Assembly (NCBI GenBank): GCA_964469295.1
Contig: CAYXYJ010000003.1
Coordinates: forward strand, 12,595 to 76,594
Length of the DNA stretch: 64,000 bases
Source: an uncultured Candidatus Saccharibacteria bacterium
GTDB taxonomy: Bacteria > Patescibacteriota > Minisyncoccia > Phycocordibacterales > UBA918
Direction: 5' to 3'
Shown: piece by piece, positions 1-64,000 of the stretch
How the letters are laid out: each line of letters starts with the position of its first letter
How positions within the stretch are numbered: position 1 is the first letter of the stretch
Translations under genes and position numbers: made by a program
Notes under the pieces: model-generated
Databases searched by the model: none
What the model was told of the DNA's origin: nothing
What the model saw: the letters and a program-made list of their open reading frames with translations, nothing else

Positions 1-354
1 GTCGCGGCCAAGGCTTCAGTGGAATCCTCCACTAATTCGGGGAACGATCCTTCGGTCACCCCCTCTTGAGCCAACAACCCATCAAGTGATTGTTCCCGCT
101 GCTTACGATACGCATCAATAATCAGATTATTGAGCACTTTGTATAGAAACGGTCGATAATTTTCGACGTGTTGACCATTTTTTACATACATCCACACTTT
201 GGTAAAGGTATCATGAACGAGGTCAATGGCCCGTTCCCGATCACTTATACGCAACAACGCGTGCCGGAATAAGGCATTGTTATATTCTTCGTATGCTTGC
301 AAAAAACGGTGTTCTTGGCTTCCCGCAGCGCTTGTTGAATGAGAACCAGCCATG
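1..354 (-). CDS. RNA polymerase sigma-70 family (ECF-type) factor, C-terminally truncated by window edge
   Basis: Minus-strand translation from ATG at 352-354 gives MAGSHSTSAAGSQEHRFLQAYEEYNNALFRHALLRISDRERAIDLVHDTFTKVWMYV..., a sigma-70 region-2-like sequence. The ORF runs off the window start and was not in the ORF track because no stop is present. Confidence 0.6.
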
Positions 355-524
355 TGGAAACCATTATATAGGTAGACGGCGGGCAATGCCATTCCTTACG
401 GGTTGATTGGTATAAAAAGTGGCGGTCACCACCGTGATGGAAACCGCCTTGGTTTAGGGTGCTTTTGCACCCATCCCTGCAGCCAGGGATACCATTAAGT
501 ATATCAAACCTTCTCAGAAATACC

Positions 525-1448
525 TTAAAACCAACCCTTTTTCTGAAAAACTCGACCCAAAATCACCAAAATAACGACATTTAACCCTAAAATATAGAAA
601 AAGGCGTGCGGGTTATCTTGAAACGGCAACGCCACATTCATACCGTACAAAGACGCCAACACCAGCGGCACGGTCAACAGAATCGTTAAAACCGTCAAAA
701 TACTAAGAGAATTATTCAACCGGCTCGTCATAATGGCTTCAATTCCCCCACGCATATTCTGAATTGTCTTCAAAATAGACCGGGCCTGATTAACCACCTG
801 ATTATTGGCGATAATAATATCTTCCATATCGTCAATATCTTCATTAAAAAGCTGCATGTAATTGCCTTTTGGCACCTGTTGGAGCCAGGCATTAGTCGGC
901 ACGAGCGCATCCACCATACTATTTAAACGAGACTCATATTGTACCAACCGTTCAATTCCTCGCATGCCAATTTTGCTGAGACGCACCCGTTCTCGTTGCA
1001 CGGCTTTACGTAATTTCACCAATTCCACGTCATATGCTTTGGTCAGGGCTTCCACCATCACAATAAAAAGCTTGGCTTTTTGGGTTGTCACCACTGCCTC
1101 TTTCCCATTAAAAAACGCTTCCAAAAACGGCACCGGACGCAATGCGAGGCTCAATACGAAAGACTCTCCCATCACCAGCAACAATGGTGCTGTTTCGCTG
1201 TCTTCTTTGACTTCTGGAAACGGGTAGCGGGTAAAAAAGTATGTACACCCATCTGATTTCTCAAGCCGTGGCACCTCAAAAAAGTCCTCAGCGTCTTCCA
1301 TCAAATCAGCATCCAAGCCAAAATCAGCTTGTAATTGCTGGATTTCTTCAACCGTCGGCGATTCGGCATGTACCCACACCCCCGTCCGCACGGCATCAAG
1401 TTTCTTTAATTCACTGTCTTTAATGGTGCGAAAGTAATAGGTAATCAT
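525..1448 (-). CDS. corA: CorA-family Mg2+/Co2+ transporter
   Basis: 307 aa with two C-terminal TM helices and the signature YGMNV (GMN motif) before the last helix. Confidence 0.8.
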   Translation of the reverse strand: MITYYFRTIKDSELKKLDAVRTGVWVHAESPTVEEIQQLQADFGLDADLMEDAEDFFEVPRLEKSDGCTYFFTRYPFPEVKEDSETAPLLLVMGESFVLSLALRPVPFLEAFFNGKEAVVTTQKAKLFIVMVEALTKAYDVELVKLRKAVQRERVRLSKIGMRGIERLVQYESRLNSMVDALVPTNAWLQQVPKGNYMQLFNEDIDDMEDIIIANNQVVNQARSILKTIQNMRGGIEAIMTSRLNNSLSILTVLTILLTVPLVLASLYGMNVALPFQDNPHAFFYILGLNVVILVILGRVFQKKGWF

Positions 1449-1502
1449 GTATACAGTTTACCAACACAAAAGCGACATCGCTGTCGCTTTTGTGTTGGTA
1501 AG

Positions 1503-1576
1503 TTGTCGGGGAGCCGAGAATCGAACTCGGACCACTCGGTCCCAAACCGAGCACACTACCACTATGCTACACCCCG
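1503..1576 (-). tRNA. tRNA-Pro (anticodon TGG); CCA not genomically encoded
   Basis: The reverse complement folds as a cloverleaf: acceptor CGGGGTG/CTCCCCG with one U-U mismatch at 6-67, a D-arm with GG, anticodon stem CTCGG/CCGAG with loop TTTGGGA (U33, anticodon UGG, G37), T-arm CCGAG-TTCGATT-CTCGG and discriminator A. It overlaps two spurious ORFs in the track. Confidence 0.8.
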
Positions 1577-1661
1577 GTATTTTGTTGTGGCTATGATAGT
1601 AGCACTCTTCTTTAAAAAAAGCGAGTGTAAACAGCCCCTTTTTCAACACCAATTGATAAAC

Positions 1662-2168
1662 TTATACCGACAATTGAACCCACAATTCATCAAGACTTTG
1701 TATGGTTGTAAACCGGTCATCTAGGACTTTACTCCCCTTCGCCCCCGGCCGACATATACGGATCGGCGTTACTACCGGCACTTGTGTAGCTACCACAGAC
1801 AGGTGCTCAACACTATCATCAACAAAATAAGCGACTGTGCCAGGGATACCAATTTCTAAATATGTCTGTATTACAGAGGCTTTACTTCCCTGTTCCACGT
1901 AGAACATTTGATCAAAATATGGCTCTAAACCACTGAGCTTAAACTTGCATTCTTGCACACCGCGACGCCCAAAGGTAACCAAATGGCAAGAAAAATTAGC
2001 CTCTCGCACGTTCAATATGAAACTGAGTACATCAGGATAGAGAAACCGTGAGAAATCAGCTCCAATACTGCCCGCGATAATACCCTCTATATAGGTAAGT
2101 TCAAGGGAATTATAAAACTGCTCTGTATCAAAGAGCGTCCGGTCAAAATCTAAAAAAATATGCTTCAT
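1662..2168 (-). CDS. HAD-superfamily hydrolase/phosphatase
   Basis: The N-terminal motif FLDFDRTLFD matches the DxDxT catalytic motif I of HAD hydrolases; 168 aa. Confidence 0.6.
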   Translation of the reverse strand: MKHIFLDFDRTLFDTEQFYNSLELTYIEGIIAGSIGADFSRFLYPDVLSFILNVREANFSCHLVTFGRRGVQECKFKLSGLEPYFDQMFYVEQGSKASVIQTYLEIGIPGTVAYFVDDSVEHLSVVATQVPVVTPIRICRPGAKGSKVLDDRFTTIQSLDELWVQLSV

Positions 2169-2223
2169 CTTTAATAAAACTATTCTTAGATTGCACTTAG
2201 TTACACATGAAACTAAAATTCAG

Positions 2224-2658
2224 CTAATTTAGCGTGACATTATCAATAATTTTAATAGTTGCATATGTTTCACGTGGCACAAGTCGCACCGCTGCCACAT
2301 CAATTTGCCAATCACCAGTCCAATTTCGTTCAATCAGCCAACTTTCGATTGCCCGTGCTAACTTTTTCAATTTATACGGATGGACATTCTCTTCCGGTCG
2401 CCAAGTTCCATATGAAACTGCCCGTTCCAGATCGGCTTTCGTTTCATATGAAACGGTTTTGACCTCCACAAAGTGGATTTTGTTGGCCCCTTTTACAATC
2501 ACGTCAATTTCTCCCCACTTTTTTAGGTAATTCATCTCCACCACGGTAAAACCTTTCCGTTTTAGGTAATTAGCGGTAATTTGTTCGCCTTTAGCACCAA
2601 TTATCTTGTTTTGTTGCTTTTTACTCTTATTATCAGCTAGTGGTGAGGCTAGTTTCAT
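2224..2658 (-). CDS. YraN/UPF0102 family endonuclease-like protein
   Basis: The pattern GAKGEQITANYLKRKGFTVVEMNY...GEIDVIV...HFVEVKT is typical of the YraN (UPF0102) family. Confidence 0.65.
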   Translation of the reverse strand: MKLASPLADNKSKKQQNKIIGAKGEQITANYLKRKGFTVVEMNYLKKWGEIDVIVKGANKIHFVEVKTVSYETKADLERAVSYGTWRPEENVHPYKLKKLARAIESWLIERNWTGDWQIDVAAVRLVPRETYATIKIIDNVTLN

Positions 2659-3126
2659 GTGTAACTAGTATAGCAATTACTAGATCAAAAACGTCCAATT
2701 ATAATCACCATTACAACAATACCCGCTAGTTTCATGTGCAACATGTACTGAAAACGGCGCTTTTACAATCATTCAAGTATAAATTTAATCTTGTGTATCA
2801 AAACGGCATGATTATTTTAAAAGTTGTCAAAACGAATGGTAACTGCCCAAATGTTTTAAGATAAATCCTGGTTGTTCTACGTGTAACTAGCGTTAATATG
2901 TACCACGTGAAACGTATAATTATGATGCACTATCCACAGCTTTTGCAAAAAAGGGTTTATTTATAAGCATTTTTTTATTGGTATCCTGTCTTTAATCCTT
3001 TGTCCTTTATACACATGTTCACTGTTTTATCCCCACATCAAAATTGCCCTTGTTATTTTGTTGATTGGTTAAACGTTTTCTTAATCATTATAGAAAAAAG
3101 CCCTGTTTAGGACTTTTTTCTGGGTT

Positions 3127-3200
3127 TGGTGCGGCCAGGGGTAATCGAAACCCCGACTAATCCTTGGCAAGGACTCATTATACCACTTAACCATGGCCGC
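3127..3200 (-). tRNA. tRNA-Gly (anticodon GCC) with encoded CCA
   Basis: The reverse complement reads GCGGCCA...AGTCC-TTGCCAA-GGATT...GGGGT-TTCGATT-ACCCC-TGGCCGC-ACCA, with anticodon loop TTGCCAA (GCC). Confidence 0.85.
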
Positions 3201-3206
3201 AATGTA

Positions 3207-3929
3207 TTATGACGCTTTTGTATCTTTTTCGAGCAACTTTACCCAAGTTTCAAGCTTTTTCTTGAGCAAAGTACTGCCGATTATAATATTAAGAACGCCA
3301 AAATGCAATGTTTGTTTTTGCCCTCGTCCTTGGATAACTTGGTTTTTATAAAATTGGGCAGGGGAAATAGTGGTTTGGCGGCACCAATACTTCATACAGC
3401 GCACCTCGTCGTGCTCGGGGTATAGCAGCAGCCAGCAATGGATGGCTTTCTTTTCGGCACCAAGGTATGACAAGAGAAATGTAATAAACAGGCGGTGTAA
3501 CTCTGGACGGCTGGTAGTAAGCCGGATAGTACGCGTGTTGTGGCGGTCACCGACGGTCATGTACACCATAATACCCGCGATAAATTGTGGGGAAGTACGG
3601 TAGTTTTTATACTCAATTTCCGCTAAACGTACGATTTCCGCATGCTGATGCTTACGTTCAGCCACGCGAGCTTTATTAATCAGCTCTAGGCGTTTTTTAT
3701 TCTGTTGCACAGCAAGCTTTTTATTTTGGACGGCCACTCCCTGTGAAAATATTTCGTGACGGAGCCAATTACTCACAGTGCCCTTAGAAACGTTGCAAAT
3801 CTTAGCTATTTCAGCATACGTGAACCCACGTTTACGAAAAGAAACAGCTTGCTCGTACGCTTCTTGCTTGTATGTACCAACTTTTGTCATTATAAACTTA
3901 GTATACATTATACATTTACCAGTGTTCAA
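3207..3929 (-). CDS. Hypothetical protein with N-terminal helix-turn-helix DNA-binding motif
   Basis: GFTYAEIAKICNVSKGTVSNWL is an HTH-like segment. The rest shows no recognisable family, though weak LAGLIDADG-like strings make a homing-endonuclease relationship possible but unsupported. The gene sits immediately next to tRNA-Gly. Confidence 0.4.
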   Translation of the reverse strand: MNTGKCIMYTKFIMTKVGTYKQEAYEQAVSFRKRGFTYAEIAKICNVSKGTVSNWLRHEIFSQGVAVQNKKLAVQQNKKRLELINKARVAERKHQHAEIVRLAEIEYKNYRTSPQFIAGIMVYMTVGDRHNTRTIRLTTSRPELHRLFITFLLSYLGAEKKAIHCWLLLYPEHDEVRCMKYWCRQTTISPAQFYKNQVIQGRGQKQTLHFGVLNIIIGSTLLKKKLETWVKLLEKDTKAS

Positions 3930-3941
3930 ATATAGAGTAAT

Positions 3942-3972
3942 AACTGAGCCGGTAGGGGATACCGGCTCAGTT
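3942..3972. terminator. Hairpin aactgagccggta-gggga-taccggctcagtt, terminator for the 3988..4263 gene
   Basis: It is a perfect 12-bp inverted repeat, followed on the minus strand by a T-rich run. Confidence 0.6.
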
Positions 3973-3987
3973 CGTTGATCTTATTAC

Positions 3988-4263
3988 TTACTCACCGATG
4001 ACGACCTGACACCCAGCTGGGCCGGCATGGACTGCTGTACTCTCATCAGTCACACGATACCGATCACCAGGCAAGACATCACGACACCGATCACCTGACA
4101 CCACGAGGAGTCCTTCAGTCACAAAAACACTGCTACCGATCACCAGTGCTGTCAAAACTGCACCTGGTAGCACTTTTTCTTCGTAGATAGTGGTATATCC
4201 TTCTTTTTCTAATTGTTCTATACAGCGTTCAGATAGTTCCATAGGGGTAATATAGCAGTACAT
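3988..4263 (-). CDS. Small cupin-like protein (hypothetical)
   Basis: 91 aa; VTEGLLVVSGD...VLPGDRYRV...STAVHAGPAG resembles the two conserved cupin barrel motifs. Confidence 0.4.
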   Translation of the reverse strand: MYCYITPMELSERCIEQLEKEGYTTIYEEKVLPGAVLTALVIGSSVFVTEGLLVVSGDRCRDVLPGDRYRVTDESTAVHAGPAGCQVVIGE

Positions 4264-4287
4264 AGTATACTGGGAATTAATTGTCTT

Positions 4288-4737
4288 ATGAAGTTGCTCA
4301 CCCTACAGAATACGTGGATTATTGTAGCGCCACAACTGGTGCGTTGTATCGGCCGACTCACAATCGGTCGTCACGGCGGTGAGAAAGCGTTAGCGTTTGC
4401 CTGTTTCCCGTTTATTGTAGTAAAAAACCAATCAGTTGCCACTCCAATACTCATCAATCACGAAAAAATTCACTTTGCACAACAAATCGAGACATTATTT
4501 ATAGGATTGTTCATCTATACATTACTTGAAGATGTGTACCACTGGTTTATTTTTGGGAAACGTGGCACCGAACGATACTTGTGGCGTAGTAGTGAACAGG
4601 AAGCATACCGAAATCAAGAAAATCTCGATTATATATACACACGACCTCATTTTGCACTCTTTCACTACCGACGTGACAAAAAACAGCTTTTTTTCATTCC
4701 TGACAAGGCACCACAGGTGATTATTCAAGACTGCTAA
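4288..4737 (+). CDS. Hypothetical protein with HExxH(+E) zincin-like motif and a hydrophobic segment
   Basis: INHEKIHFAQQIE contains HEKIH plus a downstream Glu, followed by a TM-like stretch FIGLFIYTLL. No confident family assignment. Confidence 0.4.
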   Translation: MKLLTLQNTWIIVAPQLVRCIGRLTIGRHGGEKALAFACFPFIVVKNQSVATPILINHEKIHFAQQIETLFIGLFIYTLLEDVYHWFIFGKRGTERYLWRSSEQEAYRNQENLDYIYTRPHFALFHYRRDKKQLFFIPDKAPQVIIQDC

Positions 4738-4786
4738 ATACATAAACCACCCCTCGCAGATGTTTTATGTATTTATTAGATCACGT

Positions 4787-4801
4787 GCCAGGACTCGAAC
4801 A
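4787..4801. repeat. 15-nt direct copy of the tRNA-Arg 3' half (tgccaggactcgaac), a partial tRNA-derived fragment
   Basis: It is identical to 4962-4976 inside the tRNA-Arg gene. A second T-loop-like copy (cttcgagtcc) lies inverted at 4858-4867. Neither folds into a full cloverleaf. Confidence 0.5.
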
Positions 4802-4956
4802 CTACATGTCCGGTACACCTTTTGGAACTTTTTTCGACTTCGTCTCAAAAAGTATCTCAAAAGGTCTTCGAGTCCGGTCGTGAGCGACATCTAGTCACTC
4901 ACTCAGCTGCACAAACAAAAAATGGCAAGCTTGCGCTTGCTCATTTTTTGTCTTTG

Positions 4957-5028
4957 TGCACCTGCCAGGACTCGAACCCAGAATAACTGATCCGAAGTCA
5001 GTTGTGATATCCATTTCACTACAAGTGC
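4957..5028 (-). tRNA. tRNA-Arg (anticodon TCG); CCA not encoded
   Basis: The reverse complement reads GCACTTG-TA-GTGA...ACTGA-CTTCGGA-TCAGT-TATT-CTGGG-TTCGAGT-CCTGG-CAGGTGC-A; anticodon UCG. Confidence 0.8.
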
Positions 5029-5091
5029 AATATCTACATCATACGGTGACAACAGGGAAAAAGCAATAATTTCTGCTACAATGTCAACATT

Positions 5092-6561
5092 ATGATTCGT
5101 TTGACTGATATTCCGCTCGAGGTACGAGTAGTGGCTGAGACATTGGAAGTAGCTGGCTATGAAGCCTATCTCGTCGGCGGATGTGTCCGCGATTTACTCC
5201 TCGGCAAGGTGCCTAAAGATTGGGATATTACCACCGATGCTGTACCAGACGCGATTATAGCGTTGTTCCCCGACAGTTATTGCAATAATGAGTACGGCAC
5301 GGTCGGAGTAAAAACGGAGAGCGAAGACCCACGGCTCTCAGTCATTGAAGTCACCCCGTACCGTAGTGAGGGGGCATACACTGACGCCAGACGGCCAGAC
5401 AGTGTCACCTTTGGGGTGTCCTTATCCGAAGACCTCGCTCGCCGTGATTTTACCGTTAATGCCATCGCCTTTCGAATTCATGACGAAAAAACCGTTGATT
5501 TATATGGGGGAATGAGTGATTTAGAAGCGCGACGATTGCGCGCCGTCGGGAATCCCAATGCACGTTTTGCCGAAGATGCTCTGCGGATGATGCGAGCGGT
5601 GCGATTGGCGGCCGAACTTGATTTTATGATTGATGCCGATACCATGCAGGGGATTTTTAGTAATCGCGACCGGCTGGGACAGATTGCCGTCGAACGAATT
5701 AGTGCGGAATTTTCCAAGCTAGTTTTGTCTGCCACCCCCATGCAAGGCATGGTATTTCTTGAAAAACTTGGCTTATTACCGTTTGTATTACCCGAAATCG
5801 AACCGGCAATTGGGTGTGAACAGGGTGGTATTCATGCCTACGACGTATATGAACACTTACTGCGCACCATGCAAGCCGCTGCAGACAAAGAATATACCCT
5901 CGAAATGCGCTTAGCGGGCTTGTTACATGACATCGGAAAGCCAGCGACCAGGCGCACTGGCGGGAAAAATAAGCATTACACGTTTTTCGGCCATGAAGTG
6001 GTTGGTGCGCGGATGGCCAAAGCCATTCTCGAACGCCTGAAATTCCCGCGAGACACCATTATAACGGTCGAAAAACTGGTACGCTGGCACATGTTTTTTG
6101 CGGATACCGAAGAAATCACTTTATCGGCCGTACGCCGCACGATCACGAGAGTCGGGGAAGACCAAATCGAAAACCTGTTAAATTTACGCGTTTGTGACCG
6201 CATCGGCACCGGACGGCCGAAAGAGCAACCCTTCCGCTTCCGCAAATACAAAGCCATGGTCGACGAAGCCTTGCGTGACCCGATTTCGGTCAAAATGCTT
6301 AAAATGGACGGGAATCGAATTATGGAACTTACCGGCGAAAAACCAGGCCGAAAATTAGGCTTTATTTTGCACGCATTATTAGAAGAAGTGCTCGTTGATC
6401 CCGCCAAAAACACTGATGACTACCTCGCAGCACGCGTGAAAGAGCTCATTGTACTTGATGAAATAACGCTTGAAACGCTTGGCAAAGCCGGTAAAGAGAA
6501 ACAAGCTGAGGAGGAAGAAGCCGCTCTCAAAGCCATCGCCCGCGAGCATAAGGTGGGGTAA
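5092..6561 (+). CDS. cca: tRNA nucleotidyltransferase (CCA-adding enzyme) with HD domain
   Basis: The N-terminal pol-beta-like head has GGCVRDLLLG...DWDITT, and the HD domain has LLHDIGK; 489 aa. Its presence is consistent with nearby tRNAs lacking encoded CCA. Confidence 0.85.
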   Translation: MIRLTDIPLEVRVVAETLEVAGYEAYLVGGCVRDLLLGKVPKDWDITTDAVPDAIIALFPDSYCNNEYGTVGVKTESEDPRLSVIEVTPYRSEGAYTDARRPDSVTFGVSLSEDLARRDFTVNAIAFRIHDEKTVDLYGGMSDLEARRLRAVGNPNARFAEDALRMMRAVRLAAELDFMIDADTMQGIFSNRDRLGQIAVERISAEFSKLVLSATPMQGMVFLEKLGLLPFVLPEIEPAIGCEQGGIHAYDVYEHLLRTMQAAADKEYTLEMRLAGLLHDIGKPATRRTGGKNKHYTFFGHEVVGARMAKAILERLKFPRDTIITVEKLVRWHMFFADTEEITLSAVRRTITRVGEDQIENLLNLRVCDRIGTGRPKEQPFRFRKYKAMVDEALRDPISVKMLKMDGNRIMELTGEKPGRKLGFILHALLEEVLVDPAKNTDDYLAARVKELIVLDEITLETLGKAGKEKQAEEEEAALKAIAREHKVG

Positions 6562-6924
6562 GACTGCAAAAAAGACGAAGAAACCACTGATTGCACAATA
6601 GCGCAATTGGCGGTTTCTTCGGTGAGATTTAATTTTTAAGCAGATTTTCGGCAAGGGACCGCGTGGAATAAAAAATATTTTTAAGAATTAGTATTGGATG
6701 AAATACGAAGAAAACAGCCGGAAAAATTACTAACCGTATATGGACATACGGTGCAGCGATTTTTCCGGCTGTTTTGTGAAGTAGTTCGCCAACAATAAGC
6801 TCTAAAAATAGAAAAAGGCCTGGGGGAATCGAAAGCTGTTACTGCGTAACCGCTACCGGTGCCCCGAGGCCTTTTCGAGCTTTAGTGTGAGGTAATTCCT
6901 CTAATTTGGTGCTACATAGTGTAG

Positions 6925-6954
6925 TTTATAACCAATGATTTAAGCTCTTATAAT
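6925..6954 (+). promoter_or_regulatory. Sigma-70-like promoter (TTTATA - 18 nt - TATAAT) pointing into an ORF-poor region
   Basis: -35 tttata at 6925-6930 and -10 tataat at 6949-6954. No downstream CDS of convincing length. Confidence 0.35.
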
Positions 6955-6959
6955 GTGAG

Positions 6960-7333
6960 AAATCAATGTTGCTTGCATATACATTCGGAAGTCCGTTTCA
7001 GCCGACTTTCGACACTACGTGCAAGAAGATTTCTCGTTGTGGTTGGATCTTCTTAAGTTGTTGAACGTTAGAGTTTTGGAGGTAATCTCTATTTTTTACA
7101 AGGATCTCTTTACGGGGGAGATCCAGGGTTCAGGTCGTAATGTCTTTTATGAACTGAACTCTGGATCTTCCTGCGCGCCCTCTCTGGGCCTGTCACTATA
7201 GTATGTCCTTTATAATTACTCGTAAAGGACAGACCTGTGAGTAATTGGGGATTACTCGGAAAAACTTTGTCCTTTATGCGCAATAATGTTCCTGAAAGCA
7301 AAAAGAGCCTTGCAATGCAAGGCTCTTTTTGCT
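6960..7333 (+). ncRNA. Candidate ~370-nt non-coding transcript of unknown class
   Basis: Bracketed by the promoter above and an intrinsic terminator at 7300-7330 (followed by TTTTT). It is rich in local stem-loops, for example gtcctttat-aattactcg-taaaggac and gagtaat-tgggg-attactc. Only short low-quality ORFs are present. No tmRNA tag frame or RNase P P4 consensus was found. Confidence 0.3.
7300..7330. terminator. Bidirectional intrinsic terminator aaaagagccttgc-aat-gcaaggctctttt
   Basis: A perfect palindrome flanked by A-run and T-run. It serves xth on the minus strand and the candidate ncRNA on the plus strand. Confidence 0.7.
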
Positions 7334-7375
7334 TCCTGTTTCTACTATTGACATTTATGAGTTCTGTATTTTTAT

Positions 7376-8185
7376 TTATTCAGTGGAAATTGGTATATTG
7401 ATGGTTACTGAGATGGGGCAGTGATCTGACCCCAACACCTCCGGATAAATGCGTGCTTGTTGTAGCAATGGTACCAACTGTGAAGACACCATAATGTAAT
7501 CAATCCGCCAACCGATGTTTCGTTCACGTGCGTTGCCCCAGTGTGACCACCACGTATAGTGTCCTGGTTCATCCGGATAATACTGACGAAAGGTGTCCAC
7601 AAACCCAGCGTCTATCATCGCCGTAAAACCAGCTCGTTCTTCGTCAGTGAAACCCTTTTTTCCCGTGTTTTCACGTGGGCGAGCCAAATCCAGCGCCGTG
7701 TGTGCCACGTTAAAATCACCACAATAGATGACGGGCTTTTTGGCTTCTAATTCCACCATATACGCGAGAAACGCTGGGTCCCAGGCTTGGCGCATAGGGA
7801 TACGGGACAGATCGTCTTTGGCATTTGGTGTATAGACGGTCACGACAAAAAAATGTTCAAATTCAAGGGTAGTAATCCGTCCTTCGGTAGTGGTATCGCC
7901 ATAGGAATCGGTTAATGTATACCGTTTGGCAATATGCGTCGGTAATCCGTAAAACACTGTAACGGGGGTGTATTTAGTGAAAATAGCGGTACCAGAATAA
8001 CCCTTTTTAGTCGCTGAACACCAATATTCTTCATATTCCCCAAAGTCGATGTTCGTATCAGATTGCTGTGCTTTGGTTTCTTGCACGCAAAATATGTCTG
8101 GGTTGTGTTTTGCTAAAAAATCAGCAAGGAGACCCTTTTTATGAACGGCTCGGATACCATTGACGTTCCATGAATACAGCTTCAT
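7376..8185 (-). CDS. xth: Exodeoxyribonuclease III / AP endonuclease
   Basis: MKLYSWNVNGIRA...CVQETK...SDHCPI, the EEP-family ExoIII signature; 269 aa. Confidence 0.9.
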   Translation of the reverse strand: MKLYSWNVNGIRAVHKKGLLADFLAKHNPDIFCVQETKAQQSDTNIDFGEYEEYWCSATKKGYSGTAIFTKYTPVTVFYGLPTHIAKRYTLTDSYGDTTTEGRITTLEFEHFFVVTVYTPNAKDDLSRIPMRQAWDPAFLAYMVELEAKKPVIYCGDFNVAHTALDLARPRENTGKKGFTDEERAGFTAMIDAGFVDTFRQYYPDEPGHYTWWSHWGNARERNIGWRIDYIMVSSQLVPLLQQARIYPEVLGSDHCPISVTINIPISTE

Positions 8186-8203
8186 CCTGGTATACTATGG
8201 TAC

Positions 8204-9199
8204 ATGAGTGAGAAATACAAACCGCATACCTATTCCGGCGAAACGCCCCATGATTTTGACCGGCCATATCGCACTGATGATTTGGAACCGGTTATCGTTC
8301 CGCCGGAAGGTACAGAAGCGGTCGCTGCGGTGCAGGAGGTAGTCAATCGTATCGATTACCAGGTGTTGCTTGATATTTTTCGCGAGGAGTACAGTAAAGC
8401 TGGTATTGACCGTGATACCCTGGTCGCCATTCCTCGTTCCCGGGTCCAGGTTATCTATGCGCCGGGAGTGACTTTTGTGGGGCGCTATCGATATTATGAT
8501 GAGCAAATACAATTAAACGCAGCCAAACTGATGAAAGCAGGTGGGGTAGATGTAACTAAAACGCTCCACACGTTTATTCATGAACAATTGCACTATATTT
8601 CAACCGCTGAGGAAATAATTGACGATATCACTGACACATTACACGTCGGGGTGGAAAAAACTGCTTTTTTTACTCACGAAGACATCCCAAGCAAAATCAC
8701 CCACGAATTTCTTAACGAAGGATTAACAGAGATTATTACCGGTCGCATCCTGCATGCCTATACGACACGAGTTGGTAATGGGAGCAACAACAGCACCAAA
8801 ATCGACTTCGAGAACGGCTTTAACATTGCCCATTATATACAAAACCAAGGAATAATTCGTCGGTTGATTATATTTTATAGTGTCCTTACTGATGTACCGG
8901 AACCTACCGTCGAAGATAGTTTTGTGCGAGCGTACCTCAGAAACACCAGTTTGTTTACCCATGAAATGACTGCCCTATCACTTACTATTGAGAACACCAC
9001 TATTTCTGGCAGTGACTTAGAAATAATCACTACGTGTCTTGAGGAAGGTATATTCAACGAAGTTGAATGGGCTGAAATCGCGAAAAGGTTTTTGCCAGTA
9101 GAAAAAAGGGTGGATTTTTTACATCGGCTATACGTGCTTGGCGAACAAAAAATAGCCGCTATTGAAAATAAAATAGCGGCTCAGAGGAACGAAATCTAA
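8204..9199 (+). CDS. Hypothetical cytoplasmic protein with HExxH motif
   Basis: 331 aa with no signal peptide. TFIHEQLHYISTAEE contains HEQLH plus a downstream Glu. No family recognised. Confidence 0.4.
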   Translation: MSEKYKPHTYSGETPHDFDRPYRTDDLEPVIVPPEGTEAVAAVQEVVNRIDYQVLLDIFREEYSKAGIDRDTLVAIPRSRVQVIYAPGVTFVGRYRYYDEQIQLNAAKLMKAGGVDVTKTLHTFIHEQLHYISTAEEIIDDITDTLHVGVEKTAFFTHEDIPSKITHEFLNEGLTEIITGRILHAYTTRVGNGSNNSTKIDFENGFNIAHYIQNQGIIRRLIIFYSVLTDVPEPTVEDSFVRAYLRNTSLFTHEMTALSLTIENTTISGSDLEIITTCLEEGIFNEVEWAEIAKRFLPVEKRVDFLHRLYVLGEQKIAAIENKIAAQRNEI

Positions 9200-9368
9200 T
9201 GCGACCAGCGGTGGAAAGTTTCATAGTCTGCCTACTACTGAGTAGGCACTTGTAATTACCGACAGATGTGCTTTAATATACCCAGCGAAACAATTAACTC
9301 CTTGAGGCAAGGACAACGTTGATCAGGTGTAGTGATGTTTTGTTTTAAACAAAAAATAAATAAAAAAT

Positions 9369-9566
9369 ATGACAGGTACAATTGTACGCAAGACTGATAA
9401 GGGCTTTGGTTTTATTCAACCAGACGATGGTGGAAAGGATGTGTTCTTCCACGCACAAAACGTCGTTGACGGTCTCTTTGATGAATTGCAAGAGAAAGAA
9501 AAGGTGGCTTTTGATCTTGAAGAAGGTCCAAAAGGCCCAGCTGCTGTAAACGTTCGTCGTGCCTAA
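9369..9566 (+). CDS. Cold-shock protein (CspA family)
   Basis: KGFGFIQPDDGGKDVFFH carries RNP1/RNP2-like motifs; 65 aa. Confidence 0.85.
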   Translation: MTGTIVRKTDKGFGFIQPDDGGKDVFFHAQNVVDGLFDELQEKEKVAFDLEEGPKGPAAVNVRRA

Positions 9567-9582
9567 TACGCATAGCGTCTAG

Positions 9583-9623
9583 GAAAATCGCGGTGATGAC
9601 GACTGTCATCACCGCGATTTTCT
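9583..9623. terminator. Intrinsic terminator gaaaatcgcggtgatgac-gac-tgtcatcaccgcgattttc
   Basis: A perfect 18-bp palindrome immediately after the csp gene. Confidence 0.75.
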
Positions 9624-9719
9624 AAACCCCGCCGCGCCTTAACCAATCGTTAGGAGCATACAAACCTATGTAACGCTGTACCTGTACCGTCATAGAAAGG
9701 AATACGACGCCGGAAAAGG

Positions 9720-9747
9720 TTGCAATTTTGGCAGAATATGCTATAAT
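9720..9747 (+). promoter_or_regulatory. Sigma-70-like promoter TTGCAA-16nt-TATAAT upstream of rpsO
   Basis: ttgcaattttggcagaatatgctataat leaves a ~100-nt leader before rpsO. rpsO leaders are classically autoregulatory. Confidence 0.5.
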
Positions 9748-9847
9748 GGTAGGAACCTTCGCAGGTTACTATTTGATAGTTACTGTGCCAGCATTGTGAT
9801 ACGGTGCGGGTATCTACACAATAACTATCCTCAATACCATCAATTTT

Positions 9848-10114
9848 ATGTTAAGCAAACGCGTTAAAGAAAACGTTCTCAAACCAGTAAAACGTCACGA
9901 TACTGACACCGGATCACCAGAAGCACAAGTGGCTCTTTTGACTCGTCAGATTGAAGAGTTATCGACTCACCTTCGTAAACACAAAAAGGATTTTCACTCT
10001 CGTCGTGGATTGTTGCAATTGGTAGCAGATCGCCGCAAGCAACTAAAATACCTCGAACGAAAAAATGAGGCCACGTATACTGGACTCATTGAAAAACTCG
10101 GTTTGAAGCGCTAA
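9848..10114 (+). CDS. rpsO: 30S ribosomal protein S15
   Basis: [50 protein letters not shown] is the canonical S15 sequence. Confidence 0.92.
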
Positions 10115-10214
10115 CAGTATTGCTCCATTTGGAGCAATTTGTTTTTTAAGCAAAAAAGCATATCATAAGCGAAGGAGTAGAATTTTTATACAAACACACT
10201 AGTTAATTTTATAT

Positions 10215-10799
10215 ATGGGAATCATTAGACATCCCGAGCAACGCGTTGCCGTGCTCATTGATACACAAAATTTGTATCACAGTGCCAAAAATTTATACAA
10301 ATCGAAAGTAAACTTCGGGGCTGTGGTGAAAGCAGCTGTCGGCGAACGAAAACTGATTCGCGCGTTATCATACGTCGTGAATACTGAAACCGGGGAAGAA
10401 GCGCCGTTTTTTGACGCCCTTGAGAAAGTAGGGATTGAAGTGAAGACGAAGGATTTACAGATATTTTTTGGTGGTGCTAAAAAAGCGGATTGGGACGTAG
10501 GCCTGGCCATTGACGCTATTAAGCTCGCTCAAAAAGTCGACGCTATTATTCTCGCTACCGGCGATGGCGACTTTGTGCCTTTAGTCGAATATGTAAAAAG
10601 CCAAGGATGCCAAGTGGAAGTTATTACTTTTGGTCGGTCAGCTTCGGGACGATTGCGTGATGTAGTGGATGATTTTATTGATCTTGACGAAAATCCACAC
10701 GAATTTTTGATTGGAGCAAAAATTCGTACTCGTGGCGGCGGAAATGGAAAACTTCGTAAACAAATTAAACAAATTGTTGGCACAGATACCGATGACTAA
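10215..10799 (+). CDS. NYN/LabA-like (PIN-related) domain protein
   Basis: RVAVLIDTQNLYH...ILATGDGDFVPLV is the NYN/LabA pattern. It is inserted between rpsO and pnp. Confidence 0.65.
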   Translation: MGIIRHPEQRVAVLIDTQNLYHSAKNLYKSKVNFGAVVKAAVGERKLIRALSYVVNTETGEEAPFFDALEKVGIEVKTKDLQIFFGGAKKADWDVGLAIDAIKLAQKVDAIILATGDGDFVPLVEYVKSQGCQVEVITFGRSASGRLRDVVDDFIDLDENPHEFLIGAKIRTRGGGNGKLRKQIKQIVGTDTDD

Positions 10800-10885
10800 A
10801 CGTGGGACACGGGTATCGTTATCTGTATTCTAGCAACTTCTATCCGCGGTGACTTGCCAGTTTGGGATGGTGGTTGCTATGCTAT

Positions 10886-10908
10886 GAGGGCGGCCTACGG
10901 CCGCCCTC
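10886..10908. terminator. GC-rich hairpin gagggcggcc-tac-ggccgccctc between the NYN gene and pnp
   Basis: A perfect 10-bp stem followed by T-rich sequence. It is one of a recurring family of gggcgg/ccgccc palindromes in this window. Confidence 0.5.
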
Positions 10909-11007
10909 TTCGCTATTATTTATTCACCCACAAGTGTCCGAGGTCGATAGGTTTCAACCATTTGAAATCTAAAACTTCGGACTCTTTGGTTTTACTTCAA
11001 AGTTTTC

Positions 11008-13128
11008 ATGATTACCGAACGTTACGAGATGTCATTTGCTGGGCGGCCGTTAATAATTGAATATACTGATCTCGCCCACCAAGCCAATGGTTCAGTAATG
11101 GTGCGGTATGGTGACACGGTCATTCTCGTGACTGCGGTGATGGGACATACAGTGCAGCCGGATTTACCGTTTTTTCCGCTGTCAGTAGAGTTTGAAGAAA
11201 AATTTTATGCCGCCGGGGCGATTCTAGGTAACCGGTTTCAACGACGGGAAGGGAAACCGAGTGATGAAGCCATTTTAAGTGCCAGAATAGTTGACCGTAC
11301 CATCAGACCATTATTTGACCACCGACTACGTCGTGACGTGCAAATCGTAGTGAGCGTCCTGGCTATCGGTGACGATGATCCAGATATTTTAGCAGTCATC
11401 GGCACGTCATTGGCTCTCGCCAGCTCCAATATCCCTTGGAATGGGCCAGTGGGGGCAGTGCGGATTGCTAAACGCAAAGATACTGGTGCGTTATTGCTCA
11501 ACCCAACCTATACCGAACGGAATGCTGGTCCTTTTGAATTTGAAGTGTTGTCTTGCGGAAAAGGGGGTACTATTAATATGATTGAAACCGCCGCCTACGA
11601 AGTAAGTGAGGACGATATTGTCACTGTTCTTGAAGCAGCGATGACTCTCCACCATGACCTCGTATCATTTCAAAACGAAATCCTGGCCCAACGAACACTC
11701 CCAGTCAAATATGTCATTCCCGCATCACTGCCGCATAATGAAATGGAAACGTTATTCCGTGATACGTTTGCTACCAAATTGGGCGCCACACTGTTCTCTA
11801 ATCAACCCGGGAAACGACACCTCCATACCCTAAAAGATGAGTGGGTTGCCGCCACAGAAGCATTGCCAGATGCCCCAAGTAGCCGAGTAGCCGAAGTGTT
11901 TTTTGAAGAGATGATTAATGATGCCATTCATGTTGGAGCGATTGAATTTGGGAAACGTGCTGATGGTCGAGAGCTTGACGAAGTCAGACCTCTCTATGCA
12001 CAAGCGGGAGGTATTTCGCCAGTCCTTCATGGTTCAGGCATTTTTTATCGTGGTGATACTCATATATTAACCGCACTAACGCTGGGTGGGCCTGGCGACG
12101 CGCAAATCATCGATACCATTGAAGACCGATCATCAAGCAAACGGTTTATGCACCACTATAACTTTCCGCCGTTTTCAGTGGGAGAAACCGGTCGTGTTGG
12201 GGGATTTAACCGACGAATGATCGGACACGGTGCTCTCGCAGAAAAAGCCTTAGTGCCAGTGATTCCCGACCAAGCGACGTTTCCGTACACCATTCGACTC
12301 GTATCTGAAACCATGGCCAGTAACGGATCAAGTTCAATGGGGTCAGTGTGTGGCAGTACTCTGGCGCTCATGGATGGCGGTGTGCCCATTACTCGACCGG
12401 TGGCTGGCATTGCTTCGGGAGTCATGATTGACGGTGATCGGTACGCGTTGTTAACAGATATCCAAGGCCCAGAGGACGAACATGGTGATATGGATTTTAA
12501 AGTGGCCGGTACTCGCGTCGGTATTACCGCCATCCAGATGGATGTAAAAGTAGGCGGTATTTCTTTACCCATCCTAACGGGGGCATTAGAAAAAGCCCGC
12601 CTCGCACGACTCCATATTCTTGATACCATTGAAGCCACCATTGCAAAGCCACGCCCACACCTTTCACCCCGGGCGCCGGAAATTATTTCACTAACGATTG
12701 CTCCCGAACAAATTGGGTTAGTCATCGGCAGTGGTGGCAAAACTATTAATAAAATCAAAGACGATAGCGGTGTTGAAGATATTTCTATTGAAGATTCTGG
12801 AATCGTATTCATCACCGGAAAAAACGGCAGTGCCAGTGTCGCCGCCAACCATATTCGTGCGCTCACCAGAGTGTATACCGTAGGCGAAGAAGTCACCGGC
12901 CCCGTTACACGACTAGCCACCTTTGGTGCTTTTATAAAAATTGACGACCGCAACGAGGGATTGGTTCATATTTCGGAAATCGCCCCAATTCGCCTCGATA
13001 CAGTTGAACGGGTGTTGACCATTGGTGAAACTGTCCGCGCGGTTGTCGTCAAAGTAGAAGATGGAAAAATTGGACTATCGATTAAAAAAATTGATCCTGA
13101 CTTCGCCAAACGTAAGGGGATTGAATAA
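11008..13128 (+). CDS. pnp: Polyribonucleotide nucleotidyltransferase (PNPase)
   Basis: 706 aa with two RNase PH domains and C-terminal KH and S1 domains (ISLTIAPEQIGLVIGSGGKTI..., EEVTGPVTRLATFGAFIKI). It follows rpsO in the classic arrangement. The true start may be the internal Met at 11029. Confidence 0.95.
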   Translation: MITERYEMSFAGRPLIIEYTDLAHQANGSVMVRYGDTVILVTAVMGHTVQPDLPFFPLSVEFEEKFYAAGAILGNRFQRREGKPSDEAILSARIVDRTIRPLFDHRLRRDVQIVVSVLAIGDDDPDILAVIGTSLALASSNIPWNGPVGAVRIAKRKDTGALLLNPTYTERNAGPFEFEVLSCGKGGTINMIETAAYEVSEDDIVTVLEAAMTLHHDLVSFQNEILAQRTLPVKYVIPASLPHNEMETLFRDTFATKLGATLFSNQPGKRHLHTLKDEWVAATEALPDAPSSRVAEVFFEEMINDAIHVGAIEFGKRADGRELDEVRPLYAQAGGISPVLHGSGIFYRGDTHILTALTLGGPGDAQIIDTIEDRSSSKRFMHHYNFPPFSVGETGRVGGFNRRMIGHGALAEKALVPVIPDQATFPYTIRLVSETMASNGSSSMGSVCGSTLALMDGGVPITRPVAGIASGVMIDGDRYALLTDIQGPEDEHGDMDFKVAGTRVGITAIQMDVKVGGISLPILTGALEKARLARLHILDTIEATIAKPRPHLSPRAPEIISLTIAPEQIGLVIGSGGKTINKIKDDSGVEDISIEDSGIVFITGKNGSASVAANHIRALTRVYTVGEEVTGPVTRLATFGAFIKIDDRNEGLVHISEIAPIRLDTVERVLTIGETVRAVVVKVEDGKIGLSIKKIDPDFAKRKGIE

Positions 13129-13145
13129 TTATTAGTGAAAAAGCT

Positions 13146-13169
13146 AATCAGCGATACTAATCGCTGATT
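13146..13169. terminator. Hairpin aatcagcgat-act-aatcgctgatt after pnp
   Basis: A perfect 10-bp stem followed by TATTTT. Confidence 0.6.
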
Positions 13170-13227
13170 ATTTTAAACGTGAAAAACTCACTGCTATTGT
13201 GGTATCGGCATGCGATACTAATAGCAA

Positions 13228-15501
13228 ATGGCGCGTTCATCATCATCGTCAGTTCTTTCGCCCGTGCGAACCTATGCGCACGATCTTGATGATGCCCGAG
13301 AAAAGCGGAGAGTACCGAAAACGGCGACCACTAACAGTAATATCAAATCAGCGACAGCATCTCCGGTTGTATTGGTACATCACCATAGCGACAATGCTTC
13401 AGTAACACCAATAACCACTACACCATCTTTATCCACGACTGCACAACCAACCAAAACCGTTACAGCAACCGCAATCAAGTCCGCCGCGAGCGAAAAGCAG
13501 CCGTCATCATACGCTGACACAACTACCCCAAAACACCCAGCCGAAAAACCACTTCCCGATACACCAGTACTATTAACAGCCACCAATAGTCGTGATACTA
13601 GTTACGAAGCGACTATTATTACTGATGCTAAACATAAACGATTTCGCTTGTTCCCGGCTATTGCCGAAGCGACAACCAATTGGTGGCAAGATAAACAACA
13701 ACAAAAACGTGACAAAAATAAACCAACGTACACTGTTCCTAGTGTGGAACACCGTAAAGGTATCGTCGAAAAAGCCACATCCGTTACCGCCCGGGGCACC
13801 ACCCAAGATCACGCGGCGATTGTTGCCAGATTAAAGACCGAAAAAGAAGAGCGACTGAAATCTGGAGCAGGAGTACCGCCGCCTCAAGCAGTCAGTAAAC
13901 CACTTCCGACTCCCACCTGGGATACTGATACCGCTATTTCAAAAGTGGTAGCGACGGGAATAGATCCAGTTCATTCGTTATCGCTTGATACAGCAACTGC
14001 ATCTGATGTTACCCCGATAAACGTTGTAAAAGAAACGGCCCCAAACACCACAGCAACGGAAAACAATCACCGTGACACGACAACAACAAACAGCCCAACG
14101 ACAATGCCGGACACAGATACAACCAGAACGACAAACACAAACATCTCGCCAACCGCACCCGTAACAAAAAAACCAGCAACCCCTGACAGGGTCCCAACTA
14201 TACTTTCTCAATCCACGAATGAACCGGAATCGATGACATCCCCGACGCCAACAATAGACAACGAGGGAACAAAGGTGACGACGACAACCACAGTTGACAT
14301 CACACCATCAGCAACGGCAATACCCATCTCGAATGTCGTGGTTGTTCCACGAATAAAGCCAAAAATTCCTCAGCTTGCTACTAGGGCTTTTACTCATGAA
14401 GAAGATGCGGAATCTGACAATGAATCATTAGATACGGCTGTTATTGAATCAACCGGTGTGATTACTGAACATGAAGATTCAGTCATTCCTTTGGCCTCAG
14501 ACGCTACCGATGCTGTCTTTGACGCCACTGAGGAAGAACTACCAACAGGAATCACTATCACTCCAATAAAAATCAAAGACCGGATTGTACCAATGATTCC
14601 AACTCCTTATGATGTACCGACTCCGCCAGCAACACCGATGTCAGTTACAGAGAACGTCATCGCTACTCCTGCCCCGCGCACCGTTGAAGACATTGCGCCA
14701 ACATTGTCTCCAAGCGTTACCGCCGTAAAAGACGCAGTTTCAGCTCGGAAAGAAGTTTTGCGCGAACAGGCGATTACTACCGCATCGTTACCAGCCAAAC
14801 GCCGATTGACCTTGCCAGTAATAGCACCGTATCTCGTTGCCGGAATATTTATTCTTATTACTGTTGGTACCATTAGTTATTTTGTTGTGACGAGCACTGC
14901 GACTATTAATGAAACCGTACCGCCAACCAACGGAACCACCTTGCCAACCACCCCAATCACGACTGGTAGCAACACCTCACTGCCACAATCGGCCGTATCA
15001 GCGCGGCTGGCGACAATGAGTCGCAGTGCTTTGTACACCGCGTTAACTATTGGCACCGAAACTGAATCATTTATCACGGTGACACCACTTCATCCCAATA
15101 CCGGATTACCGTTAACTACCCGTGAAATCCTCAATATTATCAACCGTCAATTACCTGCCGATTTTATTGGTGAAACCACGTCGTTGATTACAGGATCATA
15201 TCGTGGCGCCCCTGTCATCGTAATTATTACGAACAATTATGATGTCGCCAAAGGGAGTATGTATGGGTGGGAAGATACCCTGAGCAGTGATTTAGCACCG
15301 TGGTTTGGACCAACCATTCGTTCCCTCGCTACATCGAGTCAACCAGTCGGTTTTACTGATTCGAGCTACAACCAATACGATATTCGAACACTAACTAATG
15401 GGGTCAATCAATTGCTGTACACCGTGACGATGCGGGGTACGATTATTATCACCACCACCGACATGGCATTATCCAATCTATTAAGTTCGTACGGTAATTA
15501 A
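13228..15501 (+). CDS. Large Thr/Pro-rich low-complexity protein with one TM helix (hypothetical surface protein)
   Basis: 757 aa. Long T/P/A-rich repetitive stretches are followed by the TM segment LPVIAPYLVAGIFILITVGTISYFVV and a ~200-aa C-terminal domain. All overlapping ORFs in the track are its alternative frames. Confidence 0.5.
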   Translation: MARSSSSSVLSPVRTYAHDLDDAREKRRVPKTATTNSNIKSATASPVVLVHHHSDNASVTPITTTPSLSTTAQPTKTVTATAIKSAASEKQPSSYADTTTPKHPAEKPLPDTPVLLTATNSRDTSYEATIITDAKHKRFRLFPAIAEATTNWWQDKQQQKRDKNKPTYTVPSVEHRKGIVEKATSVTARGTTQDHAAIVARLKTEKEERLKSGAGVPPPQAVSKPLPTPTWDTDTAISKVVATGIDPVHSLSLDTATASDVTPINVVKETAPNTTATENNHRDTTTTNSPTTMPDTDTTRTTNTNISPTAPVTKKPATPDRVPTILSQSTNEPESMTSPTPTIDNEGTKVTTTTTVDITPSATAIPISNVVVVPRIKPKIPQLATRAFTHEEDAESDNESLDTAVIESTGVITEHEDSVIPLASDATDAVFDATEEELPTGITITPIKIKDRIVPMIPTPYDVPTPPATPMSVTENVIATPAPRTVEDIAPTLSPSVTAVKDAVSARKEVLREQAITTASLPAKRRLTLPVIAPYLVAGIFILITVGTISYFVVTSTATINETVPPTNGTTLPTTPITTGSNTSLPQSAVSARLATMSRSALYTALTIGTETESFITVTPLHPNTGLPLTTREILNIINRQLPADFIGETTSLITGSYRGAPVIVIITNNYDVAKGSMYGWEDTLSSDLAPWFGPTIRSLATSSQPVGFTDSSYNQYDIRTLTNGVNQLLYTVTMRGTIIITTTDMALSNLLSSYGN

Positions 15502-15533
15502 CATTTGACTAAGCGTGTTATACTGAAAGGTAT

Positions 15534-15914
15534 ATGACACCAGAGATATTGGCGAAACAATCAACAGCATTAGTGACTGAACGTGATGCCTTGATGCGAG
15601 ATTTGCTCGACATTGCGACATACAATGCCGAAACCGGTGATTTTGAACCATTACCAGCTACGGATAATGTTGACGATAGCGATGAAGCTGATCTTGGTGA
15701 TGGTTATGAAGAAACCGCCGAGCACATTGCCACCTTGGCCTTACTCGAAACCAGATATCGTAATGTTGTGCGGGCGTTAGAAAAAATCGATCACGGTACT
15801 TATGGAATATGTGAAATCAGTGGGGGACCCATCGAACCAGAACGTCTCCAAGCCAATCCGGCCGCCCGAACGTGTCTCGCTCACCTTGAGGACGAAGCTG
15901 ATTTGCCGTTATAA
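15534..15914 (+). CDS. DksA/TraR-family regulator-like protein (degenerate zinc finger)
   Basis: A coiled-coil N-terminus is followed by GICEISGGPIEPERLQANPAARTCLAH, resembling the DksA C-terminus with only two Cys retained. Confidence 0.5.
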   Translation: MTPEILAKQSTALVTERDALMRDLLDIATYNAETGDFEPLPATDNVDDSDEADLGDGYEETAEHIATLALLETRYRNVVRALEKIDHGTYGICEISGGPIEPERLQANPAARTCLAHLEDEADLPL

Positions 15915-15926
15915 TATTTTTCTACT

Positions 15927-17447
15927 ATGTCCATAGCGACAGTACACACCATTCAGCCAACGGTTATGGGTGGTACGGTCATTACCGTTGAGGCGGACAT
16001 CACGCGCGGGTTACATTCGTTTACCGTCGTCGGTTTGGCTGGCAAAGCGATTGAAGAAGCCAAAGATCGCGTCAGTAGCGCTATTAAGCAAAGTGGGTTT
16101 CCAGCACCAAAAACCCAAAATCACAAAATTGTTATCTCACTATCGCCCGCTGATCTGAAAAAAGAAGGGCCGTTATTTGATGTACCGCTGGCGTTGGCGT
16201 ATTTGATTGCAAGCGATGCCATTACCGTAACAACCGCCGAACAAATTATTACCGTCGGGGAATTAGGCCTTGATGGTAGTATTCGTCCCGTAAAAGGAGT
16301 ACTGAATGTGATTATTGCCGCCAAAGCTGCTGGCGCCTTTGCTGTCATTGTACCCGCCCTCAATCTTGCCGAAGCATCATGTATTGATGGTATTACCATT
16401 TATGGTGCCAACACTCTGACTGAAGTCATTGCGCATTTAACCGCCACCGCAGACAAACCTTCACCATTAACTCCCGCCACCCTCACGGATCTCAATCCTC
16501 ATTGGAATACCGCCGCCGTAAACCTCGAGGATGTAAAAGGACAAGAAAGTGCCAAACGAGCACTCATCATTGCAGCCGCTGGTAGACATAATGTTATCTT
16601 AGTCGGACCGCCCGGAACCGGTAAAACAATGCTTGCCCGTTGCTTTCAAGGATTATTACCACCCTTATCTCGATCGGAGGCGCTCGAAGTGGGTATGATT
16701 CGATCAATTGCGGGTGAAACGATGGATATTGTTAGTACCAAACCACCATTTCGCGCACCTCACCACACCGCCTCGTACACCGCTCTCGTTGGTGGCGGGA
16801 CTCATCCTCGACCGGGTGAAGTCACCCTCGCACATAAAGGGGTCTTATTTATGGATGAGTTTCCCGAATTCGACCGGCGGGCGCTTGATGCATTGCGACA
16901 ACCACTGGAAGATCGAGTCGTCAGTATTGCCCGGATACAGGGAACAATGGTGTTTCCGGCTGATGTGATTTTGGTAGCGGCGATGAATCCTTATCGCGGA
17001 GTTGAAGATGGTACTGTTGATTTAGCTCGGGCCATGACCGAAACGTACCGCGGTAAAATTTCTGGACCAATACTCGATCGAATTGATTTGTGGATTGAAG
17101 TCCCACACGTCCCCTACGAAACCCTGGCTCAAATCCGAACCGCCGTCAACGAAACCGCCGATGCCCGTGAGCTCATTACCCACGCTCGTGAACGACAATC
17201 ACATCGTCTTCGGGGTCGCGGAATTACCACTAACGCCAGTATGACCAGTCGTGACATTGAGGAAACAGTACCATTATCTCCCGACGTCACTGCATTGTTA
17301 GAAACATCAGCCAAAAGATTAAACTTATCGCCACGCAGCTACCATCGATTAATTAAAGTCGCTCGGACAATTGCTGACCTCGATACCGCTGACACCATTA
17401 CCACCGCACATTTACTTGAAGCGTTACAATACCGTATTAAACTATAA
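15927..17447 (+). CDS. comM: YifB/ComM-family Mg-chelatase-like AAA+ ATPase
   Basis: Lon-like N-domain; Walker A GPPGTGKTMLA; Walker B VLFMDEFPEF; 506 aa. Confidence 0.85.
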   Translation: MSIATVHTIQPTVMGGTVITVEADITRGLHSFTVVGLAGKAIEEAKDRVSSAIKQSGFPAPKTQNHKIVISLSPADLKKEGPLFDVPLALAYLIASDAITVTTAEQIITVGELGLDGSIRPVKGVLNVIIAAKAAGAFAVIVPALNLAEASCIDGITIYGANTLTEVIAHLTATADKPSPLTPATLTDLNPHWNTAAVNLEDVKGQESAKRALIIAAAGRHNVILVGPPGTGKTMLARCFQGLLPPLSRSEALEVGMIRSIAGETMDIVSTKPPFRAPHHTASYTALVGGGTHPRPGEVTLAHKGVLFMDEFPEFDRRALDALRQPLEDRVVSIARIQGTMVFPADVILVAAMNPYRGVEDGTVDLARAMTETYRGKISGPILDRIDLWIEVPHVPYETLAQIRTAVNETADARELITHARERQSHRLRGRGITTNASMTSRDIEETVPLSPDVTALLETSAKRLNLSPRSYHRLIKVARTIADLDTADTITTAHLLEALQYRIKL

Positions 17448-17480
17448 ATCCGTTCCATACATGGAACGGATTTATAGTTG
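17445..17480. terminator. Bidirectional terminator ctataaatccgttccat-acatggaacggatttatag
   Basis: A perfect palindrome between convergent comM and the M23 peptidase gene. Confidence 0.7.
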
Positions 17481-17509
17481 TGTCGCAAACAATCGCAAAC
17501 AATTACTCA

Positions 17510-18613
17510 TTAAAAAGGATTTTTAGCGCCACGCACTTCAAAGTGTAGGTGGGGGCCAGTTGATTTGCCCGTATTACCCGAAGCACCAATTACTTCACCA
17601 GCCGTTACATAATCACCAACTCCAACAGTATTTGCTGACAGGTGAGCATAAAGTGACTGTGTGCCGTTAGCATGTTTGATTACAATGTATTGTCCATACC
17701 CACCGTTCCAGCCCGAACTTTTCGATACAATTACTTCACCGGCGGCCGCCGCGCGAACTGACGTTCCAATAGAAACTCCAAAGTCAACCGCATTATAGCC
17801 ATGGATACCCTGAGTCTTAATCGCTCCCGGCACTGGATGAGAGAAGCCGGTAGTGGTTTTGTTACTACCAACACTAGCGGTGACTTTTGCTGGTACCGCC
17901 GTATGCAGTGCACCACCCGGAATTACCAATGTCATACCAACCGTTAAATCACTTTCATTGGTTAATTGGTTGAAACTAAGAATTTCTTCTTTTTTGCCAT
18001 CATATTTCTTGGCAATTGAATCAATGGTGTCACCAGACTTCACCACATGCCGCACTCCTTCAACCGGTAATATAATCAAGGTCTGTCCTGGCTTTATCGC
18101 TTTAGCACTCGCTAAATCGTTCGCCCATAAAATAGTATTGGTGGTCACATCAAACATTTCCGCGATCATCGATAATGAATCTCCATCACGAACTGTGTAG
18201 ACACTAATTTCACCATTATTGCGGTTACTGCTCATTTCGTCTTTTCCTACCGGACCAGTAGCCACCAACGCTCCATCAGTGGCTAAAATGTCCGCTCCAC
18301 CACGAGCATTATTCGGATCAGCATTAACGGCGGCCGTTAACACGGGTGTATCTAACACCAAATCAGTCTTGATAACTTCTGGAAAAGCCACCGCATCAGT
18401 AGTCGTTTCATTAAACAAAGAAAAAACCCCAGCATGTACCGATAATGGAATCACCACGGCGATTAGACCAAGGATACATTCTATAACAATAGAAGCTGAC
18501 TGTGGGGCCTTGTGGTATGTCTGTACAATCGAACGAACGGAAAGACCGGTCGGTACATCATGGGGTTGAGGTTGAATAGAGGTTCTTTTATGGACACGCC
18601 GCACTGCTGTCAT
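17510..18613 (-). CDS. LysM-domain M23-family peptidoglycan metalloendopeptidase
   Basis: Two LysM repeats (YTVRDGDSLSMIAEMF..., HVVKSGDTIDSIAKKY...) plus an M23 core (HGYNAVDF...GNTGKSTGPHLHFEVR). N-terminal TM anchor. Confidence 0.85.
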   Translation of the reverse strand: MTAVRRVHKRTSIQPQPHDVPTGLSVRSIVQTYHKAPQSASIVIECILGLIAVVIPLSVHAGVFSLFNETTTDAVAFPEVIKTDLVLDTPVLTAAVNADPNNARGGADILATDGALVATGPVGKDEMSSNRNNGEISVYTVRDGDSLSMIAEMFDVTTNTILWANDLASAKAIKPGQTLIILPVEGVRHVVKSGDTIDSIAKKYDGKKEEILSFNQLTNESDLTVGMTLVIPGGALHTAVPAKVTASVGSNKTTTGFSHPVPGAIKTQGIHGYNAVDFGVSIGTSVRAAAAGEVIVSKSSGWNGGYGQYIVIKHANGTQSLYAHLSANTVGVGDYVTAGEVIGASGNTGKSTGPHLHFEVRGAKNPF

Positions 18614-18848
18614 TACGGTAAAAAACGGAAGCGAGATATTGCTATCTCGCGAATCATCAACGAACGATGATTGGTGACCATAATTGTACTAAGCAACAAG
18701 AGAAGGACAATTGACGAATGTGAATTTTTGCGGTGTCAGTACTGAATGGGTGATTGGAGCTTAATTTGAAAGTTATAATTACTATTGACTTGTTCCAAAA
18801 AAATGTGTTGTAGTTTAATTATGGTCATCCCCAAGGCATTTTTTACGG

Positions 18849-20837
18849 TTGTGGTATAGTATGGCGGACATGGAATCTCCTTACCCGCCGTACGCAGCAA
18901 TGTTAAATAAAGCGCAACGGCAAGCCGTTTTACACTTACACGGACCGCTCCTCGTACTGGCGGGGGCGGGATCGGGTAAAACTCGCGTCATTACACATCG
19001 TATAGTGCATTTAATCCACTCTGGCGTTAATCCTCGGCATATTTTGGCGGTCACATTCACTAACAAAGCGGCCAAAGAAATGCGCGATCGTGTCGAAACG
19101 CTCATTCACACCTATCTCCCCAGTGACCGGTCGAGTATCGACGCTTGGCCCACGGTTACTACCTTTCATGCGCTCGGAGTACGGATTTTACGTGAACACC
19201 ACGATACGCTTGGCTTGCGGCGACACTTTACCATCTATGATCGCAGCGATAGTACGAGAGCCATGAAACTCGCGATTGAACGAGCCAATTACAATCCCAA
19301 AGAATTCGAGCCGAGAAAAATTCTCGGTAAAATTTCACGAGCCAAAGGTGACGCGGTAACTGCTCGCGAATTTTTGGACAACGCATCATCATACCCTGAC
19401 CGCGTTGCCGGTGAATGTTGGATAAAATACGAAGAAATTTTGCGAGGCGAGCAGGCACTTGATTTTGATGATTTGTTGGTAAAAACTTTATTATTACTGC
19501 GTGAATATCCCTATGTCCGAGATATTTTGGTACAACGATATCAATATATTCATATCGACGAATACCAAGACACCAACCGGGTGCAGTTTGAAATTGCTCG
19601 GTTACTCGCTAGCGATCAACAAAACATTTGTGTTGTCGGTGATATTGATCAAAATATTTATTCTTGGCGCGGAGCCGATATAAAAAACGTTTTACAATTT
19701 GAACGGTATTTCCCGACCGCCACCACAATTTTACTCGAGGAAAATTATCGATCTACCAAAACGATTATTGGTGCTTCCAATGATATTATCAGTCGCAATA
19801 AAAACCGGGTTGATAAAACTGTCTTTACAAGTAATGATGACGGTGAAAAAATCACTCTGTACGCTGCCATGAATGGTACCGACGAAGCTGAATATATTGC
19901 CCGTACGGCCGGAACCTTAATCAAAGATGGAGTCGCACCCTCAGCCATTGCGGTCTTATATCGTACTAATTTCCAATCACGGGCGCTTGAGGAGCAGTTT
20001 CTCAACTATGGGGTGGGATACCAACTTCTTGGCACAAAATTTTACGAACGAAAAGAAATAAAAGACGTGTTGTCCTATCTACGATTAGCGGTTAACCCTG
20101 ACAGTATCGGTGATACCGCTCGGATTATTAACGAACCCGCCCGAGGGATTGGAAAAGTCACGTTGTTAAAAATTCTTGAAGGCAAGCGGGCGGAATTAAC
20201 CGGGGCAACCGCCGAGAAAGTAAACCGTTTTTATACGATGATGTCTGACATCACTGACGAAGCTCGCACCAAAGCGCTTTCGGAAACGATTTCATTTATT
20301 ATTAAACGAACGGGCCTCGAAACTGAATTAAAGAAATCTGGCACTGACGAAGATTTATCCCGATTGGAAAACTTGCGGGAGTTAGTGACCATTGCCGCTC
20401 GGTTTGATGAATTGAGCCCCGATGACGCCGTGGCAGCGTTCCTTGAAACCGTGGCGCTTCAGAGTGATCAAGATGAACTGAAAGACAAAACGGAACAAGA
20501 CGCGGTTCGGCTGATGACGATTCATGCCGCCAAAGGACTTGAATTTCCGTATGTATTTATTTGTGGTCTCGAGGAAGGATTGTTTCCGCATGAACGAATT
20601 GACGACGGAGAAATTGACCTAGAAGAAGAACGACGATTATTTTACGTTGCATTAACGCGAGCCGAGAAAAAAATATATCTGACGTATGCGCATATGCGCG
20701 TTATTTATGGCAGTCAAAGAATAAACGTCCCTTCATCGTTTTTAAATGACATTAGCCGAGATTACGTTGAAAGTAGTAATCCTAGGGGGTGGGGCAACAC
20801 GTCGTCGGGGTACGAAACGACAATTTTTTTAGACTAG
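18849..20837 (+). CDS. UvrD/PcrA-family ATP-dependent DNA helicase
   Basis: LLVLAGAGSGKTRVITHRI (Walker A), DEYQDTN, and the remaining SF1 helicase motifs; 662 aa. Confidence 0.9.
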   Translation: MWYSMADMESPYPPYAAMLNKAQRQAVLHLHGPLLVLAGAGSGKTRVITHRIVHLIHSGVNPRHILAVTFTNKAAKEMRDRVETLIHTYLPSDRSSIDAWPTVTTFHALGVRILREHHDTLGLRRHFTIYDRSDSTRAMKLAIERANYNPKEFEPRKILGKISRAKGDAVTAREFLDNASSYPDRVAGECWIKYEEILRGEQALDFDDLLVKTLLLLREYPYVRDILVQRYQYIHIDEYQDTNRVQFEIARLLASDQQNICVVGDIDQNIYSWRGADIKNVLQFERYFPTATTILLEENYRSTKTIIGASNDIISRNKNRVDKTVFTSNDDGEKITLYAAMNGTDEAEYIARTAGTLIKDGVAPSAIAVLYRTNFQSRALEEQFLNYGVGYQLLGTKFYERKEIKDVLSYLRLAVNPDSIGDTARIINEPARGIGKVTLLKILEGKRAELTGATAEKVNRFYTMMSDITDEARTKALSETISFIIKRTGLETELKKSGTDEDLSRLENLRELVTIAARFDELSPDDAVAAFLETVALQSDQDELKDKTEQDAVRLMTIHAAKGLEFPYVFICGLEEGLFPHERIDDGEIDLEEERRLFYVALTRAEKKIYLTYAHMRVIYGSQRINVPSSFLNDISRDYVESSNPRGWGNTSSGYETTIFLD

Positions 20838-20840
20838 GGG

Positions 20841-20883
20841 GAGACCGGGGCGGGCGGCCCTACGGGCCGCCCGCCCCGGTCTC
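20841..20883. terminator. GC-rich perfect palindrome gagaccggggcgggcggccc-tacg-ggccgcccgccccggtctc
   Basis: A 20-bp perfect stem directly after the uvrD stop. Confidence 0.8.
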
Positions 20884-20936
20884 CTCGGTTTGCACCACCC
20901 TAGATACTTTTGGTATGCTGACCATACACAATATAT

Positions 20937-21758
20937 ATGTCTCAGCCAGCAAAAGACGAGGTTTCAGAAAAATTTCAACACAAAAAATCGCTTGGGCAAA
21001 ACTTTCTTACCAGTGATATCGTCCCGAACTGGATGTGCGACGCCGGCACCGTGACTGCCGGAGATACAGTGGTAGAAATTGGGCCAGGCAGTGGCGCGTT
21101 AACAGCGGTACTCCTCGCCCGCGGTGCCATTGTCCACGCGATTGAAACTGACCATCGAGCAGTAGCGCTGCTATCCGACACTTTCCGCACCGCTCTTGTC
21201 ACGGGACAACTTATACTGCACCACGCTGACATGCGTGCATTTGACCTAACAACAATCTCGCTCACAGTACCGTATAAAGTCATCGCTAATATTCCGTATT
21301 TTTTATCTGGGTTTTTGTTACGAACAATGCTCGAAACGACCCCGCCACCAACAACATTGGTATTTTTGATGCAAAAAGAAATGGTAGAGCGTATCACCAA
21401 AGATCCAAAATCATCATTATTGTCATTATCGGTAAAAGTCTACGGCACGCCAAAATACCTAAAAACGGTATCGCGAGGGCATTTTCTCCCCCAACCAAAC
21501 GTCGATTCCGCTATTTTAGCCGTTACGAACATTAGTCACCAACACTTGCCCACTTCAACTGCTCGCGAACACTTTTTTACCTTATTACACCTCGGTCTTG
21601 GTTCAAGACGAAAACAACTTATTGGTTGTCTCGCTCATATATATGAGCGAGATCGTCTCGCAGAAATTCTCGCTACACTAGATAAGCCGATTACCGTCCG
21701 GGGCGAAGATTTATCCGTTACTGACTGGATTACTCTTGCCACGATGCTCTCCAAATAG
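20937..21758 (+). CDS. rsmA: 16S rRNA (adenine1518/1519-N6)-dimethyltransferase
   Basis: KSLGQNFL hallmark, SAM motif VVEIGPGSGALT, and NIPY. Confidence 0.9.
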   Translation: MSQPAKDEVSEKFQHKKSLGQNFLTSDIVPNWMCDAGTVTAGDTVVEIGPGSGALTAVLLARGAIVHAIETDHRAVALLSDTFRTALVTGQLILHHADMRAFDLTTISLTVPYKVIANIPYFLSGFLLRTMLETTPPPTTLVFLMQKEMVERITKDPKSSLLSLSVKVYGTPKYLKTVSRGHFLPQPNVDSAILAVTNISHQHLPTSTAREHFFTLLHLGLGSRRKQLIGCLAHIYERDRLAEILATLDKPITVRGEDLSVTDWITLATMLSK

Positions 21759-21870
21759 TGACGGTCATTCTCTTACGAGAAATATGTCAATCCGAATAAA
21801 AATACCTCGGGTAGTACACAATTCGTTTATAAACGAGTAATTTATGGTTATGCCCTTGCTATACTAAAGA

Positions 21871-22761
21871 GTGATGCAAGTCAGTCGAAAAGTCGCCGGT
21901 GCGTCCATCGTGGGTATGGGGTTGGTTTGTGTTGCATTTGGTATGAATATGCTTTCACACGAACAATTACAAGAACAATCAACCACCAACCCGGCGACGG
22001 TCATCAATACCCCAGCCCGGACATACATTGCGGTCACTGACACAAATGGTAACGGTATCGAAGATTGGCGCGAAGAATTCCTAACCGAAGAACCCATCGT
22101 CATGGCGAGCACCACCACGTTTGTCATGCCAGAGACTATTACCGACCAAGTCGGTATTGATATGTTTGAATCAATGGTGCGCGGCAAAGCGCTTGGTCCA
22201 TTTGCTGATACCGAAACAGAATTAGTCGATACTGCTACTGCCCGCGCGATTAAAGCTGGTACCGATACCATGTATACCGAACGGGATATTGTCACCACTA
22301 ATACCAACAACATTACAGTGCGGGCGTATGGTAACGCCTTAGGACAAAGTGTGGTCGATAACAGCAGTAAATACGGTGACGAACTCGCCATCGTCAACCG
22401 CGCCCTCCAAACCAATAACGGCACTGAGTTAGACAAACTGAACGATATTGCCCTTTCCTATAAAAAACTTCGTGATGAAGCCCTTAATACTCCCGTTCCA
22501 GACCAATTTATTCGGGTCCATCTCGATCTCATCAACACTTATAATGCGATGTATAACACCATTTCCGGCCTCCAATTAGCTGTGAGTGATCCAATGGTGG
22601 CGCTCGTCCGGATCAAACGGTACCAAGATGATGCTCTCGGGTTACAGTATGCCATCAGCAATCTGATCACCGCACTTGATCCCTATAATTCCGTCTTTTA
22701 TGCTGATGACACGGTGATGATACTCGTGGCGCTTGCTGTTATGCACGAAAATAATCTATGA
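21871..22761 (+). CDS. Hypothetical membrane-anchored or secreted protein, first gene of the T4SS-like cluster
   Basis: An N-terminal hydrophobic segment VAGASIVGMGLVCVAFGMNML precedes a hydrophilic domain. Translationally coupled to the next gene. Confidence 0.4.
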   Translation: MMQVSRKVAGASIVGMGLVCVAFGMNMLSHEQLQEQSTTNPATVINTPARTYIAVTDTNGNGIEDWREEFLTEEPIVMASTTTFVMPETITDQVGIDMFESMVRGKALGPFADTETELVDTATARAIKAGTDTMYTERDIVTTNTNNITVRAYGNALGQSVVDNSSKYGDELAIVNRALQTNNGTELDKLNDIALSYKKLRDEALNTPVPDQFIRVHLDLINTYNAMYNTISGLQLAVSDPMVALVRIKRYQDDALGLQYAISNLITALDPYNSVFYADDTVMILVALAVMHENNL

Positions 22762-24092
22762 AATCAATCACCTCAGCGTTCACCATATTCTTAATTGTTT
22801 GCGTTATTGGTACGTCAGTGCACGTGCAAAAGTCGAACGCCTTCTTTTTTGGATTATTGGGTGGGGGCATTGCTAACAATGCCTACCTTGCACAAATTGC
22901 GGCGAACACCCAAATCAGTTCCACCATGGAAAGTGCCCAAAACTCCCGAGAATTGGCCGACACTATCGCCTGGCAAGTGGCCAAACAAATGGTGAGTAAC
23001 ATGACCCGCAGTTTGATTAACTGGATTAATTCAGGGTTTCAAGGGCGACCAGCCTTTATCCAAGATTTAAACCAGTTTCTTATTGACGCACTGGATAACG
23101 TCGCCGGTGAATACATTGCCGAACTGGCGGGCAGCGATTTTATTTGTTCACCGTTTCGACTGGATGTGCAAGCCGCGCTCACTATTAATTATCAACAAGC
23201 CCGCAGTGGCATGCCCTCCGGTGGCGACGAGAGTATGTGTACGGCTACTGGTATCGTGAGTAACATCGAAAATTTCCTCAATGGCACCATTAATAGTTGG
23301 GATGAGTGGCTCACCGTGACCGCCAATCCGCAGAATACTCCATACGGCGCCTACCTTGAAGCCGAAGCCAAATTAAACGCTCGACTGGTTAATGCCGCTG
23401 GTCAAGAAATAGAAATGGCCGACTGGGGTGACGGTTTTATGTCTCAATCTGTTTGTGAACCAGTCGAAGGGGGCGGGGAAACGTGTACGGTATCCACTCC
23501 CGGAACACTCATTAACGAAGCCCTCAGCTTCCAAATCACGACCGGCCCACGATCACTCATCGAAGCGGACGAAGTCAATGAATTAATTGGTGCCTTAGTC
23601 AACCAACTCGCGCTTCAGATGGTTAATGGTATAAATGGATTATTGGGACTCAGTCAACGAAATCCTTCCACTGGCCGATCGTATCTTGACAACGCCGTCG
23701 CGGACGTACCCGATATTGACCTCACCCCTTATCGCACCGAACTTGATGCTGCCCACGCTCGAGAAGTCGCGTTTCTTACCCTGATTGACGCGACCTATGC
23801 CTCAGCGACCGCCAATCATGCCAGTACGAGTAGTAGCACCGTCGCGGGCATAGTGCGAGAACTTGAAACCTTACGTCCCCAAGTTGTCGCCAACATTGCG
23901 TCAACCTCCGCCTTACGTAACCGTTTTATTAATGCGACAAGTAGCACCGGTACGAGCACTGATAGTATCTACCAACGTATCGTTATTGATTTTCTTGCCT
24001 TAAAGAGTAACGGAACCTTACATAGTCAAGCCTATGTCGATAGTCGACGCGAATATTGGCGATTAGTTCTTGACGGTACCGAGGTTGAATAA
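22758..24092 (+). CDS. Hypothetical secreted protein (signal peptide), T4SS-cluster associated
   Basis: MKSITSAFTIFLIVCVIGTSVHV is a signal peptide. Start overlaps the previous stop (ATGA). Confidence 0.4.
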   Translation: MKSITSAFTIFLIVCVIGTSVHVQKSNAFFFGLLGGGIANNAYLAQIAANTQISSTMESAQNSRELADTIAWQVAKQMVSNMTRSLINWINSGFQGRPAFIQDLNQFLIDALDNVAGEYIAELAGSDFICSPFRLDVQAALTINYQQARSGMPSGGDESMCTATGIVSNIENFLNGTINSWDEWLTVTANPQNTPYGAYLEAEAKLNARLVNAAGQEIEMADWGDGFMSQSVCEPVEGGGETCTVSTPGTLINEALSFQITTGPRSLIEADEVNELIGALVNQLALQMVNGINGLLGLSQRNPSTGRSYLDNAVADVPDIDLTPYRTELDAAHAREVAFLTLIDATYASATANHASTSSSTVAGIVRELETLRPQVVANIASTSALRNRFINATSSTGTSTDSIYQRIVIDFLALKSNGTLHSQAYVDSRREYWRLVLDGTEVE

Positions 24093-24219
24093 TTTGCCTA
24101 TCAATTACGTGTTGCTGGGGAGTGGTTTTTGTTACTTATAGACAGTTTTTAGATAAAAAGGAGCCGCAAAACCATCATCACAATGGTATGATAGAACAGA
24201 CACTTGGAGGTCAACTGTT

Positions 24220-26400
24220 ATGTTGTCGCGTCTTTTTGCAAAACCGCTTACCCGCACCATCTGTATTGGGTTTTTTGTCGGAATTTGTTTATTTTTTGTT
24301 GGGACAATCGTCGTTTCGGCCCAAGTTACTCCTAATAGTGACTATCAGGTCGTACAGTGTACAGGTGAGGAATGTTCCAGTGGGCTGCTGAAATGGTTAT
24401 TGGATTTCGTGATTGTGGTATTTGGTAGTTTAGTGGGACTATTCGGTTCTGCTTTTGACTGGTTTATTGGTAATTTTATCATTGATTTTGGCCTTCATTA
24501 TCAATCAAGCAACTTCGGGGCAGTGATTGACGGAGTCTGGTCGACTGTTCGGGATATTTTCAATTTGACTTTTATTTTTGGTCTTATATATATCGGTTTT
24601 CAAATTATTTTGGGTACCAATGATTCTCAGGCCAAAAAAACCATTCCCATGTTGATTTTGGCGGCTCTCCTCGTTAATTTCAGTCTCTTTATTACCAAAT
24701 TTATCGTAGATTTTTCCAATATCGCTGCAGTGGAGGTCTATCAATTATTTGAAAGTTCAGCGAATGCCTATGGTAGTAGCGTTGGTGGCTATGGCGGAGC
24801 CAGTATTTCGCAAGCCTTTATGAATGCCCTCGGTATCTCTTCGCTTTTTGGTCAATTACCAGCCGGAGCAGAGTTGCTCTACATTTTTGGCATGCTGATT
24901 GTGTTTTTAGTCCTTATTTATGTGTTTCTGGCCGGCGCCATTTTAATTGCTATCCGGTTTGCAATGTTATCTTTGTACCTTGTATTTTCACCCGTAATGT
25001 TTATTGGGTGGGTATTTCCAGGATTTAATAAATATCAACAACAATTTTGGAGTGGATTCTTAGGTCAAGCATTTTTTGCTCCGGCGTTTTTATTCATGTT
25101 GTATTTGTCTTACCAAATTGTCTCGACATTTAGCGGAGATACTCACACTAATTTTAATACATTAACTGTTAGCAATGGGAGCACCGTTACGAGTGGATTT
25201 TTGGCGGTAATGCCACTATTTTTAATGACGGTGGTTTTTTTACTCGCTTCTATGGCTGTCGCCAAAGGCATGAGTCGCCAAGGCTCAGAATACGCGGTCA
25301 AAGGCGTTGATTGGATGTACAAAAAGGGAATGGGTGCGGTGAAGGGTGCCGGGCAAGCAGTTTCTTATGTCCCACGTGCTGGTGCACGATATGGAGTTAA
25401 TAAAACTGGCGAATGGAGTGAAAAGAAACTTAATAGTCTGCAAGCACGGGATGGAAAATTAGGTAAACTATTAAGTACAAACGCCGTGGATAAAGCGTTG
25501 AGAGGTGGAACAACAAAAATGCAGAAAGCCGAAATGGGTACGGGTACTACAAACAAAGCCGAGAAGGAATATAGAGCAATTACCACTAACCGTAATGCGG
25601 GTCTACAAGAAAAGAAGTCTCGTGAAGCGGCGATTGCTACCGCCGCGGCGAATTTTGCTGAACTTGATGCGTTACGCAATAAACCAAACCGTACTAATAA
25701 TGAAACAAATCGATTAATTTCTCTTGAAACTGAGGCTGCTCAAGCTCAAAATTATATTAATCAACTTGACAAGGGTGAAATCGAAAAACTCGACAAAACT
25801 ACGCGTAAGGCATACGCAACTAAATTTAATGCCGATCAAATGAAACATATTCTCGATAGCGAGAAAATTACAAATGACGAAAAGGAATCAATTATTGAAG
25901 CCCGAAGAGAGAAAATTAGAAACAACACGACATCACCTGGCAACATCATGAAGTTGACTCGCGACGAACTTGAGACATTGGGATTTGATTGGATGACAAA
26001 TAATGTCCAGAATTTAACACACTCTCAATTTGATGATTATATTAAAAACAATAAAAAACTCACTCCTGAATTAGTTAATTCATTCAAGTCAGTTAGAGAA
26101 TCGAAGATTTTGCAATCCATTGAAGACGGCTCTGCGGGTGGTTTACTGACCGAATTGAAAAAGAAACCAAAAGAATTTGCTCAGTTACCCAAACAAGTTT
26201 TCACAGATAGACGCTATGTAAATATTATCCCTTACCTGACCGTTGGAGTACTTGAACAAATTGCGCACGAGAGAATTCTTGATCAAAATCAACGGTTTGC
26301 TATAAAAGGATTTTTGACTCATGGCGGACGCGGTAGTACCCCAACTGAAGTGATTGCATATTTAAGTTCAGATAAAGGAAAAGAATATTATGGACCATAA
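24220..26400 (+). CDS. Polytopic membrane protein, VirB6/TrbL-like candidate, with long C-terminal coiled-coil extension
   Basis: A signal/TM segment and at least six TM helices fill the first ~350 aa. A ~370-aa charged coiled-coil tail follows. GGAGG RBS 8 nt upstream. The architecture is that of VirB6-like channel subunits, but sequence similarity cannot be verified here. Confidence 0.4.
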   Translation: MLSRLFAKPLTRTICIGFFVGICLFFVGTIVVSAQVTPNSDYQVVQCTGEECSSGLLKWLLDFVIVVFGSLVGLFGSAFDWFIGNFIIDFGLHYQSSNFGAVIDGVWSTVRDIFNLTFIFGLIYIGFQIILGTNDSQAKKTIPMLILAALLVNFSLFITKFIVDFSNIAAVEVYQLFESSANAYGSSVGGYGGASISQAFMNALGISSLFGQLPAGAELLYIFGMLIVFLVLIYVFLAGAILIAIRFAMLSLYLVFSPVMFIGWVFPGFNKYQQQFWSGFLGQAFFAPAFLFMLYLSYQIVSTFSGDTHTNFNTLTVSNGSTVTSGFLAVMPLFLMTVVFLLASMAVAKGMSRQGSEYAVKGVDWMYKKGMGAVKGAGQAVSYVPRAGARYGVNKTGEWSEKKLNSLQARDGKLGKLLSTNAVDKALRGGTTKMQKAEMGTGTTNKAEKEYRAITTNRNAGLQEKKSREAAIATAAANFAELDALRNKPNRTNNETNRLISLETEAAQAQNYINQLDKGEIEKLDKTTRKAYATKFNADQMKHILDSEKITNDEKESIIEARREKIRNNTTSPGNIMKLTRDELETLGFDWMTNNVQNLTHSQFDDYIKNNKKLTPELVNSFKSVRESKILQSIEDGSAGGLLTELKKKPKEFAQLPKQVFTDRRYVNIIPYLTVGVLEQIAHERILDQNQRFAIKGFLTHGGRGSTPTEVIAYLSSDKGKEYYGP

Positions 26401-27061
26401 CATTTCCAACATAAGAATGGATATCATTAAACAGGCCTCTGATAAGGTGCTGTATCTTTATAATCATGTCAGTTTGAGTAATTTTGCTTCAACACTAGAC
26501 AGTGTGTTCCACACAAATGTAGCACAGGATTATACGTTTGATTTGTTGGTTGGCGACATTATTCTCGGATTTTACCGGATTGAAGACACGGTACCACTGT
26601 TACAACAAGAGCTCGGGCTTGATCCAAAAACCGCGGCGTTATTAGGCGCAGAAGTGTTGGAATTTCTGGCACCATTATCTGATCCCAATTGGCAACCACC
26701 AGCTGAAGAAGAAATGGAGGACACGCCCGGCGAAGGGGAGGTCCCTGTAGTCGCTGCTACTGTGCCAGCTTCAACCACCACTGCTACCACCAAAACAACA
26801 GAGACCACTCCAGTCATACCAACCACCCCAACCCCACTCCATACCATGGCGGCGGATATGGCTACATTGCGACAATCGCCAACTCCGGCGCCAAGCTACC
26901 TGGGAGCACCGACCCCGGTCGAAACGGTTTATCGTTCTGAACAACCGCCGTTGCGGCAAACGTTATCTGATTTGCCAACCTATCAATCACCATCGACACC
27001 ACCGGTTCAACCGCCGACTCCAGCCGCATCTGATCGACCACGATGGAGTACTGACTATTAA
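26390..27061 (+). CDS. Hypothetical Pro/Thr-rich protein (cluster-associated)
   Basis: 223 aa with no TM. Overlaps the upstream gene by 11 nt. Confidence 0.35.
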   Translation: MDHNISNIRMDIIKQASDKVLYLYNHVSLSNFASTLDSVFHTNVAQDYTFDLLVGDIILGFYRIEDTVPLLQQELGLDPKTAALLGAEVLEFLAPLSDPNWQPPAEEEMEDTPGEGEVPVVAATVPASTTTATTKTTETTPVIPTTPTPLHTMAADMATLRQSPTPAPSYLGAPTPVETVYRSEQPPLRQTLSDLPTYQSPSTPPVQPPTPAASDRPRWSTDY

Positions 27062-27127
27062 GTGGAGTAAACAGTGGGCGGGCATAGCCCGCCCGCTGTT
27101 TACTATTCCCATGTATAATAAGCGGAC

Positions 27128-27538
27128 ATGCAGTTTGAAACACCACAATTTATTGAAATTGATGATAAAATCTTTGGCCCCTTAACATGGAAACAATTTC
27201 TTTATGTATTTGGTGGTGGCATTATGACCTTGGTGCTTTTTTTCATGGTACCATTTATTGTCTTTTTACTCATTGGGGTACCGATCGCCGCTCTTTCTGC
27301 CGCTTTGGCGTTTTACCCCATTAACAATCGACCTTTCGAGAATTTTCTCGAAGCGATGTTTAATTATTTTAGTCGGCAGCGGCTGTATCACTGGCAACAA
27401 AAGAAGAATGTCGTGTATCGCGATACTGACACCACCAGTGTTCACAATCCTATTCTCACCGATACCCTCATGAAAAAACGCGACATCAGTGCGATTGCCC
27501 GCCGACTGGAAATTGATGCCATTCAAAAGAAACAATAA
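27128..27538 (+). CDS. Small two-TM membrane protein, VirB3/PrgI-like candidate
   Basis: 136 aa. IEIDDKIFGPLTWKQFLYVFGGGIMTLVLFFMVPFIVFLLIGVPIAALSAALAF shows two hydrophobic helices immediately upstream of VirB4, the conserved VirB3-VirB4 order. Confidence 0.4.
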   Translation: MQFETPQFIEIDDKIFGPLTWKQFLYVFGGGIMTLVLFFMVPFIVFLLIGVPIAALSAALAFYPINNRPFENFLEAMFNYFSRQRLYHWQQKKNVVYRDTDTTSVHNPILTDTLMKKRDISAIARRLEIDAIQKKQ

Positions 27539-27543
27539 TTACT

Positions 27544-28167
27544 ATGGCCAATTCTTCTACCGCTACCCAAGATTTTGTTCCAATCCGTGATATCCAAAAC
27601 GGGATGGTGATTCTTAAAAACGGCCAGTTATGCAAAGTCCTCCTCGCTTCATCCATCAATTTTGCGTTGAAATCAAGTGATGAACAACGAGCTATTTTGT
27701 TTCAGTTTCAAAACTTTCTTAACACGTTAGATTTTTCGATACAAATTTACGTCCAGTCACGACGGCTAAATATCGAACCATACATAGCAAACCTTGAAGC
27801 GCTCGAACCTATCCAATACAACGATTTGATGCGAGTGCAGTTGCGTGAATACATTGAATTTATCCGCACGTTTACCACCGAAGTGGACGTCATGAGTAAA
27901 AATTTCTTTCTCGTTATTCCGTACACGGCGCCCCGTATTGATATTAAAAAAAGCGTTGCTAGTGTACTTGGTCGTGGGAAAATTCTGGAAACAAACACTC
28001 TTGAAGAGCAACGGTTGCAACTTGAACAACGACAATCAGTCGTCGAACAAGGATTAAATCGCATTGGTGTTCGTACCATCGAATTAAATACCGACGAATT
28101 GGTCGAGTTGTTCTATCACATATACAACCCCACTGATGTCACCGGCGCCGCGCCTAAGGTACAATAA
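27544..28167 (+). CDS. VirB4/TrbE-family ATPase, N-terminal domain piece (split gene or frameshift)
   Basis: DFVPIRDIQNGMVILKNGQLCKVLLASSINFALKSSDEQRAILFQFQNFLNTLDFSIQIYVQSRRLN matches the conserved N-terminal region of Gram-positive-type VirB4 proteins. It stops 5 nt before the ATPase ORF, which is in another frame. Confidence 0.55.
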   Translation: MANSSTATQDFVPIRDIQNGMVILKNGQLCKVLLASSINFALKSSDEQRAILFQFQNFLNTLDFSIQIYVQSRRLNIEPYIANLEALEPIQYNDLMRVQLREYIEFIRTFTTEVDVMSKNFFLVIPYTAPRIDIKKSVASVLGRGKILETNTLEEQRLQLEQRQSVVEQGLNRIGVRTIELNTDELVELFYHIYNPTDVTGAAPKVQ

Positions 28168-28172
28168 AATGT

Positions 28173-29969
28173 ATGGGACTATTCGATAAACTTGCGGGCA
28201 ATAATAACACCAGCCCCATTGAAAACGTCAGCGAGGGGTTATTAACCCTCACCGATGTGATTGCGCCGTCAGCAGTATCCATCGGACCACGTAGTGTCAA
28301 TATCAGTGGTACCATTGCTCGGGTATTTCATGCGGTGGCGTACCCGCGGTTTCTTACTGATGGTTGGCTTGAACCAATTCTAAATCTCGAAAAGGAACTG
28401 GATGTATCGATTGTCATTCATCCCATGGATACCGCCGAAACGTTAAAACGCCTCCAGAAAAAAGTGGCTGAAGTCCAGAGCCAAATCAACGTGCGCGCCA
28501 GTAATGGTCAAGTGCGTGACCCCCAACTCGAAGCCGCCTATCGCAACATCGAAGATCTCCGCGACAAATTACAACAATCGGAAGAAAAAATGTTTAAGGT
28601 GGGATTGTACATTGCGATTTATGGCGATTCTGATACCAAAGTAAACAAAGTGGAAAATGATATTAAAGGGATTCTCGATTCACGGTTAATCTACATCAAG
28701 CCGAGCCTCTTTAAACAAGAGCAGGGGATTCATAGCGTGTTGCCAACTGCCACCGATGAGCTCCTCGAACACAGCCAATTTAATTCTTCACCCTTATCTA
28801 GTTTCTTTCCGTTTACCTCATTTGATCTCACCTCTGATAACGGCATTTTATACGGTATCAATCGTCACAATTCCTCACTCGTGCTCTTTGATCGTTTTTC
28901 TCTGACGAACTACAACTCCGTGACGTTTGCTACCTCTGGTGCCGGGAAGTCATACAGTATCAAACTGGAAATTCTCCGGTCACTCATGTTCGGAACGGAA
29001 GTCATCGTCATCGATCCCGAACGAGAATATGAATATCTCGCCGAATCAACTGGCGGCCGCTTCTTTAATATTTCACTGTCTTCCGAGCACCACATCAATC
29101 CGTTTGATATTCCACCACCCAGTGATGATGAGGAACCTGCCGACGTATTACGATCGCAAATTGTTCATTTAATTGGCTTATTCCGTTTGATGCTTGGTGG
29201 TCTATCGCCTGAGGAAGAAACCATTATTGATTTGGCCGTCCGGGAAACGTACGCACTTAAAGATATCACTGAGCAGAGTAATTTTGCTGAACTCGAACCA
29301 CCGTTGTTATCGGATTTTGAAATGGTACTCGCTGGGATGAACGGGAGCGGGTCACTTATCAGCCGGCTACAAAAATACACCTCGGGTACCTGGTCTGGGT
29401 TTATGAACCAACCAACCAACGTTGATATCAACCAAAAATTTGTCGTCTTTAGTCTGCGTGACATGGAAGACGAATTAAAGACCATCGCCATGTTTATTAT
29501 CACCAACTACATTTGGGCCGCCATTCGGCGGCGGTTGGTAAAGCGTCTTCTCGTCATTGATGAAGCGTGGTGGATGATGAAATCCGAAGATACCGCTTCG
29601 TTTTTATTCTCGCTTGCAAAACGCGGCCGTAAATATTATTTGGGTATCGCAACTATTACCCAAGACGTGGACGATTTTTTGCGTTCTCCCTATGGTGTGC
29701 CGATGATCACGAACTCTTCGCTCCAATTTCTGATGAAGCAGTCACCGACGGCGATTGATAACATTCAACGGACTTTCAATTTAACGGATGAAGAAAAGTA
29801 CCTGTTACTCGAATCCGATGTGGGGGAAGGGCTTTTCTTTGTAGGATTGAAACACGTCGCCATCAAAGTCATCGCCTCCTACACCGAAGACCAAATCATT
29901 ACGTCCGATCCGTCGCAATTGCTCAAAATTCAAACCGCTCGACGCGAATTACGCAAACGTGGTGTGTAG
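28173..29969 (+). CDS. VirB4/TrbE-family conjugal transfer ATPase (C-terminal two-thirds)
   Basis: IAPSAVSIGPRSVNISGTIARVFHAVAYPRFLTDGWLEPIL (VirB4 pattern); Walker A TSGAGKSYS; Walker B LLVIDEAWWMM. The upstream in-frame region stays open back to 28158, consistent with a -1 frame change joining it to the N-terminal piece. Confidence 0.8.
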   Translation: MGLFDKLAGNNNTSPIENVSEGLLTLTDVIAPSAVSIGPRSVNISGTIARVFHAVAYPRFLTDGWLEPILNLEKELDVSIVIHPMDTAETLKRLQKKVAEVQSQINVRASNGQVRDPQLEAAYRNIEDLRDKLQQSEEKMFKVGLYIAIYGDSDTKVNKVENDIKGILDSRLIYIKPSLFKQEQGIHSVLPTATDELLEHSQFNSSPLSSFFPFTSFDLTSDNGILYGINRHNSSLVLFDRFSLTNYNSVTFATSGAGKSYSIKLEILRSLMFGTEVIVIDPEREYEYLAESTGGRFFNISLSSEHHINPFDIPPPSDDEEPADVLRSQIVHLIGLFRLMLGGLSPEEETIIDLAVRETYALKDITEQSNFAELEPPLLSDFEMVLAGMNGSGSLISRLQKYTSGTWSGFMNQPTNVDINQKFVVFSLRDMEDELKTIAMFIITNYIWAAIRRRLVKRLLVIDEAWWMMKSEDTASFLFSLAKRGRKYYLGIATITQDVDDFLRSPYGVPMITNSSLQFLMKQSPTAIDNIQRTFNLTDEEKYLLLESDVGEGLFFVGLKHVAIKVIASYTEDQIITSDPSQLLKIQTARRELRKRGV

Positions 29970-29983
29970 TATACTAGTGACAT

Positions 29984-30634
29984 ATGGCCGAACCGCGCTA
30001 CCAAACTATCGATAGTGATTTTCGTGATGAGCAAGAAAAGCGAACTGGATTTGGCATCAGAAACGCTCAAATGCAAACCGGCAACGTACGCCAACAACCA
30101 AGACAATTAATGGCAGAAGAGGGGAAATCCCCAACACCAACCCGACCAGGGAAAATGAGTGTCCCAAAATCAAGCGCTTTCGGTAGTCCAAAAAAACTGG
30201 CGGTTAATCGAGCCAAAGCAACAGCCACCACCCTCCAAATCGTATTATGGGCCGTTGTGCCATCGTTTTTTGTGTTTATTGTCTGCATTGTTTGTTTAAT
30301 AACCTTTGGTGCCTACAATATGACCCCAACCTGGATTCAAGAAGGGGTAAACAAAGTAGCATATATACTCGGTTGGCAACAAGACGTCCTCCAAACGTTG
30401 TTTTGGATTACGTATATCATACAAATGGTAACGGTCCTTACTATCATGGCTGGTGTTGTTGCTCATTATTCCATTCGGGGTGTCCGGTGCTTGGGGGGAA
30501 GAGAGGCTGGTGTGTTTAAAAAAATGATTTTTGGCATGATGGCTGTTTTTTGTTTTATTCCAGGCACGCCGATACTTGTCATACCAATTTTTGGTACCTG
30601 TTGGATGTTATTGGTTTGCGCCTATCCCAACTAA
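29984..30634 (+). CDS. Hypothetical membrane protein (4 predicted TM helices)
   Basis: An N-terminal ~90-aa soluble basic region is followed by four hydrophobic helices. Confidence 0.4.
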   Translation: MAEPRYQTIDSDFRDEQEKRTGFGIRNAQMQTGNVRQQPRQLMAEEGKSPTPTRPGKMSVPKSSAFGSPKKLAVNRAKATATTLQIVLWAVVPSFFVFIVCIVCLITFGAYNMTPTWIQEGVNKVAYILGWQQDVLQTLFWITYIIQMVTVLTIMAGVVAHYSIRGVRCLGGREAGVFKKMIFGMMAVFCFIPGTPILVIPIFGTCWMLLVCAYPN

Positions 30635-30675
30635 CCACTCGTAGAGTGACTAGTCGATTGCTATACTTATGATGT

Positions 30676-31638
30676 ATGCGATTGTTATGTAGCCTGTTCA
30701 TTTTGATGTGGGTGTTGCCCCTGACTACCAACGCTCAATTTACGCAATCATTGTTTAATGAGCAATTTGCTATTTCGGTATCGCCACAATACCCGAATCC
30801 TGGCGACACCGTCACCGCAACAGTGAATGATTATTCACTTGGTGCTACTGGTGGTTCAATTGCCTGGTTTATTGACGGGAAAGCGGCTACATCAAGCGTG
30901 AACGCTCGATCAATCACCTTTATTGCGGGGGCACCACTTACTCCCACAACCGTGCGTGCTGATTTACGGCTCGGTACCGGGGAAGTATTAACTGCCTCAC
31001 AAACTATCGTCCCACGCTATCTCGATATCATTGTCGAACCACAGACATATGTACCACAATGGTATAGTGGTCGCGCTTTACCCACCAACGGATCTTTGGT
31101 GCGACTTACGGCACTGCTCCACGGCCAAAATGGCCCAGTTGACCATACGGCCTATACGTATACTTGGAAAGTAAATAATAATGTCATTGGCGGTGGTGGG
31201 GTTCGCGGTGGCTACCAAACCACTTACACCGTCCCGATTGGACAATCACACTTGGTATCTCTAGAAATTACCGATACTACCGGTCGGATGGTGAGTAAAA
31301 AAAATATCACAGTCGGTACCGGCGAAGTTGACGCAGTTTTATATGAAGCCAACCAACTCTATGGTCTCGGTCACCGGGCCATCGGGAATAATCGTGTCAT
31401 GACTGGAAATTCATTAACCATTGAAGCCGTTCCTTATAATCTTGATCTGCGAGCGTTATACGGCAACATTTTTACTGAATGGAAAATTAACAATCAAAAA
31501 GTCACTGAAGTGGGTAAAAGTCCTTTTACCATTACTCTCGGTCGACAGGGTTTTGGTGCGGTAACCTTAGGTTTCAAGGTACGAAATCCTGACGCCCTCC
31601 TCCAGGGTGACGAAGTCAGTACGGTATTACAATTTTAA
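30676..31638 (+). CDS. Hypothetical secreted beta-rich protein
   Basis: MRLLCSLFILMWVLPLTTNAQ is a signal peptide; 320 aa. Confidence 0.4.
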   Translation: MRLLCSLFILMWVLPLTTNAQFTQSLFNEQFAISVSPQYPNPGDTVTATVNDYSLGATGGSIAWFIDGKAATSSVNARSITFIAGAPLTPTTVRADLRLGTGEVLTASQTIVPRYLDIIVEPQTYVPQWYSGRALPTNGSLVRLTALLHGQNGPVDHTAYTYTWKVNNNVIGGGGVRGGYQTTYTVPIGQSHLVSLEITDTTGRMVSKKNITVGTGEVDAVLYEANQLYGLGHRAIGNNRVMTGNSLTIEAVPYNLDLRALYGNIFTEWKINNQKVTEVGKSPFTITLGRQGFGAVTLGFKVRNPDALLQGDEVSTVLQF

Positions 31639-31640
31639 TT

Positions 31641-32819
31641 ATGAAAAAGATTTGGCTTTTTATCCTTGGCGGTATCCTCATCATTGTATTGGGAGGATTT
31701 TGGATATACAGTTTTCTCTATGGCAGTACTAGTAACAGTAGTGCTGTCTTTACCGATTTTAATCTCTTTGGTGGCAATGACACCCCAATAGTCACCGAGC
31801 CACTGCCACCACCAGTCACGGAAACACCAACCGTTGATGTCGCCAGTGCACCATTGCGACAATTAACGACGAGACCAGTCATTGGTATGCGGGCGATTAC
31901 TGTTGGTACCACTACCGTTATGCGGTATGTCGAAGCGGGTACCGGACATGTCTTTGCGATTGATTTAACCACAGGCGCCGAAACGCGAATTTCACAAATT
32001 TCGGTACCGGTGGCTAGTGAAGCGGTGTTCAGTCCGAGTGGCCAATACGTCGCCATTCGTTCTGGGTACGATACCACCAACGAAGTGAGTGTTATCAATC
32101 TTGATGCCATGACGCCAACATCTACCGTTTTGCCGTACCAAATTGAAGATGTTACCTTCGGGTACAATAACCAACTGTGGTTTACCGAATTTGTGAGTGG
32201 TAAAACGGTTGGAAAACAGTACGACCCTACCACTCGGCTCACAACAAATTTATTCACTATTCCATTTACGGCCGTCACCATTGAATGGAGTACCAGCAGC
32301 AGTACACCGCACTACGCGTATACCAAACCAGCGCCAGATTTTATTGGGTATGGCTACGAAATTAAAAATGGTGGCATCGTGCGCCTACCCTATAGTGGCT
32401 ACAATGTACGACTTTATAGTGTCAACGCTGGACTGGTTATTACCAAATCAGAAGGGGTAAATGGCCAAATAGCAAGCTATTTCTATCATGGTGATGATAA
32501 CGGTAGCCGATCAGTCTATCCAATTTTGGGCCACGAAAAATGTGTGTCCCTGACTCGAACCGGAGTATTTTGCGCCACCAATGACAATACGTATCAAAAC
32601 AGCACTCAACTCACCCGCTGGAGCATGGGGGTATTGTCAAGTTCTGACACCTTGTATCAAATTGGTTTCAGCGGATCGGCACAACGGATATTGGAATTAA
32701 AAACGGAAACTGGTCGAGATATTGATGTCATGAATATGGACAAAACAATCGACGGGAAAATGGTATACTTTACCAACGCCAACGATAAAACCCTGTGGGT
32801 CTATGACATCGATAATTAA
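31641..32819 (+). CDS. Hypothetical N-terminally anchored extracytoplasmic protein
   Basis: KKIWLFILGGILIIVLGGFWIY is an anchor followed by a beta-rich domain. Directly follows the previous gene (TAATTATG). Confidence 0.4.
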   Translation: MKKIWLFILGGILIIVLGGFWIYSFLYGSTSNSSAVFTDFNLFGGNDTPIVTEPLPPPVTETPTVDVASAPLRQLTTRPVIGMRAITVGTTTVMRYVEAGTGHVFAIDLTTGAETRISQISVPVASEAVFSPSGQYVAIRSGYDTTNEVSVINLDAMTPTSTVLPYQIEDVTFGYNNQLWFTEFVSGKTVGKQYDPTTRLTTNLFTIPFTAVTIEWSTSSSTPHYAYTKPAPDFIGYGYEIKNGGIVRLPYSGYNVRLYSVNAGLVITKSEGVNGQIASYFYHGDDNGSRSVYPILGHEKCVSLTRTGVFCATNDNTYQNSTQLTRWSMGVLSSSDTLYQIGFSGSAQRILELKTETGRDIDVMNMDKTIDGKMVYFTNANDKTLWVYDIDN

Positions 32820-33945
32820 CCGCGGTACATTTTTTGTAGCTGGCCTCATTACCATTATCTGGTGTGGTTTTTTTACTGTAGCTTTGGCTGCTGACTATGT
32901 ACCACTCGTGAATATCCCGGCGGTCGCCAACCCCAACAACATCAACGACTATATTAACGCGTTATATAATTTATCGATTAGTATCGCGGCCTTGATTGCG
33001 GTGGTCAAGATTGTTATCGCTGGTGCCAAGTGGATGTTTGGAAGTACTTCGATTAGTAGTATTCAAAGTGCGAAACAAGACATTCAAAATGCGTTAATTG
33101 GGTTGTTGATTATTATTGGTGCCGTGTTGATTCTAAATACTATCAATAGCGATTTGACCAACCTCACCATTTTTGATGAAAGTGATAGGGTAGTGGTAAA
33201 TGATACGCCGTCCAATGGTTTGTTTGTCACTATGGATCAAATAAAGGCAGCTTGTGAAGAAAATCCTGAGGCTATGGATTGTAGCCTGGAAATACGTTGC
33301 AATGACAATGACATTGGTAACTTCATTTTTGGTAGCGCGTTTTGGGGAAATATGGAATATATAACTAATCCCAACGATATTAGCTTAAGTTGTGGAGTGA
33401 TTTGCAAAAACATCGGTGGATATATGGATTACGGCTTGGCAATAGACGGAACAGACGCAAAGTGCCATATCAGTAAAACTTTAATGAACAATTTAATTAG
33501 CGACTATTTTGAAAAATTAGTGACAGATCAATGCTCATCTGGACGGGTTGATGGTGAAATCTGTCAGATTGAACTTTGTAGTGAACACGACTTAAACAAT
33601 AATACCTACAATGGAAATAGCCAACAAGATTTTAGTAGATGCGAAGCAGAATGTCTAGAAGAAAGACAGGGCTCTTATTTTGACACTCGTAGTGGTGCTT
33701 GTATATTTACGGGTGATTATTACCTGACCGAGGAAGAATGTTCGGAACGCGTTCATATGACCTGGTCTGACGAAGAAAATGTTTGTTATGACCAAACCAC
33801 GACTCAAAGCATTGCGTGTGATTTCTTTGAAAGTACTGGTACCTATGATTGTAGTATAGCGAGAGGCGAGTGTATTGATAATACTGATGTACCAGGAACA
33901 CCAGTTACCGCTGCCGACGGGCGATCTATTTACTGTGTACAGTAG
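32803..33945 (+). CDS. VirB2/TrbC-like pilin-type module fused to a ~260-aa Cys-rich extracellular domain
   Basis: Signal peptide ending ALA-ADY, then two hydrophobic helices (LSISIAALIAVVKIVIAGAKWMF and ALIGLLIIIGAVLILNTI). This is the classic T4SS pilin topology in the first ~125 aa. A domain with more than 20 Cys follows (CEENPEAMDCSLEIRCNDND...CIDNTD...). Overlaps the upstream gene by 17 nt. Confidence 0.4.
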   Translation: MTSIINRGTFFVAGLITIIWCGFFTVALAADYVPLVNIPAVANPNNINDYINALYNLSISIAALIAVVKIVIAGAKWMFGSTSISSIQSAKQDIQNALIGLLIIIGAVLILNTINSDLTNLTIFDESDRVVVNDTPSNGLFVTMDQIKAACEENPEAMDCSLEIRCNDNDIGNFIFGSAFWGNMEYITNPNDISLSCGVICKNIGGYMDYGLAIDGTDAKCHISKTLMNNLISDYFEKLVTDQCSSGRVDGEICQIELCSEHDLNNNTYNGNSQQDFSRCEAECLEERQGSYFDTRSGACIFTGDYYLTEEECSERVHMTWSDEENVCYDQTTTQSIACDFFESTGTYDCSIARGECIDNTDVPGTPVTAADGRSIYCVQ

Positions 33946-33962
33946 TTAGCGTCTCTATACAT

Positions 33963-34694
33963 TTATCGATGCTTGCGAACAATGAGTTCCTGCACCACCA
34001 TGGTGAGGTTACTAACAATAAAATATAACGCGATGGCGGCTGAGAAGGTGTAGGAAATGAACGTCGTAAAGATTGGCATGACGTATTTCATCTGCAACTG
34101 CATATTGCGCATAAAATCATCTTTAAAATCTGCCGTTTCACCAGACTTTTTTGGTGGTAATGTAGGCAATGATAGCGACGTACTGGCAAACTGCGTAATC
34201 CCTGCAAGAAGGGCCAAGGCCAGACTCGCTTCGGCGATATTAAAGTGACCCAAAAATAACATCGATATTTCATCCGGCATCGGAACAAACGAATATAAAA
34301 TTTCCGGATTAATATTTGGTAGTTTGATACCACCACTACCATACATCGCCACAATACCTAAAGCAATAATCACCGGAAGCTGGATAAACAGCACAAGAAT
34401 ACTGGCAAACGGACTGACTCCGGCCTCTTTATATAATTCCATCATCGCTTTCGCTTGCGCTTCACGGTTGTCTTTGTGGGAGAGTTTAATTTCTTTAAGT
34501 TTTGGTTCAATCTCACGCATTGCTTTTTGTGTTTTCACCATTTTAATTGACAGTGGAAAGAGGAGTACCTTGACCCCAATAACGGTCGCAATAATCGCTA
34601 ACCCCACATCGCCGTGCGGAAAAACATCCAAAAAGAAAACGAGGGTGTTGTAAATTGGATCAAAGAAAAACGAGTGCCAAATAAATGAAAACAT
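33963..34694 (-). CDS. yidC: YidC/Oxa1-family membrane protein insertase (short form)
   Basis: 243 aa; GLAIIATVIGVKVLLFPLSIKMVKTQKAMREIEPKLKEIK is typical of the YidC core; downstream of rnpA. Confidence 0.8.
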   Translation of the reverse strand: MFSFIWHSFFFDPIYNTLVFFLDVFPHGDVGLAIIATVIGVKVLLFPLSIKMVKTQKAMREIEPKLKEIKLSHKDNREAQAKAMMELYKEAGVSPFASILVLFIQLPVIIALGIVAMYGSGGIKLPNINPEILYSFVPMPDEISMLFLGHFNIAEASLALALLAGITQFASTSLSLPTLPPKKSGETADFKDDFMRNMQLQMKYVMPIFTTFISYTFSAAIALYFIVSNLTMVVQELIVRKHR

Positions 34695-34706
34695 AGTGTG
34701 GCTATT

Positions 34707-35042
34707 TTAGCGCGATTTACTGATTCGCGCGAGAAGCCCGACTAATTCGGTCTGTAATATCAGTCGATTGGCTTTACTGGCACCGGGTTTATATAACACT
34801 ATTACTACTCCAGTTGGTATGCTAGCAACATTGTTAGCAAGTGTGCCATACGCTCGGCGGCGGAGCTTATTTCGCACTACGGCTCGTTTGGATACCTTTT
34901 TACTGACAACAACACTGAATTTTGCCAATTCATGCGGGACAAAAACGACCGATTGCCATTGACCATGAAAACGGAGGGCGTCGCGTTTGGTAAAAAAATT
35001 GCTAAACTCCAAACGAGAGAGACGGGCAGAACGAGCAAACAT
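34707..35042 (-). CDS. rnpA: Ribonuclease P protein component
   Basis: 111 aa; KKVSKRAVVRNKLRRRAYG is the RNR motif of RnpA; between rpmH and yidC. Confidence 0.8.
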   Translation of the reverse strand: MFARSARLSRLEFSNFFTKRDALRFHGQWQSVVFVPHELAKFSVVVSKKVSKRAVVRNKLRRRAYGTLANNVASIPTGVVIVLYKPGASKANRLILQTELVGLLARISKSR

Positions 35043-35086
35043 ACCAAATTATACCAAAACGACTACAGCAATACGTAAAAAAGCTC

Positions 35087-35236
35087 TTATCGAGCTTTTT
35101 TAACCGTCAACTTGGCCCGGCCTTTGCGACGACGAGCTTGGACTACTTTTCGTCCAGAAGTAGTAGCCTGGCGAACGAGAAACCCGTGAGTGGTCGCCCG
35201 CTTTTGCTTACTTGGTTGATACGTTCGTTTACTCAT
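35087..35236 (-). CDS. rpmH: 50S ribosomal protein L34
   Basis: Absent from the ORF track (<60 aa). Minus-strand translation from ATG at 35234-35236 gives [49 protein letters not shown], the canonical L34. Confidence 0.9.
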
Positions 35237-35568
35237 AGCACTATTTCTAAATTATCGCCCAACTATACATGAATATAGCAAAATAGCAACCGCTCTCGTA
35301 AACGACGGTATTTTCATTACATATTCCTACAACAATAAACAACTCCTAACAAAAGCTATGTAAAACGAGCACTTTATTTTTATTAACACCAATCCATCAG
35401 TACATATTCGTCATCTAGTCGCTTGGCAGGGAATAGAGAATACGGAGTGAGGTGTCGGTGTCATTTTATACACAGCTTATACACAGTTGCAGAGTCTGAA
35501 GAAAAAATGAGGGGTACTTTTCATTCATTTTTTTTGTAACCGTTTACAGCAAATATGGAACGGGTATA
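35237..35568. promoter_or_regulatory. AT-rich rpmH-dnaA intergenic region with DnaA-box-like sites and a dnaA promoter (part of oriC region)
   Basis: Two ttatacaca sites (8/9 match to TTATCCACA) near 35470-35490. TATAAT at 35556-35561 with tttaca upstream. Confidence 0.5.
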
Positions 35569-36975
35569 ATGCTTGGTACGTTACCTTCCTGTATGCAACC
35601 AACCACTCATCAACCAACAAACAGCATCGTCCGTACCGAACAGATTGACGTAAAAAAACTGTGGGATGATGCGTTGGTAAAAATTGAGTTGGGAATTACT
35701 CCCGCTAATTTCAAAACTTGGTTTCGCGATACTCAAATTATTTCACTTGAAGATGGTACTCTCACGATTGGTGTGCCTAGTGTCTTTGTACGTGATTGGT
35801 TGCAAGACAAATTTCAATCAATGATTTTAAAAACTCTCCGTGAATTAACTCCCTATGTGCGGAGCCTCGAATATGCCGTGGTACAACGGAGTGATCGACG
35901 GACAGAAACTACTAAGACTCAAACCATCAACGCTGCGTTGCCACTTGAAGATTATTACATCAATAAAAGTGATAACTTAAATCCAAAATATTCTTTTGAA
36001 AATTTTGTGGTTGGTCCCTACAATGCACTGGCTCACGCTGCGGCCAAAACTGTATCGGAAAAACCTGGTATTGCTTATAATCCACTGTTTATTTATGGAA
36101 AAACCGGTCACGGTAAAACTCACTTGATTCAAGCGGTGGGTAATCAAATCAAAAAAACTGGCAAAAAAGTATTTTATGTAACCAGTGAACGCTTTGCAGT
36201 TGATTATTTTAATGCCCTCCAAAGTGGCAGTGCCAATAGTTTCAAAGATAAATACCGCCAATATGATGTTCTCATCATGGACGATGTACAATTTTTAGCC
36301 ACCAAGGAAAAAACTCAAGAGGAATTGTTTCATCTTTTTAATGCTCTCCATGATACGAACAAACAAATCGTTTTCTCGAGTGATATGCACCCAGCATTAT
36401 TATCTGGCATGGAAGATCGATTGCGATCGCGGTTTGCTCAGGGAATGATTGTTGATATTCCAACCCCAGACACCGAATCCCGCGCCGCGATTTTGCGTGC
36501 CAAAGCGGCCCAAAACAGCATTACTTTAAGTGACGATGTAGTGGAACACCTCGCCACCACCATCGAAGGAAATATCCGTGAACTAGAGGGGGCGTTAAAT
36601 ACTATTATGTGTCAGTCACAACTACTTGGTCGGACACTTACGATTGATGAAGTAAAAGCTATCATCAAAAACAGCTCTCGTCCGCGCAAAACCCTCGCAG
36701 TTGGGGATGTGGTTGATAAAGTGGCTCGGTTTTTCGACATCGACGCGGCCAGTATTTACGAAAAAACCAGACGAAAAGAAGTAGTGAAGCCCCGACAAAT
36801 TATCATGTTTATTTTACGGGAAGACTTCCAGGTATCATATCCCGCCATTGGTAAAAAATTAGGTGGTCGCGACCACACCACAGTTATTCATTCCTGTGAA
36901 AAAATTAAACACGATATCAAACTTGATAAAGAACTTGAAGAGGAAATTACCCAAGTGCGATTACTCCTTAAATAA
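35569..36975 (+). CDS. dnaA: Chromosomal replication initiator protein DnaA
   Basis: AAA+ core GKTGHGKTHL, LIMDDVQFL, and C-terminal DNA-binding helix ...MFILREDFQVSYPAIGKKLGGRDHTTVIHSCEKI. The annotated start lies 7 nt after a -10 box, so the true start may be the ATG at 35593. Confidence 0.95.
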   Translation: MLGTLPSCMQPTTHQPTNSIVRTEQIDVKKLWDDALVKIELGITPANFKTWFRDTQIISLEDGTLTIGVPSVFVRDWLQDKFQSMILKTLRELTPYVRSLEYAVVQRSDRRTETTKTQTINAALPLEDYYINKSDNLNPKYSFENFVVGPYNALAHAAAKTVSEKPGIAYNPLFIYGKTGHGKTHLIQAVGNQIKKTGKKVFYVTSERFAVDYFNALQSGSANSFKDKYRQYDVLIMDDVQFLATKEKTQEELFHLFNALHDTNKQIVFSSDMHPALLSGMEDRLRSRFAQGMIVDIPTPDTESRAAILRAKAAQNSITLSDDVVEHLATTIEGNIRELEGALNTIMCQSQLLGRTLTIDEVKAIIKNSSRPRKTLAVGDVVDKVARFFDIDAASIYEKTRRKEVVKPRQIIMFILREDFQVSYPAIGKKLGGRDHTTVIHSCEKIKHDIKLDKELEEEITQVRLLLK

Positions 36976-37006
36976 AAAATCACTTGTAGAATTACAAGTG
37001 ATTTTT
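36975..37006. terminator. Terminator aaaaatcacttgta-gaat-tacaagtgattttt after dnaA
   Basis: A perfect 14-bp stem flanked by A-run and T-run. Confidence 0.7.
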
Positions 37007-37012
37007 TATTTT

Positions 37013-37354
37013 TAAATCAATATCCTTACAAACCACTGTCTTATAAAACTATTCTTACTGGGTATAACTATGCGGATAAACTCGGGTAAAACCACCCTAA
37101 AACCTGTCTAGAGTAGTGGTAAATAAAGTGGTAGTATTACCATATTGCGGTAAAAAGTTGGGGAATAATCATTAGAGTTATACCCAACAAAAAGGTGTCC
37201 TTGGATTCATCCACACCAATTTACCCACGATACACAAGCTAATCACCAATATCTGGTTAACGATTGTGGATGAAAAACATATATAATAGAACATATTTTT
37301 GCGTTATTAACACTTCCACACTCCTAATAAGAGAGTTTAAAATAGTTTTTAAAA
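37013..37354. promoter_or_regulatory. dnaA-dnaN intergenic region with DnaA-box-like sites (candidate oriC core)
   Basis: tgcggataa (37068-37076), tcatccaca (37205-37213) and tgtggatga (37266-37274) are each 8/9 matches to TTATCCACA. AT-rich. Confidence 0.5.
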
Positions 37355-38449
37355 ATGAAAGTAACGGTCAATCAACAAGAACTCATCAACACCCTTGAAC
37401 TCTTAACACGGGTGAGTACCAAACACGTCACCTTACCTGTGTTGCAGTGTGTTCATATTAAAACGTTTGATACGAAAATAGTTTGTACTACCACCAATCT
37501 TGAAATTAGTATTGAATCACCAGTAACAGCAACCGTAATCGAAGCTGGTGTGGTAGCGGTCTACGCACAAACTTTATTACAGTCAATTCAATATAATACC
37601 CAAAAAGACATCACCTTAACGGCAGTTGATGGGGTGTTAAAAATTGAAAGTGGGCGAAGTGTTACAAAAATTAATACAATGGTGGCTGATGATTTTCCGA
37701 TTATTACTCACCTTGAAACCACAGGGGTGATGGTAAAAAGACAAACATTTGCTCTTGGTATTAAAACTGTTGCTTTCGCAGCGTCGGTATCATCTATTAA
37801 GCCAGAATTAGGAAGTGTCTTTATTCAACAAAAAAAAGAACATTCCCTTACCTTTGTAGCGACTGATTCATTTCGTTTAATGGAAAAAACCGTGCCACAA
37901 CAAGGGGTGATATTATCACAATCGCTTCTCGTTCCACAAAAAAATGCGATTGAATTAGCGCGGGTGTGTGAGGTGTTAACGGAAGATCCTGAACTTCTGG
38001 TTACTGATAATCAATGTGCTTTACGGTTTCCGAATGGGGTGTATGTTATTTCTCGCTTGGTAGCAGGAACTTTCCCTGATTATGAAGCAATTATTCCAAA
38101 AGAATATACCACTCATGTAACAGTGTTAAAACAAGACTTGGTGCAGTGTTTTAAAAAGACACAAATTTTCTTAAATAAATTTATGCAGGTGACTCTTGGA
38201 GTGTCTGATGGATCTTTGTTAGTATCGTCTCAAAACGGTGAATTAGGTACTACCGAAGATGTTGTGCGTGTGGATACTGAGGGATCTCCGTTAACACTTA
38301 ATTTTAATCAGCAGTACGTTCTTGATCCACTTTCACATATTACCGACGACAGTATTGTTTTACATTTTGCTGGGATTGGCAGACCGTTGGTATTAGGAGG
38401 GGTGGCTGATATATCTTTGCGGTATTTAGTGATGCCGATGAATCGATAA
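37355..38449 (+). CDS. dnaN: DNA polymerase III beta subunit (sliding clamp)
   Basis: 364 aa with three-domain clamp organisation. N-terminus MKVTVNQQELINTLELLTRV. Position immediately after dnaA. Confidence 0.9.
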   Translation: MKVTVNQQELINTLELLTRVSTKHVTLPVLQCVHIKTFDTKIVCTTTNLEISIESPVTATVIEAGVVAVYAQTLLQSIQYNTQKDITLTAVDGVLKIESGRSVTKINTMVADDFPIITHLETTGVMVKRQTFALGIKTVAFAASVSSIKPELGSVFIQQKKEHSLTFVATDSFRLMEKTVPQQGVILSQSLLVPQKNAIELARVCEVLTEDPELLVTDNQCALRFPNGVYVISRLVAGTFPDYEAIIPKEYTTHVTVLKQDLVQCFKKTQIFLNKFMQVTLGVSDGSLLVSSQNGELGTTEDVVRVDTEGSPLTLNFNQQYVLDPLSHITDDSIVLHFAGIGRPLVLGGVADISLRYLVMPMNR

Positions 38450-38453
38450 AATA

Positions 38454-38495
38454 AGAATAAAAGAACGGTGGCCATGGCCACCGTTCTTTTATTCT
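38454..38495. terminator. Bidirectional terminator gaataaaagaacggtggcc-atg-gccaccgttcttttattc
   Basis: A perfect palindrome between convergent dnaN and tyrS. Confidence 0.75.
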
Positions 38496-39727
38496 ACATT
38501 AATCAACACTCGATCTTTTTTACCGCGTCGTAATACGGCCAATCCTGAGGCGTATGATTCCAGGTTTTTCTCGCTATCAGTGATAATAACTTCATTAATA
38601 GCCACCGCACCGTTTTGAATAAATTCTCGCGCCGCTCGTTTACTGTCTGCTAACCCAACACTGATAAGGGTATCTGTAAGCGAATTATTTGCTGATAGTG
38701 TGACTGCTTTGCCACTTTTTGTGACAGCGGCAATAGTTTCGGCAGAAAGTGAAGAAATGGTAGTAGTGCCAAATAACACATCAGTCACAATCTTGGCGGT
38801 TATTAAGGCTTCCTCACCATGAATAAAACGAATTACCTCGTCCGCCAGTGTCCGTTGTGCGAGACGAAGACTCTTGTCATTGGTATGAGTTTCGGCAATA
38901 GCCGCAATATCATCAAGTGATAAGAATGTAAATAATTTTAGATAATCAACGACACTTTCATCGCTTGTATTAAGCCAGAATTGGTATAATTCGTATGGAG
39001 TGGTTTTGTGATCGCTTAACCACACCGCATTTCCCATACTTTTACCAAATTTTTTACCGGTGGCTTTATCAACGACCAGTGGCATCGTTAAGGCGTAGGT
39101 AGTGTCTCCGGTGACTCGACGAATTAAATCAATACCCGCGACCAGATTGCCCCACTGATCAGAACCGCCAATTTGTACGTCAGCGTTGTGAGTTTGGTGT
39201 AAATGTAAATAATCGTAGGCTTGTAAAAGAGAGTACGAAAACTCGGTATACGAAATACCATTTTCACTTTCCATTCGCTTCGCTACCGATTCTTTTTTAA
39301 TCATCGCGTTAACGGTAAAGTGTTTTCCGACATCACGCATAAAATCCAACGCCGATAGTTTTGACAACCATTCATAATTATTTACAAATGTGATGTCGCC
39401 GGTACTGACGGCACGGATGCCCTTTTCCATGACGGCGCATTGATCGGTGATTTTTTCTACTGACGCTAATTCCCGTTCAGTGTCACGACCAGAAGGGTCG
39501 CCAATCAGGGCTGTCCCGCCGCCAAGTAAGAGGATGACTCTATGTCCGTCATTCATAATGTGGTTTAACAACATAAACGGCACTAAGTTTCCGATATGAA
39601 TCGCATCTGCTGTTGGGTCGATTCCTAAATACACCGTCCGTTTGGTACCGTCTAATATGTCTGCGACAGTCGGGGCTGAATATTGGTAAATAAAGCCTCG
39701 AGCGAGTAATTCTTCGGATAAAGTCAT
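38489..39727 (-). CDS. tyrS: Tyrosyl-tRNA synthetase
   Basis: HIGNLVPFMLL (HIGH-class), KFGKS (KMSKS), and a C-terminal S4-like domain; 412 aa. Confidence 0.9.
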   Translation of the reverse strand: MTLSEELLARGFIYQYSAPTVADILDGTKRTVYLGIDPTADAIHIGNLVPFMLLNHIMNDGHRVILLLGGGTALIGDPSGRDTERELASVEKITDQCAVMEKGIRAVSTGDITFVNNYEWLSKLSALDFMRDVGKHFTVNAMIKKESVAKRMESENGISYTEFSYSLLQAYDYLHLHQTHNADVQIGGSDQWGNLVAGIDLIRRVTGDTTYALTMPLVVDKATGKKFGKSMGNAVWLSDHKTTPYELYQFWLNTSDESVVDYLKLFTFLSLDDIAAIAETHTNDKSLRLAQRTLADEVIRFIHGEEALITAKIVTDVLFGTTTISSLSAETIAAVTKSGKAVTLSANNSLTDTLISVGLADSKRAAREFIQNGAVAINEVIITDSEKNLESYASGLAVLRRGKKDRVLINVE

Positions 39728-39815
39728 GCGTTTACTGTATCACAACCGTATCGTCAAGTAACTAGACATTTTGTGCTACTATTGTTGGTATAATGAAATT
39801 ATTTTCTAAGTCTGT

Positions 39816-42077
39816 ATGCGTTTGTTACAACGAAGTTGGTGGAAAAAGCACTATAAAGACGTCATTATCGACGGGGTTATTGTTCTATTTGTTGGAATGG
39901 TATTACTTGTCAGTGTTGTATTGATTTGGGTATCAACTTTGGAAATCCCTGACCTGTCTTCATTTGAAGATCGTCGAATTTTACAATCAACCAAAATTTA
40001 CGATCGAACGGGTGAAATTTTACTCTACGATTTACACCAAGACGTTAAACGAACGATTATTCCGTACGAACAAATTTCTCGTCATCTTAAAAACGCTACG
40101 GTCGCCATTGAAGATGAACGATTTTATAGTCATTTTGGAATTGACATTCAAGCGATTCTCCGGGCGGCGTTGGTAAATACTTCCCAAGGAGATTTGCTTG
40201 GTGGACAAGGTGGGTCTACGATTACTCAACAAGTAATTAAAAACTCAGTTTTAGAAAACGAAAAGAAACTGTCTCGTAAAGTAAAGGAAGCAATTCTCTC
40301 AATAAAATTGGAACGGACTCTCTCAAAAGATGAAATTTTAGGTGTTTATTTAAATGAAGTGCCGTACGGAGGTACGATTTATGGGGTAGAAGAAGCGTCG
40401 CAGTCATTTTTTGGTAAAAAAGCGGCTGATGTGACACTCGCTGAGGCAGCGTATATTGCGTCACTTCCCCAGGCTCCAACCTATTTATCACCATACGGTA
40501 ATAATCGGGACGCGCTTGAAGCGCGCAAGCGAACAGTACTCGCCAAAATGTATGAACAAGGCATGATTACTAAAGAAGAATTTACGGCTGCCAATGATGA
40601 AGTCGTCACATTTTTACCCCAAGCGGTAACCGGTATTCGAGCGCCACACTTCGTGATGTTTATTCGAGAACAATTGGTCGAAAAGTACGGCGAAGAAGCA
40701 CTCGCCGAACGAGGATTTCGGGTTATTACTACTCTTGATTACACCTTGCAACAAGAAGCGGAAAGAATTGTGGCAGAAAAAGGTGCGTCAAATGTGGAAC
40801 GCTTTAAAGCCGATAATGCCGGTATGGTAGCCGTTGATCCAAAAAATGGTGATTTGCTCGTTATGGTGGGGTCACGCGATTATTTCAGTGAAGATATTGA
40901 CGGTAATTTTAATATCACTCTAGCAGAACGACAGCCGGGCTCTTCGATTAAGCCGTTTATCTACGCCACCGCTTTCAGTAAAGGGTATTTACCAAATACG
41001 ATTTTATTTGATGTAAAAACGCAATTTTCGCCACAATGTCCGCCGGATAGTTGGAGCTCTGAGTCACCATGTTATTCACCCAACAATTATAACGGTAAGT
41101 TTCTTGGTCCAATATCAATGCGTAATGCCTTGGCCCAGTCGCTCAATATTCCAGCGGTAAAAACTCTCTATTTAGCTGGAGTAAAAGACTCTTTAAAATT
41201 AGCGGCTGATATGGGACTCACAACACTTAATGATCCTGATCGGTATGGACTGACGCTCGTGCTTGGCGGCGGCGAAGTGCGATTGATAGATATGTCTTAC
41301 GCCTATGGGGTGTTTGCGAATGAAGGGGTGCGAGCTGAACCTCGCAGTATCCTTAAAATCGAGGATGCCCGCGGTAATTTGGTCTATGAAAGTAAAGTGG
41401 AAACTAAACGGGTACTTGATCGAAATGTCGCATTGATGATTAGTGATGTGTTAACCGATAATGTCGCGCGTACACCGTTGTGGGGAGCTAATTCTTTGGT
41501 TAATTTCACTACCCGAGATGTTGCTTCAAAAACTGGTAGTACAAACAATTTACGTGATGCGTGGCTGATGGGGTATGCCACCAATATTGCGGTGGGAGCG
41601 TGGGTAGGAAATAATGACAATAGTCCGATGGGAGGTGGGTTGTCTGGATTAATTGTGACGCCAATGTGGCGCGAGTTTATGGATTTTGCACTCGAAAAAC
41701 TACCAGACGAAAAGTTTGCTCAACCACAAATTGATTTAGCTGGCTCCAAACCAATTATTCGTGGAGATTATATTGATAGTTCGATGATAATTGAACAATT
41801 AAATGCTTCTCATACCGACCAAGTGAGTGCGGATGCAATTATCGGTAATATTCATAGTATTTTGTACTACGTCGATAAAAATAACCCAAATGGTCCTTAT
41901 CCAACCAATCCAGCCAATGATCCTCAATTTTATAATTGGGAGTGGTCAGTCCAACAGTGGAAAAATGCTACCTATGGGCCAATCTTATCACAAATCGCCA
42001 GTAGTACCTCGATAAATGACAACGATGATGAAGAAGAGGATGACGAAAATGAATCTCGGCCGCGTAATCGTCGATAA
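39816..42077 (+). CDS. Class A penicillin-binding protein (glycosyltransferase + transpeptidase), PBP1A-like
   Basis: GT51 motifs (EDERFYSHFGIDIQAILRA, GGSTITQQ), transpeptidase SSIKPF, SxN and KTG-like motifs, N-terminal TM anchor, acidic C-terminal tail. Confidence 0.9.
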   Translation: MRLLQRSWWKKHYKDVIIDGVIVLFVGMVLLVSVVLIWVSTLEIPDLSSFEDRRILQSTKIYDRTGEILLYDLHQDVKRTIIPYEQISRHLKNATVAIEDERFYSHFGIDIQAILRAALVNTSQGDLLGGQGGSTITQQVIKNSVLENEKKLSRKVKEAILSIKLERTLSKDEILGVYLNEVPYGGTIYGVEEASQSFFGKKAADVTLAEAAYIASLPQAPTYLSPYGNNRDALEARKRTVLAKMYEQGMITKEEFTAANDEVVTFLPQAVTGIRAPHFVMFIREQLVEKYGEEALAERGFRVITTLDYTLQQEAERIVAEKGASNVERFKADNAGMVAVDPKNGDLLVMVGSRDYFSEDIDGNFNITLAERQPGSSIKPFIYATAFSKGYLPNTILFDVKTQFSPQCPPDSWSSESPCYSPNNYNGKFLGPISMRNALAQSLNIPAVKTLYLAGVKDSLKLAADMGLTTLNDPDRYGLTLVLGGGEVRLIDMSYAYGVFANEGVRAEPRSILKIEDARGNLVYESKVETKRVLDRNVALMISDVLTDNVARTPLWGANSLVNFTTRDVASKTGSTNNLRDAWLMGYATNIAVGAWVGNNDNSPMGGGLSGLIVTPMWREFMDFALEKLPDEKFAQPQIDLAGSKPIIRGDYIDSSMIIEQLNASHTDQVSADAIIGNIHSILYYVDKNNPNGPYPTNPANDPQFYNWEWSVQQWKNATYGPILSQIASSTSINDNDDEEEDDENESRPRNRR

Positions 42078-42091
42078 ATTAAAATCCTCAG

Positions 42092-42382
42092 TTATATAAT
42101 CCGGACGGGCGCGCTCTCTACTCCCAGACGCCCTTTAAGGTGGTCAATAATTTCAGCTTCGTGACGACGTACTTCATGGACGACAATAGCGGGCGCTCCA
42201 GTGGCGAGGGTTCTGGTCGTCACCGTATAGCGACACTTGTCTTTGGTAATAGTGATACCGGTAACGTCAAAAATTACTTCTACAGCCGCGTCAATCACGC
42301 TCCCTTGTGGTGCTTTAAGTACGTTGCGGTATTTAGCAAATAAATCACCAGCTTTCACCAGTTCACGATGTCGGTGGGCCAT
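42092..42382 (-). CDS. DUF721/DciA-like small protein (tentative)
   Basis: 96 aa with size and pattern consistent with DUF721 proteins, which are typically near the origin and dnaN. Assignment from memory of the family pattern only. Confidence 0.35.
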   Translation of the reverse strand: MAHRHRELVKAGDLFAKYRNVLKAPQGSVIDAAVEVIFDVTGITITKDKCRYTVTTRTLATGAPAIVVHEVRRHEAEIIDHLKGRLGVESAPVRII

Positions 42383-42411
42383 ATGACATCATGATATGGC
42401 AGTACTGGTAA

Positions 42412-42446
42412 AAAAGAAAGGCCGGCGTACCGCCGGCCTTTCTTTT
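42412..42446. terminator. Terminator aaaagaaaggccggcg-ta-cgccggcctttctttt
   Basis: A perfect 16-bp palindrome overlapping the stop of the acidic-protein gene. Confidence 0.7.
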
Positions 42447-42783
42447 ACATCTCGTCGACGTCGTCAAATCGGTCAAAGTCAACATCCTCAGCATCCTCCT
42501 CGAGATCTTCATCCTCCTCGAGGCTGTCTTCGTCGTCTTCCTCTTCATCATCAGTATCTGATTCTGGTAATATACCAAATCCCTCCATTAAATCGTCCTC
42601 TGTATCAGTTTCATCGCCACCAACATCATCAAGTAAATCATCGGCTAACGTCGCGTCTTCATCTTCTGGTAATTCTTCTTCTAATTCATCGCCGTCGTTG
42701 TGTGTGACAAAATTGATCATATACATTACTACTGTTATGTGTGAAAGGTTGTACCAAAATCTCAGTTGGTTTGCAACTGTCAC
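42445..42783 (-). CDS. Highly acidic (Asp/Glu-rich) small protein, hypothetical
   Basis: About 80 residues downstream of MINFVTHNDGDE... are more than half D/E, with no hydrophobic core. Alternative starts at 42726 or 42720. Confidence 0.45.
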   Translation of the reverse strand: MTVANQLRFWYNLSHITVVMYMINFVTHNDGDELEEELPEDEDATLADDLLDDVGGDETDTEDDLMEGFGILPESDTDDEEEDDEDSLEEDEDLEEDAEDVDFDRFDDVDEM

Positions 42784-42795
42784 GTTCGCACGATT

Positions 42796-43275
42796 TTACC
42801 GATTTCGTCCGTGTTGTGCAAGGGCGGTAATACCAACAGCAATCGCATCGTATTCATCGTCTTTGGCATTAGTATGAATTGTTGGAATTAAACGTTTCAC
42901 CATGGCATAGACTGCATTTTTATCACTACTGCCATACCCGGTGACAGCAACTTTTACTTCTTGTGGTCCAAATTCAAAAATATCAAGCATTGCTTTGCTG
43001 GCTTCATAAATAATGACCCCTCGCGCTTGGGCTACACCAATACCAGTGGTAATATTTTTATTAAAATAGAGTGTTTCAACCCCCAAAGCTGTGGGTGAGT
43101 ACGTATTAATAATAGAAGCAACATGAGTACCAATAACCGCAATACGGTCAGATAAAGACGCTGCCCGGTCGGTTTCGAGGCACGTGGAAAATAGCAATAC
43201 TTCCTTTCCGTTTTGGTATTCTATGACAGCAACCCCACACCGATCATATCCGGGATCAATGGCTAATACGCGCAT
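42796..43275 (-). CDS. ruvC: Crossover junction endodeoxyribonuclease RuvC
   Basis: MRVLAIDPGYDRCGVAV... with the catalytic DPG, E and D/H residues. The ORF-track N-terminal extension (MGPLGPT...) runs through a terminator hairpin and is rejected. Start placed at ATG 43273-43275. Confidence 0.85.
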   Translation of the reverse strand: MRVLAIDPGYDRCGVAVIEYQNGKEVLLFSTCLETDRAASLSDRIAVIGTHVASIINTYSPTALGVETLYFNKNITTGIGVAQARGVIIYEASKAMLDIFEFGPQEVKVAVTGYGSSDKNAVYAMVKRLIPTIHTNAKDDEYDAIAVGITALAQHGRNR

Positions 43276-43296
43276 AAAGTAAGCATACCACGGAGT

Positions 43297-43330
43297 AAAA
43301 AGCGTGGGGCCTAAAGGCCCCACGCTTTTT
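43297..43330. terminator. Hairpin aaaagcgtggggcc-taaa-ggccccacgctttt between yebC and ruvC
   Basis: A perfect 14-bp stem. Possibly a partial terminator or attenuator inside the yebC-ruvC unit. Confidence 0.55.
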
Positions 43331-43880
43331 ACTCAATCTCTTCTTCCGTGCTATCAGCAGTGGTGAAAATTTCCTGTACGTCTTCTTGTTCTTCAATCGC
43401 TTCGATTAATGAGGCCAGCTTTTCGCCATCAGCATCAGACAGTTCAAGCGGATTTTGTGGAATATACCCGTCAGCCGTTTTGGTAAAAGCCCACATCGCT
43501 GTGCCAGGTGTGCCCAAGGTGAGTCCTTGTTTGGTAAAGATGTGGCGAATTTCGGGCGATGTGCGGTTGTTATTGTCCGTGACGGCAGTAATAATCATCG
43601 CGACGCCACCGGGGCCGAAGGCTTCAAAGACCACCTCTTCGAGATTGGCGCCGCCCGCGCCGGCACCTTTGGCGACGGCGCGATCAATGTTCTCTTTGGG
43701 CATAGAATCTTTTTTGGCCCGGTCAATCACTGCAATCAGTCCTGGTGAGGTCAGGTTCCCGTTACATTTGCGCGATTCCATGGCAATCAAGGCCGCGTGT
43801 TTGCTAAATACCTTACTCTTCTGTGCATCGGTCGCCGCTTTCTTGTGTTTAATCTTTGACCATTTGTTATGTCCACTCAT
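43329..43880 (-). CDS. YebC/PmpR-family probable transcriptional regulatory protein (short variant)
   Basis: MSGHNKWSKIKHKKAATDAQKSKVF... is the YebC N-terminus. At 183 aa it appears to lack roughly 60 aa of the usual middle region. Confidence 0.75.
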   Translation of the reverse strand: MSGHNKWSKIKHKKAATDAQKSKVFSKHAALIAMESRKCNGNLTSPGLIAVIDRAKKDSMPKENIDRAVAKGAGAGGANLEEVVFEAFGPGGVAMIITAVTDNNNRTSPEIRHIFTKQGLTLGTPGTAMWAFTKTADGYIPQNPLELSDADGEKLASLIEAIEEQEDVQEIFTTADSTEEEIE

Positions 43881-43922
43881 GCCCGTTTTTCTTAAGAGCG
43901 TAGCGAATTAGAAAAACGAGGC

Positions 43923-43958
43923 CGTCAGAATTGGCTATCCCTAATGCCAATTCTGACG
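43923..43958. terminator. Terminator cgtcagaattggc-tatccctaat-gccaattctgacg downstream of ruvB
   Basis: A 13-bp perfect stem followed on the minus strand by TTTTTCT. Confidence 0.65.
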
Positions 43959-43998
43959 TCGTTATCTAATCGTTGCGCGTGATTAATCTCCGATTCTA

Positions 43999-45012
43999 TT
44001 ACTTTAGTATATTTTGTAAATGTGTGTAAGCGGTAGCACTCGCTACTCGACCGCGGGGTGTTCGTTCAATGAGGCCTTGGCGAATGAGATATGGTTCGAT
44101 GACGTCTTCGATAGTTGACTGTTCTTCGCCAGTAGCGGCGGCGATGGTATTTAGTCCCACTGGCCCACCGCCGAATTTATTAATGATGGCATCAAGGACG
44201 GATCGATCGGGTCGAGTCAGTCCGAGCGTATCAATATCAAGTAATTGAAAGGTGCGGGTAATAATTGTTTCATCAAGGTCGCCTTTTTCTAATTGCGCCA
44301 AATCCCGGCACCGTTTTAACAAATAATTGGCTGTCCGTGGGGTAGCTCGGCACCGTTTCGCAATCGTCGCCAAAATCATGGTGTTGCTCGACACTCCGAT
44401 CAAGTTGGCCGATCGAACGAGAATCTCAGTGATTTCTTCATTCGAATAAAATTCAAGTCGGAAGGTGCCACCAGAAAACCGTGAACGGAGTGGCGCGGAC
44501 AAAAGTGAAATACGAGTCGTTGCCGCCACCAAAGTAAATGGCGGGAGTTCCAATTGCACCGTGCGAGCCGATGGTCCTTTGCCAATAATGATATCAAGGA
44601 CGCCTGATTCCATGGCGGGGTAGAGCACTTCCTCGATGCTTTTTGATAGGCGATGGATTTCGTCAATGAATAATACGTCTCCAGGTGATAGGTTGGTCAA
44701 AATTGCTGCGAGATCAGCGACTCGTTCAATTGCCGGACCAGAAGTCGTTTTCATATTGGTGCCAAGGGTGCGGGCAATGAGATGGGCGAGAGTGGTTTTC
44801 CCAAGACCGGGTGGTCCATATAATAAAATGTGCTCGGCGGCGTGCCCGCGTTCTTTGGCTGCTGTCAGCAAAATACGGAGGTTTTCTTTGATTTTTTCTT
44901 GCCCGATGTATTCGTCCCAGTGTTGCGGGCGCAATGTCTGGTCGAGGTGTCCAGCGTCGTCGCGAGTAATTGGTTTTTCGGTGGCCATGGACTGTAGTAT
45001 AGCAAAAAGCAC
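43999..45012 (-). CDS. ruvB: Holliday junction DNA helicase RuvB
   Basis: LLYGPPGLGKTTLAHLIA (Walker A), FIDEIHRL (Walker B), and a C-terminal winged helix; 337 aa. Confidence 0.92.
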   Translation of the reverse strand: MLFAILQSMATEKPITRDDAGHLDQTLRPQHWDEYIGQEKIKENLRILLTAAKERGHAAEHILLYGPPGLGKTTLAHLIARTLGTNMKTTSGPAIERVADLAAILTNLSPGDVLFIDEIHRLSKSIEEVLYPAMESGVLDIIIGKGPSARTVQLELPPFTLVAATTRISLLSAPLRSRFSGGTFRLEFYSNEEITEILVRSANLIGVSSNTMILATIAKRCRATPRTANYLLKRCRDLAQLEKGDLDETIITRTFQLLDIDTLGLTRPDRSVLDAIINKFGGGPVGLNTIAAATGEEQSTIEDVIEPYLIRQGLIERTPRGRVASATAYTHLQNILK

Positions 45013-45169
45013 ATATAAATGTGGTAACTTGACAAAAAGTCCATACTATGCTAATATGGATTTATACGGTTCTCTTGTTCACAGTGTTATTGCCCTTGCA
45101 ACTCATACTGCTGATATCGGTCTATTACAGTCAAAATAAAAAACGCTCAACAAGAGCGCGATTTTTGTG

Positions 45170-45325
45170 TCTTTTCCATCGAGAAGATAACTCTCTAAGC
45201 AACGCGAATACGTTGCGAGGATTATTGGGGTTCCTCCCTTTGAGGAGGGTGACTCTGGAATTCCTTAGCGCGGTATTCACTTTCAATACGGAAGCTTGCT
45301 TAGAGAGTTATACTCTCGATCAGTC
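45170..45325. ncRNA. Candidate structured RNA element (~155 nt) closed by a 16-bp perfect helix
   Basis: ataactctctaagcaa (45187-45202) pairs perfectly with ttgcttagagagttat (45295-45310), extendable by tcgaga/tctcga. Inside are at least three local hairpins (caacg-cgaata-cgttg; cctcc-ctttg-aggagg; gtatt-cactttc-aatac). A terminator-like hairpin cgctc-aacaa-gagcg with flanking A/T runs lies at 45143-45157. The only ORF here (45048..45392) is implausible. Confidence 0.35.
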
Positions 45326-45432
45326 ACTGCGTTATTTTGTACAGAGAACAAAACGTGCGTTGACTATAGCGCACTCGTTCGTGACTGACTAGATTGACCA
45401 ACTGCAGTTTTGTAGTTGGGATTAAGTCAAGT

Positions 45433-45479
45433 AAACGACAAACGCGGACGGCCCAAAGGGCCGTCCGCGTTTGTCGTTT
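45433..45479. terminator. Terminator aaacgacaaacgcggacggccc-aaa-gggccgtccgcgtttgtcgttt
   Basis: A perfect 22-bp palindrome directly after the pilB stop. Confidence 0.8.
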
Positions 45480-47209
45480 TACACGATGTGAGAAAAAAAG
45501 TCGTCATCATGGTCATCGCTTTTTGTATCCGTCACGACGCGCCGACTTTGATTAACATCAACAACCCGTTCCAATTCGTCAAACGTCGTCAGGCCAGATA
45601 ATACTTTAATTAATCCATCTTGAAGCATGGTGGGAATATGTTGTGGCAAGGCTGCGTCAAGTATCATGTGTTCTCGTGGGTCACGAATGACAATGTCTTC
45701 CACTCGATCATCCATCGCAATAGCTTCAAATACGCCGACCCGACCAGAAAATCCAGTATGACCACACGCATCACAACCGACACTGTCGTACACCACCGTA
45801 TGACCATCTATTGTTACTGGCTCGGGGTAAGAACTCAGTGCTTTTTTTGCCATGGTAATTTCTTCGGTTGAAATTACTCGGGGTTTTTTACAGTGTTCAC
45901 AGAGAACGCGAACCAAACGTTGCCCTAACATAATATTAAGTGAACTACTAATAATACGAGGGTCAACGCCTAAATCAATTAAGCGAGGGAATCCACCGGC
46001 GGCGCTGTTGGTGTGGAGGGTAGAGAAGACAAGGTGTCCCGTTTGAGCGGCGTGAATCGCCGTTTCCGCTACTTCACGATCACGGATTTCGCCAATCATA
46101 ATGATATCGGGGTCTTGACGTAAAATCGCTCGCAAGCCTGACGCAAAAGAATAATCTGGACCGGTTTGGGTTTGTACAATACCATCAAGTTTATATTCAA
46201 CCGGGTTTTCAATCGTAATGATTTTTTTCTCACTATCATGTACCGCCCGTAAAAAGGCATACAGCGCAGTGGTTTTTCCGGAACCAGTTGGGCCGGTGGT
46301 AATAATGAGTCCGTTTGGACGTTTTAACTCTTGTTCCATTCTGGCCCGTAAAAACGGATTAAGGGCCAGTTTATCCATACTGAAACTGGCTACTCCCGGA
46401 TCAAGTAATCGCATAACGATTGATTCGCCGACAGCGCCCGGAATGATTGAACTACGTACTTCAATGGCTCGTTCGCCAAACACAAATTCAAACCGACCAT
46501 CCTGGGCTTCTTTCCGTTCGTTTAGCCGCATGCCCGACAGTAATTTCAAACGTGACATCAAGCGACCGTACAAATGATTGTCAATAGTGGCGACATCTAA
46601 AAGCACACCATCAAGACGATATCGTAAACGAATATGTTGTTCGGTTGGTTCAATATGAATATCTGAAGCACGCAACGCGAGGGCTCCGGCAAACATCAGT
46701 TCGAGAGTTTCGGAAATGCGGCGCGGACTATTAATGCGTGATACCGTATCAATAGCGGTGGCGACATCCTCGATGTTTTCCATGGTATGTGCGCGTCGCA
46801 AAATATCATCAGGATTGATATCCAATACCCCTTTTTTGCTTGCGGTGGTGGTTTTTTGGTCAGCATATCGGGCCAATCCGTGATCAATACTGGCGGTAGA
46901 GGCGATGTGGGGTAGCACGGTAAAGCCCTTTTTTTCTAGGAGCGCCAAGGCGGCTTTGGTAGCAGTATCATTCGGGCGATTAACTGCTACTGACAAAGTA
47001 TTCCGCATTAACGCAAAGGCCACCAGCCGTGATTCTTTGGCAGTTCGTTCAGGAATTTTCATGAGTGCTTCGGGATTGATGGTGACACCAAATAAATTGA
47101 CATACGGAATCCCGTACTGTGGTGCCAGGGCACGCAAATATTCTTCTTCGCCCCGTTTTCGTAAATCAGCGATGTGCGAAAGAGCGTTTGTATCATTAAA
47201 ATCTACCAT
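45479..47209 (-). CDS. Type II/IV secretion system ATPase GspE/PilB family
   Basis: N-terminal T2SSE_N-like domain, Walker A GPTGSGKTT, Asp box, Walker B, and a CxxC...CxxC tetracysteine motif (CEHCK...CDACGHTG); 576 aa. No other pil or gsp genes adjacent. Confidence 0.85.
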   Translation of the reverse strand: MVDFNDTNALSHIADLRKRGEEEYLRALAPQYGIPYVNLFGVTINPEALMKIPERTAKESRLVAFALMRNTLSVAVNRPNDTATKAALALLEKKGFTVLPHIASTASIDHGLARYADQKTTTASKKGVLDINPDDILRRAHTMENIEDVATAIDTVSRINSPRRISETLELMFAGALALRASDIHIEPTEQHIRLRYRLDGVLLDVATIDNHLYGRLMSRLKLLSGMRLNERKEAQDGRFEFVFGERAIEVRSSIIPGAVGESIVMRLLDPGVASFSMDKLALNPFLRARMEQELKRPNGLIITTGPTGSGKTTALYAFLRAVHDSEKKIITIENPVEYKLDGIVQTQTGPDYSFASGLRAILRQDPDIIMIGEIRDREVAETAIHAAQTGHLVFSTLHTNSAAGGFPRLIDLGVDPRIISSSLNIMLGQRLVRVLCEHCKKPRVISTEEITMAKKALSSYPEPVTIDGHTVVYDSVGCDACGHTGFSGRVGVFEAIAMDDRVEDIVIRDPREHMILDAALPQHIPTMLQDGLIKVLSGLTTFDELERVVDVNQSRRVVTDTKSDDHDDDFFSHIV

Positions 47210-47297
47210 AGCTGAGGCTATTGTAGCACCAACTCACGAGACCGTGGTACGGGTAAAGGGGAATCCTCGCACTTTTTTGGGGTGGTGTTACAATGCG

Positions 47298-47750
47298 ATG
47301 GTAATGGAATGGACAATTACGACACCGGAAGAGTTATCGACGGTGGTTAACACCGTGTTAGCGACAGCGACGACTAATGGTGAATCAAATAAAGCGACGG
47401 TCATTGCCTTAGCTGGCGATTTGGGTGCTGGAAAAACCACGTTTGTAAAAATGCTCGCACAGCAGTTGGGGGTGACTGATACGGTAACCAGTCCGACGTT
47501 TGTCGTAATGAAACAATACGAAACACCGTCACCACAATTTTCACATCTCGTTCATATGGATGCGTATCGAATCACTGATCAAGCGGAATTACTACCACTC
47601 CATTTTGCCGCACTCCTTGATCAACCCCAGACGCTCGTGTGTATCGAATGGGCGGAATTGATTGCAGAGGCGTTGCCAGCATCGTATCATCGAATACATA
47701 TCGACACGGTATCAGACACCGTCCGTCACGTTACCTATGAGTCACAATAA
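47298..47750 (+). CDS. tsaE: tRNA threonylcarbamoyladenosine biosynthesis protein TsaE
   Basis: VIALAGDLGAGKTTFVKMLAQQLGV...SPTF is the TsaE/YjeE P-loop signature. The ORF-track start at 46905 is an antisense read-through of pilB. Start placed at ATG 47298 (MVMEW...). Confidence 0.8.
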   Translation: MVMEWTITTPEELSTVVNTVLATATTNGESNKATVIALAGDLGAGKTTFVKMLAQQLGVTDTVTSPTFVVMKQYETPSPQFSHLVHMDAYRITDQAELLPLHFAALLDQPQTLVCIEWAELIAEALPASYHRIHIDTVSDTVRHVTYESQ

Positions 47751-50142
47751 AAAAACCGAAGAAACACTAGTGTTATTGGATACACATGCCATTTTACATC
47801 GGGCGTACCATGCCTTGCCTGATTTTACGTCGCCAACCGGCGAACCGACTGGTGCTTTATATGGAGTGGTGACGATGTTGTTGCGTATTATTGAAGAATT
47901 TTCACCGACGTATATTGCTGCTTGTTATGATTTGCCTGAACCGACTTATCGACACACCGTCTACGAAGCCTATAAAGGAACGCGGAGTAAAACCGACGAG
48001 GCGCTAGTGATGCAAATCAAACGTTCCTATGACATCATCCGGGCGTTCGGTATCCCGGTGTACGAAATGCCTGGTTTTGAAGCTGATGATATACTCGGCA
48101 CAATTGCGGCGGTGACCAAATCTACTCCCGCCTTACGGGTGGTGATCGCCTCTGGTGATATGGATACGTTACAGTGTGTCGACAAAAATCGCGTGGTCGT
48201 ATTTACGTTGAAAAAGGGTATTAAAGACACCGTTGTCTATAACGAACAGGCGGTGATCGAACGATTTGGTTTTGGGCCAGCGCTCGTTCCCGATTACAAA
48301 GGACTTCGCGGTGATGTATCAGATAATATTGTCGGAGTGAAAGGTATTGGTGAGAAAACGGCTACAGAGTTATTAATCAAGTTTGGTTCGCTCGATACCC
48401 TCTATCAAACACTAAAAAAACATCCCGAGAAATTAACCGCCGCTGGTATCAAAGCGCGCATTATTGAATTATTAACGGTGCATGAAGATGAGGCCTTGTT
48501 TTCAAAAATGTTAGCGACGATTCGTACGGATGCGCCAATTGAATGGTCGTTGACTCGCGCTAAATGGCAAGAAACCGCGGATATGACCACCATTCAAAAA
48601 ATTTTTACCGAGCTTGGGTTCCGGTCGGTATTATCACGAGTATTGCAGTTGTTTGAGGGGGCGCCGTTGCTTGAGAATAATGATGTTCCACCGCACGAGT
48701 CCGTGCCAGCGTATGATGAAACACAAATAAAACGAGCAGCGTTATTGTTGTGGCTACTTGAAAGTGAACGAACCAATCCATCAATAGACGATATTATCGA
48801 ATACGGTCGAGCGTATTATAAAACCACTGATCTCGATAAAATTATTATCCACTTGGAAAAGGCATTAAAAGAGCAGGGTATGTGGTCAGTATTTACTGAT
48901 ATTGAAGAACCGCTGATGCCAGTGCTTCAGACAATGTCTGCGGTTGGTATGTGTCTTGATAGTGCGTATTTGGCGTCTCTGTCAAAAACTATGCACAGCG
49001 AGTTGCGGACACTCGAAACAACTATCTATGCGTTAGCGGGTGTGGAATTTAATATTAATTCACCAAAACAACTAGGCAATGTAATTTTTGATACGTTGGG
49101 CTTAAAACCAAAAAATCAGAAAAAAACGGCGGGTGGGCAACGGTCAACCAAAGAATCAGAATTGGAAAAAATGCGTGAGGATCATCCGATTATTCCCGCC
49201 ATTATGCGGTATCGTGAATTGCAAAAACTAGTATCAACGTACATTGATAATTTACCTACTTTTGTCGCGAGTGATGGGCGGTTACATACCACATTTATTC
49301 AAACCGGCGCGGCGACGGGGCGCATGGCGACAGAAAAACCCGGATTGCAAAATATCCCAGTTCGTACCGAAGAAAGTCGCGCCATTCGCCGCGCCTTTAT
49401 CGCCAGTCCCGGGTACACGTTAGTATCAATTGATTATTCACAAATTGAATTACGAGTAGCGGCAATATTAGCGCATGATGAACATTTAATTGATATTTTT
49501 AAACGGCAAGAAGATGTTCATACCGGAGTGGCGGTGCGAGTATTTGGTGTACCGCCAACAGAAGTGACCAAAGAGATGCGGCGGAAAGCCAAGGTGATTA
49601 ATTTTGGCATTTTGTACGGTATGGGCGTCAATGCCCTGCGTGGTAATTTGGGGGCAGATACTCCTCGTGAAGAAGCACAACAATTTTATACTGCGTACTT
49701 TAACACGTTTACCCGTTTAGCGACGTATTTGGAAGAAACTAAAGAATTTGCCAGACAACAGGGCTATACCGAAACGTTATTTGGTCGGCGTCGATTATTC
49801 CCCGGTATTAATTCTGGCGCGCCGTTTATTCGGGCAATGGCCGAACGGATGGCTATTAATGCACCGGTGCAAGGAACGGCGGCTGATATGATGCGTATTG
49901 CCATGGTTCGTATTGCTACCCGGTTGGCAAACGAAAACAGTACCAACACAGTCCGAATGGTATTACAAGTGCACGATGAATTATTATTTGAAATAAAAAC
50001 TGAAAATTTAGACAAAGCCATTCCGGCTTTGGTTCATGATATGGAAACGGTACTCGATGGATACGAAACGTACGGGGTGCCAATATCAGTTGAGGTTGCT
50101 ACGGGTAAAAATTGGGGAGAGTTAGAACCATATAAAAAATAA
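47737..50142 (+). CDS. polA: DNA polymerase I
   Basis: 5'-3' exonuclease domain (LVLLDTHAILHRAYHA...), central domain, polymerase motifs A (LVSIDYSQIELR), B (RRKAKVINFGILYG) and C (VHDE). Start set at ATG 47737 (MSHNKK...), overlapping the tsaE stop. Confidence 0.95.
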   Translation: MSHNKKTEETLVLLDTHAILHRAYHALPDFTSPTGEPTGALYGVVTMLLRIIEEFSPTYIAACYDLPEPTYRHTVYEAYKGTRSKTDEALVMQIKRSYDIIRAFGIPVYEMPGFEADDILGTIAAVTKSTPALRVVIASGDMDTLQCVDKNRVVVFTLKKGIKDTVVYNEQAVIERFGFGPALVPDYKGLRGDVSDNIVGVKGIGEKTATELLIKFGSLDTLYQTLKKHPEKLTAAGIKARIIELLTVHEDEALFSKMLATIRTDAPIEWSLTRAKWQETADMTTIQKIFTELGFRSVLSRVLQLFEGAPLLENNDVPPHESVPAYDETQIKRAALLLWLLESERTNPSIDDIIEYGRAYYKTTDLDKIIIHLEKALKEQGMWSVFTDIEEPLMPVLQTMSAVGMCLDSAYLASLSKTMHSELRTLETTIYALAGVEFNINSPKQLGNVIFDTLGLKPKNQKKTAGGQRSTKESELEKMREDHPIIPAIMRYRELQKLVSTYIDNLPTFVASDGRLHTTFIQTGAATGRMATEKPGLQNIPVRTEESRAIRRAFIASPGYTLVSIDYSQIELRVAAILAHDEHLIDIFKRQEDVHTGVAVRVFGVPPTEVTKEMRRKAKVINFGILYGMGVNALRGNLGADTPREEAQQFYTAYFNTFTRLATYLEETKEFARQQGYTETLFGRRRLFPGINSGAPFIRAMAERMAINAPVQGTAADMMRIAMVRIATRLANENSTNTVRMVLQVHDELLFEIKTENLDKAIPALVHDMETVLDGYETYGVPISVEVATGKNWGELEPYKK

Positions 50143-50147
50143 TCAAA

Positions 50148-50206
50148 GAACGCCGCCGGGCTTGCCCGGCGGCGTTCGCAGCATCACGCCATGGCGTGAT
50201 GCTGCG
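50148..50206. terminator. Two adjacent palindromic hairpins (gaacgccgccgggc-ttg-cccggcggcgttc; cgcagcatcacgcc-atg-gcgtgatgctgcg)
   Basis: The first follows the polA stop. The second overlaps the stop of the minus-strand receiver-like gene. Convergent terminators. Confidence 0.7.
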
Positions 50207-50564
50207 AAATGAGTGATTCGATGATTTCGGTCGTCCAGATGTCACCCTGGAAAAACGTCGCAAACGCGTAATGCACCTGTATCGAAATGGGAATTTGCCA
50301 GCAGTGACATTTGCGGTCCTCGCAAATGTAGTCCGATGGTTGGTGATGACGAATCACCACCAGAGGTTTTTCGTCAAATTCATCACGAACGGCAACCAGA
50401 AATTTTCTGGCCCAGTTGTTTTTCACTTGGGCGTCTGCGAGGACGATATCGAAATTTTCGTTCCCGAGCATTTCGAGACCCTCGTCGTAGGTTTGCACCC
50501 TGGTGATGTCGCCATTCTTGATTACTGGCGACAGTTGCAGTGATACCAATAGGATTTTTGTCAT
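50184..50564 (-). CDS. Orphan CheY-like receiver-domain protein (degenerate)
   Basis: MTKILLVSLQ...FDIVLADAQV...PLVVIR follows receiver beta-alpha order, but the usual acidic pair after beta1 is replaced (SLQ). No kinase nearby. Confidence 0.35.
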   Translation of the reverse strand: MTKILLVSLQLSPVIKNGDITRVQTYDEGLEMLGNENFDIVLADAQVKNNWARKFLVAVRDEFDEKPLVVIRHHQPSDYICEDRKCHCWQIPISIQVHYAFATFFQGDIWTTEIIESLISQHHAMA

Positions 50565-50630
50565 CCTGATCTCCTTTTTTGAGCTGTCCGTCCGCTACCT
50601 TACTGCTTAGTACTGTCTCTGTCAACCAAA

Positions 50631-51365
50631 TTGGTGCACACCCTCTGGTATACTACACCCATGATTACCGTTTTTTACGGCACTGATACCCTTACCATTC
50701 GACAAGCGGCCAGAGACCGGCTCGCGACATTAGTTGACCAAGGGTATCAAATGGAACAATTTTCTGATGATGTACCCACAACGGCGGATATTGCTCGAAT
50801 GGTGGGATCGGTATCGTTATTTGGTGCCGCCTCAGTCTATTTGCTTGATCAGCCATCAGACAGTGAGGAATTCTGGGAAGCGATATTAGCATCAGTAACC
50901 GATTTACTTCACAGTTCTAACCATCTCATTATTATTGAGAGAGGATTACTGGCTCCCGCAAAAAAGAAATTAGGGATACCTGGCGTAGAGATGCACGAAT
51001 GTATGGCAACAGTAGCTAAGAGTAGCTTTGACCCGTTTTTGATTAATGACGCCTTGCTCGCCAAAGATAAAAAATCATTATGGGTATTGTTACAGCGAGC
51101 GCGCCTACAGGGAATTCCGGTTGAAGAAACGATTGGAATTTTGTGGTGGCAGTTAAAATCGTTGCGACTGGTAGCTATGTCCGCATCTGCGGCCATGGCT
51201 GGCATGAAATCGTATCCGTATGATAAAACCAAGAGATCATTGCGGAATTTCAAACCAGGTGAAGTCGAGTCGTTATCACGAACGTTGTTACGGGTCTATC
51301 ACGATGGTCGGGGCGGAGTAAAAGATATCGACAATGCTCTGGAAGAGTGGGTGTTACAGGCATAG
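50631..51365 (+). CDS. holA: DNA polymerase III delta subunit-like (HolA), short form
   Basis: ITVFYGTDTLTIRQAARD... and overall pattern resemble HolA clamp-loader delta. Possible alternative start at 50661. Confidence 0.5.
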   Translation: MVHTLWYTTPMITVFYGTDTLTIRQAARDRLATLVDQGYQMEQFSDDVPTTADIARMVGSVSLFGAASVYLLDQPSDSEEFWEAILASVTDLLHSSNHLIIIERGLLAPAKKKLGIPGVEMHECMATVAKSSFDPFLINDALLAKDKKSLWVLLQRARLQGIPVEETIGILWWQLKSLRLVAMSASAAMAGMKSYPYDKTKRSLRNFKPGEVESLSRTLLRVYHDGRGGVKDIDNALEEWVLQA

Positions 51366-51417
51366 TTGATTTCTTCGGTAAAATACAAGTTTACTCGCTT
51401 GAGTCGTTCGTAAAGTA

Positions 51418-51460
51418 AAACAAAAACTCTATGACAACATTTGTCGTAGAGTTTTTGTTT
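51418..51460. terminator. Bidirectional terminator aaacaaaaactctatgacaa-cat-ttgtcgtagagtttttgttt
   Basis: A near-perfect 20-bp palindrome between holA (+) and tRNA-Lys (-). Confidence 0.7.
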
Positions 51461-51461
51461 G

Positions 51462-51537
51462 TGGTGCGCCCACCAGGGATCGAACCTGGGACCTTCTCCT
51501 TAAAAGGGAGCTGCTCTACCGGCTGAGCTATAGGCGC
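51462..51537 (-). tRNA. tRNA-Lys (anticodon TTT) with encoded CCA
   Basis: The reverse complement reads GCGCCTATAGCTCAGCCGGTAGAGCAGCTCC-CTTTTAA-GGAG...GGTTCGATCCCTGG-TGGGCGC-ACCA. Confidence 0.9.
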
Positions 51538-51648
51538 ATAAATTCCGTGCGAGCACTATACCATATGACACATATTAATCAACTCGTATCTGGTTGGCGA
51601 GAATTGTTGATGCTAGTGATGCTGTTGTTATTTTGGTACCATACCGCA

Positions 51649-52119
51649 ATGCGATATCTCATGCTTGATAATATTCGGAGTGCTCATAACGTAGGTTCAA
51701 TTTTTAGGACGGCTGATGCTGCCGGAGTCAGTAAAATTTTTCTCATCGGCACCACTCCGTGTCCGCGTGATCGGTTTGGTCGGCCGGTGGCAGAAATTGA
51801 AAAGACGTCTCTTGGTGCCACCAAGACTGTGCTCTGGGAATACCACGCAGTGCCTACGACGGTGATGGCACAGTTACAAAAAGAGAACGTGGCGGTGGTA
51901 TCAATCGAGCAAACGCCACAAAGTATATCTCTGTACACGTATGTACCGCCCGTTGCGGTGTGTTACGTTCTTGGTAATGAGGTTACTGGTGTGTCCAAGG
52001 AAATTATTGCCGCGTCAACAGTTGTGGTGGAAATTCCCATGTATGGTCATAAAGAATCATTAAATGTGTCTGTGGCGGCCGGTATTGTGTTGTTTTGTAA
52101 TCGCTCGGCGGTGGCGTAA
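51649..52119 (+). CDS. SpoU/TrmH-family RNA 2'-O-methyltransferase
   Basis: LDNIRSAHNVGSIFRTADAAGV...YVLGNEVTGVS...IPMYG...SLNVSVAAGIVLF are SPOUT motifs. The track start (51547) overlaps tRNA-Lys, so start is placed at ATG 51649. Confidence 0.75.
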   Translation: MRYLMLDNIRSAHNVGSIFRTADAAGVSKIFLIGTTPCPRDRFGRPVAEIEKTSLGATKTVLWEYHAVPTTVMAQLQKENVAVVSIEQTPQSISLYTYVPPVAVCYVLGNEVTGVSKEIIAASTVVVEIPMYGHKESLNVSVAAGIVLFCNRSAVA

Positions 52120-52121
52120 AC

Positions 52122-52154
52122 ACGAGCGGGCGGGGCTACGCCCCGCCCGCTCGT
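52122..52154. terminator. GC-rich palindrome acgagcgggcgggg-ctac-gccccgcccgctcgt
   Basis: A perfect 14-bp stem between convergent trmH-like and Mur ligase genes. Member of the gggcgg/ccgccc palindrome family. Confidence 0.75.
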
Positions 52155-52159
52155 AGGTC

Positions 52160-53434
52160 TTACCCTAATTCAGCCAAGATTTCTTTTGCCACTGCAGCGT
52201 CACTCCAAGGGATTTTGGAATTATTGGCCCCCATAATATACGGATCAGTACCTTTCCCGGTGATAAGGACATACCCACCATCAGGAACCATTTCGACTGC
52301 TTGTTTAATTGCCTCACGACGATCCATGATGATATCGAGTTTACTCTTATCTTCGATTCCTTTCGCCATTTGTTCAACGATTTGCCGCGGGTTTTCATCA
52401 TATGGATCTTCGTTGGTGAGGATAATATGGTCACAATATTGTTCGGCAATGTGAGCCATTTCGGGACGCTTCCAGCTGTCTCGACCGCCGCCACAATTAC
52501 CAAGGACACACACTTTTGGTCCCTGCGGAAACGCTTGATAAAACTGGGTTAACGAATCTGGGGTATGCGCGTAATCAACCACGGCGGTGACGTGTTTTTG
52601 GGCTGTCTCACTCGTATAAAAATGTTCTACCCGACCGTGAATTGGTGGCAGATTACGCAAGGCTCGTTCGATGGTTTTCATCGGTATACCGTACGCGGTG
52701 GCAATGGTCACTGCCGCCAGAGCGTTATAGACATTAAATAATCCAACGAGCGGGACCCGGATAGTGGTACCGTCAATCACAAACGTCACACTGTCTTTGT
52801 GTAGTGAATGTAATGAGAGTCGCCCCAAATGATACGGTAGTTTCTGTTCAACCGGGAAGTCGAGGAAGTCTTGACCGTGCTCATTATCAGTATTGGCAAC
52901 AATATACCGTGGACGCTTTTTAGATACCGCCACGGCTTCGGCAAGACGTAATTTACAGGCTTTATAATTCGCAAATGAACCATGTGATTCGATGTGTTCG
53001 GGACTGAGATTGGTAAATACCAAGGCATCAAAATCAATAAATTTGTGCCGAAATTGTCTGGCTCCTTCGGAGGTCATTTCGAGGATGGCATATTGGCACC
53101 CGGCATCGACCGCTTGGCGCAAAAACCGTTGCACAAAAAATCGTCCGGGCGTCGTCATCTTGTAGAGGTTACGTTCGTGGGTATCGCCAATACAAAATTG
53201 AATAGTTGAAAGCGAGGCCACAAACGCGCCACTTTCACGGAAAATGTGAGCGATGAGTTCGGTGGTGGTTGATTTGCCTTTGGTGCCAGTAACAGCAATC
53301 ACTGTGATGTGCCGACTTGGGTGGCGGTAGAGAGTCGCACCCAACCACGCCAAACTATAATGATAGCCCGGCCGCAACAGCTTCAATACGCCTTTTGGGA
53401 GGACTTTTTTTACGTAGTACAAAATCGAATCCAT
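52160..53434 (-). CDS. Mur ligase family protein, probable UDP-MurNAc-tripeptide synthetase (MurE-like)
   Basis: P-loop AVTGTKGKSTT, Mur ligase middle-domain motifs, and C-terminal DHIILTNEDP; 424 aa. Shorter than typical MurE. Confidence 0.6.
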   Translation of the reverse strand: MDSILYYVKKVLPKGVLKLLRPGYHYSLAWLGATLYRHPSRHITVIAVTGTKGKSTTTELIAHIFRESGAFVASLSTIQFCIGDTHERNLYKMTTPGRFFVQRFLRQAVDAGCQYAILEMTSEGARQFRHKFIDFDALVFTNLSPEHIESHGSFANYKACKLRLAEAVAVSKKRPRYIVANTDNEHGQDFLDFPVEQKLPYHLGRLSLHSLHKDSVTFVIDGTTIRVPLVGLFNVYNALAAVTIATAYGIPMKTIERALRNLPPIHGRVEHFYTSETAQKHVTAVVDYAHTPDSLTQFYQAFPQGPKVCVLGNCGGGRDSWKRPEMAHIAEQYCDHIILTNEDPYDENPRQIVEQMAKGIEDKSKLDIIMDRREAIKQAVEMVPDGGYVLITGKGTDPYIMGANNSKIPWSDAAVAKEILAELG

Positions 53435-53593
53435 ATTTATATTTTATATATAGTATACGCGTAATTATGCGTGCGGTCACGTCGGTGGTGAAAATTGGTC
53501 ATGATTAAGGAATCAGTGTTAAAGTACACTCGTAAAAACCAAAAACCTGCATCATTGCTGACGCAGGTGGTGGGTGGGGGCTAGCCCCCACCC

Positions 53594-53941
53594 TTAGTTC
53601 GTGGTCGTTGCCGGTTTCGGAAGCAGGTCGGGAACCGGTTCGTAGACGTCGAACCGGAAGCCGTCGCGGGTGGTTTGTCCAGCGAGGCGGAAGGTAGCAA
53701 TCCTCCCGTCTGCCATCGACCCGCGAGTCGGCGGCAGGGTAATGTTTCCGCAGACGTCGGCGACGACCGGGATTTCGATCAGATCGAAATTGGGGAAGGT
53801 ATCGCCAGCCGGGGCGAGAAAGGTGTACTCGGCCGGCTCGTTCCAGGTGCAAGCGGCGCTGTCCGCGAGGGTCAGCGCCGCGGCGGTTTCGGTGCTGATG
53901 GTCGCAGCCATGAGCACCGTGGTCAGAAGCAGATGCTTCAT
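53594..53941 (-). CDS. Small secreted hypothetical protein in a GC-rich (~62-65%) island
   Basis: MKHLLLTTVLMAATISTETAAALTLA is a signal peptide. GGAGG RBS 5 nt upstream of ATG (53939-53941). Terminator hairpin gggtggggg-ctag-cccccaccc at 53564-53587. Surrounding DNA is ~35-45% GC. Two conserved Cys. Confidence 0.55.
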   Translation of the reverse strand: MKHLLLTTVLMAATISTETAAALTLADSAACTWNEPAEYTFLAPAGDTFPNFDLIEIPVVADVCGNITLPPTRGSMADGRIATFRLAGQTTRDGFRFDVYEPVPDLLPKPATTTN

Positions 53942-54050
53942 TTGGTCCTCCAAGAGCTCGCTAGACCATCGCGGACACCACAGGTGTGGGCCGGACTAGC
54001 GATTGAACATATTATATACCATATCCTAGACATTTTGTAAAGTACCTTGT

Positions 54051-55025
54051 TTGGTGTGCATAAATATGGCGATATTTTACGCCGTAATTTCGTATACTTA
54101 CGGTATGGATATCGATACATCAGACGCAGTGATTTATGAAAAGAAACAGCTCCCTAAAGGGGTAAAAAAATGGGGATTTATTATCATTTGTACCGTTGGA
54201 GTAGTCGCTGCGTTGTGGTATGGCTGGCGGTGGAATAGCGAACGGGAAATCACCGCTTTGCAGGAAGGTCTCTCACTGGTTGAAGTACCCCCAGAGATGA
54301 TTCACCAGCAACCGGTAGGATATTTGGTGTATGAAGCACCGGATAATTTTTTACCTAAATCACTGGCCGAGCAATTTAACATGATGCCGGGTGAAACTAC
54401 GAACCTAGCGAGTGAAGACGATGAAGAATTGTCTCTCGTGCGTGATAATGACGATGCTCCAATAATTGCGAAAACTACTCCTGAATTGCCAAAACTGTGG
54501 TGGATGCGTGATATCCGTAACAATCTCGATATTCAGGTTGCTGCTGACGACGTCCGGCTAGAAACAACCAATAATTGGTCTATTGAAAATGGTGCCGTGA
54601 TGCGTCGTAACGATGACGGCACGGTGGCGTCGTATGTGCGCGAGGGCGACAATACGCCATTGACGCACTCACTCATCACATCCTCATATGATGAGAGTTA
54701 TATATTTGTAGCCAATCAGCAAATGAATACGCTTACGGTGTATGCGGTGGATCCAGAAAGACCACTCTTGCCGTTGGTCTATACGACGACAGTCGCGCAT
54801 GGCGATATTGTATCAATAACAACCGCACCGGATTTAAATCGGGTAGTCATCGTCACGACCAATAAAATCGGCACTTTCCTTTCGTATTATGATGCGTACA
54901 GCGATCGGGTGATTAAACAAGAACAGTTAGCAGATATGGCCACTCCGGTGACATTATTGGATTGGGTAACAATTAATCCTGTCGCTTCAGATTTACTTGA
55001 AGTAATTGAAGTGGAAGGAAATTAA
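54051..55025 (+). CDS. N-terminally TM-anchored extracytoplasmic beta-rich protein (hypothetical), module copy 1
   Basis: KWGFIIICTVGVVAALWYGW is an anchor. Stop overlaps the start of the giant gene (TAATG), indicating translational coupling. Confidence 0.45.
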   Translation: MVCINMAIFYAVISYTYGMDIDTSDAVIYEKKQLPKGVKKWGFIIICTVGVVAALWYGWRWNSEREITALQEGLSLVEVPPEMIHQQPVGYLVYEAPDNFLPKSLAEQFNMMPGETTNLASEDDEELSLVRDNDDAPIIAKTTPELPKLWWMRDIRNNLDIQVAADDVRLETTNNWSIENGAVMRRNDDGTVASYVREGDNTPLTHSLITSSYDESYIFVANQQMNTLTVYAVDPERPLLPLVYTTTVAHGDIVSITTAPDLNRVVIVTTNKIGTFLSYYDAYSDRVIKQEQLADMATPVTLLDWVTINPVASDLLEVIEVEGN

Positions 55026-57922
55026 TGTATGACTATTGTATGCGTATTTTAACTGAAAAATTTTCCGTTGCCTTTATTATCATGGTGCTGCTGGTACCTT
55101 ACATTACCTATGCATATCCAGCGGGAACACCTTCTTGGGATGATTGGGATGGTGATGGTAATCGATGGACTCATGGTGAAGATAATGATGGTTGGACTTC
55201 GTCTGGAGGTGGTGGTGGAGGTGGAGGTGGGGGGAACAACAATAATCCTCAAACTGTTGAAATTGATAGAAATCTCGGTACAACAGCTAATGTGCAAACA
55301 AATCGTCCGGGCGCAGATTACGTTTTGAGTCATACTCAAGTAATCAATGGTAGAACTTACCAAATATACGATTATACAGGAACCGTACGACCAGTGTTAC
55401 CAGGACAATCAAATCCTAATCCAGCCGGTTTTGTTGCTGTATTAATAAATGATAATAATGATAATGGTCACAGTTGCTCAGCATCGCGTCCCAATCTGGT
55501 GATTGAAGATATTTACCTAGTCCGTACTTCTTCTTCGAGCGAGGATGTGGATGAAGTTAATCTCGGTACAGATATCGAATATCGTCCGTATGCAATTGTA
55601 CGTAATACTTCATGTAAAAGCACAAATAGTTCTGGAAATAATCTTAGCTTACCAAGTGTCGCAGCGAGCGGTTCATTTCCTGTACGACTCCGCATTGATT
55701 ACAACAGTACTGATACGGCCAATCCATCATATGAGTACACCGAACAAATTGGTTTTGTTGGGCCGCTTGGGGGAAACATGAGCATGGCGGTAGCTTTTGA
55801 TCCAGTGACATTTACGAGTTTAGCGAGTCATGTATTTCAGGTGACTGCCGACCCTATTGCCAATCAGCAAAGTTTTGAGACCTGCACGGGCGGTGTGGGG
55901 TGTATCCGGGAAAGTAATGATACTGATAATACTCGCACTGAAACGTTCCGCACAACGCCACCAAGTGTGACGGTTGGGTCGTTTGTGTGGAGCAGTAATG
56001 TGCGTTTAAGTAGCAGTAACAACTATTGGACGACCTGGGATCATTTGACGACACCAGTTCGTGATATGGTCGCCCGGCCGCTCGCCAGTAGTGATCACGA
56101 AGTGGGAATTTATTGGATTGGGAATAAGGTTAATCTCGACCAGTGTACCGGTGTTGGTATTAATAATGATTTGCGTAATACCGCCGATTGGTGGCGAGTG
56201 AATTGGACGGGTTCTAACCATAGTGAGTCAAGATTTTGGGCTGGCCGCAGAGCTAGTGGCGCGTATCCATCGTGGCCAATGGGCTTTTGGTCGGGTGGTG
56301 ACAATTGGGACATTCGGCCGGTGGGGGGGACGATGGAGCAAAAATTAGCGTTTGCTGATAATAAAATCTTTTGGCGGGGTAGTGAGCAATACCATCGGAC
56401 GATGGCAGTGTTTGTGAACCGTGGCTTCCGTCAGGCGGTAGCGGCGGGTAATTATCATGAATATACCGTAACCTGTCCGGCCTATAATGGATCGACGGTA
56501 TCTGATACCCATATCGTCCGGAATGGGACGAGACCGGGGGTGACGTTACCAGTGTCTCTTCAGCCAAATTTACCCGACGTGACAGTGACAGCGGGAGAGG
56601 TGGTAGACCGAGTGCCATTTACGATTCAGAATAATGGGGCGGAAGCCATTTCGGGGATGACCTACACCCTCACTATTAATGGAGTAGCGGTGCATACGGT
56701 AGCGAGTAGTTCACGGGTCACCGCTGGCGGATTATTATCTACTCGTCCGGTAGTGAATTGGACGGCGCCAAATAACGCCCGAAATGTACCCATGGAGTTG
56801 TGCGTGAATCACCCGGGGCGAGCGACGACAACTCCAATCTGTGATCGAGGGGTGATAACAGTTACGGCTGTTCCGACTCACCCATTATCGTGCGATACAT
56901 TCACCATCAGTGACAATACATTAGAAGCTGGCCAAACCGCGACGGTGACTTGGTCAACCAGTAACGCTACATTTGCTACACTACAAGATACGTTAAATGG
57001 CACAACAATGATGGTGGGTGCTAGTGGAACTAGTCCGGCTATCATCTTCAGTCAGAACGCCAATCTTCGTCTCACTGCTTTTCGCGGAGCTGAACGACAA
57101 TCATGTCCAGACATTTTTGTTCAGGTGACTCCAGCGACCAACCCAGATCTCGCGGTAGCAAATTTCACAATTTCTACCTGTACGGATGAAGTGGCAACCA
57201 ATTGCCCAACTACCACTTGGCAGGCAACGGTGCAAAACATTGGTATTACCGCTACCCAGACAGCGCCATATGTACTGCAACGTCGCGTCGGTCCGGCGAC
57301 CTGGACAACCGTAGCGACGGGTAATATTCCCGCATTAGCCATCAGCGCGTCAACGCAAATCAGTGGCACTGTACGCAATATTGTTCCTGGTAATTATGTT
57401 TGGCGGGTGATCGTCAACGAGCCAGAACGGTATCCGGAAGAAACTCGGGCGAATAATATTAGCAATCCGGTTAATTTCATCATCACGCAAATACGAACAC
57501 CGCAATGTAGCGATGGTGATGATAATGATGGTGACGGCTATACCGACCGTAACGATTCTGGCTGCCGTCCCAATCCTAATGAACCGGAAGGACCAACAAA
57601 CACCTACGATCCCGACGACGATTCCGAAGCCGTCGTCGATAATCCCCAAATTACTATTACGGCCAACCCTGCTATTATCCGGTATGGTGATACGGCGACA
57701 ATTGAGTACAGTATTAGTAATCCTAATCCACTGACGTGTACCATGACTGGTCCCGGTATGCCTACAACCATTACCTATCCAGGCAATGTTGGACCAAGTG
57801 AAGCGTTGCAAGGAACGCATATTTCTGCACCACTGACGAGTACCCAAACATTCACTATTACCTGCGGCGCTACTCGAGCTCAGACTACTGTGGAAGTGAT
57901 TCCACTCGCACAGGAAATTTAA
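55025..57922 (+). CDS. Giant secreted surface protein (965 aa) with Gly10 linker, beta-sandwich repeats, CARDB-like domain and Ca-binding-like CSDGxDNDGDG motif, module copy 1
   Basis: N-terminal hydrophobic signal; SSGGGGGGGGGGNNNN; CARDB-like PDLAVANFTISTC...NIGITAT...; PQCSDGDDNDGDGYTDRNDSGC. The last ~33 aa are encoded by sequence identical to the 3' end of 59739..62519. Confidence 0.55.
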   Translation: MYDYCMRILTEKFSVAFIIMVLLVPYITYAYPAGTPSWDDWDGDGNRWTHGEDNDGWTSSGGGGGGGGGGNNNNPQTVEIDRNLGTTANVQTNRPGADYVLSHTQVINGRTYQIYDYTGTVRPVLPGQSNPNPAGFVAVLINDNNDNGHSCSASRPNLVIEDIYLVRTSSSSEDVDEVNLGTDIEYRPYAIVRNTSCKSTNSSGNNLSLPSVAASGSFPVRLRIDYNSTDTANPSYEYTEQIGFVGPLGGNMSMAVAFDPVTFTSLASHVFQVTADPIANQQSFETCTGGVGCIRESNDTDNTRTETFRTTPPSVTVGSFVWSSNVRLSSSNNYWTTWDHLTTPVRDMVARPLASSDHEVGIYWIGNKVNLDQCTGVGINNDLRNTADWWRVNWTGSNHSESRFWAGRRASGAYPSWPMGFWSGGDNWDIRPVGGTMEQKLAFADNKIFWRGSEQYHRTMAVFVNRGFRQAVAAGNYHEYTVTCPAYNGSTVSDTHIVRNGTRPGVTLPVSLQPNLPDVTVTAGEVVDRVPFTIQNNGAEAISGMTYTLTINGVAVHTVASSSRVTAGGLLSTRPVVNWTAPNNARNVPMELCVNHPGRATTTPICDRGVITVTAVPTHPLSCDTFTISDNTLEAGQTATVTWSTSNATFATLQDTLNGTTMMVGASGTSPAIIFSQNANLRLTAFRGAERQSCPDIFVQVTPATNPDLAVANFTISTCTDEVATNCPTTTWQATVQNIGITATQTAPYVLQRRVGPATWTTVATGNIPALAISASTQISGTVRNIVPGNYVWRVIVNEPERYPEETRANNISNPVNFIITQIRTPQCSDGDDNDGDGYTDRNDSGCRPNPNEPEGPTNTYDPDDDSEAVVDNPQITITANPAIIRYGDTATIEYSISNPNPLTCTMTGPGMPTTITYPGNVGPSEALQGTHISAPLTSTQTFTITCGATRAQTTVEVIPLAQEI

Positions 57923-58084
57923 TCACAATTACCTAACATCAACCGCCTGTTCTGGAGAGAACAGGCGGTTGATGTTATTCGTTCATGAGTAAGAGATTTC
58001 GTAAGATCAAAGATATAAAAATCACACCAATGAAAGTGTGATAGTGGGGGTGCGGGCGGTGCGAATGCATCGCCCGCAATGCGC

Positions 58085-58396
58085 TTAGAGCAGGCACTCA
58101 TCGCGCTGCGAGAGCGCGATGTAGCCCTTGACCTCACCGTCTTCTTGAAGAGCGAAAACGATGGGATGGCCATAGTGACCCCAGTCTTCGATGGCCGCCG
58201 CCGCAGCCCAGGCCATTTCTTCGGTGTCGAAGATGACATGGGTCCGGCCACGGCCGTCAACGAAGTCTTGAGACAGGGCAACGATATGCCCCATGTCACC
58301 GGCGGTCAGACACCGCACCGGGGCATCGGCAGCCACGGCGGTAGCAAAGGTAGCGGCGAAGAGTGTCGCCACCATGGCAGTGAAGGCGTTATTCAT
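58085..58396 (-). CDS. Small secreted hypothetical protein in a second GC-rich island
   Basis: MNNAFTAMVATLFAATFATAVAADA is a signal peptide. AGGAG RBS 7 nt upstream. Local GC is far above flanks. A GC hairpin lies downstream at ~58058-58080. Unrelated in sequence to the 53594 gene. Confidence 0.5.
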   Translation of the reverse strand: MNNAFTAMVATLFAATFATAVAADAPVRCLTAGDMGHIVALSQDFVDGRGRTHVIFDTEEMAWAAAAAIEDWGHYGHPIVFALQEDGEVKGYIALSQRDECLL

Positions 58397-58642
58397 CTTC
58401 TTCTCCTAGGAACTCGTCGGATCGCTGTAATAGCTATAAAGAAATTACCCGACGATTGAACTTATTATATAGCACACATGTATTGATTTGTAAATACTGC
58501 ACTTATATATTGAGGTGTTTTGGTAGTTATTTAATTTTGTCACGGACAGCGCAGATTGAAAGTGGATAATGATTATATTGGGGAGTCATAATCGTTATAC
58601 TGGAGTTAATAACACTAACAGCGTTAATTCCATTACTATATT

Positions 58643-59737
58643 ATGAACCCCGAAACTGATGCCGCATTTAGCGGCGAACGAATCAAACTCACTCCAGGCG
58701 AACGTTTTCGTCAAATTGTCATGGTGGTGGGAATAGTTTTGCTCGTCATAGTTGGAGCCAGTAGTTGGTATGTGTGGCACTGGCAACAGACACAGCCAGT
58801 TACGGTGATTAGCCATGGTCTCGAAGAGACCCAGGTGCCAACTAAAAATTTTCTAGTTGGGCAACTGTATTTTAGTGCTATCAGATCTGATGATGACACT
58901 GCTGCACCGTATATATACAAGAAAGATTTCACTGACGATTATATAAATCGAGCATTTGATTTTTCTGCTCTTTCTTATGCGTACAGCAATACACAATACG
59001 ACACAATGGTGACATATATTAATGAATCAGTTGATCCTGATGGACTGCAATTAATTTGGAGAGATCGGCAGACGGGAGAAACTGGGACGCTACCTCGCCT
59101 TACGGGATATTCGGAAATGGAATTAACGGTTTCACCAGATAATATTTATTACGCCTATTCTTATCTTGAAACTGCAGCTAAAAATCCTTCCCAACTAACT
59201 GATTGGGATATAGTACTGATAAATTCTGATACGTTAAAAATTACGGTGGTTAACGGAGCCATGGAACCGCACTTTACTGCTAATGGAAAGTATTTGTACT
59301 ACATGAAAACTGACGGTATTTACCGATATGATATTGAAACAGAGACTCACACATTGGTAAGTAATATCTATCAAGATCTGACTCCAATTGATGATTACAC
59401 TATTTCTGATAATGGTAATGTGCTGGTATTTACTTCACCATCACTGCGTACTATTTCGATACAAGAATTAGATGCAGAGGGGCACAGCACTGAAGTTGGC
59501 GCTGAAGTCGGGGTCGCGGTGCGGTATCGTCAACCGATGATGAGTCCGGATGGAGAAACGTATATTGTGATGGTCGCTAGAGATAACGATTTTGATACTA
59601 CGACACAAACGTATCATACGGTTTTCGGCGAGATTCGTTCATTGTATGGCAAAACAGTTCTTGATACTGTGCCATTTACGGGATTTGTACCTGGTTCGGT
59701 ACAGTTAAATGAATGGAGAGATGATATCCAAAATTAA
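58643..59737 (+). CDS. N-terminally TM-anchored beta-propeller-like protein (hypothetical), module copy 2
   Basis: FRQIVMVVGIVLLVIVGASSWYVW is an anchor. It is rich in Y/D/T repeats (PD40/TolB-like impression only). Stop TAA is 1 nt before the next ATG. Confidence 0.45.
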   Translation: MNPETDAAFSGERIKLTPGERFRQIVMVVGIVLLVIVGASSWYVWHWQQTQPVTVISHGLEETQVPTKNFLVGQLYFSAIRSDDDTAAPYIYKKDFTDDYINRAFDFSALSYAYSNTQYDTMVTYINESVDPDGLQLIWRDRQTGETGTLPRLTGYSEMELTVSPDNIYYAYSYLETAAKNPSQLTDWDIVLINSDTLKITVVNGAMEPHFTANGKYLYYMKTDGIYRYDIETETHTLVSNIYQDLTPIDDYTISDNGNVLVFTSPSLRTISIQELDAEGHSTEVGAEVGVAVRYRQPMMSPDGETYIVMVARDNDFDTTTQTYHTVFGEIRSLYGKTVLDTVPFTGFVPGSVQLNEWRDDIQN

Positions 59738-59738
59738 T

Positions 59739-62519
59739 ATGAAAAATCACCATATGAAACTTAAAATATTTTTTTTCGCCATCTCAGCCATTATTGTGCT
59801 TAGTGTTACTCCATCAAACGCACTCGCTACTGTTGGTGGCCCAACCGAAGTAGGACAAACTGGGTCGGTAACAAATGACGGTTACTTTCAAAATTTTGAT
59901 ACCGGACGAGAACATCTCATTCAATCATCATACGATCAGGCTCGTGATATGGGGAATGTGATTGCGGCAGCCACGGGTCATAATGTCGTAACAGTTTTTG
60001 CGTTGCAAAATGCACGTACTGGAGCCATTCAAGGTTATATTGTTGTGACTCGGTATGTGCCACCAATCGCCACGAGCGGCAGTCGGGATGATGACACTTG
60101 CGATAGTGCTCCCGGTGTAGGATTTAGAGACGATTCAATTAGATTTATCCGTATTACTGATGGGATGCCGGTTGATCGAACGGCGTTATTAACCAATGTA
60201 CCGTATCGCGTGACCGCGGGTGTACAAAACAGTAATTGTTGGCCAACCAATGGTATTTCTCGGTACCACTATAATGACAGCGCGTGGTATACCGGTACGG
60301 AATTTGTCCGTATTAATAATCCGGCTCAATCGTATGGGCAACCACCAGCTAACCGTGGAAACACACCGTATCGTAACCAATTACCGTTTGGTGAAAATGG
60401 TACATTTCCAGTGGAAATCCAAATTGATGAAGGTGACAATGGATCAGTGGATACACGAATGAGCATTAATCAAGTCGGTCCACTTGATGGACAAAGTGGT
60501 TCTAAAACGCATATGATTGCTACAGATAGCAATCTCGACACCCCACGGCAATATCCCTATGAACATTTCTATGTGCACCCGAATACGCTTGATGTGCCAA
60601 CCGGGTACACTACCTTAAATATAAACTCACTCGATCCAACCGAGGGGACTTTTACGCATTCAATGTGGCGATCGCTCCCGTTTGCAGATAGTCGTTGGCG
60701 TATGGGTCCTGGGATAACGGTGATTTCACCAGTGGTGGAATTTGATACAGCCACCACTGGTCGGGTGCGGGCGTACACTGATGTGGGTTGTGGCGGATCA
60801 TTTGGGTGCATCGTTGGGAGTTCAGATGGACAAGGGTTGGATTTTCGAGTGCTTGGTGCACCACAAATAACATTGGGATCGTATATTATTGGGAATAACA
60901 CAATTACTGACGTCAGTACGCGTGAACGACGAGACGTTACTGCCGGACAACAAATTGGTTTGTATTGGAGCGGGAGCAATGTTGATGTAAGTACCTGTAC
61001 TGGTCGAGTGCGATTAGAAAATGGCAGTACCGACAACGATTTTACGGCAGTTGGTGATACGACTGGCCTGACCGCCAATCAGTTGTTACTTATCCCCGCT
61101 AATACCAGTCGTATTGATTCCACTATTACTGAACCGACGACACAATACCGAACATATACCATTACCTGTGGCGTGGCTGGTGGTGGAGATACTGTGTCTG
61201 ATAGTATTATTTTATCCAACGGACCATTATCAGCTACGGTGCAACTTGACCCATTACTGGCAAATATGAGTGTGGCGTATCCCGATACCATCACTTCTAT
61301 TCCGTTTCGTGTACACAACGCTGGGACAATTGGGGTAAATAACTTTACCTATACCTTCACCATTGATGGCCAAACGTATCCGTCTGGGGCGTTTGCTGGT
61401 AGTTTACCAATCGCTACTAATTCTGACGTTTTGTATGGTGTAGTTAATTACCAAGTACCGTTGCGTGATGATGATACGTATACCATCCCAATGCGAGTCT
61501 GTGTGCAGCGTCCACAAATGACTACTGAACAATGCGACAATGCGACAATTACCGTGACCGTGGGGAGTACTATAGCTTCAGAATGTAGCGATGGTATTGA
61601 TAATCTGGATGAGGAAGATACTCTGGCCGATGCGGATGATCCGGGATGTTGGACCAATCCAACTGACCCAATGACGTATTATCCACAAGACACTTCCGAA
61701 ACGAATAATCGGGTTGATACAGCAGTGCCGGATTTGTTGGCAAGTGTTCGACCAATTGATGACTGTACCACCAATACTACTACCTGCTCGATGACGTATC
61801 GCGCTCGTATCAGTAACCTTGGTACCGCCACACCGGTAGGCGAACCGATTCCATATGTTTTTGAACGTCGTCTACGACCAACTGGTGCGTGGCAAACGAT
61901 ACAGACAGGAACCATAATCAATACTATCAATCAAGGAAATTACCGTGATGTCACATTCACTGAAACGTTGACTCTCGGTAATTACGAAGTGCGGGCCCGA
62001 GTAAATCAACCAACACCAAACAGTAATCTTCGAGAAACCATATTCACGAATAATACGAGTGGTCCGGTAGCGTTTACCGTGATGAGGGATGCTATCCCGC
62101 AGTGTTCTGATGGAGTGAACAATGACGCTCCCGAAGATACGTATATCGACGCCGCCGACCCTGGTTGCTGGGCGAGTTCAACCGATTCAACAACATATGA
62201 TCCAAATGATACTACCGAGTCGTTAGTTGTCGCGCCAACCATTACTATTTCGGCACGGCCACAAATCGTACGGTACAACGACACTGCTTCAATTACCTAC
62301 ACTATCAGAGGGGTGAATCCGGTGTCCTGTCAATTGACTGGTCCCGGTATACCGACAGCATCCATATCGTATCCAACGGTAGCCTCTGGCATAACCAATA
62401 CCATTACGGGAACGCACATTTCCGCACCACTGACGAGTACCCAAACATTCACTATTACCTGCGGCGCTACTCGAGCTCAGACTACTGTGGAAGTGATTCC
62501 ACTCGCACAGGAAATTTAA
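59739..62519 (+). CDS. Giant secreted surface protein paralog (~927 aa) with CARDB-like domain and two CSDGxDN...DPGC motifs, module copy 2
   Basis: Start set at MKNHHMKLKIFFFAISAIIVLSVTPSNALA (signal peptide). The track start 59709 overlaps the upstream gene. CARDB-like PDLLASVRPIDDCTT...; motifs SECSDGIDNLDEEDTLADADDPGC and PQCSDGVNNDAPEDTYIDAADPGC. C-terminus identical to 55025..57922. Confidence 0.55.
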   Translation: MKNHHMKLKIFFFAISAIIVLSVTPSNALATVGGPTEVGQTGSVTNDGYFQNFDTGREHLIQSSYDQARDMGNVIAAATGHNVVTVFALQNARTGAIQGYIVVTRYVPPIATSGSRDDDTCDSAPGVGFRDDSIRFIRITDGMPVDRTALLTNVPYRVTAGVQNSNCWPTNGISRYHYNDSAWYTGTEFVRINNPAQSYGQPPANRGNTPYRNQLPFGENGTFPVEIQIDEGDNGSVDTRMSINQVGPLDGQSGSKTHMIATDSNLDTPRQYPYEHFYVHPNTLDVPTGYTTLNINSLDPTEGTFTHSMWRSLPFADSRWRMGPGITVISPVVEFDTATTGRVRAYTDVGCGGSFGCIVGSSDGQGLDFRVLGAPQITLGSYIIGNNTITDVSTRERRDVTAGQQIGLYWSGSNVDVSTCTGRVRLENGSTDNDFTAVGDTTGLTANQLLLIPANTSRIDSTITEPTTQYRTYTITCGVAGGGDTVSDSIILSNGPLSATVQLDPLLANMSVAYPDTITSIPFRVHNAGTIGVNNFTYTFTIDGQTYPSGAFAGSLPIATNSDVLYGVVNYQVPLRDDDTYTIPMRVCVQRPQMTTEQCDNATITVTVGSTIASECSDGIDNLDEEDTLADADDPGCWTNPTDPMTYYPQDTSETNNRVDTAVPDLLASVRPIDDCTTNTTTCSMTYRARISNLGTATPVGEPIPYVFERRLRPTGAWQTIQTGTIINTINQGNYRDVTFTETLTLGNYEVRARVNQPTPNSNLRETIFTNNTSGPVAFTVMRDAIPQCSDGVNNDAPEDTYIDAADPGCWASSTDSTTYDPNDTTESLVVAPTITISARPQIVRYNDTASITYTIRGVNPVSCQLTGPGIPTASISYPTVASGITNTITGTHISAPLTSTQTFTITCGATRAQTTVEVIPLAQEI

Positions 62520-62534
62520 TCGATAAAGAGCACA

Positions 62535-62583
62535 ACTATAACCGAAGAGCCGCCGGGCTTGCCCGGCGGCTCTTCGGTTATAG
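62535..62583. terminator. 49-nt perfect palindrome ctataaccgaagagccgccgggc-ttg-cccggcggctcttcggttatag
   Basis: Lies between convergent giant gene 2 and ruvA. Shares the 22-nt core gccgccgggcttgcccggcggc with the hairpin at 50151-50174. Confidence 0.8.
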
Positions 62584-63141
62584 TTGTTGCAAGGCTGCTT
62601 TCACCAGAGTGGTAGTGCTGGCGTTTTGATCCATCGTGTCGAGCACCTGCCGTACTGATTGAGGATTGTATCCAAGTGCGAGCAAAGTATCAAAAGCATC
62701 CTGATACTGTGCATTTTTTATACCGGTAATTGGTGTCGCGATGATGGCGGTGTCAATTTTATCCTTGAGACCAAGGATAATTTTCTCGGCTGTTTTGCGA
62801 CCAAGACCAGCTAACGTGACTAACTGATCCGCATCATTGTTGCTCACTGCGGTCAAAATAAGCGTGCGGTCGGCTTTATCCAAAATATCCATAGCTGATT
62901 TTGGTCCAATTCCCGAGATGGTGAGTAATAACTCAAAAATTTCTAAATCATGTGGCGTGACAAATCCATACAAATCGTCAGCGGTTTCTCGTAGTGCGTG
63001 GTGGGTGTAGAGAGTCACGGTGTCGTGGGGGAGTAGTGCCGTTCGTTTCGGACACGTAACCAGATACCCTACACCGCTTCCGGTCATAATAACGGTTTCA
63101 GGGATGGTTTCTATGACGGTACCAGTGAGTCGACGAATCAT
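62578..63141 (-). CDS. ruvA: Holliday junction DNA helicase RuvA
   Basis: MIRRLTGTV... OB-fold N-domain, helix-hairpin-helix pair (ISGIGPKSAMDIL, LAGLGRKTAEKII), and C-terminal domain III. The track start at 63237 would overlap rpsT, so the internal Met at 63141 is preferred. Confidence 0.8.
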   Translation of the reverse strand: MIRRLTGTVIETIPETVIMTGSGVGYLVTCPKRTALLPHDTVTLYTHHALRETADDLYGFVTPHDLEIFELLLTISGIGPKSAMDILDKADRTLILTAVSNNDADQLVTLAGLGRKTAEKIILGLKDKIDTAIIATPITGIKNAQYQDAFDTLLALGYNPQSVRQVLDTMDQNASTTTLVKAALQQL

Positions 63142-63230
63142 ACAGTATATTGTACCGCACCAAGCCCAGAAATGGTGGTATTGATTTATTTTAGCAAATA
63201 CCGTATAGTGTGCGGACTTAGAAAAAGTAT

Positions 63231-63503
63231 ATGGCAATTACCAAAAACGCAAAGAAAGCAATCCGCACCAGTGAACGAAAGCGTGTTTACAATGTGCGCC
63301 GAACAACCGCGATGCGCGAAGTTGTAAAATCTGTCCGCAAATCTGTTGCCTCTGGCGATATCGATAATGCAAAGACTTTATTACCAAAAGCTTATAAAGC
63401 GATTGATAAAGCTGCCAAACGTGGTGTTATCAAAGATAATACAGCCGCACGTAAAAAGTCTCGATTGATGGCAGCGATCAAGAAAATTGAAAAGCCTTCA
63501 TAA
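63231..63503 (+). CDS. rpsT: 30S ribosomal protein S20
   Basis: MAITKNAKKAIRTSERKRVYNVRRTTAMREVVK...AARKKSRLMAAIKK is the typical S20. Confidence 0.88.
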   Translation: MAITKNAKKAIRTSERKRVYNVRRTTAMREVVKSVRKSVASGDIDNAKTLLPKAYKAIDKAAKRGVIKDNTAARKKSRLMAAIKKIEKPS

Positions 63504-63565
63504 TTAATGTATGGAGGATACCAAAAACCACCGCACTGCGGTGGTTTTTGGTATACTATGAGTCA

Positions 63566-64000
63566 TGAAAACATCAAACATTATATTAGTTCTAGCGGTC
63601 ATCGTGATTCTTGCCGGTGTCGCTTGGCAGCTTATTTTTAAAAAGCCAATTGCCCCGGTTCCGCCGCCAATGCTCGGAGATGCAACCGTAGTTTCGTATC
63701 AGGATGAAACTGGGAGTGTATGGTCATTGGCCTATGCTGGTGACAAAGTGCAGGTGACGATTGATGGTGAGGTTATTACGGCTGAACAAGTAGTGGCGGC
63801 ATCGGGAGCAAAATACGAAGATAAAACTACCCATACGGTAGTGTGGTCAAAAGGAAATGAAGTAACTGTGACCCGGGGTCAGTCCACCTTGTTTGTTGGT
63901 GCCAAGGTCGAAACAGAGACTACTGAATCTACTGACACCGTAGATACTAATGAAACAACGACGAGCGACAGCGAAAACGAAATGTCTGCCGATGAGATTG
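63566..64000 (+). CDS. MliC-like (membrane-bound lysozyme inhibitor) domain protein, C-terminally truncated by window edge
   Basis: Signal/anchor MKTSNIILVLAVIVILAGVAW, then AASGAKYEDKTTHTVVWSKGNEVTV resembling the MliC SGA(R/K)Y...W.KG motif, followed by an acidic T/E-rich tail. Start chosen at ATG 63566 rather than 63558, which gives a short dead-end frame. Confidence 0.45.

Follow-up and report, generated by a model that had tools for sequence, protein, structure and literature searches.

Background

OLE, ROOL, GOLLD and the raiA motif are RNAs of several hundred nucleotides that have covarying helices, invariant single-stranded blocks, a restricted range, and their own promoter and terminator. 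As to transcriptional control, the mioC, dnaA and nrdAB promoters of Escherichia coli are regulated through DnaA boxes. The genomes of CPR/Patescibacteria are tiny, with non-coding DNA being scarce, and, to our knowledge, the regulatory RNAs of these organisms are almost wholly uncharacterized. Our literature search found no report of a Patescibacteria RNA of the kind described here. The ncRNA CcnA of Caulobacter crescentus has a CCCC hairpin loop that is proposed to pair with G-rich ribosome-binding sites (PMC8959179), and the RsaE and RoxS sRNAs of Firmicutes use C-rich motifs to pair with G-rich Shine-Dalgarno regions (PMC6158497, PMC5419742).

We analyzed an 814-bp gap at positions 6562-7375 of a 64-kb stretch of DNA from a candidate-phyla (Patescibacteria) bacterium (hereafter, the window; all positions are in plus-strand numbering). 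In our best explanation, which we regard as likely, this gap contains an independently transcribed, structured ncRNA gene of ~385 nt on the minus strand, from 7191 to ~6804, that is under DnaA/operator control and acts in trans. The predicted RNA resembles CcnA in that it is a stand-alone ncRNA, its promoter carries, in relatives, motifs for a master regulator of replication or the cell cycle, and it has a C-rich loop. However, the CcnA gene is located within the origin and its regulator is CtrA, whereas the Paceibacteria RNA is 28 kb from the dnaA-linked origin and is associated with DnaA-box motifs; it is also about twice as long and far more folded, and the two have no shared sequence or Rfam relationship. 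With RsaE and RoxS the RNA shares several exposed C-rich motifs (CCCCUU, ACCUCC and CCCACCC), but those sRNAs measure 100-115 nt, as against ~385 nt here, and the new RNA has no Rfam match and belongs to a host that is almost devoid of Shine-Dalgarno (SD) sites. In size, helices, invariant blocks, lineage restriction and possession of a promoter and terminator it is similar to OLE, ROOL, GOLLD and the raiA motif, from which it differs in lacking an Rfam match, in its association with the cca-xth slot and a DnaA-box promoter, and in its rapid turnover between clades. Its promoter is comparable to those of mioC, dnaA and nrdAB in that a consensus TTATCCACA box is fixed beside the core promoter in relatives; however, its predicted product is an ncRNA, and the box is joined to an inverted repeat with CIRCE-like geometry.

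The cca-xth intergenic region

A preliminary description of the locus, made from the letters of the sequence, reported a gene-free gap between convergent cca and xth genes, and Pfam domains bear this out. The left flank, cca (5092-6561, plus strand), encodes a CCA-adding enzyme with PolyA_pol, HD, PolyA_pol_RNAbd and tRNA_NucTran2_2 domains, and the right flank, xth (7376-8185, minus strand), encodes a member of the exodeoxyribonuclease III family with an Exo_endo_phos domain. Long perfect hairpins are common in this DNA: the 64 kb contain 20 with arms of at least 16 nt, mostly at gene ends. Directly 3' of the cca stop codon is a hairpin (6576-6621, plus strand; 19-nt arms, 84% complementary) that is among the terminator-like structures listed and is probably the cca terminator; relatives carry an unrelated hairpin in the same spot. 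At the other end of the gap, a perfect palindrome of 19 bp (7296-7334), which has T-runs on either strand, is positioned to terminate xth, and unrelated palindromes adjoin xth in relatives. This palindrome had been described as a terminator at 7300-7330 that ends a plus-strand ncRNA. The palindrome exists, but its position fits, and it most likely is, the terminator of xth.

Between the cca hairpin and the conserved RNA lies a nested palindromic element (6676-6810). Its outer arms (6676-6697 and 6789-6810) enclose an inner helix (6711-6727 and 6759-6775) and an apical hairpin (6733-6752). The inner helix had been reported as a perfect helix of 18 bp; the helix is real but comprises 17 bp, as the last base of the proposed pairing is a G, not a C. 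The hairpin that was noted inside it is present and has 8 bp. The same architecture occurs with other stem sequences in some relatives (e.g., L005, L006, L011, L026, L033, L035 and L036), with only weak sequence similarity to the element of L006, while it is absent from L007, L010, L012, L017 and L028 and a different repeat is found in other relatives. We considered this element as a second conserved ncRNA and rejected the idea, since only some relatives carry it and other repeats replace it elsewhere; for this reason we treat it as an accessory element.

A conserved, predicted RNA on the minus strand

Our comparison set consisted of 80 related Paceibacteria genome loci, found via cca, and at least 120 metagenome contigs. 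A segment 3' of cca, which we call type 1, has nhmmer matches in 32 related loci, whose CCA enzymes are 64-85% identical. A covariance model of this segment (R1) gives one full-length match per locus in these 32 loci and the window, always on the minus strand. Paceibacteria MAGs with type 1 include JBKBPM010000002.1 and JACKGE010000001.1, and type 1 is also carried by the 486-kb and 549-kb contigs of L034 and L059. In the window, the type-1 gene extends over 6804-7191 (~385 nt), and at its two boundaries are a promoter and a terminator that are themselves conserved. RNA-like constraint ends at 7191, and positions 7192-7290 behave as a promoter/operator. The predicted 5' end is the A of AGGCCCAGAG at 7191, and the 3' end is expected in the T-run that follows a GC-rich hairpin, at 6804-6816. 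Among viral contigs there were 16 matches to the 16-mer, all attributable to chance, and none fits the RNA profile.

Comparison of the gap in relatives also sheds light on the preliminary description, which had placed a ~370-nt plus-strand transcript at 6955-7330, downstream of the promoter TTTATA-18-TATAAT (6925-6954). The suggestion that the gap encodes an unclassified ncRNA was right in kind, as the conserved, structured RNA has neither an Rfam match nor a conserved ORF; what did not hold up was the anatomy, i.e., the strand, the promoter and the ends. The observations are thus partly confirmed and their interpretation partly supported. The promoter-like hexamers at 6925-6954 are present once, where 1.7 sites are expected in shuffled sequences, are kept only in the closest relatives and overlap helix H5 of the minus-strand RNA (see below). 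The plus-strand transcript is likewise unsupported.

Folding energy is a poor guide to the strand. The region is far more stably folded than shuffled sequences, with z-scores of -9.4 and -9.7 for the plus strand and of -6.0 for the minus strand; when the two strands are compared, however, MFE z-scores are equal (-7.4 vs -7.1). Although raw MFE favors the plus strand in 28 of 29 sequences, we rejected a strand call on this basis: the raw difference is an effect of G+U composition and, with equal z-scores, folding energy is uninformative on strand. The count of wobble pairs (G.U versus A.C) gives 94.7% pairing for the minus strand, compared to 88.6% for the plus strand. A conserved A.C in H2, and others in the terminator, argue against the minus strand, as they would be G.U on the plus strand. 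The comparative evidence as a whole indicates that the RNA is read from the minus strand, opposite to the original proposal.

The type-1 RNA and its counterparts in relatives are large, multi-helix RNAs of 350-540 nt, and the predicted product of the locus ranges overall from ~190 to 540 nt. Between clades of one class, the transcribed sequence shares almost nothing while the promoter persists. In distant relatives, the same promoter precedes RNAs that have UUCG or UCCG tetraloops and terminators on the promoter-driven strand.

Secondary structure and covariation

We assessed covariation domain by domain over the 385-nt RNA. Our model has six helical elements, all on the minus strand, and compensatory changes are found in at least five helices over ~385 nt. 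The 5'-terminal hairpin H1 (7177-7189; GCCC-AGAGA-GGGC) lies inside the near-invariant start AGGCCCAGAGAGGGCG. It is invariant in 28 of 28 sequences and, having no variation, is a predicted structure only. H2 (7111-7176) is a long irregular hairpin with a variable tip and takes in the region 7116-7171; it has indels and is missing in some homologues. Across H1 and H2, 15 of 22 pairs change on both sides, and 94.7% of cells are paired versus 82.9% in shuffled alignments, with none of 500 shuffles reaching 94.7%.

The hairpin H3 (7069-7091) has the invariant loop UUACCUCCA(A)n, in which ACCUCC is the complement of 7078-7083. Among 29 sequences there are 15 distinct Watson-Crick stems around this one unchanged loop, and the invariant alignment columns are T108, A109 and C111-C114. 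A C-rich linker containing CCAACCAC (CCCACCC in relatives) precedes H4 (6957-7035), a long hairpin, GAGAAAUC...GAUUUCUC, that varies in its interior and covaries in its outer stem; G.U pairs occur in H4 in eight sequences, on the minus strand only. H5 (6877-6949) is a three-way junction closed by the stem GAGCUU/AAGCUC and containing hairpins at 6906-6935 and 6889-6901. Unconstrained MFE folding yields this topology in 20 of 20 homologues that differ in sequence.

The last element, H6 (6804-6871), is a predicted intrinsic terminator. It incorporates a GC helix that the preliminary description had correctly recognized (in our analysis, 6813-6842 and 6846-6875, 30-nt arms, 80% complementary). 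As expected of a Rho-independent terminator, a GC-rich hairpin at 6817-6871, whose stem pairs covary, is followed on the minus strand by TTTTTCTATTTTT, within the T-run UUUUUCUAUUUUU (6804-6816). At least six T in the 9 nt after the GC hairpin are found in 32 of 33 loci on the minus strand versus 9 of 25 on the plus strand. Both MFE and consensus folds consist of a string of separate hairpins, without an end-to-end stem.

Searches for known RNAs and coding potential

We searched the sequences with the 4227 models of Rfam 15, which include tmRNA, RNase P, 6S, SRP, OLE, ROOL, GOLLD, raiA and RsaE. Four tRNAs were the only findings over the whole 64-kb window. The gap matches no family at the gathering threshold, and at E<=10 gives only sub-threshold miRNA or terminator-like noise. 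In 11 related loci only tRNAs were found, and one distant homologue gave nothing at E<=10. ARAGORN detected no tmRNA in the window. Together with the lack of any conserved reading frame, these results agree with the earlier remark that the gap has no tmRNA tag frame or tRNA-like end. A segment, CCUGCUCGCCCUCUCUGGG, resembles the part of E. coli tmRNA after the tag, and GGGUUCGAAUC in one relative also prompted the idea of a tmRNA. We rejected it, given the negative ARAGORN and Rfam results and a supposed T-loop that is a variable hairpin tip.

RNase P RNA was considered in view of GGGUAGGC and AGAUGA in distant homologues. It was rejected: there is no match to RNaseP_bact_a or RNaseP_bact_b at E<=10 in the gap or the distant homologue, the spacing is wrong and variation within the family is too great. 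We looked for the CR-I and CR-V motifs by eye only. As for 6S RNA, the MFE and consensus folds contain no end-to-end closing stem, and no Rfam 6S match was found. No ORF is conserved on either strand: across 29 homologues, the longest ones vary in where they lie, in length (11-97 amino acids) and in sequence.

Promoter, putative operator and DnaA-box motifs

Upstream of the RNA is a sigma-70-type promoter (7192-7231, minus strand) with the -10 hexamer TACTAT (7198-7203), a 17-nt spacer and the -35 hexamer TTTACG (7221-7226). It is found in 65 loci in addition to the window. Among these 66, the -35 hexamer is TTTACA in 54 and TTTAC(A/G) in 64, the spacer is 17 nt in 53, and the -10 hexamer varies as TAnnnT, with variants as expected of a real -10 hexamer. 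The invariant part of the RNA begins 7 nt past the -10. The hexamers of this element, their spacing (16-18 nt is typical of such promoters) and its place at the predicted start of the conserved transcript are those of a sigma-70-type promoter.

An inverted repeat, O1, spans the interval from -35 to -10 (7204-7231, minus strand) and is formed by TGTCCTTTA (7204-7212) and TAAAGGACA (7223-7231). The putative operator inverted repeat can be written ATGTCCTTTA...TAAAGGACAT, with arms of ~10 bp that are 8-9 bp apart. An upstream half-site, O2, again TGTCCTTTA, is located at 7268-7276; many relatives have a full palindrome, TGTCCTTTATAAAGGACA, and an O2-like site is upstream in 54 of 65 promoters. 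These sites explain the nested repeats that had been noted in the gap. The copies exist: TGTCCTTTAT is at 7204 and 7268, recurs with 90% identity at 7141 and is inverted at 7223-7231, and ATTACTCG is at 7215 and 7251; however, the repeats at 7204-7276 are not part of the transcript, but belong to the promoter/operator and DnaA-box region upstream of the RNA.

Just upstream of the -35, two tandem 9-mers resembling DnaA boxes, TAATCCCCA and TTACTCACA, occupy 7237-7254 on the minus strand. Our criterion for a DnaA box was a 9-mer with at most one mismatch to TTATCCACA, which we applied to the 65 promoters of relatives, which had not been selected for the box. The best match has no mismatch in 32 promoters, one in 25 and two in 8, so that 57 of the 65 have at most one mismatch. 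The position of the motif is fixed, at -14 or -24 from GTCC, just upstream of the -35, and it occurs in one orientation only. In the window, each 9-mer matches at 7 of 9 positions, and because both boxes carry two mismatches, DnaA control may be weak or lost there.

The module of promoter, operator and DnaA box is the sole part common to about 150 loci, and in other clades it occurs in both orientations relative to cca; conservation of the promoter extends over at least 150 contigs. A second cluster, comprising a DnaA-like box and TGTCCTTTA, is located 4 kb away at 2930-3040. We also considered the TGTCCTTTA repeat as a dif/recombinase core site or an inverton, an idea prompted by its 11-bp arms, its 7-8-bp spacer and the presence of xerC adjoining xth in relatives. 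We set this aside, as the repeat extends across the -35/-10 spacer and no terminus is anywhere near it. An oriC or bipartite origin had been suggested by the DnaA boxes, by tandem GTTCTTT 11-mers similar to 13-mer DUE repeats, and by a switch in gene orientation near 4-8 kb. We rejected this idea too, given that there are only one or two boxes and that the skew minima and dnaA-dnaN lie elsewhere. In the 64-kb window, cumulative skew reaches its minimum at 32.3 kb for G-C and at 37.9 kb for T-A; rpmH-rnpA-yidC precede dnaA (35569-36975) and dnaN (37355-38449). The dnaA-linked origin is thus ~28 kb from the RNA gene.

Candidate function and alternative explanations

The H3 loop UUACCUCCA copies the anti-SD core, to which it is identical, not complementary. 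An exposed C-rich loop is typical of one functional class of sRNAs, and here UUACCUCCA is presented as a loop closed by 15 different stems. In the host, an SD-like site is found at only 4 of 47 genes, while in most of them a -10 box precedes the ATG by 6-8 nt, such that translation appears to be largely leaderless; the -10 type of the RNA promoter precedes most genes in the window. An RNAduplex scan against 48 gene starts in the window yielded only long, meaningless duplexes, and the one start that carries GGAGGU (the gene at 24220) is within chance expectation. Because the host is almost SD-less and largely leaderless, a general anti-SD action is doubtful. Our best guess for the function is a DnaA-coupled, trans-acting RNA that works via C-rich loops. 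Under this hypothesis, the sigma-70-type promoter would start the RNA at the invariant AGGCCCAGAGAGGGCG, the GC-rich hairpin and T-run would end it, and its amount would be set by DnaA and an operator-binding protein. The RNA would act in trans through invariant single-stranded C-rich elements, mainly the UUACCUCCA loop but also CCCACCC and CCCCUU, which may pair with G-rich sites of the GGAGG type on the few leadered mRNAs or on another RNA. It is important to emphasize that actual transcription, DnaA binding, the operator protein and trans-acting base-pairing are our inferences from sequence.

The same minus-strand RNA could instead be a protein-binding scaffold or decoy, e.g., with its anti-SD-like loop and C-rich linkers mimicking the 16S rRNA 3' tail and titrating a ribosome-associated or RNA-processing protein. 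A length of 350-540 nt and a conserved multi-helix architecture point to an RNP RNA more than to a seed-type sRNA, the loop copies the anti-SD core and is not its complement, and mRNA targets are few since SD sites are hardly used in the genome. We nonetheless consider a scaffold unlikely: no protein candidate is tied to the locus, the orientation of cca and xth relative to the RNA varies, and the RNA lacks conservation at the level of the class, which is unusual for the partner of a conserved protein. Less probable still, in our view, is the hypothesis that the DNA control region (DnaA boxes, TGTCCTTTA operator and strong promoter) is the selected feature, serving DnaA titration or sensing or transcription itself, with the RNA being secondary. 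In the case of mioC and gid next to oriC in E. coli, transcription itself matters. What speaks for such a role is that the module is all that the about 150 loci have in common, the transcribed sequences being almost entirely different from one clade to the next, and that a second cluster of a DnaA-like box with TGTCCTTTA exists at 2930-3040. In the wider class, turnover of the RNA with a constant promoter fits an RNA function no better than it fits a function of transcription or of the DNA site. Yet a by-product would not be constrained as strongly as the type-1 RNA is, with its unchanging blocks and at least five helices that show compensatory change, and only one or two DnaA boxes are present, with oriC placed 28 kb away by the skew minima and the gene order rpmH-rnpA-yidC|dnaA-dnaN.

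The remaining explanations concern what the gap encodes. We find the originally proposed ~370-nt plus-strand ncRNA, from TTTATA-18-TATAAT to the palindrome at 7296-7334, very improbable. Its hexamers and terminator-like palindrome do exist, the plus strand folds with z = -9.4 and the conserved A.C in H2 would become G.U, but the promoter is at chance level and unconserved, many loci lack a plus-strand T-run behind the GC helix, positions 7192-7290 behave as a promoter/operator and the wobble count favors the minus strand. It is harder still to envisage a divergent housekeeping RNA (RNase P RNA, tmRNA, 6S or SRP RNA) that Rfam models miss. The size would suit RNase P RNA or tmRNA, short resemblances by eye (GGGUAGGC and AGAUGA in distant homologues) point the same way, and the presence of rnpA (34707-35042) implies that an RNase P RNA must exist, though its lack in the 64-kb window means little because the window covers only a small fraction of the genome. 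Such an RNA is contradicted by the lack of any Rfam match at E<=10 and of a tmRNA according to ARAGORN, by unpaired 5' and 3' ends, and by a family that ranges from ~190 to 540 nt with almost no sequence shared between clades, unlike any universal RNA. Least credible is a small protein gene hidden in the gap. ORFs of 60 (7019-7201, plus strand) and 63 amino acids (7110-7301, minus strand) and a perfect SD-like GGAGGU at 7078-7083 on the plus strand would be compatible with one; however, the longest ORFs in 29 homologues are unconserved, H2 has indels or is absent, and GGAGGU falls in the loop position of a covarying hairpin and is followed by no conserved start codon.

Implications

The locus is a case in which an 814-bp gap is retained in a very small, gene-dense genome and harbors a large, covarying RNA outside Rfam 15. 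It also illustrates that strand and boundaries predicted from sequence alone can be inverted, and that annotation therefore needs comparative data. More speculatively, and with a good deal of doubt on our part, the cca-xth slot across Paceibacteria might contain a DnaA-box/operator promoter that drives fast-evolving structured RNAs, in this case a ~385-nt RNA that displays an anti-SD sequence in a mostly leaderless organism and couples DnaA status to translation or the ribosome. If this were true, the RNA would belong to a new class, which might, for example, titrate SD-led mRNAs or a factor binding to the 16S 3' tail. Confirmation of the RNA would provide a new structured RNA family for the annotation of Patescibacteria genomes, a test case for an anti-SD-like loop in largely leaderless translation, and a candidate tie between replication initiation and post-transcriptional control in organisms not yet grown alone.

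A conserved RNA gene on the minus strand

The gap at 6562-7375 lies between cca (5092-6561, plus strand) and xth (7376-8185, minus strand). Pfam domains bear out both flanks, as the preliminary description had them, and its proposal of an unclassified ncRNA in this gap also stands: the gap holds a conserved, structured ncRNA gene that is absent from Rfam 15. We gathered relatives by a scan with the CCA enzyme, which yielded 80 loci of 49-85% protein identity, all 80 from Patescibacteria MAGs (labels Parcubacteria, Paceibacteria, Kaiserbacteria and Nomurabacteria). With the gap as query, BLASTN and nhmmer found positions ~6946-7290 to be conserved 3' of cca in 32 loci. The CCA enzymes of those 32 loci are just 64-85% identical, a distance at which neutral intergenic DNA would have been randomised, and this segment is conserved nonetheless. 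Its most conserved block, 7192-7290, is present in more distant loci too, where it faces either way with respect to cca. A covariance model of the RNA's 5' domain found exactly one full-length copy in each of the 32 loci and in the window, all on the minus strand, with four of the matched loci outside the model seed; on the distant loci it gave no match. A search of both strands for a conserved ORF found none. A Patescibacteria-type cca and this RNA, which we call type 1, also occur in two MAGs that bear the labels Gammaproteobacteria (L006) and Acidimicrobiales (L026); these labels probably reflect mis-binning or mislabelling in public records.

The strand, promoter and boundaries given in the preliminary description were wrong. 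It had proposed a plus-strand transcript from a TTTATA-18-TATAAT promoter at 6925-6954, but such promoters occur at chance level (1 found, 1.7 expected), and this one sits within the minus-strand RNA and is conserved in the closest relatives only. Read on the minus strand, 7192-7290 is a sigma-70-type promoter. Of its 66 instances, one is the window's and 65 come from related loci; the -35 element is TTTACA in 54, TTTACG in 10 and TTTACC in 2, and a 17-nt spacer separates it from the -10 in 53. The -10 takes the forms TACTAT, TATAAT, TAGTAT, TACAAT, TAATAT and TAAAAT; its positions T1, A2 and T6 are constant while the middle ones drift, which is how a true -10 hexamer behaves. A near-invariant AGGCCCAGAGAGGGCG begins 7 nt past the -10. 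In the window, the -35 lies at 7221-7226 and the -10 at 7198-7203, both on the minus strand, and their position predicts transcription to start at 7191.

A conserved long hairpin, rich in GC and with a minus-strand T-run behind it, marks the end of every homologue (in the window, hairpin 6817-6871 and T-run 6804-16). At least six T in the nine nucleotides after the hairpin are found in 32 of 33 loci on the minus strand versus 9 of 25 on the plus strand. The covarying 5' helices contain 48 G.U cells versus 13 A.C cells, and 94.7% of their cells are paired when read as minus strand versus 88.6% as plus; in the outer stem of H4, a long hairpin of the RNA, eight sequences have G.U pairs that exist on the minus strand alone. 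The strands cannot be told apart by folding energy: the MFE is lower on the plus strand because that strand is G+U-rich, and the z-scores are equal (-7.4 versus -7.1). Each half of the gap folds much more stably than shuffled sequence (z about -9.5 for the plus strand, about -6 for the minus strand). We therefore place the predicted RNA on the minus strand, from about 7191 to 6804. Its length in relatives is 350-540 nt.

Predicted fold of the type-1 RNA

The predicted fold comprises six helical elements, H1 to H6, numbered from the 5' end. H1, at the very 5' end, is an invariant GCCC/GGGC hairpin, and because of this invariance its structure rests on prediction. H2 is a long, irregular hairpin whose tip varies; G.U, A-U<->C-G and G-C pairs close it. 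For H1 and H2 together, 94.7% of cells are paired, versus 82.9% after shuffling, and 15 of 22 pairs have changed on both sides; none of 500 shuffles reached the observed values, and at most 53% of cells pair with partners slid. A single-stranded linker, CCUUAAAGAG-G(A/U)UC(N)UU, leads to H3, a hairpin with a variable stem (15 distinct Watson-Crick versions in 29 sequences) and a constant loop, U(U/A)ACCUCC(A)n, in all. The next linker, ..GUUCAUAAC..CCCACCC, precedes H4, GAGAA(A/G)UC.../...GAUUUCUC. H5 is a three-way junction with a closing stem GAGCUU/AAGCUC and two hairpins, a topology that unconstrained folding returned in 20 of 20 sequences. H6 is the terminator hairpin, and its pairs covary.

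Control region and distribution across the class

In relatives, one or two putative DnaA-box motifs lie 5' of the -35. The 65 promoters in related loci were selected through cca alone and are thus unbiased as to DnaA boxes; their best match to TTATCCACA has no mismatch in 32, one in 25 and two in 8. From the start of the box to GTCC the distance is 14 nt in 33 cases and 24 nt in 13, and the box occurs solely in the RNA's orientation, the reverse never falling below two mismatches. The window's two tandem sites, TTACTCACA and TAATCCCCA at 7237-7254, are degenerate. An inverted repeat, ATGTCCTTTA-N8-9-TAAAGGACAT, covers the -35 to -10 interval, and an additional copy, often a full palindrome TGTCCTTTATAAAGGACA, lies 5' of the promoter in 54 of 65; this geometry suggests a dimeric DNA-binding protein. 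The repeats TGTCCTTTAT and ATTACTCG at 7204-7276, previously assigned to the RNA, are present but belong to this promoter and control region.

A second cluster, 4 kb from the RNA promoter at 2930-3040, lies in a 468-bp gap, rich in AT, that is flanked by a UPF0102 gene and tRNA-Gly. It has a perfect TGTCCTTTA (3001-3009) and three near-consensus DnaA boxes (CTATCCACA at 2930, TTATACACA at 3007 and TTATCCCCA at 3027); no promoter of the RNA locus's architecture was seen there.

A metagenome scan found the module GTAAAGGACA-N3-9-TGTGGATAAC in at least 120 contigs; in nearly all of those listed it is flanked by cca and xth and points either way. The promoter-driven RNAs have very different sequences (at least 148 unique, median 276 nt among the matches listed). 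One type of ~190 nt starts with CAGACCAAC; another of ~420 nt starts with CAGACCAGUUUGUCAUCCGAGGUGAUCGC, and on the strand that the promoter drives it has UUCG/UCCG tetraloops and terminators. GUUCUUU is on the transcribed strand in 80 of 148 RNAs versus the other strand in 7, among the matches listed. It is often doubled, 11 nt apart (GTTC-N7-GTTC), within the first ~100 nt of the RNAs (L040-L200); its type-1 counterpart is the G(A/U)UC(N)UU 3' of UUAAAGA. It may be a protein-binding site in the RNA or a DNA site shortly past the start. Promoter and slot are thus class-wide, and the RNA evolves fast between clades; inside the type-1 clade, the RNA is tightly constrained. One metagenome contig (L194) has two promoter/operator modules, at 3120 and 3560, 440 bp apart, each preceding its own predicted terminator-capped transcript.

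Other elements of the gap

A hairpin directly 3' of the cca stop codon (6576-6621) is probably the cca terminator. The hairpin at 7296-7334, formerly read as the ncRNA's terminator, is a 19-bp perfect palindrome with T-runs on both sides, but it is placed to terminate xth; relatives carry unrelated palindromes at this position. Long perfect hairpins are frequent at gene ends of this genome (20 in 64 kb) and are probably bidirectional terminators. Their stems are 17-27 bp and their loops 1-4 nt (e.g., 62532-62587, 45433-45479, 20840-20884 and 43293-43334).

The "18-bp" perfect helix reported earlier exists (6711-6727/6759-6775) but has 17 bp, the last base having been wrong; its inner hairpin (6733-6752) and the GC helix, a GC-rich long hairpin at 6813-6875, are present as described. 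The 17-bp helix is part of a nested palindromic element, 6676-6810, whose architecture is kept with other stems in a subset of relatives and is missing in others, and which we treat as accessory. In seven loci (L005, L006, L011, L026, L033, L035 and L036) the nested element lies directly past the RNA terminator, with conserved ends UUGGCGAACUACUUC ... UUCUUCG (minus strand) and covarying stems. Seven others (L019, L022, L023, L025, L029, L030 and L034) have a different repeat family instead, starting GUAGCGACUAUU. Such elements seem to accumulate in the region 3' of cca.

Candidate identities and possible function

In the Rfam scan, neither the window nor any of 11 related loci gave a family at threshold, and at E<=10 the gap and one distant homologue gave only sub-threshold miRNA or terminator-like noise. 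ARAGORN finds no tmRNA. The locus is not an obvious housekeeping RNA, being too variable between clades for a universal one; with rnpA and rpmH present, the genome must encode an RNase P RNA somewhere. The locus is not oriC either: rpmH-rnpA-yidC|dnaA-dnaN occupies 34-38.4 kb, and cumulative skew is lowest at 32.3 kb (G-C) and 37.9 kb (T-A). Nor is it viral, the viral-contig matches to the 5' 16-mer being at chance level. Nearly all genes at 8-34 kb (8204-33945) are on the plus strand, head-on to a fork from a dnaA-linked origin, and left of 4 kb all are on the minus strand; with the skew minimum lying at ~32-38 kb, GC skew thus indicates another place than gene orientation does.

Sequence comparison shows a conserved transcription unit, delimited by motifs, together with its strand, its fold and a promoter that bears DnaA-box motifs. 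We propose that DnaA and an operator-binding protein would tune transcription of the RNA, which may act in trans via its invariant exposed C-rich elements, chiefly the UUACCUCCA loop, which would pair with GGAGG-type sequences. The C-rich loops of CcnA (PMC8959179) and of RsaE/RoxS (PMC6158497, PMC5419742) work in this manner, by pairing with G-rich sequences. However, among all 47 larger ORFs of the window (e.g., those at 5092, 8204, 15534, 29984 and 30676), an SD-like site precedes just 4, whereas a TAnnnT -10 box, of the same kind as the RNA's, lies 6-8 nt 5' of the start codon (ATG) in most. This suggests that the organism translates mainly leaderless mRNAs, and general anti-SD action of the RNA is therefore unlikely. 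The same scarcity of SD-like sites makes it a serious alternative that the RNA is a decoy or scaffold, mimicking the 16S 3' tail. We also keep alive the reading in which what is conserved is the control region as DNA, or the act of transcription, as the RNA sequence turns over near-completely between clades; the constraint on the RNA pertains to the type-1 clade.

We found no description of such an RNA in the searched literature. It is a new family of a known kind of element, the stand-alone bacterial ncRNA, with unusual traits: a class-wide DnaA-box/operator promoter, a fixed syntenic slot and an anti-SD-like loop in an SD-poor genome.

What the first reader, a model, noticed from the sequence alone, without database searches (positions are those of the whole stretch)
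21871..33945. Chromosomal type IV secretion-like cluster with no relaxase or coupling protein and mostly secreted unknowns
Eleven co-directional, tightly packed or overlapping genes are present. They include a VirB6-like polytopic protein with a long coiled-coil tail, a VirB3-like two-TM protein, VirB4 (two ORFs) and a pilin-topology protein. Between them lie several signal-peptide or anchored proteins of unknown function. No VirD4-like ATPase, relaxase, VirB11 or lytic transglycosylase is recognisable in the window. The cluster is flanked by rsmA and yidC-rnpA-rpmH, the core chromosome next to oriC. This argues for a resident secretion or DNA-uptake, host-interaction machine rather than a mobile conjugative element.
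Basis: partly seen in the sequence, partly recalled or inferred. Interest (0 to 1): 0.75.

Follow-up and report, generated by a model that had tools for sequence, protein, structure and literature searches.

The report
Resident Patescibacteria type IV secretion locus
This is the chromosomal, non-conjugative type IV secretion gene cluster that ultrasmall Patescibacteria (here a Paceibacteria genome) carry next to their replication origin; it is real and biologically important, but it was already described in papers from 2023 to 2025.

Summary
Eleven co-directional, tightly packed genes occupy 21871-33945, between rsmA and yidC-rnpA-rpmH-dnaA-dnaN. Profile searches confirm a VirB4 ATPase (monoderm CD1110/MPF-FATA type), a separate TrsD-like VirB4 N-terminal protein and a PrgI/VirB3 protein. 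Through their orthologues they also support an extended VirB6 and a VirB2-like pilin. No relaxase, VirD4, VirB11, integrase or dedicated lytic transglycosylase is in the 64-kb window. The same gene order occurs in 80 related Paceibacteria genomes, where VirB4 is 66-89% identical, about as conserved as DnaA. The two-ORF VirB4 is split in 78 of 78 loci, so it is not a frameshift. However, this system is already published: its distinct VirB4 clade, the TrsD, PrgI, VirB6 and VirB2 set, the missing relaxase and the position near dnaA, ksgA, rnpA and rpmH (Quinonero-Coronel 2025; Wang 2023 showed it is essential in Saccharibacteria). Small additions here are a conserved Paceibacteria accessory set (anchored helix bundle, secreted Cys-containing helical protein, Ig-like protein, TolB-like propeller) and a single pilin with a hypervariable, cysteine-rich C-terminal extension. 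What the machine transports remains unknown.

The parts
21871..22761 (+). Gene A (296 aa; the database protein starts at ATG 21874, 295 aa). It has an N-terminal membrane anchor, a DxNxNGxEDW calcium-loop-like motif and an extracytoplasmic all-alpha helical bundle. Conserved accessory protein of unknown role.
22758..24092 (+). Gene B (444 aa). Secreted or anchored, mostly alpha-helical, with four conserved Cys and a conserved W-INSGF-G-P-F motif. Conserved accessory protein of unknown role.
   Evidence: Orthologues in 54 loci. 184 database homologues, every named one called a hypothetical protein, from Paceibacteria/Patescibacteria. The AF2 model is poor in the conserved domain (pLDDT 64). No Foldseek or PDB match.
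24220..26400 (+). Gene C (726 aa). Extended VirB6-like polytopic membrane protein: about 7 hydrophobic segments followed by a 381-aa charged C-terminal tail that is probably cytoplasmic.
   Evidence: 10 of 59 orthologues hit Pfam TrbL/VirB6 (best 2e-8) and one hits TrbL_4. The family profile hits TrwI (VirB6 of R388) only weakly, E 0.27. Hydropathy and tail composition. The window protein itself has no direct hit.
26390..27061 (+). Gene D (223 aa). Soluble protein with no TM segment and a Pro/Thr/Ser/Ala-rich C-terminal half. The position is conserved but the sequence evolves fast.
   Evidence: 64 loci have an ORF of at least 140 aa at this position, and most have no predicted TM segment. The orthologue alignment ends in a conserved DPYRE-like motif. 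Composition.
27076..27097 (.). GC-rich perfect hairpin (GGGCGGGC-ATA-GCCCGCCC) in the 66-nt gap between genes D and E. It could be an internal attenuator or an RNA-stabilising element.
   Evidence: Terminator-like scan. The number of such sites in the region is no greater than in shuffled sequence, so its function is unproven.
27128..27538 (+). Gene E (136 aa). PrgI/VirB3-like protein with a membrane hairpin.
   Evidence: Pfam PF12666 PrgI, 1.1e-9, 39.2 bits against a cutoff of 27. Orthologues in 76 loci.
27544..28167 (+). Gene F (207 aa). TrsD-like protein, homologous to the N-terminal domain of VirB4 and encoded as a separate gene.
   Evidence: NCBIfam VirB4_plasma N-terminus 3.8e-10, TrsD/TraD NF041427 4.8e-6, TIGR00929 6.9e-6. 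It is a separate ORF from VirB4 in 78/78 loci.
28173..29969 (+). Gene G (598 aa). VirB4 ATPase of the monoderm (MPF-FATA, CD1110-like) type, with an intact P-loop (ATSGAGKS) and Walker B motif (LLVIDEAW).
   Evidence: NF045971 3.9e-107, 359 bits against a cutoff of 325. Pfam P-loop_TraG 6.7e-26. Motifs read. 66-89% identical in 80 loci, with more than 560 relatives found.
29984..30634 (+). Gene H (216 aa). Membrane protein with 3-4 TM segments and a disordered N-terminus. The position is conserved but the sequence evolves fast.
   Evidence: Hydropathy. 45 of the 47 loci that have an ORF of at least 110 aa at this position show a 2-5 TM protein directly after virB4. No Pfam family is shared among them.
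30676..31638 (+). Gene I (320 aa). Secreted protein built of Ig-like (Hoc/PKD-like) domains.
   Evidence: The family profile hits the phage T4 Hoc Ig-like domains at 9.5e-7. Weak PKD hit. Orthologues in 74 loci.
31641..32819 (+). Gene J (392 aa). N-terminally anchored TolB-like beta-propeller with conserved Cys.
   Evidence: The family profile hits TolB structures at 2e-6 to 9e-6. Orthologues in 54 loci. Hydropathy.
32803..33945 (+). Gene K (380 aa). VirB2/T4SS_pilin-like core (signal peptide plus two hydrophobic helices, residues about 1-116) followed by a 264-aa C-terminal extension with 18 Cys that is specific to this genome.
   Evidence: TrbC 3.8e-4 and T4SS_pilin 1.6e-3, both below their cutoffs. 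46 of 48 orthologues hit PF18895, best 2e-11. Weak Mbov_0395 pilin-like hit. The extension has no match in any of the 80 loci, while the core gives 59 hits. It is the only pilin-core ORF in the window.
20937..21758 (+). Left flank: rsmA/ksgA (16S rRNA dimethyladenosine transferase). Core gene.
   Evidence: Pfam RrnaAD 8e-33. Syntenic in 52 loci.
33963..36975 (.). Right flank: yidC (-), rnpA (-), rpmH (35087-35236, -) and dnaA (35569-36975, +). This is the replication-origin neighbourhood.
   Evidence: Pfam 60KD_IMP and Bac_DnaA. L34 sequence read directly. Syntenic in about 60 loci.

Best explanation
This is a vertically inherited Patescibacteria-type type IV secretion system. It descends from the monoderm (MPF-FATA) conjugation machinery and is fixed in the core chromosome next to oriC of a Paceibacteria genome. 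It is not a conjugative element.

Shown here:
- The cytoplasmic-membrane engine is present: a VirB4 ATPase, a separately encoded TrsD-like N-domain, PrgI/VirB3 and an extended VirB6.
- One VirB2-like pilin gene is present.
- There is a conserved set of extracytoplasmic accessory proteins: an anchored helix bundle, a Cys-containing helical protein, an Ig-like protein and a TolB-like propeller.

Inferred:
- VirB4, TrsD and VirB3 dock on VirB6 to form the translocon, extract pilin from the membrane, and polymerise it into a tube or pilus that crosses the wall.
- The pilin's species-specific, disulfide-rich C-terminal domain and the Ig-like and propeller proteins face outward and make contact with the host cell.
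- Without a relaxase or a linked coupling protein, the machine does not export DNA by conjugation. Its most likely job is contact-dependent exchange of macromolecules with the host cell on which these epibionts depend. I favour acquisition of host material such as nucleic acids (about 45%) over delivery of effector proteins (about 30%).

The confidence value refers to the identity and the resident, non-conjugative nature of the system, not to its cargo.
For: Components: VirB4 at 359 bits (cutoff 325), and TrsD-like and PrgI hits. VirB6 is supported through 10/59 orthologues and pilin through 46/48 orthologues.

Residency: identical gene order between rsmA and yidC-rnpA-dnaA-dnaN in 80 species-level genomes. 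Median VirB4 identity is 79% in the 27 closest loci and 69% in the remaining 53, comparable to DnaA at 83% and 57%. The split VirB4 is conserved in 78/78 loci. No relaxase, T4CP, VirB11 or integrase was found among the 40 ORFs scanned, which include every non-shadow ORF of 200 aa or more. GC content is no different from the flanks.

Surface exposure: the extracytoplasmic parts evolve much faster than the cytoplasmic ones. Medians in the 27 closest loci: A 33%, C 30%, I 35%, J 31%, against F 63% and G 79%. The pilin extension is unmatched even in genomes with 85-89% identical VirB4.

Literature:
- PMC12102498 describes the same clade, gene set, lack of relaxase and oriC proximity.
- PMC10633639 reports that the T4SS and pilin genes are essential for epibiotic growth of S. 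epibionticum, with no coupling protein or relaxase recognised.
- bioRxiv 10.64898/2026.06.21.733656 reports host RNA uptake and tubular structures 'that may be T4SS pili' in a cultivated Microgenomatia.
Against: - No experiment exists for any Paceibacteria T4SS, and the cargo and its direction are unknown.
- The window's own VirB6 and pilin proteins do not reach Pfam thresholds; their assignment is transitive, through orthologues.
- No VirB8-like component was found. Gene A is a helix bundle, not NTF2.
- A pilin with a 264-aa extension may be sterically unable to form a classical conjugative pilus.
- T4CP homologues are common elsewhere in Patescibacteria genomes (PMC12102498). One may exist outside this window and could couple DNA or protein substrates.
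- The link between T4SS and RNA uptake in the 2026 preprint is only suggestive.
Confidence: 0.88

Rival explanations
1. It is a DNA-uptake (competence) T4SS analogous to Helicobacter ComB. The pilus and channel would bring environmental or host DNA to the membrane for ComEC-type import, supplying nucleotides.
For: Like ComB, it has no relaxase or coupling protein in the locus. A ComM-like protein lies about 4.4 kb upstream of the cluster start (15927-17447). Import of DNA or other macromolecules is the hypothesis put forward in PMC12102498 and PMC11665869.
Against: In S. epibionticum, comEC is needed for transformation but is dispensable for growth, whereas the T4SS is essential. The essential role is therefore not ComEC-coupled competence (PMC10633639, as summarised in PMC12857230). 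ComB belongs to the diderm MPF-T type and has VirB7, 9 and 10. Nothing here ties the locus to DNA.
Confidence: 0.2
2. It is an effector-export system. It would deliver proteins into or onto the host cell without a coupling protein, as the Bordetella Ptl and Brucella VirB systems do.
For: T4SSs without a T4CP that secrete proteins are known (PMC12102498, PMC12857230). Wang et al. suggest protein export as an alternative (PMC10633639). Many Sec-signal proteins are encoded in the cluster.
Against: No recognisable effector, toxin or immunity genes are in the cluster. The T4CP-less precedents are diderm systems that pick up their substrates in the periplasm. The secreted proteins in the cluster are conserved in position, like structural parts rather than cargo.
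Confidence: 0.3
3. It is a decayed or domesticated remnant of an integrated conjugative element that is no longer functional.
For: The VirB4 lineage derives from monoderm conjugation systems (PMC12102498). Relaxase, coupling protein and VirB8 are all missing from the locus.
Against: All eleven ORFs are intact. The Walker motifs are intact. VirB4 is 66-89% identical over 80 species, and the gene order is fixed next to oriC. This indicates strong purifying selection. Homologous genes are essential in Saccharibacteria (PMC10633639).
Confidence: 0.03

Closest known systems
Patescibacteria-clade T4SS (Quinonero-Coronel et al. 2025, PMC12102498; S. epibionticum SEML1_0006-0019, Wang et al. 2023, PMC10633639)
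   Same: It shares the VirB4 of a monoderm-derived lineage, the adjacent TrsD-like gene, PrgI/VirB3, VirB6 and a VirB2-like pilin. It has no relaxase or T4CP nearby. It has a chromosomal position beside dnaA, dnaN, rnpA, ksgA and rpmH, which the paper reports explicitly for Paceibacteria.
   Different: This Paceibacteria version has one pilin gene (63 of the 68 loci with a pilin-core hit have one), whereas Saccharimonadia and Microgenomatia have arrays of 2-11. The pilin carries a hypervariable Cys-rich extension. The accessory genes A, B, D, H, I and J are not named in those papers. No peptidase or lysozyme lies directly downstream of virB4.
[quoted passage not shown]
   Same: The VirB4 scores above the CD1110-family cutoff. 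TrsD is a separate protein, as in pGO1. A PrgI-type VirB3 is present. The envelope is monoderm and there is no VirB7/9/10. The pilin shows a weak match to the Mycoplasma ICE pilin-like protein.
   Different: The locus has no relaxase, no coupling protein, no VirB1-type hydrolase and no recognisable VirB8-like (PrgL/TraM/TcpC) protein. It has a VirB2-like pilin, which these systems normally lack. It is not on a mobile element.
T4CP-less T4SSs: Helicobacter ComB (DNA uptake), Bordetella Ptl and Brucella VirB (protein export)
   Same: These operate without a VirD4 coupling protein and without a relaxase. They are chromosomal and serve a non-conjugative function.
   Different: They are diderm MPF-T systems with VirB7/9/10 core complexes and are unrelated at the level of VirB4 subclass. 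The resemblance is functional only and was not tested here.

Membership tests
Type IV secretion system (general) | VirB4-family ATPase with intact nucleotide-binding motifs | tested here: met
   NF045971 at 359 bits against a cutoff of 325; Pfam TraG P-loop 6.7e-26. P-loop ATSGAGKS and Walker B LLVIDEAW are present.
Type IV secretion system (general) | VirB3-like and VirB6-like membrane components next to virB4 | tested here: met
   PrgI PF12666 is above its cutoff. VirB6 is supported only through orthologues: 10/59 hit PF04610 (best 2e-8), and the family profile hits TrwI at E 0.27. The window protein alone gives no hit.
Type IV secretion system (general) | VirB8-like (NTF2-fold) bitopic component | tested here: not met
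Patescibacteria-clade T4SS (PMC12102498) | VirB4 falls within the monophyletic Patescibacteria clade nested in MPF-FATA | tested here: inconclusive
   No tree was built. More than 560 tblastn-confirmed relatives were found, and the 80 best are 66-89% identical. About 70 of those 80 records are labelled as Patescibacteria/CPR lineages and the rest only as 'bacterium' or 'uncultured bacterium' MAGs. The best family model is the MPF-FATA CD1110 type. This is consistent with membership but is not a phylogenetic test.
Patescibacteria-clade T4SS (PMC12102498) | TrsD, PrgI/VirB3, VirB6 and VirB2-like pilin clustered with virB4 | tested here: met
   All lie within 11 consecutive genes.
Patescibacteria-clade T4SS (PMC12102498) | No relaxase or T4CP near virB4; locus near dnaA, dnaN, rnpA, ksgA and rpmH (Paceibacteria pattern) | tested here: met
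   No such Pfam or NCBIfam hit in the window. The flanking genes were identified. Synteny holds in 80 loci.
Conjugative element (ICE or plasmid) | MOB relaxase and VirD4/TcpA coupling protein | tested here: not met
   Absent from all 40 ORFs scanned, which include every non-shadow ORF of 200 aa or more in the 64-kb window. About ten short ORFs (110-190 aa) were not scanned. The rest of the genome was not available.
Conjugative element (ICE or plasmid) | Integrase or recombinase, insertion at a tRNA or att site, variable presence among relatives | tested here: not met
   No integrase was found. The nearest tRNAs are at 4956-5028 and 51462-51537, far from the cluster. The locus is at the same place in all related genomes. 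GC content is similar to the flanks.
VirB2/TrbC pilin family | Signal peptide followed by two hydrophobic helices joined by a short loop; match to TrbC or T4SS_pilin profiles | tested here: met
   Three hydrophobic segments at residues 10-28, 57-75 and 96-114. The window protein scores below the cutoffs (21.1 and 18.9 bits), but 46/48 orthologues hit PF18895. The 264-aa C-terminal extension is atypical.

The most novel reading that the evidence does not exclude
In Paceibacteria, the single VirB2-like pilin carries a hypervariable, disulfide-rich C-terminal domain. This domain could be the host-specificity determinant of a T4SS-derived tube. Together with the conserved Ig-like, TolB-like and helix-bundle accessory proteins, the tube would form a feeding conduit that draws host macromolecules, such as RNA degraded by the nearby PNPase, into the epibiont. 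That would be a T4SS working as an importer with a decorated pilus, an architecture not described for any T4SS.
Probability: 0.12. Interest if true: 0.8.

Novelty: already known. Interest (0 to 1): 0.3.

Why it matters
Patescibacteria make up a large share of bacterial diversity and depend on host cells. In the one species tested, their origin-proximal T4SS is among the few essential, lineage-specific machines, and its cargo is an open question. This window adds no new kind of system. It does give a clean Paceibacteria example with full synteny support. It also gives a list of conserved accessory proteins with their fold classes, and it shows that the pilin's outer domain is the fastest-evolving part. 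These are useful leads for anyone studying host specificity or building structural models of the machine.

Tried and rejected
1. A direct Pfam or NCBIfam assignment of VirB6 to the window protein failed. The question was resolved only through orthologues.
3. The AF2 model of gene B was low-confidence in its conserved domain, and Foldseek against the PDB found nothing with E <= 0.001. A PDB profile search gave only coiled-coil noise.
4. The H-position membrane proteins were tested as possible extra pilins. They share no Pfam family, and a pilin-core HMM finds only gene K in the window.
5. The M23/LysM hydrolase upstream was considered as a VirB1 analogue. It resembles housekeeping DipM/MepM/NlpD endopeptidases and lies on the opposite strand beyond uvrD and rsmA. 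It is therefore not counted as part of the system.
6. A frameshift or pseudogene explanation for the split VirB4 was rejected, because the split is present in 78/78 loci.
7. Paralogy between genes I and J and the second surface-protein cluster (54-62.5 kb) was rejected.
8. Attempts to recover the rest of the source contig, so as to look for VirD4 or a relaxase, failed.
This forced two large protein searches.
10. Promoter and terminator scans found no more sites than in shuffled sequence.


Full report
**Observation.** The + strand between 21871 and 33945 carries eleven consecutive ORFs of 296, 444, 726, 223, 136, 207, 598, 216, 320, 392 and 380 aa. The gaps between them run from -17 to +127 nt. 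RsmA/KsgA ends 112 nt upstream of the first ORF. YidC lies convergent 17 nt downstream of the last, followed by RnpA, RpmH (35087-35236, - strand), DnaA and DnaN.

**Components.** Each assignment was tested with profile searches.
- The 598-aa protein is a VirB4 ATPase. It scores 359 bits on NCBIfam NF045971 (VirB4-like, CD1110 family; cutoff 325) and hits Pfam TraG P-loop at 7e-26. The P-loop (ATSGAGKS) and Walker B (LLVIDEAW) motifs are intact.
- The 207-aa protein immediately upstream matches the N-terminal part of VirB4 models and the TrsD/TraD family. In 78 of 78 related loci these two are separate ORFs, in varying relative frames. The 'two-ORF VirB4' is therefore the natural TrsD + VirB4 arrangement, not a frameshift.
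- The 136-aa protein passes the Pfam PrgI (VirB3-like) threshold.
- The 726-aa protein has no direct family hit. However, 10 of its 59 orthologues hit Pfam TrbL/VirB6 (best 2e-8) and one hits TrbL_4. The family profile weakly finds TrwI, the VirB6 of R388. It has about seven hydrophobic segments followed by a 381-aa charged tail that begins with a Lys/Arg-rich stretch. This makes it an 'extended VirB6' in the sense of PMC12857230.
- The 380-aa protein has the topology of a VirB2 pilin: a signal peptide followed by two hydrophobic helices. It hits TrbC and T4SS_pilin below their thresholds, but 46 of 48 orthologues hit PF18895 (best 2e-11).

**What is absent.** Pfam or NCBIfam scans of 40 ORFs found no VirD4/TcpA, relaxase, VirB11 or integrase. 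The scans covered every ORF of 200 aa or more that is not an antisense or overlapping shadow of a larger gene. About ten ORFs of 110-190 aa were left unscanned. The only T2SSE-type ATPase (45479-47209, - strand) has an MshEN domain and is a PilB-type type IV pilus ATPase. An M23+LysM hydrolase at 17510-18613 (- strand) resembles the housekeeping endopeptidases DipM, MepM and NlpD. I do not count it as a VirB1.

**Is it resident or mobile?** A scan of one genome per species found more than 560 relatives of this VirB4. The 80 best are 66-89% identical. Most come from MAGs labelled Paceibacteria, Parcubacteria, Kaiserbacteria, Nomurabacteria, Campbellbacteria and similar; many are labelled only 'uncultured Candidatus Saccharibacteria'. 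In those loci the order UvrD-RsmA-[A B C D E F G H I J K]-YidC-RnpA-DnaA-DnaN recurs wherever the contig reaches far enough. The only rearrangement is an occasional swap of J and K. VirB4 has a median identity of 79% in the 27 closest loci and 69% in the remaining 53. That is as conserved as DnaA, at 83% and 57%. GC content does not differ from the flanks, and no tRNA or integrase borders the cluster. This is the signature of a vertically inherited core locus under purifying selection, not of an ICE.

**The unknown genes.** Genes D and H are too divergent for tblastn. Even so, 64 loci have an ORF of at least 140 aa after virB6, mostly without a TM segment. And 45 of the 47 loci that have an ORF of at least 110 aa directly after virB4 encode a 2-5 TM protein there.
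- The gene J family profile matches TolB beta-propellers at about 2e-6.
- The gene I family profile matches the Ig-like domains of phage T4 Hoc at 1e-6.
- Gene B has 184 homologues, and every named one is called a hypothetical protein. It is predicted to be helical, but the conserved Cys-containing domain modelled poorly and gave no fold match.

The extracytoplasmic proteins evolve much faster than the cytoplasmic ones. Median identity in the 27 closest loci is 30-40% for the former, against 63-79% for TrsD and VirB4.

**The pilin.** Only one pilin-core ORF exists in the window. Of the 68 loci with a pilin-core hit, 63 have one and 5 have two. Downstream of the conserved core, the orthologues carry C-terminal extensions of 9-313 aa (median 161; 37 orthologues measured), nearly always with an even number of cysteines. 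The window's 264-aa extension has 18 Cys. It has no tblastn match (E < 0.01) in any of the 80 loci, including L001, L002 and L003, whose VirB4 is 85-89% identical. The core, by contrast, gives 59 hits. One orthologue even carries a subtilase domain. From general knowledge of VirB2/TraA topology, both termini lie outside the membrane and on the outer face of the filament, so this domain should be surface-exposed. I found no mention of these extensions in the two T4SS papers that match the search terms.

**Comparison with the literature.**
- Quinonero-Coronel et al. 2025 (PMC12102498) analysed 3,035 Patescibacteria genomes. They describe a monophyletic VirB4 clade nested in MPF-FATA, with TrsD, PrgI/VirB3, VirB6 and VirB2-like pilins near virB4. 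Relaxases are almost absent and T4CP is rarely linked. In Paceibacteria and Microgenomatia the locus lies close to dnaA, dnaN, rnpA, ksgA and rpmH. This is exactly the present locus.
- Wang et al. 2023 (PMC10633639) showed by Tn-seq that the homologous cluster (SEML1_0006-0019) and its pilins are essential for epibiotic growth of a Saccharibacterium. They noted the lack of coupling and relaxase proteins.
- A 2025 review (PMC12857230) treats these as a new T4SS group.
- A 2024 perspective (PMC11665869) calls the role 'completely unknown'. It mentions effector delivery as earlier speculation and names the T4SS as a candidate route for obtaining nucleotides.
- A 2026 preprint reports host RNA uptake and tubular structures 'that may be T4SS pili' in a cultivated Microgenomatia.

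**Mechanism.** The parts list and its conservation are shown. The rest is inferred:
- VirB4, TrsD and VirB3 on VirB6 form the membrane translocon and pilin-extraction motor.
- The pilin forms a wall-spanning tube or pilus whose variable outer domain, together with the Ig-like and TolB-like proteins, engages the host surface.
- Without a relaxase or a linked T4CP, the machine does not conjugate.

I favour contact-dependent acquisition of host macromolecules (about 45%) over effector export (about 30%) and ComB-like DNA uptake (about 20%; this overlaps with import). A decayed ICE is very unlikely (3%).

**Verdict.** The system is already known, so novelty is low, and I score interest at 0.3. The residual leads are the Paceibacteria-specific accessory set and the hypervariable pilin extension.

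Noticed in passing
window 32803-33945 (residues 117-380 of gene K); orthologues in L002-L080: The VirB2-like pilin carries a 264-aa C-terminal extension with 18 Cys. The extension has no detectable homologue even in genomes whose VirB4 is 85-89% identical. Orthologue extensions range from 9 to 313 aa, usually have an even number of Cys, and one carries a Peptidase_S8 domain. The T4SS papers I read do not mention these extensions.
   Followed up: partly
window 11008-13128 (+): Polynucleotide phosphorylase is encoded about 9 kb upstream of the T4SS cluster. A 2026 preprint links PNPase and VirB4 to feeding on host RNA in Patescibacteria. No functional link was tested here.
   Followed up: no
window 54051-62519 (+): A second cluster of large proteins that are probably surface-exposed: 324 aa with no hits, 965 aa and 936 aa with weak CARDB hits, and 364 aa with a weak PD40/TolB-like repeat. 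None is paralogous to genes I or J of the T4SS cluster.
   Followed up: partly
window 27076-27097: A perfect 8-bp GC hairpin (GGGCGGGC ATA GCCCGCCC) lies in the 66-nt gap between gene D and the virB3-like gene. It may be an internal attenuator or an RNA-stability element. Its conservation in relatives was not checked.
   Followed up: no
window 17510-18613 (-): An M23 peptidase with two LysM domains lies three genes upstream of the cluster. It sits at the same position in the 12 related loci whose flank reaches that far. It resembles DipM/MepM/NlpD. It could still serve as the wall-opening enzyme for the T4SS, as suggested for Paceibacteria VirB1-like proteins in PMC12102498.
   Followed up: partly
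window 13228-17447 (+): An unknown 757-aa protein has no Cys, a single TM segment at residues 536-554 and no family hit. It is followed by a DksA/TraR-type zinc-finger protein and a ComM-like Mg-chelatase ATPase. This trio was matched in only one related locus (L034), and most related loci do not extend far enough upstream to show it.
   Followed up: no
window 45479-47209 (-): A PilB/GspE-type ATPase (T2SSE plus MshEN domain), the type IV pilus extension motor. It sits among recombination genes (ruvB, ruvC, polA) and should not be mistaken for VirB11.
   Followed up: partly
L010, L011, L012, L018, L020, L022, L024, L026 and others: In many related loci the pilin gene K precedes the TolB-like gene J instead of following it. 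This is the only recurrent rearrangement inside an otherwise fixed gene order.
   Followed up: no
window 21864-22436 (-) and other antisense ORFs (25365-25679, 27747-28079, 29165-29506, 31718-32281): Long ORFs lie antisense to the cluster genes. They were not scanned. I take them to be chance reading frames, because the + strand genes have conserved orthologues throughout.
   Followed up: no

Follow-up and report, generated by a model that had tools for sequence, protein, structure and literature searches.

The locus considered here raises the question of whether a single virB4 gene has been broken or whether two genes stand side by side. Within the window, that is, the whole stretch of 64,000 nucleotides that was analysed, an open reading frame of 207 aa (ORF-N, 27544-28167) is followed on the same (+) strand, after a gap of 5 nt and in a different frame, by one of 598 aa (ORF-C, 28173-29969), and jointly the two tile a full-length VirB4. 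A preliminary description presented them as one VirB4 divided by a change of frame and left four readings: a sequencing or homopolymer error, a recent pseudogenising frameshift, programmed -1 frameshifting or a genuine two-subunit VirB4. Very probably the two ORFs are separate genes, encoding a TrsD-like protein and a TrsE-like VirB4 ATPase of a chromosomal, origin-proximal T4SS, with an ancient split that has become fixed at the point dividing TrsD from TrsE in pSK41 and pGO1. The source genome is Patescibacterial, Paceibacteria/Kaiserbacteria-like, and every related locus was likewise from Patescibacteria MAGs.

ORF-C is a TrsE-like ATPase of the VirB4 family without the first ~200 residues. 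It matches the NCBIfam model of CD1110 VirB4-like proteins (NF045971) over positions 179-733 of 752 with 359.4 bits, above the cut-off of 325, as well as the Pfam families P-loop_TraG (PF19044, 91 bits vs 25.8), AAA_10 and DUF87 and the VirB4 C-terminal domain in the PDB (4AG5, E 1e-38). Both nucleotide-binding signatures are intact in the translation, the Walker A motif GAGKS at residues 256-260 (28938-28952, +) and the Walker B region VIDEAW at residues 461-466 (29553-29570, +). The full-length N-terminal domain is not contained within ORF-C, with matches starting at position ~179 (CD1110), 250 (TIGR00929) or 293 (VirB4_plasma), and the missing part is ORF-N. The two are colinear and non-overlapping on these models, occupying positions 4-176 and 250-725 of TIGR00929 and positions 99-235 and 293-893 of VirB4_plasma. 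The original assignment of the ORFs to an N-terminal piece and an ATPase body of VirB4 is borne out, the models being matched over some 180-235 N-terminal positions and then over the rest.

NCBIfam models, fold and homologues combined identify ORF-N as a homologue of the N-terminal VirB4 subdomain that exists as a protein of its own. The TrsD/TraD model (NF041427) aligns over positions 14-200 of 201 with an E-value of 4.8e-6, and the score of 26.5 bits does not reach the cut-off of 200; given also a modest, though supportive, hhalign match of the ORF-N family profile to pSK41 TrsD (probability 74%, E 2.7e-5, 172 columns, 19% identity), ORF-N is considered a remote relative of TrsD/TraD and not a member by the NCBI criterion. 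Across 68 diverse relatives, the TrsD model was matched by 57 (best E 9.9e-10) and the VirB4 N-terminus by all. The AF2 model of ORF-N (pLDDT 86) retrieved R388 TrwK/VirB4 in each of its top 14 PDB fold matches (E 1e-4, TMq 0.64), the only solved structure to be matched, while a profile of ORF-N relatives searched against PDB sequences returned nothing meaningful, just ZnuA at E 0.53. The link with VirB4 therefore emerged solely by fold and the NCBIfam VirB4 models. With regards to Pfam, hmmscan against a copy possibly without PF26593 (TraC-like) gave no family for ORF-N, whereas this family is found in the precomputed annotation of an identical protein and of 120/120 homologues. In being a stand-alone VirB4 N-terminal homologue of 207 aa, ORF-N agrees with TrsD/TraD proteins (~200-230 aa), as it does in its setting, flanked by a VirB3-like gene on one side and on the other by a TrsE-like VirB4 that is shortened at its N-terminus and has an equal split point.

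The junction itself is as it had been described in coordinates, sequence and frame. ORF-N ends on a TAA stop codon (28165-28167, +), the spacer AATGT (28168-28172, +) follows, and the frame of ORF-C, closed by a TAA at 28155-28157, is open from 28158, that is, for 7 nt (28158-28164) upstream of the ORF-N stop, where a -1 shift would join the two ORFs. Simulation of every single-base insertion and 2-base deletion around the junction demonstrated that one inserted base, or an equivalent -1 shift, anywhere in 28155-28166 yields a single ORF of 807-808 aa, close to the ~805 aa first proposed. The placement of this shift in an A-rich tract did not stand, however, as the fusion-permitting stretch TAAGGTACAATA (28155-28166) has a longest homopolymer of 2, and the AAAA run (28166-28169) overlaps and trails the ORF-N stop, where gain or loss of an A leaves the ORFs unfused.

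Evidence on the origin of this arrangement comes from a survey of 80 orthologous loci, one per species and independently assembled. The ORF-N stop is kept at the homologous position in all of them (TAA in 64, TAG in 15, TGA in 1) and is therefore regarded as genuine; it is followed by a spacer of 1-82 nt (median 7) and then by a conserved ATG with the N-terminal motif M-G/A/S-L/I/F-F/L-D. The second gene lies in relative frame 0, +1 or +2 in 25, 27 and 28 loci, respectively, the same-frame loci, about a third, containing 1 or 2 in-frame stops between the genes, and a fused arrangement was found in 0/80. ORF-C orthologues are mostly 595-611 aa long, with 72 of 76 complete ORFs at 590-615 aa. 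Synteny of PrgI, TrsD and VirB4 is retained in 78-80 of the 80 loci, and dN/dS values of 0.01-0.04 for both genes (about 0.02 for ORF-N) denote strong purifying selection; dS is saturated, and in the least saturated pair the ratio is 0.017 for TrsD and 0.010 for VirB4. The same picture extends to the proteins, with the 120 best ORF-N homologues (70-84% identity) all being stand-alone, 206-210 aa in length and sharing the C-terminus ..D.TG.AP..Q, and with short stand-alone proteins accounting for 149 of the 150 top representatives of 50% clusters, at identities down to 33%. A rare fused relative (P0150, from assembly GCA_964615945.1) is one ORF of 797 aa, to which ORF-N maps at 1-212 and ORF-C at 226-791, so that a single chain would also be viable.

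These data bear directly on the readings in which the two ORFs are parts of one gene. That a sequencing or assembly indel has divided a single ~808-aa VirB4 would be in keeping with the 808-aa ORF obtained by a single-base insertion in 28155-28166 and with the single ORF of P0150, but it is contradicted by the same two-gene layout, with the stop in the same place, in all 80 loci and the 120 closest proteins, by stop codons between the genes in the third of orthologues that share a frame, and by a fusion-permitting stretch in which no homopolymer exceeds 2 while A indels in AAAA do not fuse; the indel simulation and the 80-locus comparison leave such an error with practically no probability. 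A recent pseudogenising frameshift in a once-intact VirB4 draws on the frame difference and nothing else, and it is scarcely credible for an arrangement common to relatives down to 33% identity, in which both parts show dN/dS of 0.01-0.04 at saturated dS, the ORF-C ATG and N-terminal motif are conserved, the split point equals that of pSK41 TrsD/TrsE, and no single-ORF locus occurs among the 80. Programmed -1 ribosomal frameshifting, yielding a fused VirB4 besides or in place of the two products, could make use of the open ORF-C frame at 28158-28164. An X XXY YYZ slippery heptamer is absent from the last 66 nt of ORF-N, however, with the shift window reading GGTACAA, the orthologues do not keep to one relative frame (25/27/28), the overlap window for the shift is missing from many orthologues, and the junction nucleotides of the orthologous loci show no conservation beyond coding constraint, so that this mechanism too was rejected as exceedingly improbable.

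The preliminary description had suggested comparison of orthologous loci, where a shared two-ORF layout with a canonical RBS and start for the second ORF would argue for a genuine split. All 80 loci share that layout, and among its four options the two-subunit VirB4 is the right one and the other three are refuted. Its headline, that a frame change divides VirB4, is refuted by the stop, spacer and ATG of the 80 loci and by their even spread over frames; the frame difference between ORF-N and ORF-C is incidental and meaningless.

A further alternative accepts two genes and proposes that ORF-N was exapted, becoming an independent T4SS accessory protein of VirB4 N-terminal descent that no longer works with VirB4. 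In Gracilibacteria, TrsD homologues reportedly lack an association with virB4 (PMC12102498), and C-terminal extensions reaching about 430 aa occur in some ORF-N relatives, both of which would fit such a history. It is nevertheless considered improbable, given that the TrsD gene strictly adjoins virB4 in 80/80 loci with a tiny spacer, that the two pieces are colinear with and complementary to full-length VirB4 and the fused relative, and that ORF-N retains the VirB4 N-terminal fold.

The trio PrgI-TrsD-VirB4 begins with a small PrgI/VirB3-like membrane protein of 136 aa (27128-27538, +; Pfam PF12666 PrgI, E 1.1e-9, above the cut-off), the counterpart of pSK41 trsC; in 78 of the 80 orthologous loci such a gene precedes the pair in the same orientation. 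Upstream of the trio, a consensus scan located a GC-rich hairpin with a T-rich tail (27077-27097, +), a putative terminator. Matches to TrbC/VirB2 and T4SS_pilin at 32803-33945 are weak (E 4e-4 and 2e-3, respectively), and a 726-aa membrane protein (24220-26400), a VirB6-like candidate, had no Pfam match. The genes dnaA, dnaN and yidC lie directly downstream, with dnaA 5.6 kb away. The locus hence displays the features of Patescibacteria T4SS loci, namely VirB4 with TrsD, and PrgI/VirB3 and VirB2-like pilin genes near, often close to the origin.

For the two-gene reading, a mechanism can be proposed in which ORF-N is the equivalent of the first ~200 residues of canonical VirB4, and ORF-C, beginning where TrsD ends, would associate with it through non-covalent contacts to restore a VirB4-like unit. 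In that unit, TrsD would stand in for the N-terminal subdomain, the part of R388 VirB4 that touches VirB3 at the membrane, and the role of VirB3 would be taken by the PrgI-like protein encoded just upstream, while a hexamer of ORF-C would power assembly and transport. Translation of ORF-C probably starts at the conserved ATG of that gene independently of any Shine-Dalgarno sequence. Two routes are likely, alone or combined: reinitiation coupled to termination across the 5-nt gap, and a leaderless mRNA originating at a TACAAT box that lies 7 nt upstream.

Translation signals in this lineage require separate consideration. The lack of a good RBS before the second ORF, already remarked upon, is true but not special, as just 4 of the window's 46 genes have an SD-like motif (background 6%), as does 1 of the 80 orthologous junctions. 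Since the lineage hardly uses Shine-Dalgarno sites, a canonical RBS is inapplicable as a test of a genuine split. Hexamers resembling a -10 box and ending 5-11 nt before the start are, on the other hand, 13-fold enriched (12/46 genes vs 2% background). One such hexamer, TATAAT (27114-27119, +), lies 8 nt upstream of the PrgI-like ATG and may mark the start of a leaderless transcript, and another, TACAAT (28160-28165, +), overlaps the end of the ORF-N coding sequence and its stop and lies 7 nt upstream of the ATG of ORF-C, which makes it a candidate internal promoter for a leaderless VirB4 mRNA. A sigma-70 scan paired the latter with ATGTCA (28136-28141) over an 18-nt spacer, with 9 of 12 matches; the region yields fewer sites than its shuffles, which means that the TACAAT box alone is not significant. 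Among the orthologues, 17/80 have a strict -10-like hexamer at a distance of 3-12 nt before the start of ORF-C, compared with a background of 2.2%. It is possible, though rather improbable, that the end of the TrsD-like gene also serves as a promoter, its conserved terminal codons and stop (..GTA/ATA CAA TAA) forming a TACAAT -10 box that precedes the ATG of VirB4 by 5-11 nt and giving rise to a leaderless ATPase mRNA. If true, the stoichiometry of TrsD to VirB4 would be set independently, which could be the selective reason for keeping the split.

A separate TrsD-like protein directly upstream of VirB4 is already known across the T4SS of Patescibacteria, where 2,272 TrsD homologues have been identified, 1,664 of them adjoining VirB4 (Quiñonero-Coronel et al., 2025, Microb Genom; PMC12102498). 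The present locus resembles these systems in its stand-alone TrsD of ~210 aa right upstream of VirB4, the PrgI/VirB3 gene upstream, the nearby VirB2-like pilin genes and the origin-proximal position, with no material difference. Junction frames, spacers and translation signals are not discussed in that work (PMC12102498), and the new detail from the junction survey is the random relative frames, tiny spacers, lack of SD sites and frequent -10-like boxes. For annotation, the junction should not be flagged as frameshifted or as a pseudogene, nor "repaired" to one ORF. Epibiotic growth depends on the T4SS in Ca. Southlakia epibionticum, the single species in which this has been tested, and TrsD is reported as essential there (Wang et al., 2023, as cited in PMC12102498). 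For the homology of TrsD with VirB4, the same work cites Guglielmini et al., 2014 (PMC4027160), in the main text of which the word TrsD is absent, so that the homology is taken here from the 2025 paper and from the present comparisons.

Compared with single-chain VirB4 (R388 TrwK, Agrobacterium VirB4; TIGR00929), ORF-N and ORF-C tile the whole protein, ORF-N having the fold of the TrwK N-terminus and ORF-C holding the remaining N-terminal domain together with the Walker A/B ATPase domain. They differ in being two polypeptides and not one, with about 15% identity in the N-terminal piece. The opposite rearrangement is represented by the VirB3-VirB4 fusions of some conjugative systems (PMC12102498), and they show the domain boundaries at the N-terminal end of VirB3/VirB4 to be plastic in evolution; here, in contrast, the PrgI-like VirB3 is separate and VirB4 is further divided.

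The closest parallel outside Patescibacteria is the TrsD-TrsE pair of Staphylococcus aureus pSK41/pGO1 (MPF_FATA, pGO1 subclass), with the same order of VirB3-like, TrsD and VirB4-like genes and a short spacer; in pSK41, trsC is followed by trsD (227 aa, compared with 207 aa here) and trsE (672 aa), with 14 nt between the latter two compared with 5 nt here. TraD-TraE of pIP501 is a comparable pair, going by the NCBIfam family name. The staphylococcal system serves plasmid conjugation, with a relaxase and coupling protein, whereas the present one is chromosomal and origin-proximal, with VirB2-like pilins, in an epibiont lineage, and the TrsD parts share remote sequence similarity only. ORF-C, on the other hand, aligns from its residue 1 with residue 3 of pSK41 TrsE (E 5e-39, 25% identity). 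The gene boundary thus coincides with that between staphylococcal TrsD and TrsE, in support of shared ancestry with the conjugation systems of monoderms.

The downstream open reading frame ORF-C (28173-29969, 598 aa, start ATG 28173) is a VirB4-family ATPase that lacks the N-terminal portion of such a protein. It scores 359 bits against the NCBIfam CD1110 VirB4-like model (cut-off 325) over positions 179-733 of 752, and matches TIGR00929 at 250-725 and VirB4_plasma at 293-893. The Pfam families P-loop_TraG, AAA_10 and DUF87 are all found in it, its Walker A (GAGKS) and Walker B (VIDEAW) motifs are both intact, and it matches the C-terminal domain of Thermoanaerobacter VirB4 in the PDB (4AG5, E 1e-38). 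ORF-N (27544-28167, 207 aa), which directly follows a PrgI/VirB3-like gene (27128-27538), matches the N-terminal ends of the VirB4 models (TIGR00929 4-176, VirB4_plasma 99-235, CD1110 2-84). It also spans the TrsD/TraD conjugative transfer family model in full (14-200 of 201), with an E value of 4.8e-6 and a score far under the curated cut-off; on that score it falls outside the curated TrsD family, and it shows all of the family's architectural features. Among 68 diverse relatives of ORF-N, every one matches the VirB4 N-terminus and 57 match TrsD. Compared with solved structures, an AlphaFold2 model of ORF-N (pLDDT 86.3) matches only chains of R388 TrwK/VirB4, which take the top 14 places (E down to 1.4e-4, TM 0.52-0.64, ca. 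210 aligned columns). The model matches and the shared fold thus identify ORF-N and ORF-C as complementary, colinear pieces of one VirB4.

The coordinates and sequence of both ORFs in the preliminary description hold on rereading. ORF-N ends ...TGAAPKVQ at TAA 28165-28167, and a 5-nt spacer (AATGT) separates it from ORF-C, the frame of which is -1 (equivalently +2) relative to ORF-N, closed upstream by TAA 28155-28157 and open from 28158. When all single-base insertions and all 2-base deletions around the junction were simulated, a fused ORF of 807-808 aa arose only from events within 28155-28166 (TAAGGTACAATA), a stretch containing no homopolymer longer than two bases. The two ORFs stay separate when the AAAA run (28166-28169) gains or loses one A; the A-rich tract, within which the frame change had been placed, plays no role. 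The final 66 nt of ORF-N contain no slippery heptamer of the form X XXY YYZ.

Sequencing error, a recent pseudogenising frameshift, programmed frameshifting and a genuine two-subunit VirB4 had all been proposed for this arrangement, and only the last withstands the comparative evidence. A total of 6,723 ORF-N homologues were found. The 120 best, at 70-84% identity, all measure 206-210 aa and have a common C-terminus, ..D.TG.AP..Q; 149 of the 150 best 50%-identity cluster representatives (33-68% identity) are short stand-alone proteins. More distantly, a sizeable minority of TrsD-like proteins (P0161-P0245) reach 280-430 aa through N- or C-terminal extensions. The search for the same layout in orthologues covered 80 loci, one per GTDB species and all from Patescibacteria MAGs, and in 80/80 a stop (TAA 64, TAG 15, TGA 1), a short spacer (1-82 nt, median 7) and a conserved ATG were found, the second gene beginning M-[GAS]-[LIF]-[FL]-D. 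Measured against the first gene, its frame is 0 in 25 loci, +1 in 27 and +2 in 28, as expected for unconstrained spacer length, and same-frame genes are parted by a single in-frame stop or by two. Most ORF-C orthologues measure 595-611 aa (590-615 aa in 72 of 76 complete ORFs); the other four (80, 111, 536 and 810 aa) may reflect true frameshifts, breaks in the assembly or an extension in other MAGs. Purifying selection on both ORFs is very strong, with dN/dS of 0.017 (TrsD-like) and 0.010 (VirB4) in the least saturated pair and 0.01-0.04 over all comparisons in which dS was not saturated and could be estimated. PrgI-TrsD-VirB4 synteny is kept in 78-80 of the 80 loci.

Stand-alone homologues, junctions, selection and synteny together exclude an error in the reads, a recent loss of function (against which dN/dS speaks directly) and programmed frameshifting. 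The two-gene VirB4, a TrsD-like protein followed by a TrsE-like ATPase, is genuine and ancient, and the frame change between its genes is incidental. The TrsD-like protein would reassemble functionally with VirB4 and PrgI. For annotation, ORF-N and ORF-C should be neither merged nor labelled a pseudogene.

The only fused TrsD-VirB4 among the 150 representatives is P0150 (797 aa; GCA_964615945.1, contig CAZTUR010000004.1, 544-2937 of locus L082), which has the same context, with PrgI upstream and yidC, rnpA and dnaA downstream. Its residues 1-212 align to ORF-N and 226-791 to ORF-C, joined by a linker (..RQG-MGG-VAS..) in which the in-frame MGG looks like a relic of a former VirB4 start, consistent with stop-loss fusion from a same-frame arrangement. 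With a single contig behind it, the fused form may be natural or may be an assembly artefact.

That ORF-C lacks a good ribosome binding site is true and nothing special, since Shine-Dalgarno (SD)-like motifs precede only 4 of the 46 genes (long ORFs) in the window, against a 6% background, and 1 of the 80 orthologous junctions; they are essentially absent from the genome. A -10-like hexamer (TATACT, TATAAT, TACAAT) ends 5-11 nt before the start codon in 12 of the 46 genes (2% background, 13x), which suggests that leaderless or very short-leader mRNAs are common here. Examples of this pattern are the genes at 2224-2658 (minus), 5092, 8204, 15534, 15927, 21871, 27128, 28173, 29984, 30676, 31641 and 45479-47209 (minus). 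At ORF-C the hexamer is TACAAT (28160-28165), set off from the ATG by 7 nt; the promoter scan, which by itself has no statistical weight, pairs it with ATGTCA, 18 nt further upstream. A strict hexamer occupies the same position in 17 of 80 orthologous junctions (2.2% background). Ribosomes would begin ORF-C either by termination-reinitiation after crossing the 5-nt spacer or on a leaderless transcript of its own. Just before the TATAAT of the PrgI-like gene (27114-27119) lies a GC-rich hairpin (27077-27097, GGCGGGC-ATAGC-CCGCCCGC) with a T-rich tail, terminator-like on both strands, which may delimit the PrgI-TrsD-VirB4 transcription unit.

The T4SS-like cluster (ca. 22758-33945) abuts yidC (33963-34694, minus), dnaA (35569-36975) and dnaN (37355-38449) directly downstream, so it adjoins the replication origin. 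A 726-aa polytopic membrane protein (24220-26400), kept in 67/80 loci and without a Pfam match, may be VirB6-like. Its gene overlaps by 11 nt that of a 223-aa protein (26390-27061; 28/80 loci) with a Pro/Thr-rich, low-complexity C-terminal half. In a 380-aa protein (32803-33945) the N-terminus weakly resembles VirB2/TrbC-type pilins (Pfam E values 4e-4 and 2e-3) and is followed by a long cysteine-rich C-terminal extension; only 13/80 related loci have a detectable homologue.

The same order is found on Staphylococcus aureus pSK41, where trsC (VirB3-like) and trsD (227 aa) are followed, after a 14-nt spacer, by trsE (672 aa, VirB4-like). TrsD matches the ORF-N family profile (hhalign E 2.7e-5, probability 74%) and TrsE residue 3 aligns with ORF-C residue 1 (E 5e-39), the alignment therefore placing the split at the same point in both systems. 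According to Quiñonero-Coronel et al. (PMC12102498), no T4SS component is more abundant in Patescibacteria than TrsD, with 2,272 homologues, 1,664 of them virB4-associated; they list the Ca. Southlakia epibionticum homologue as essential and note that the patescibacterial system is often origin-proximal. The ORF-N/ORF-C pair is an instance of this already described arrangement.
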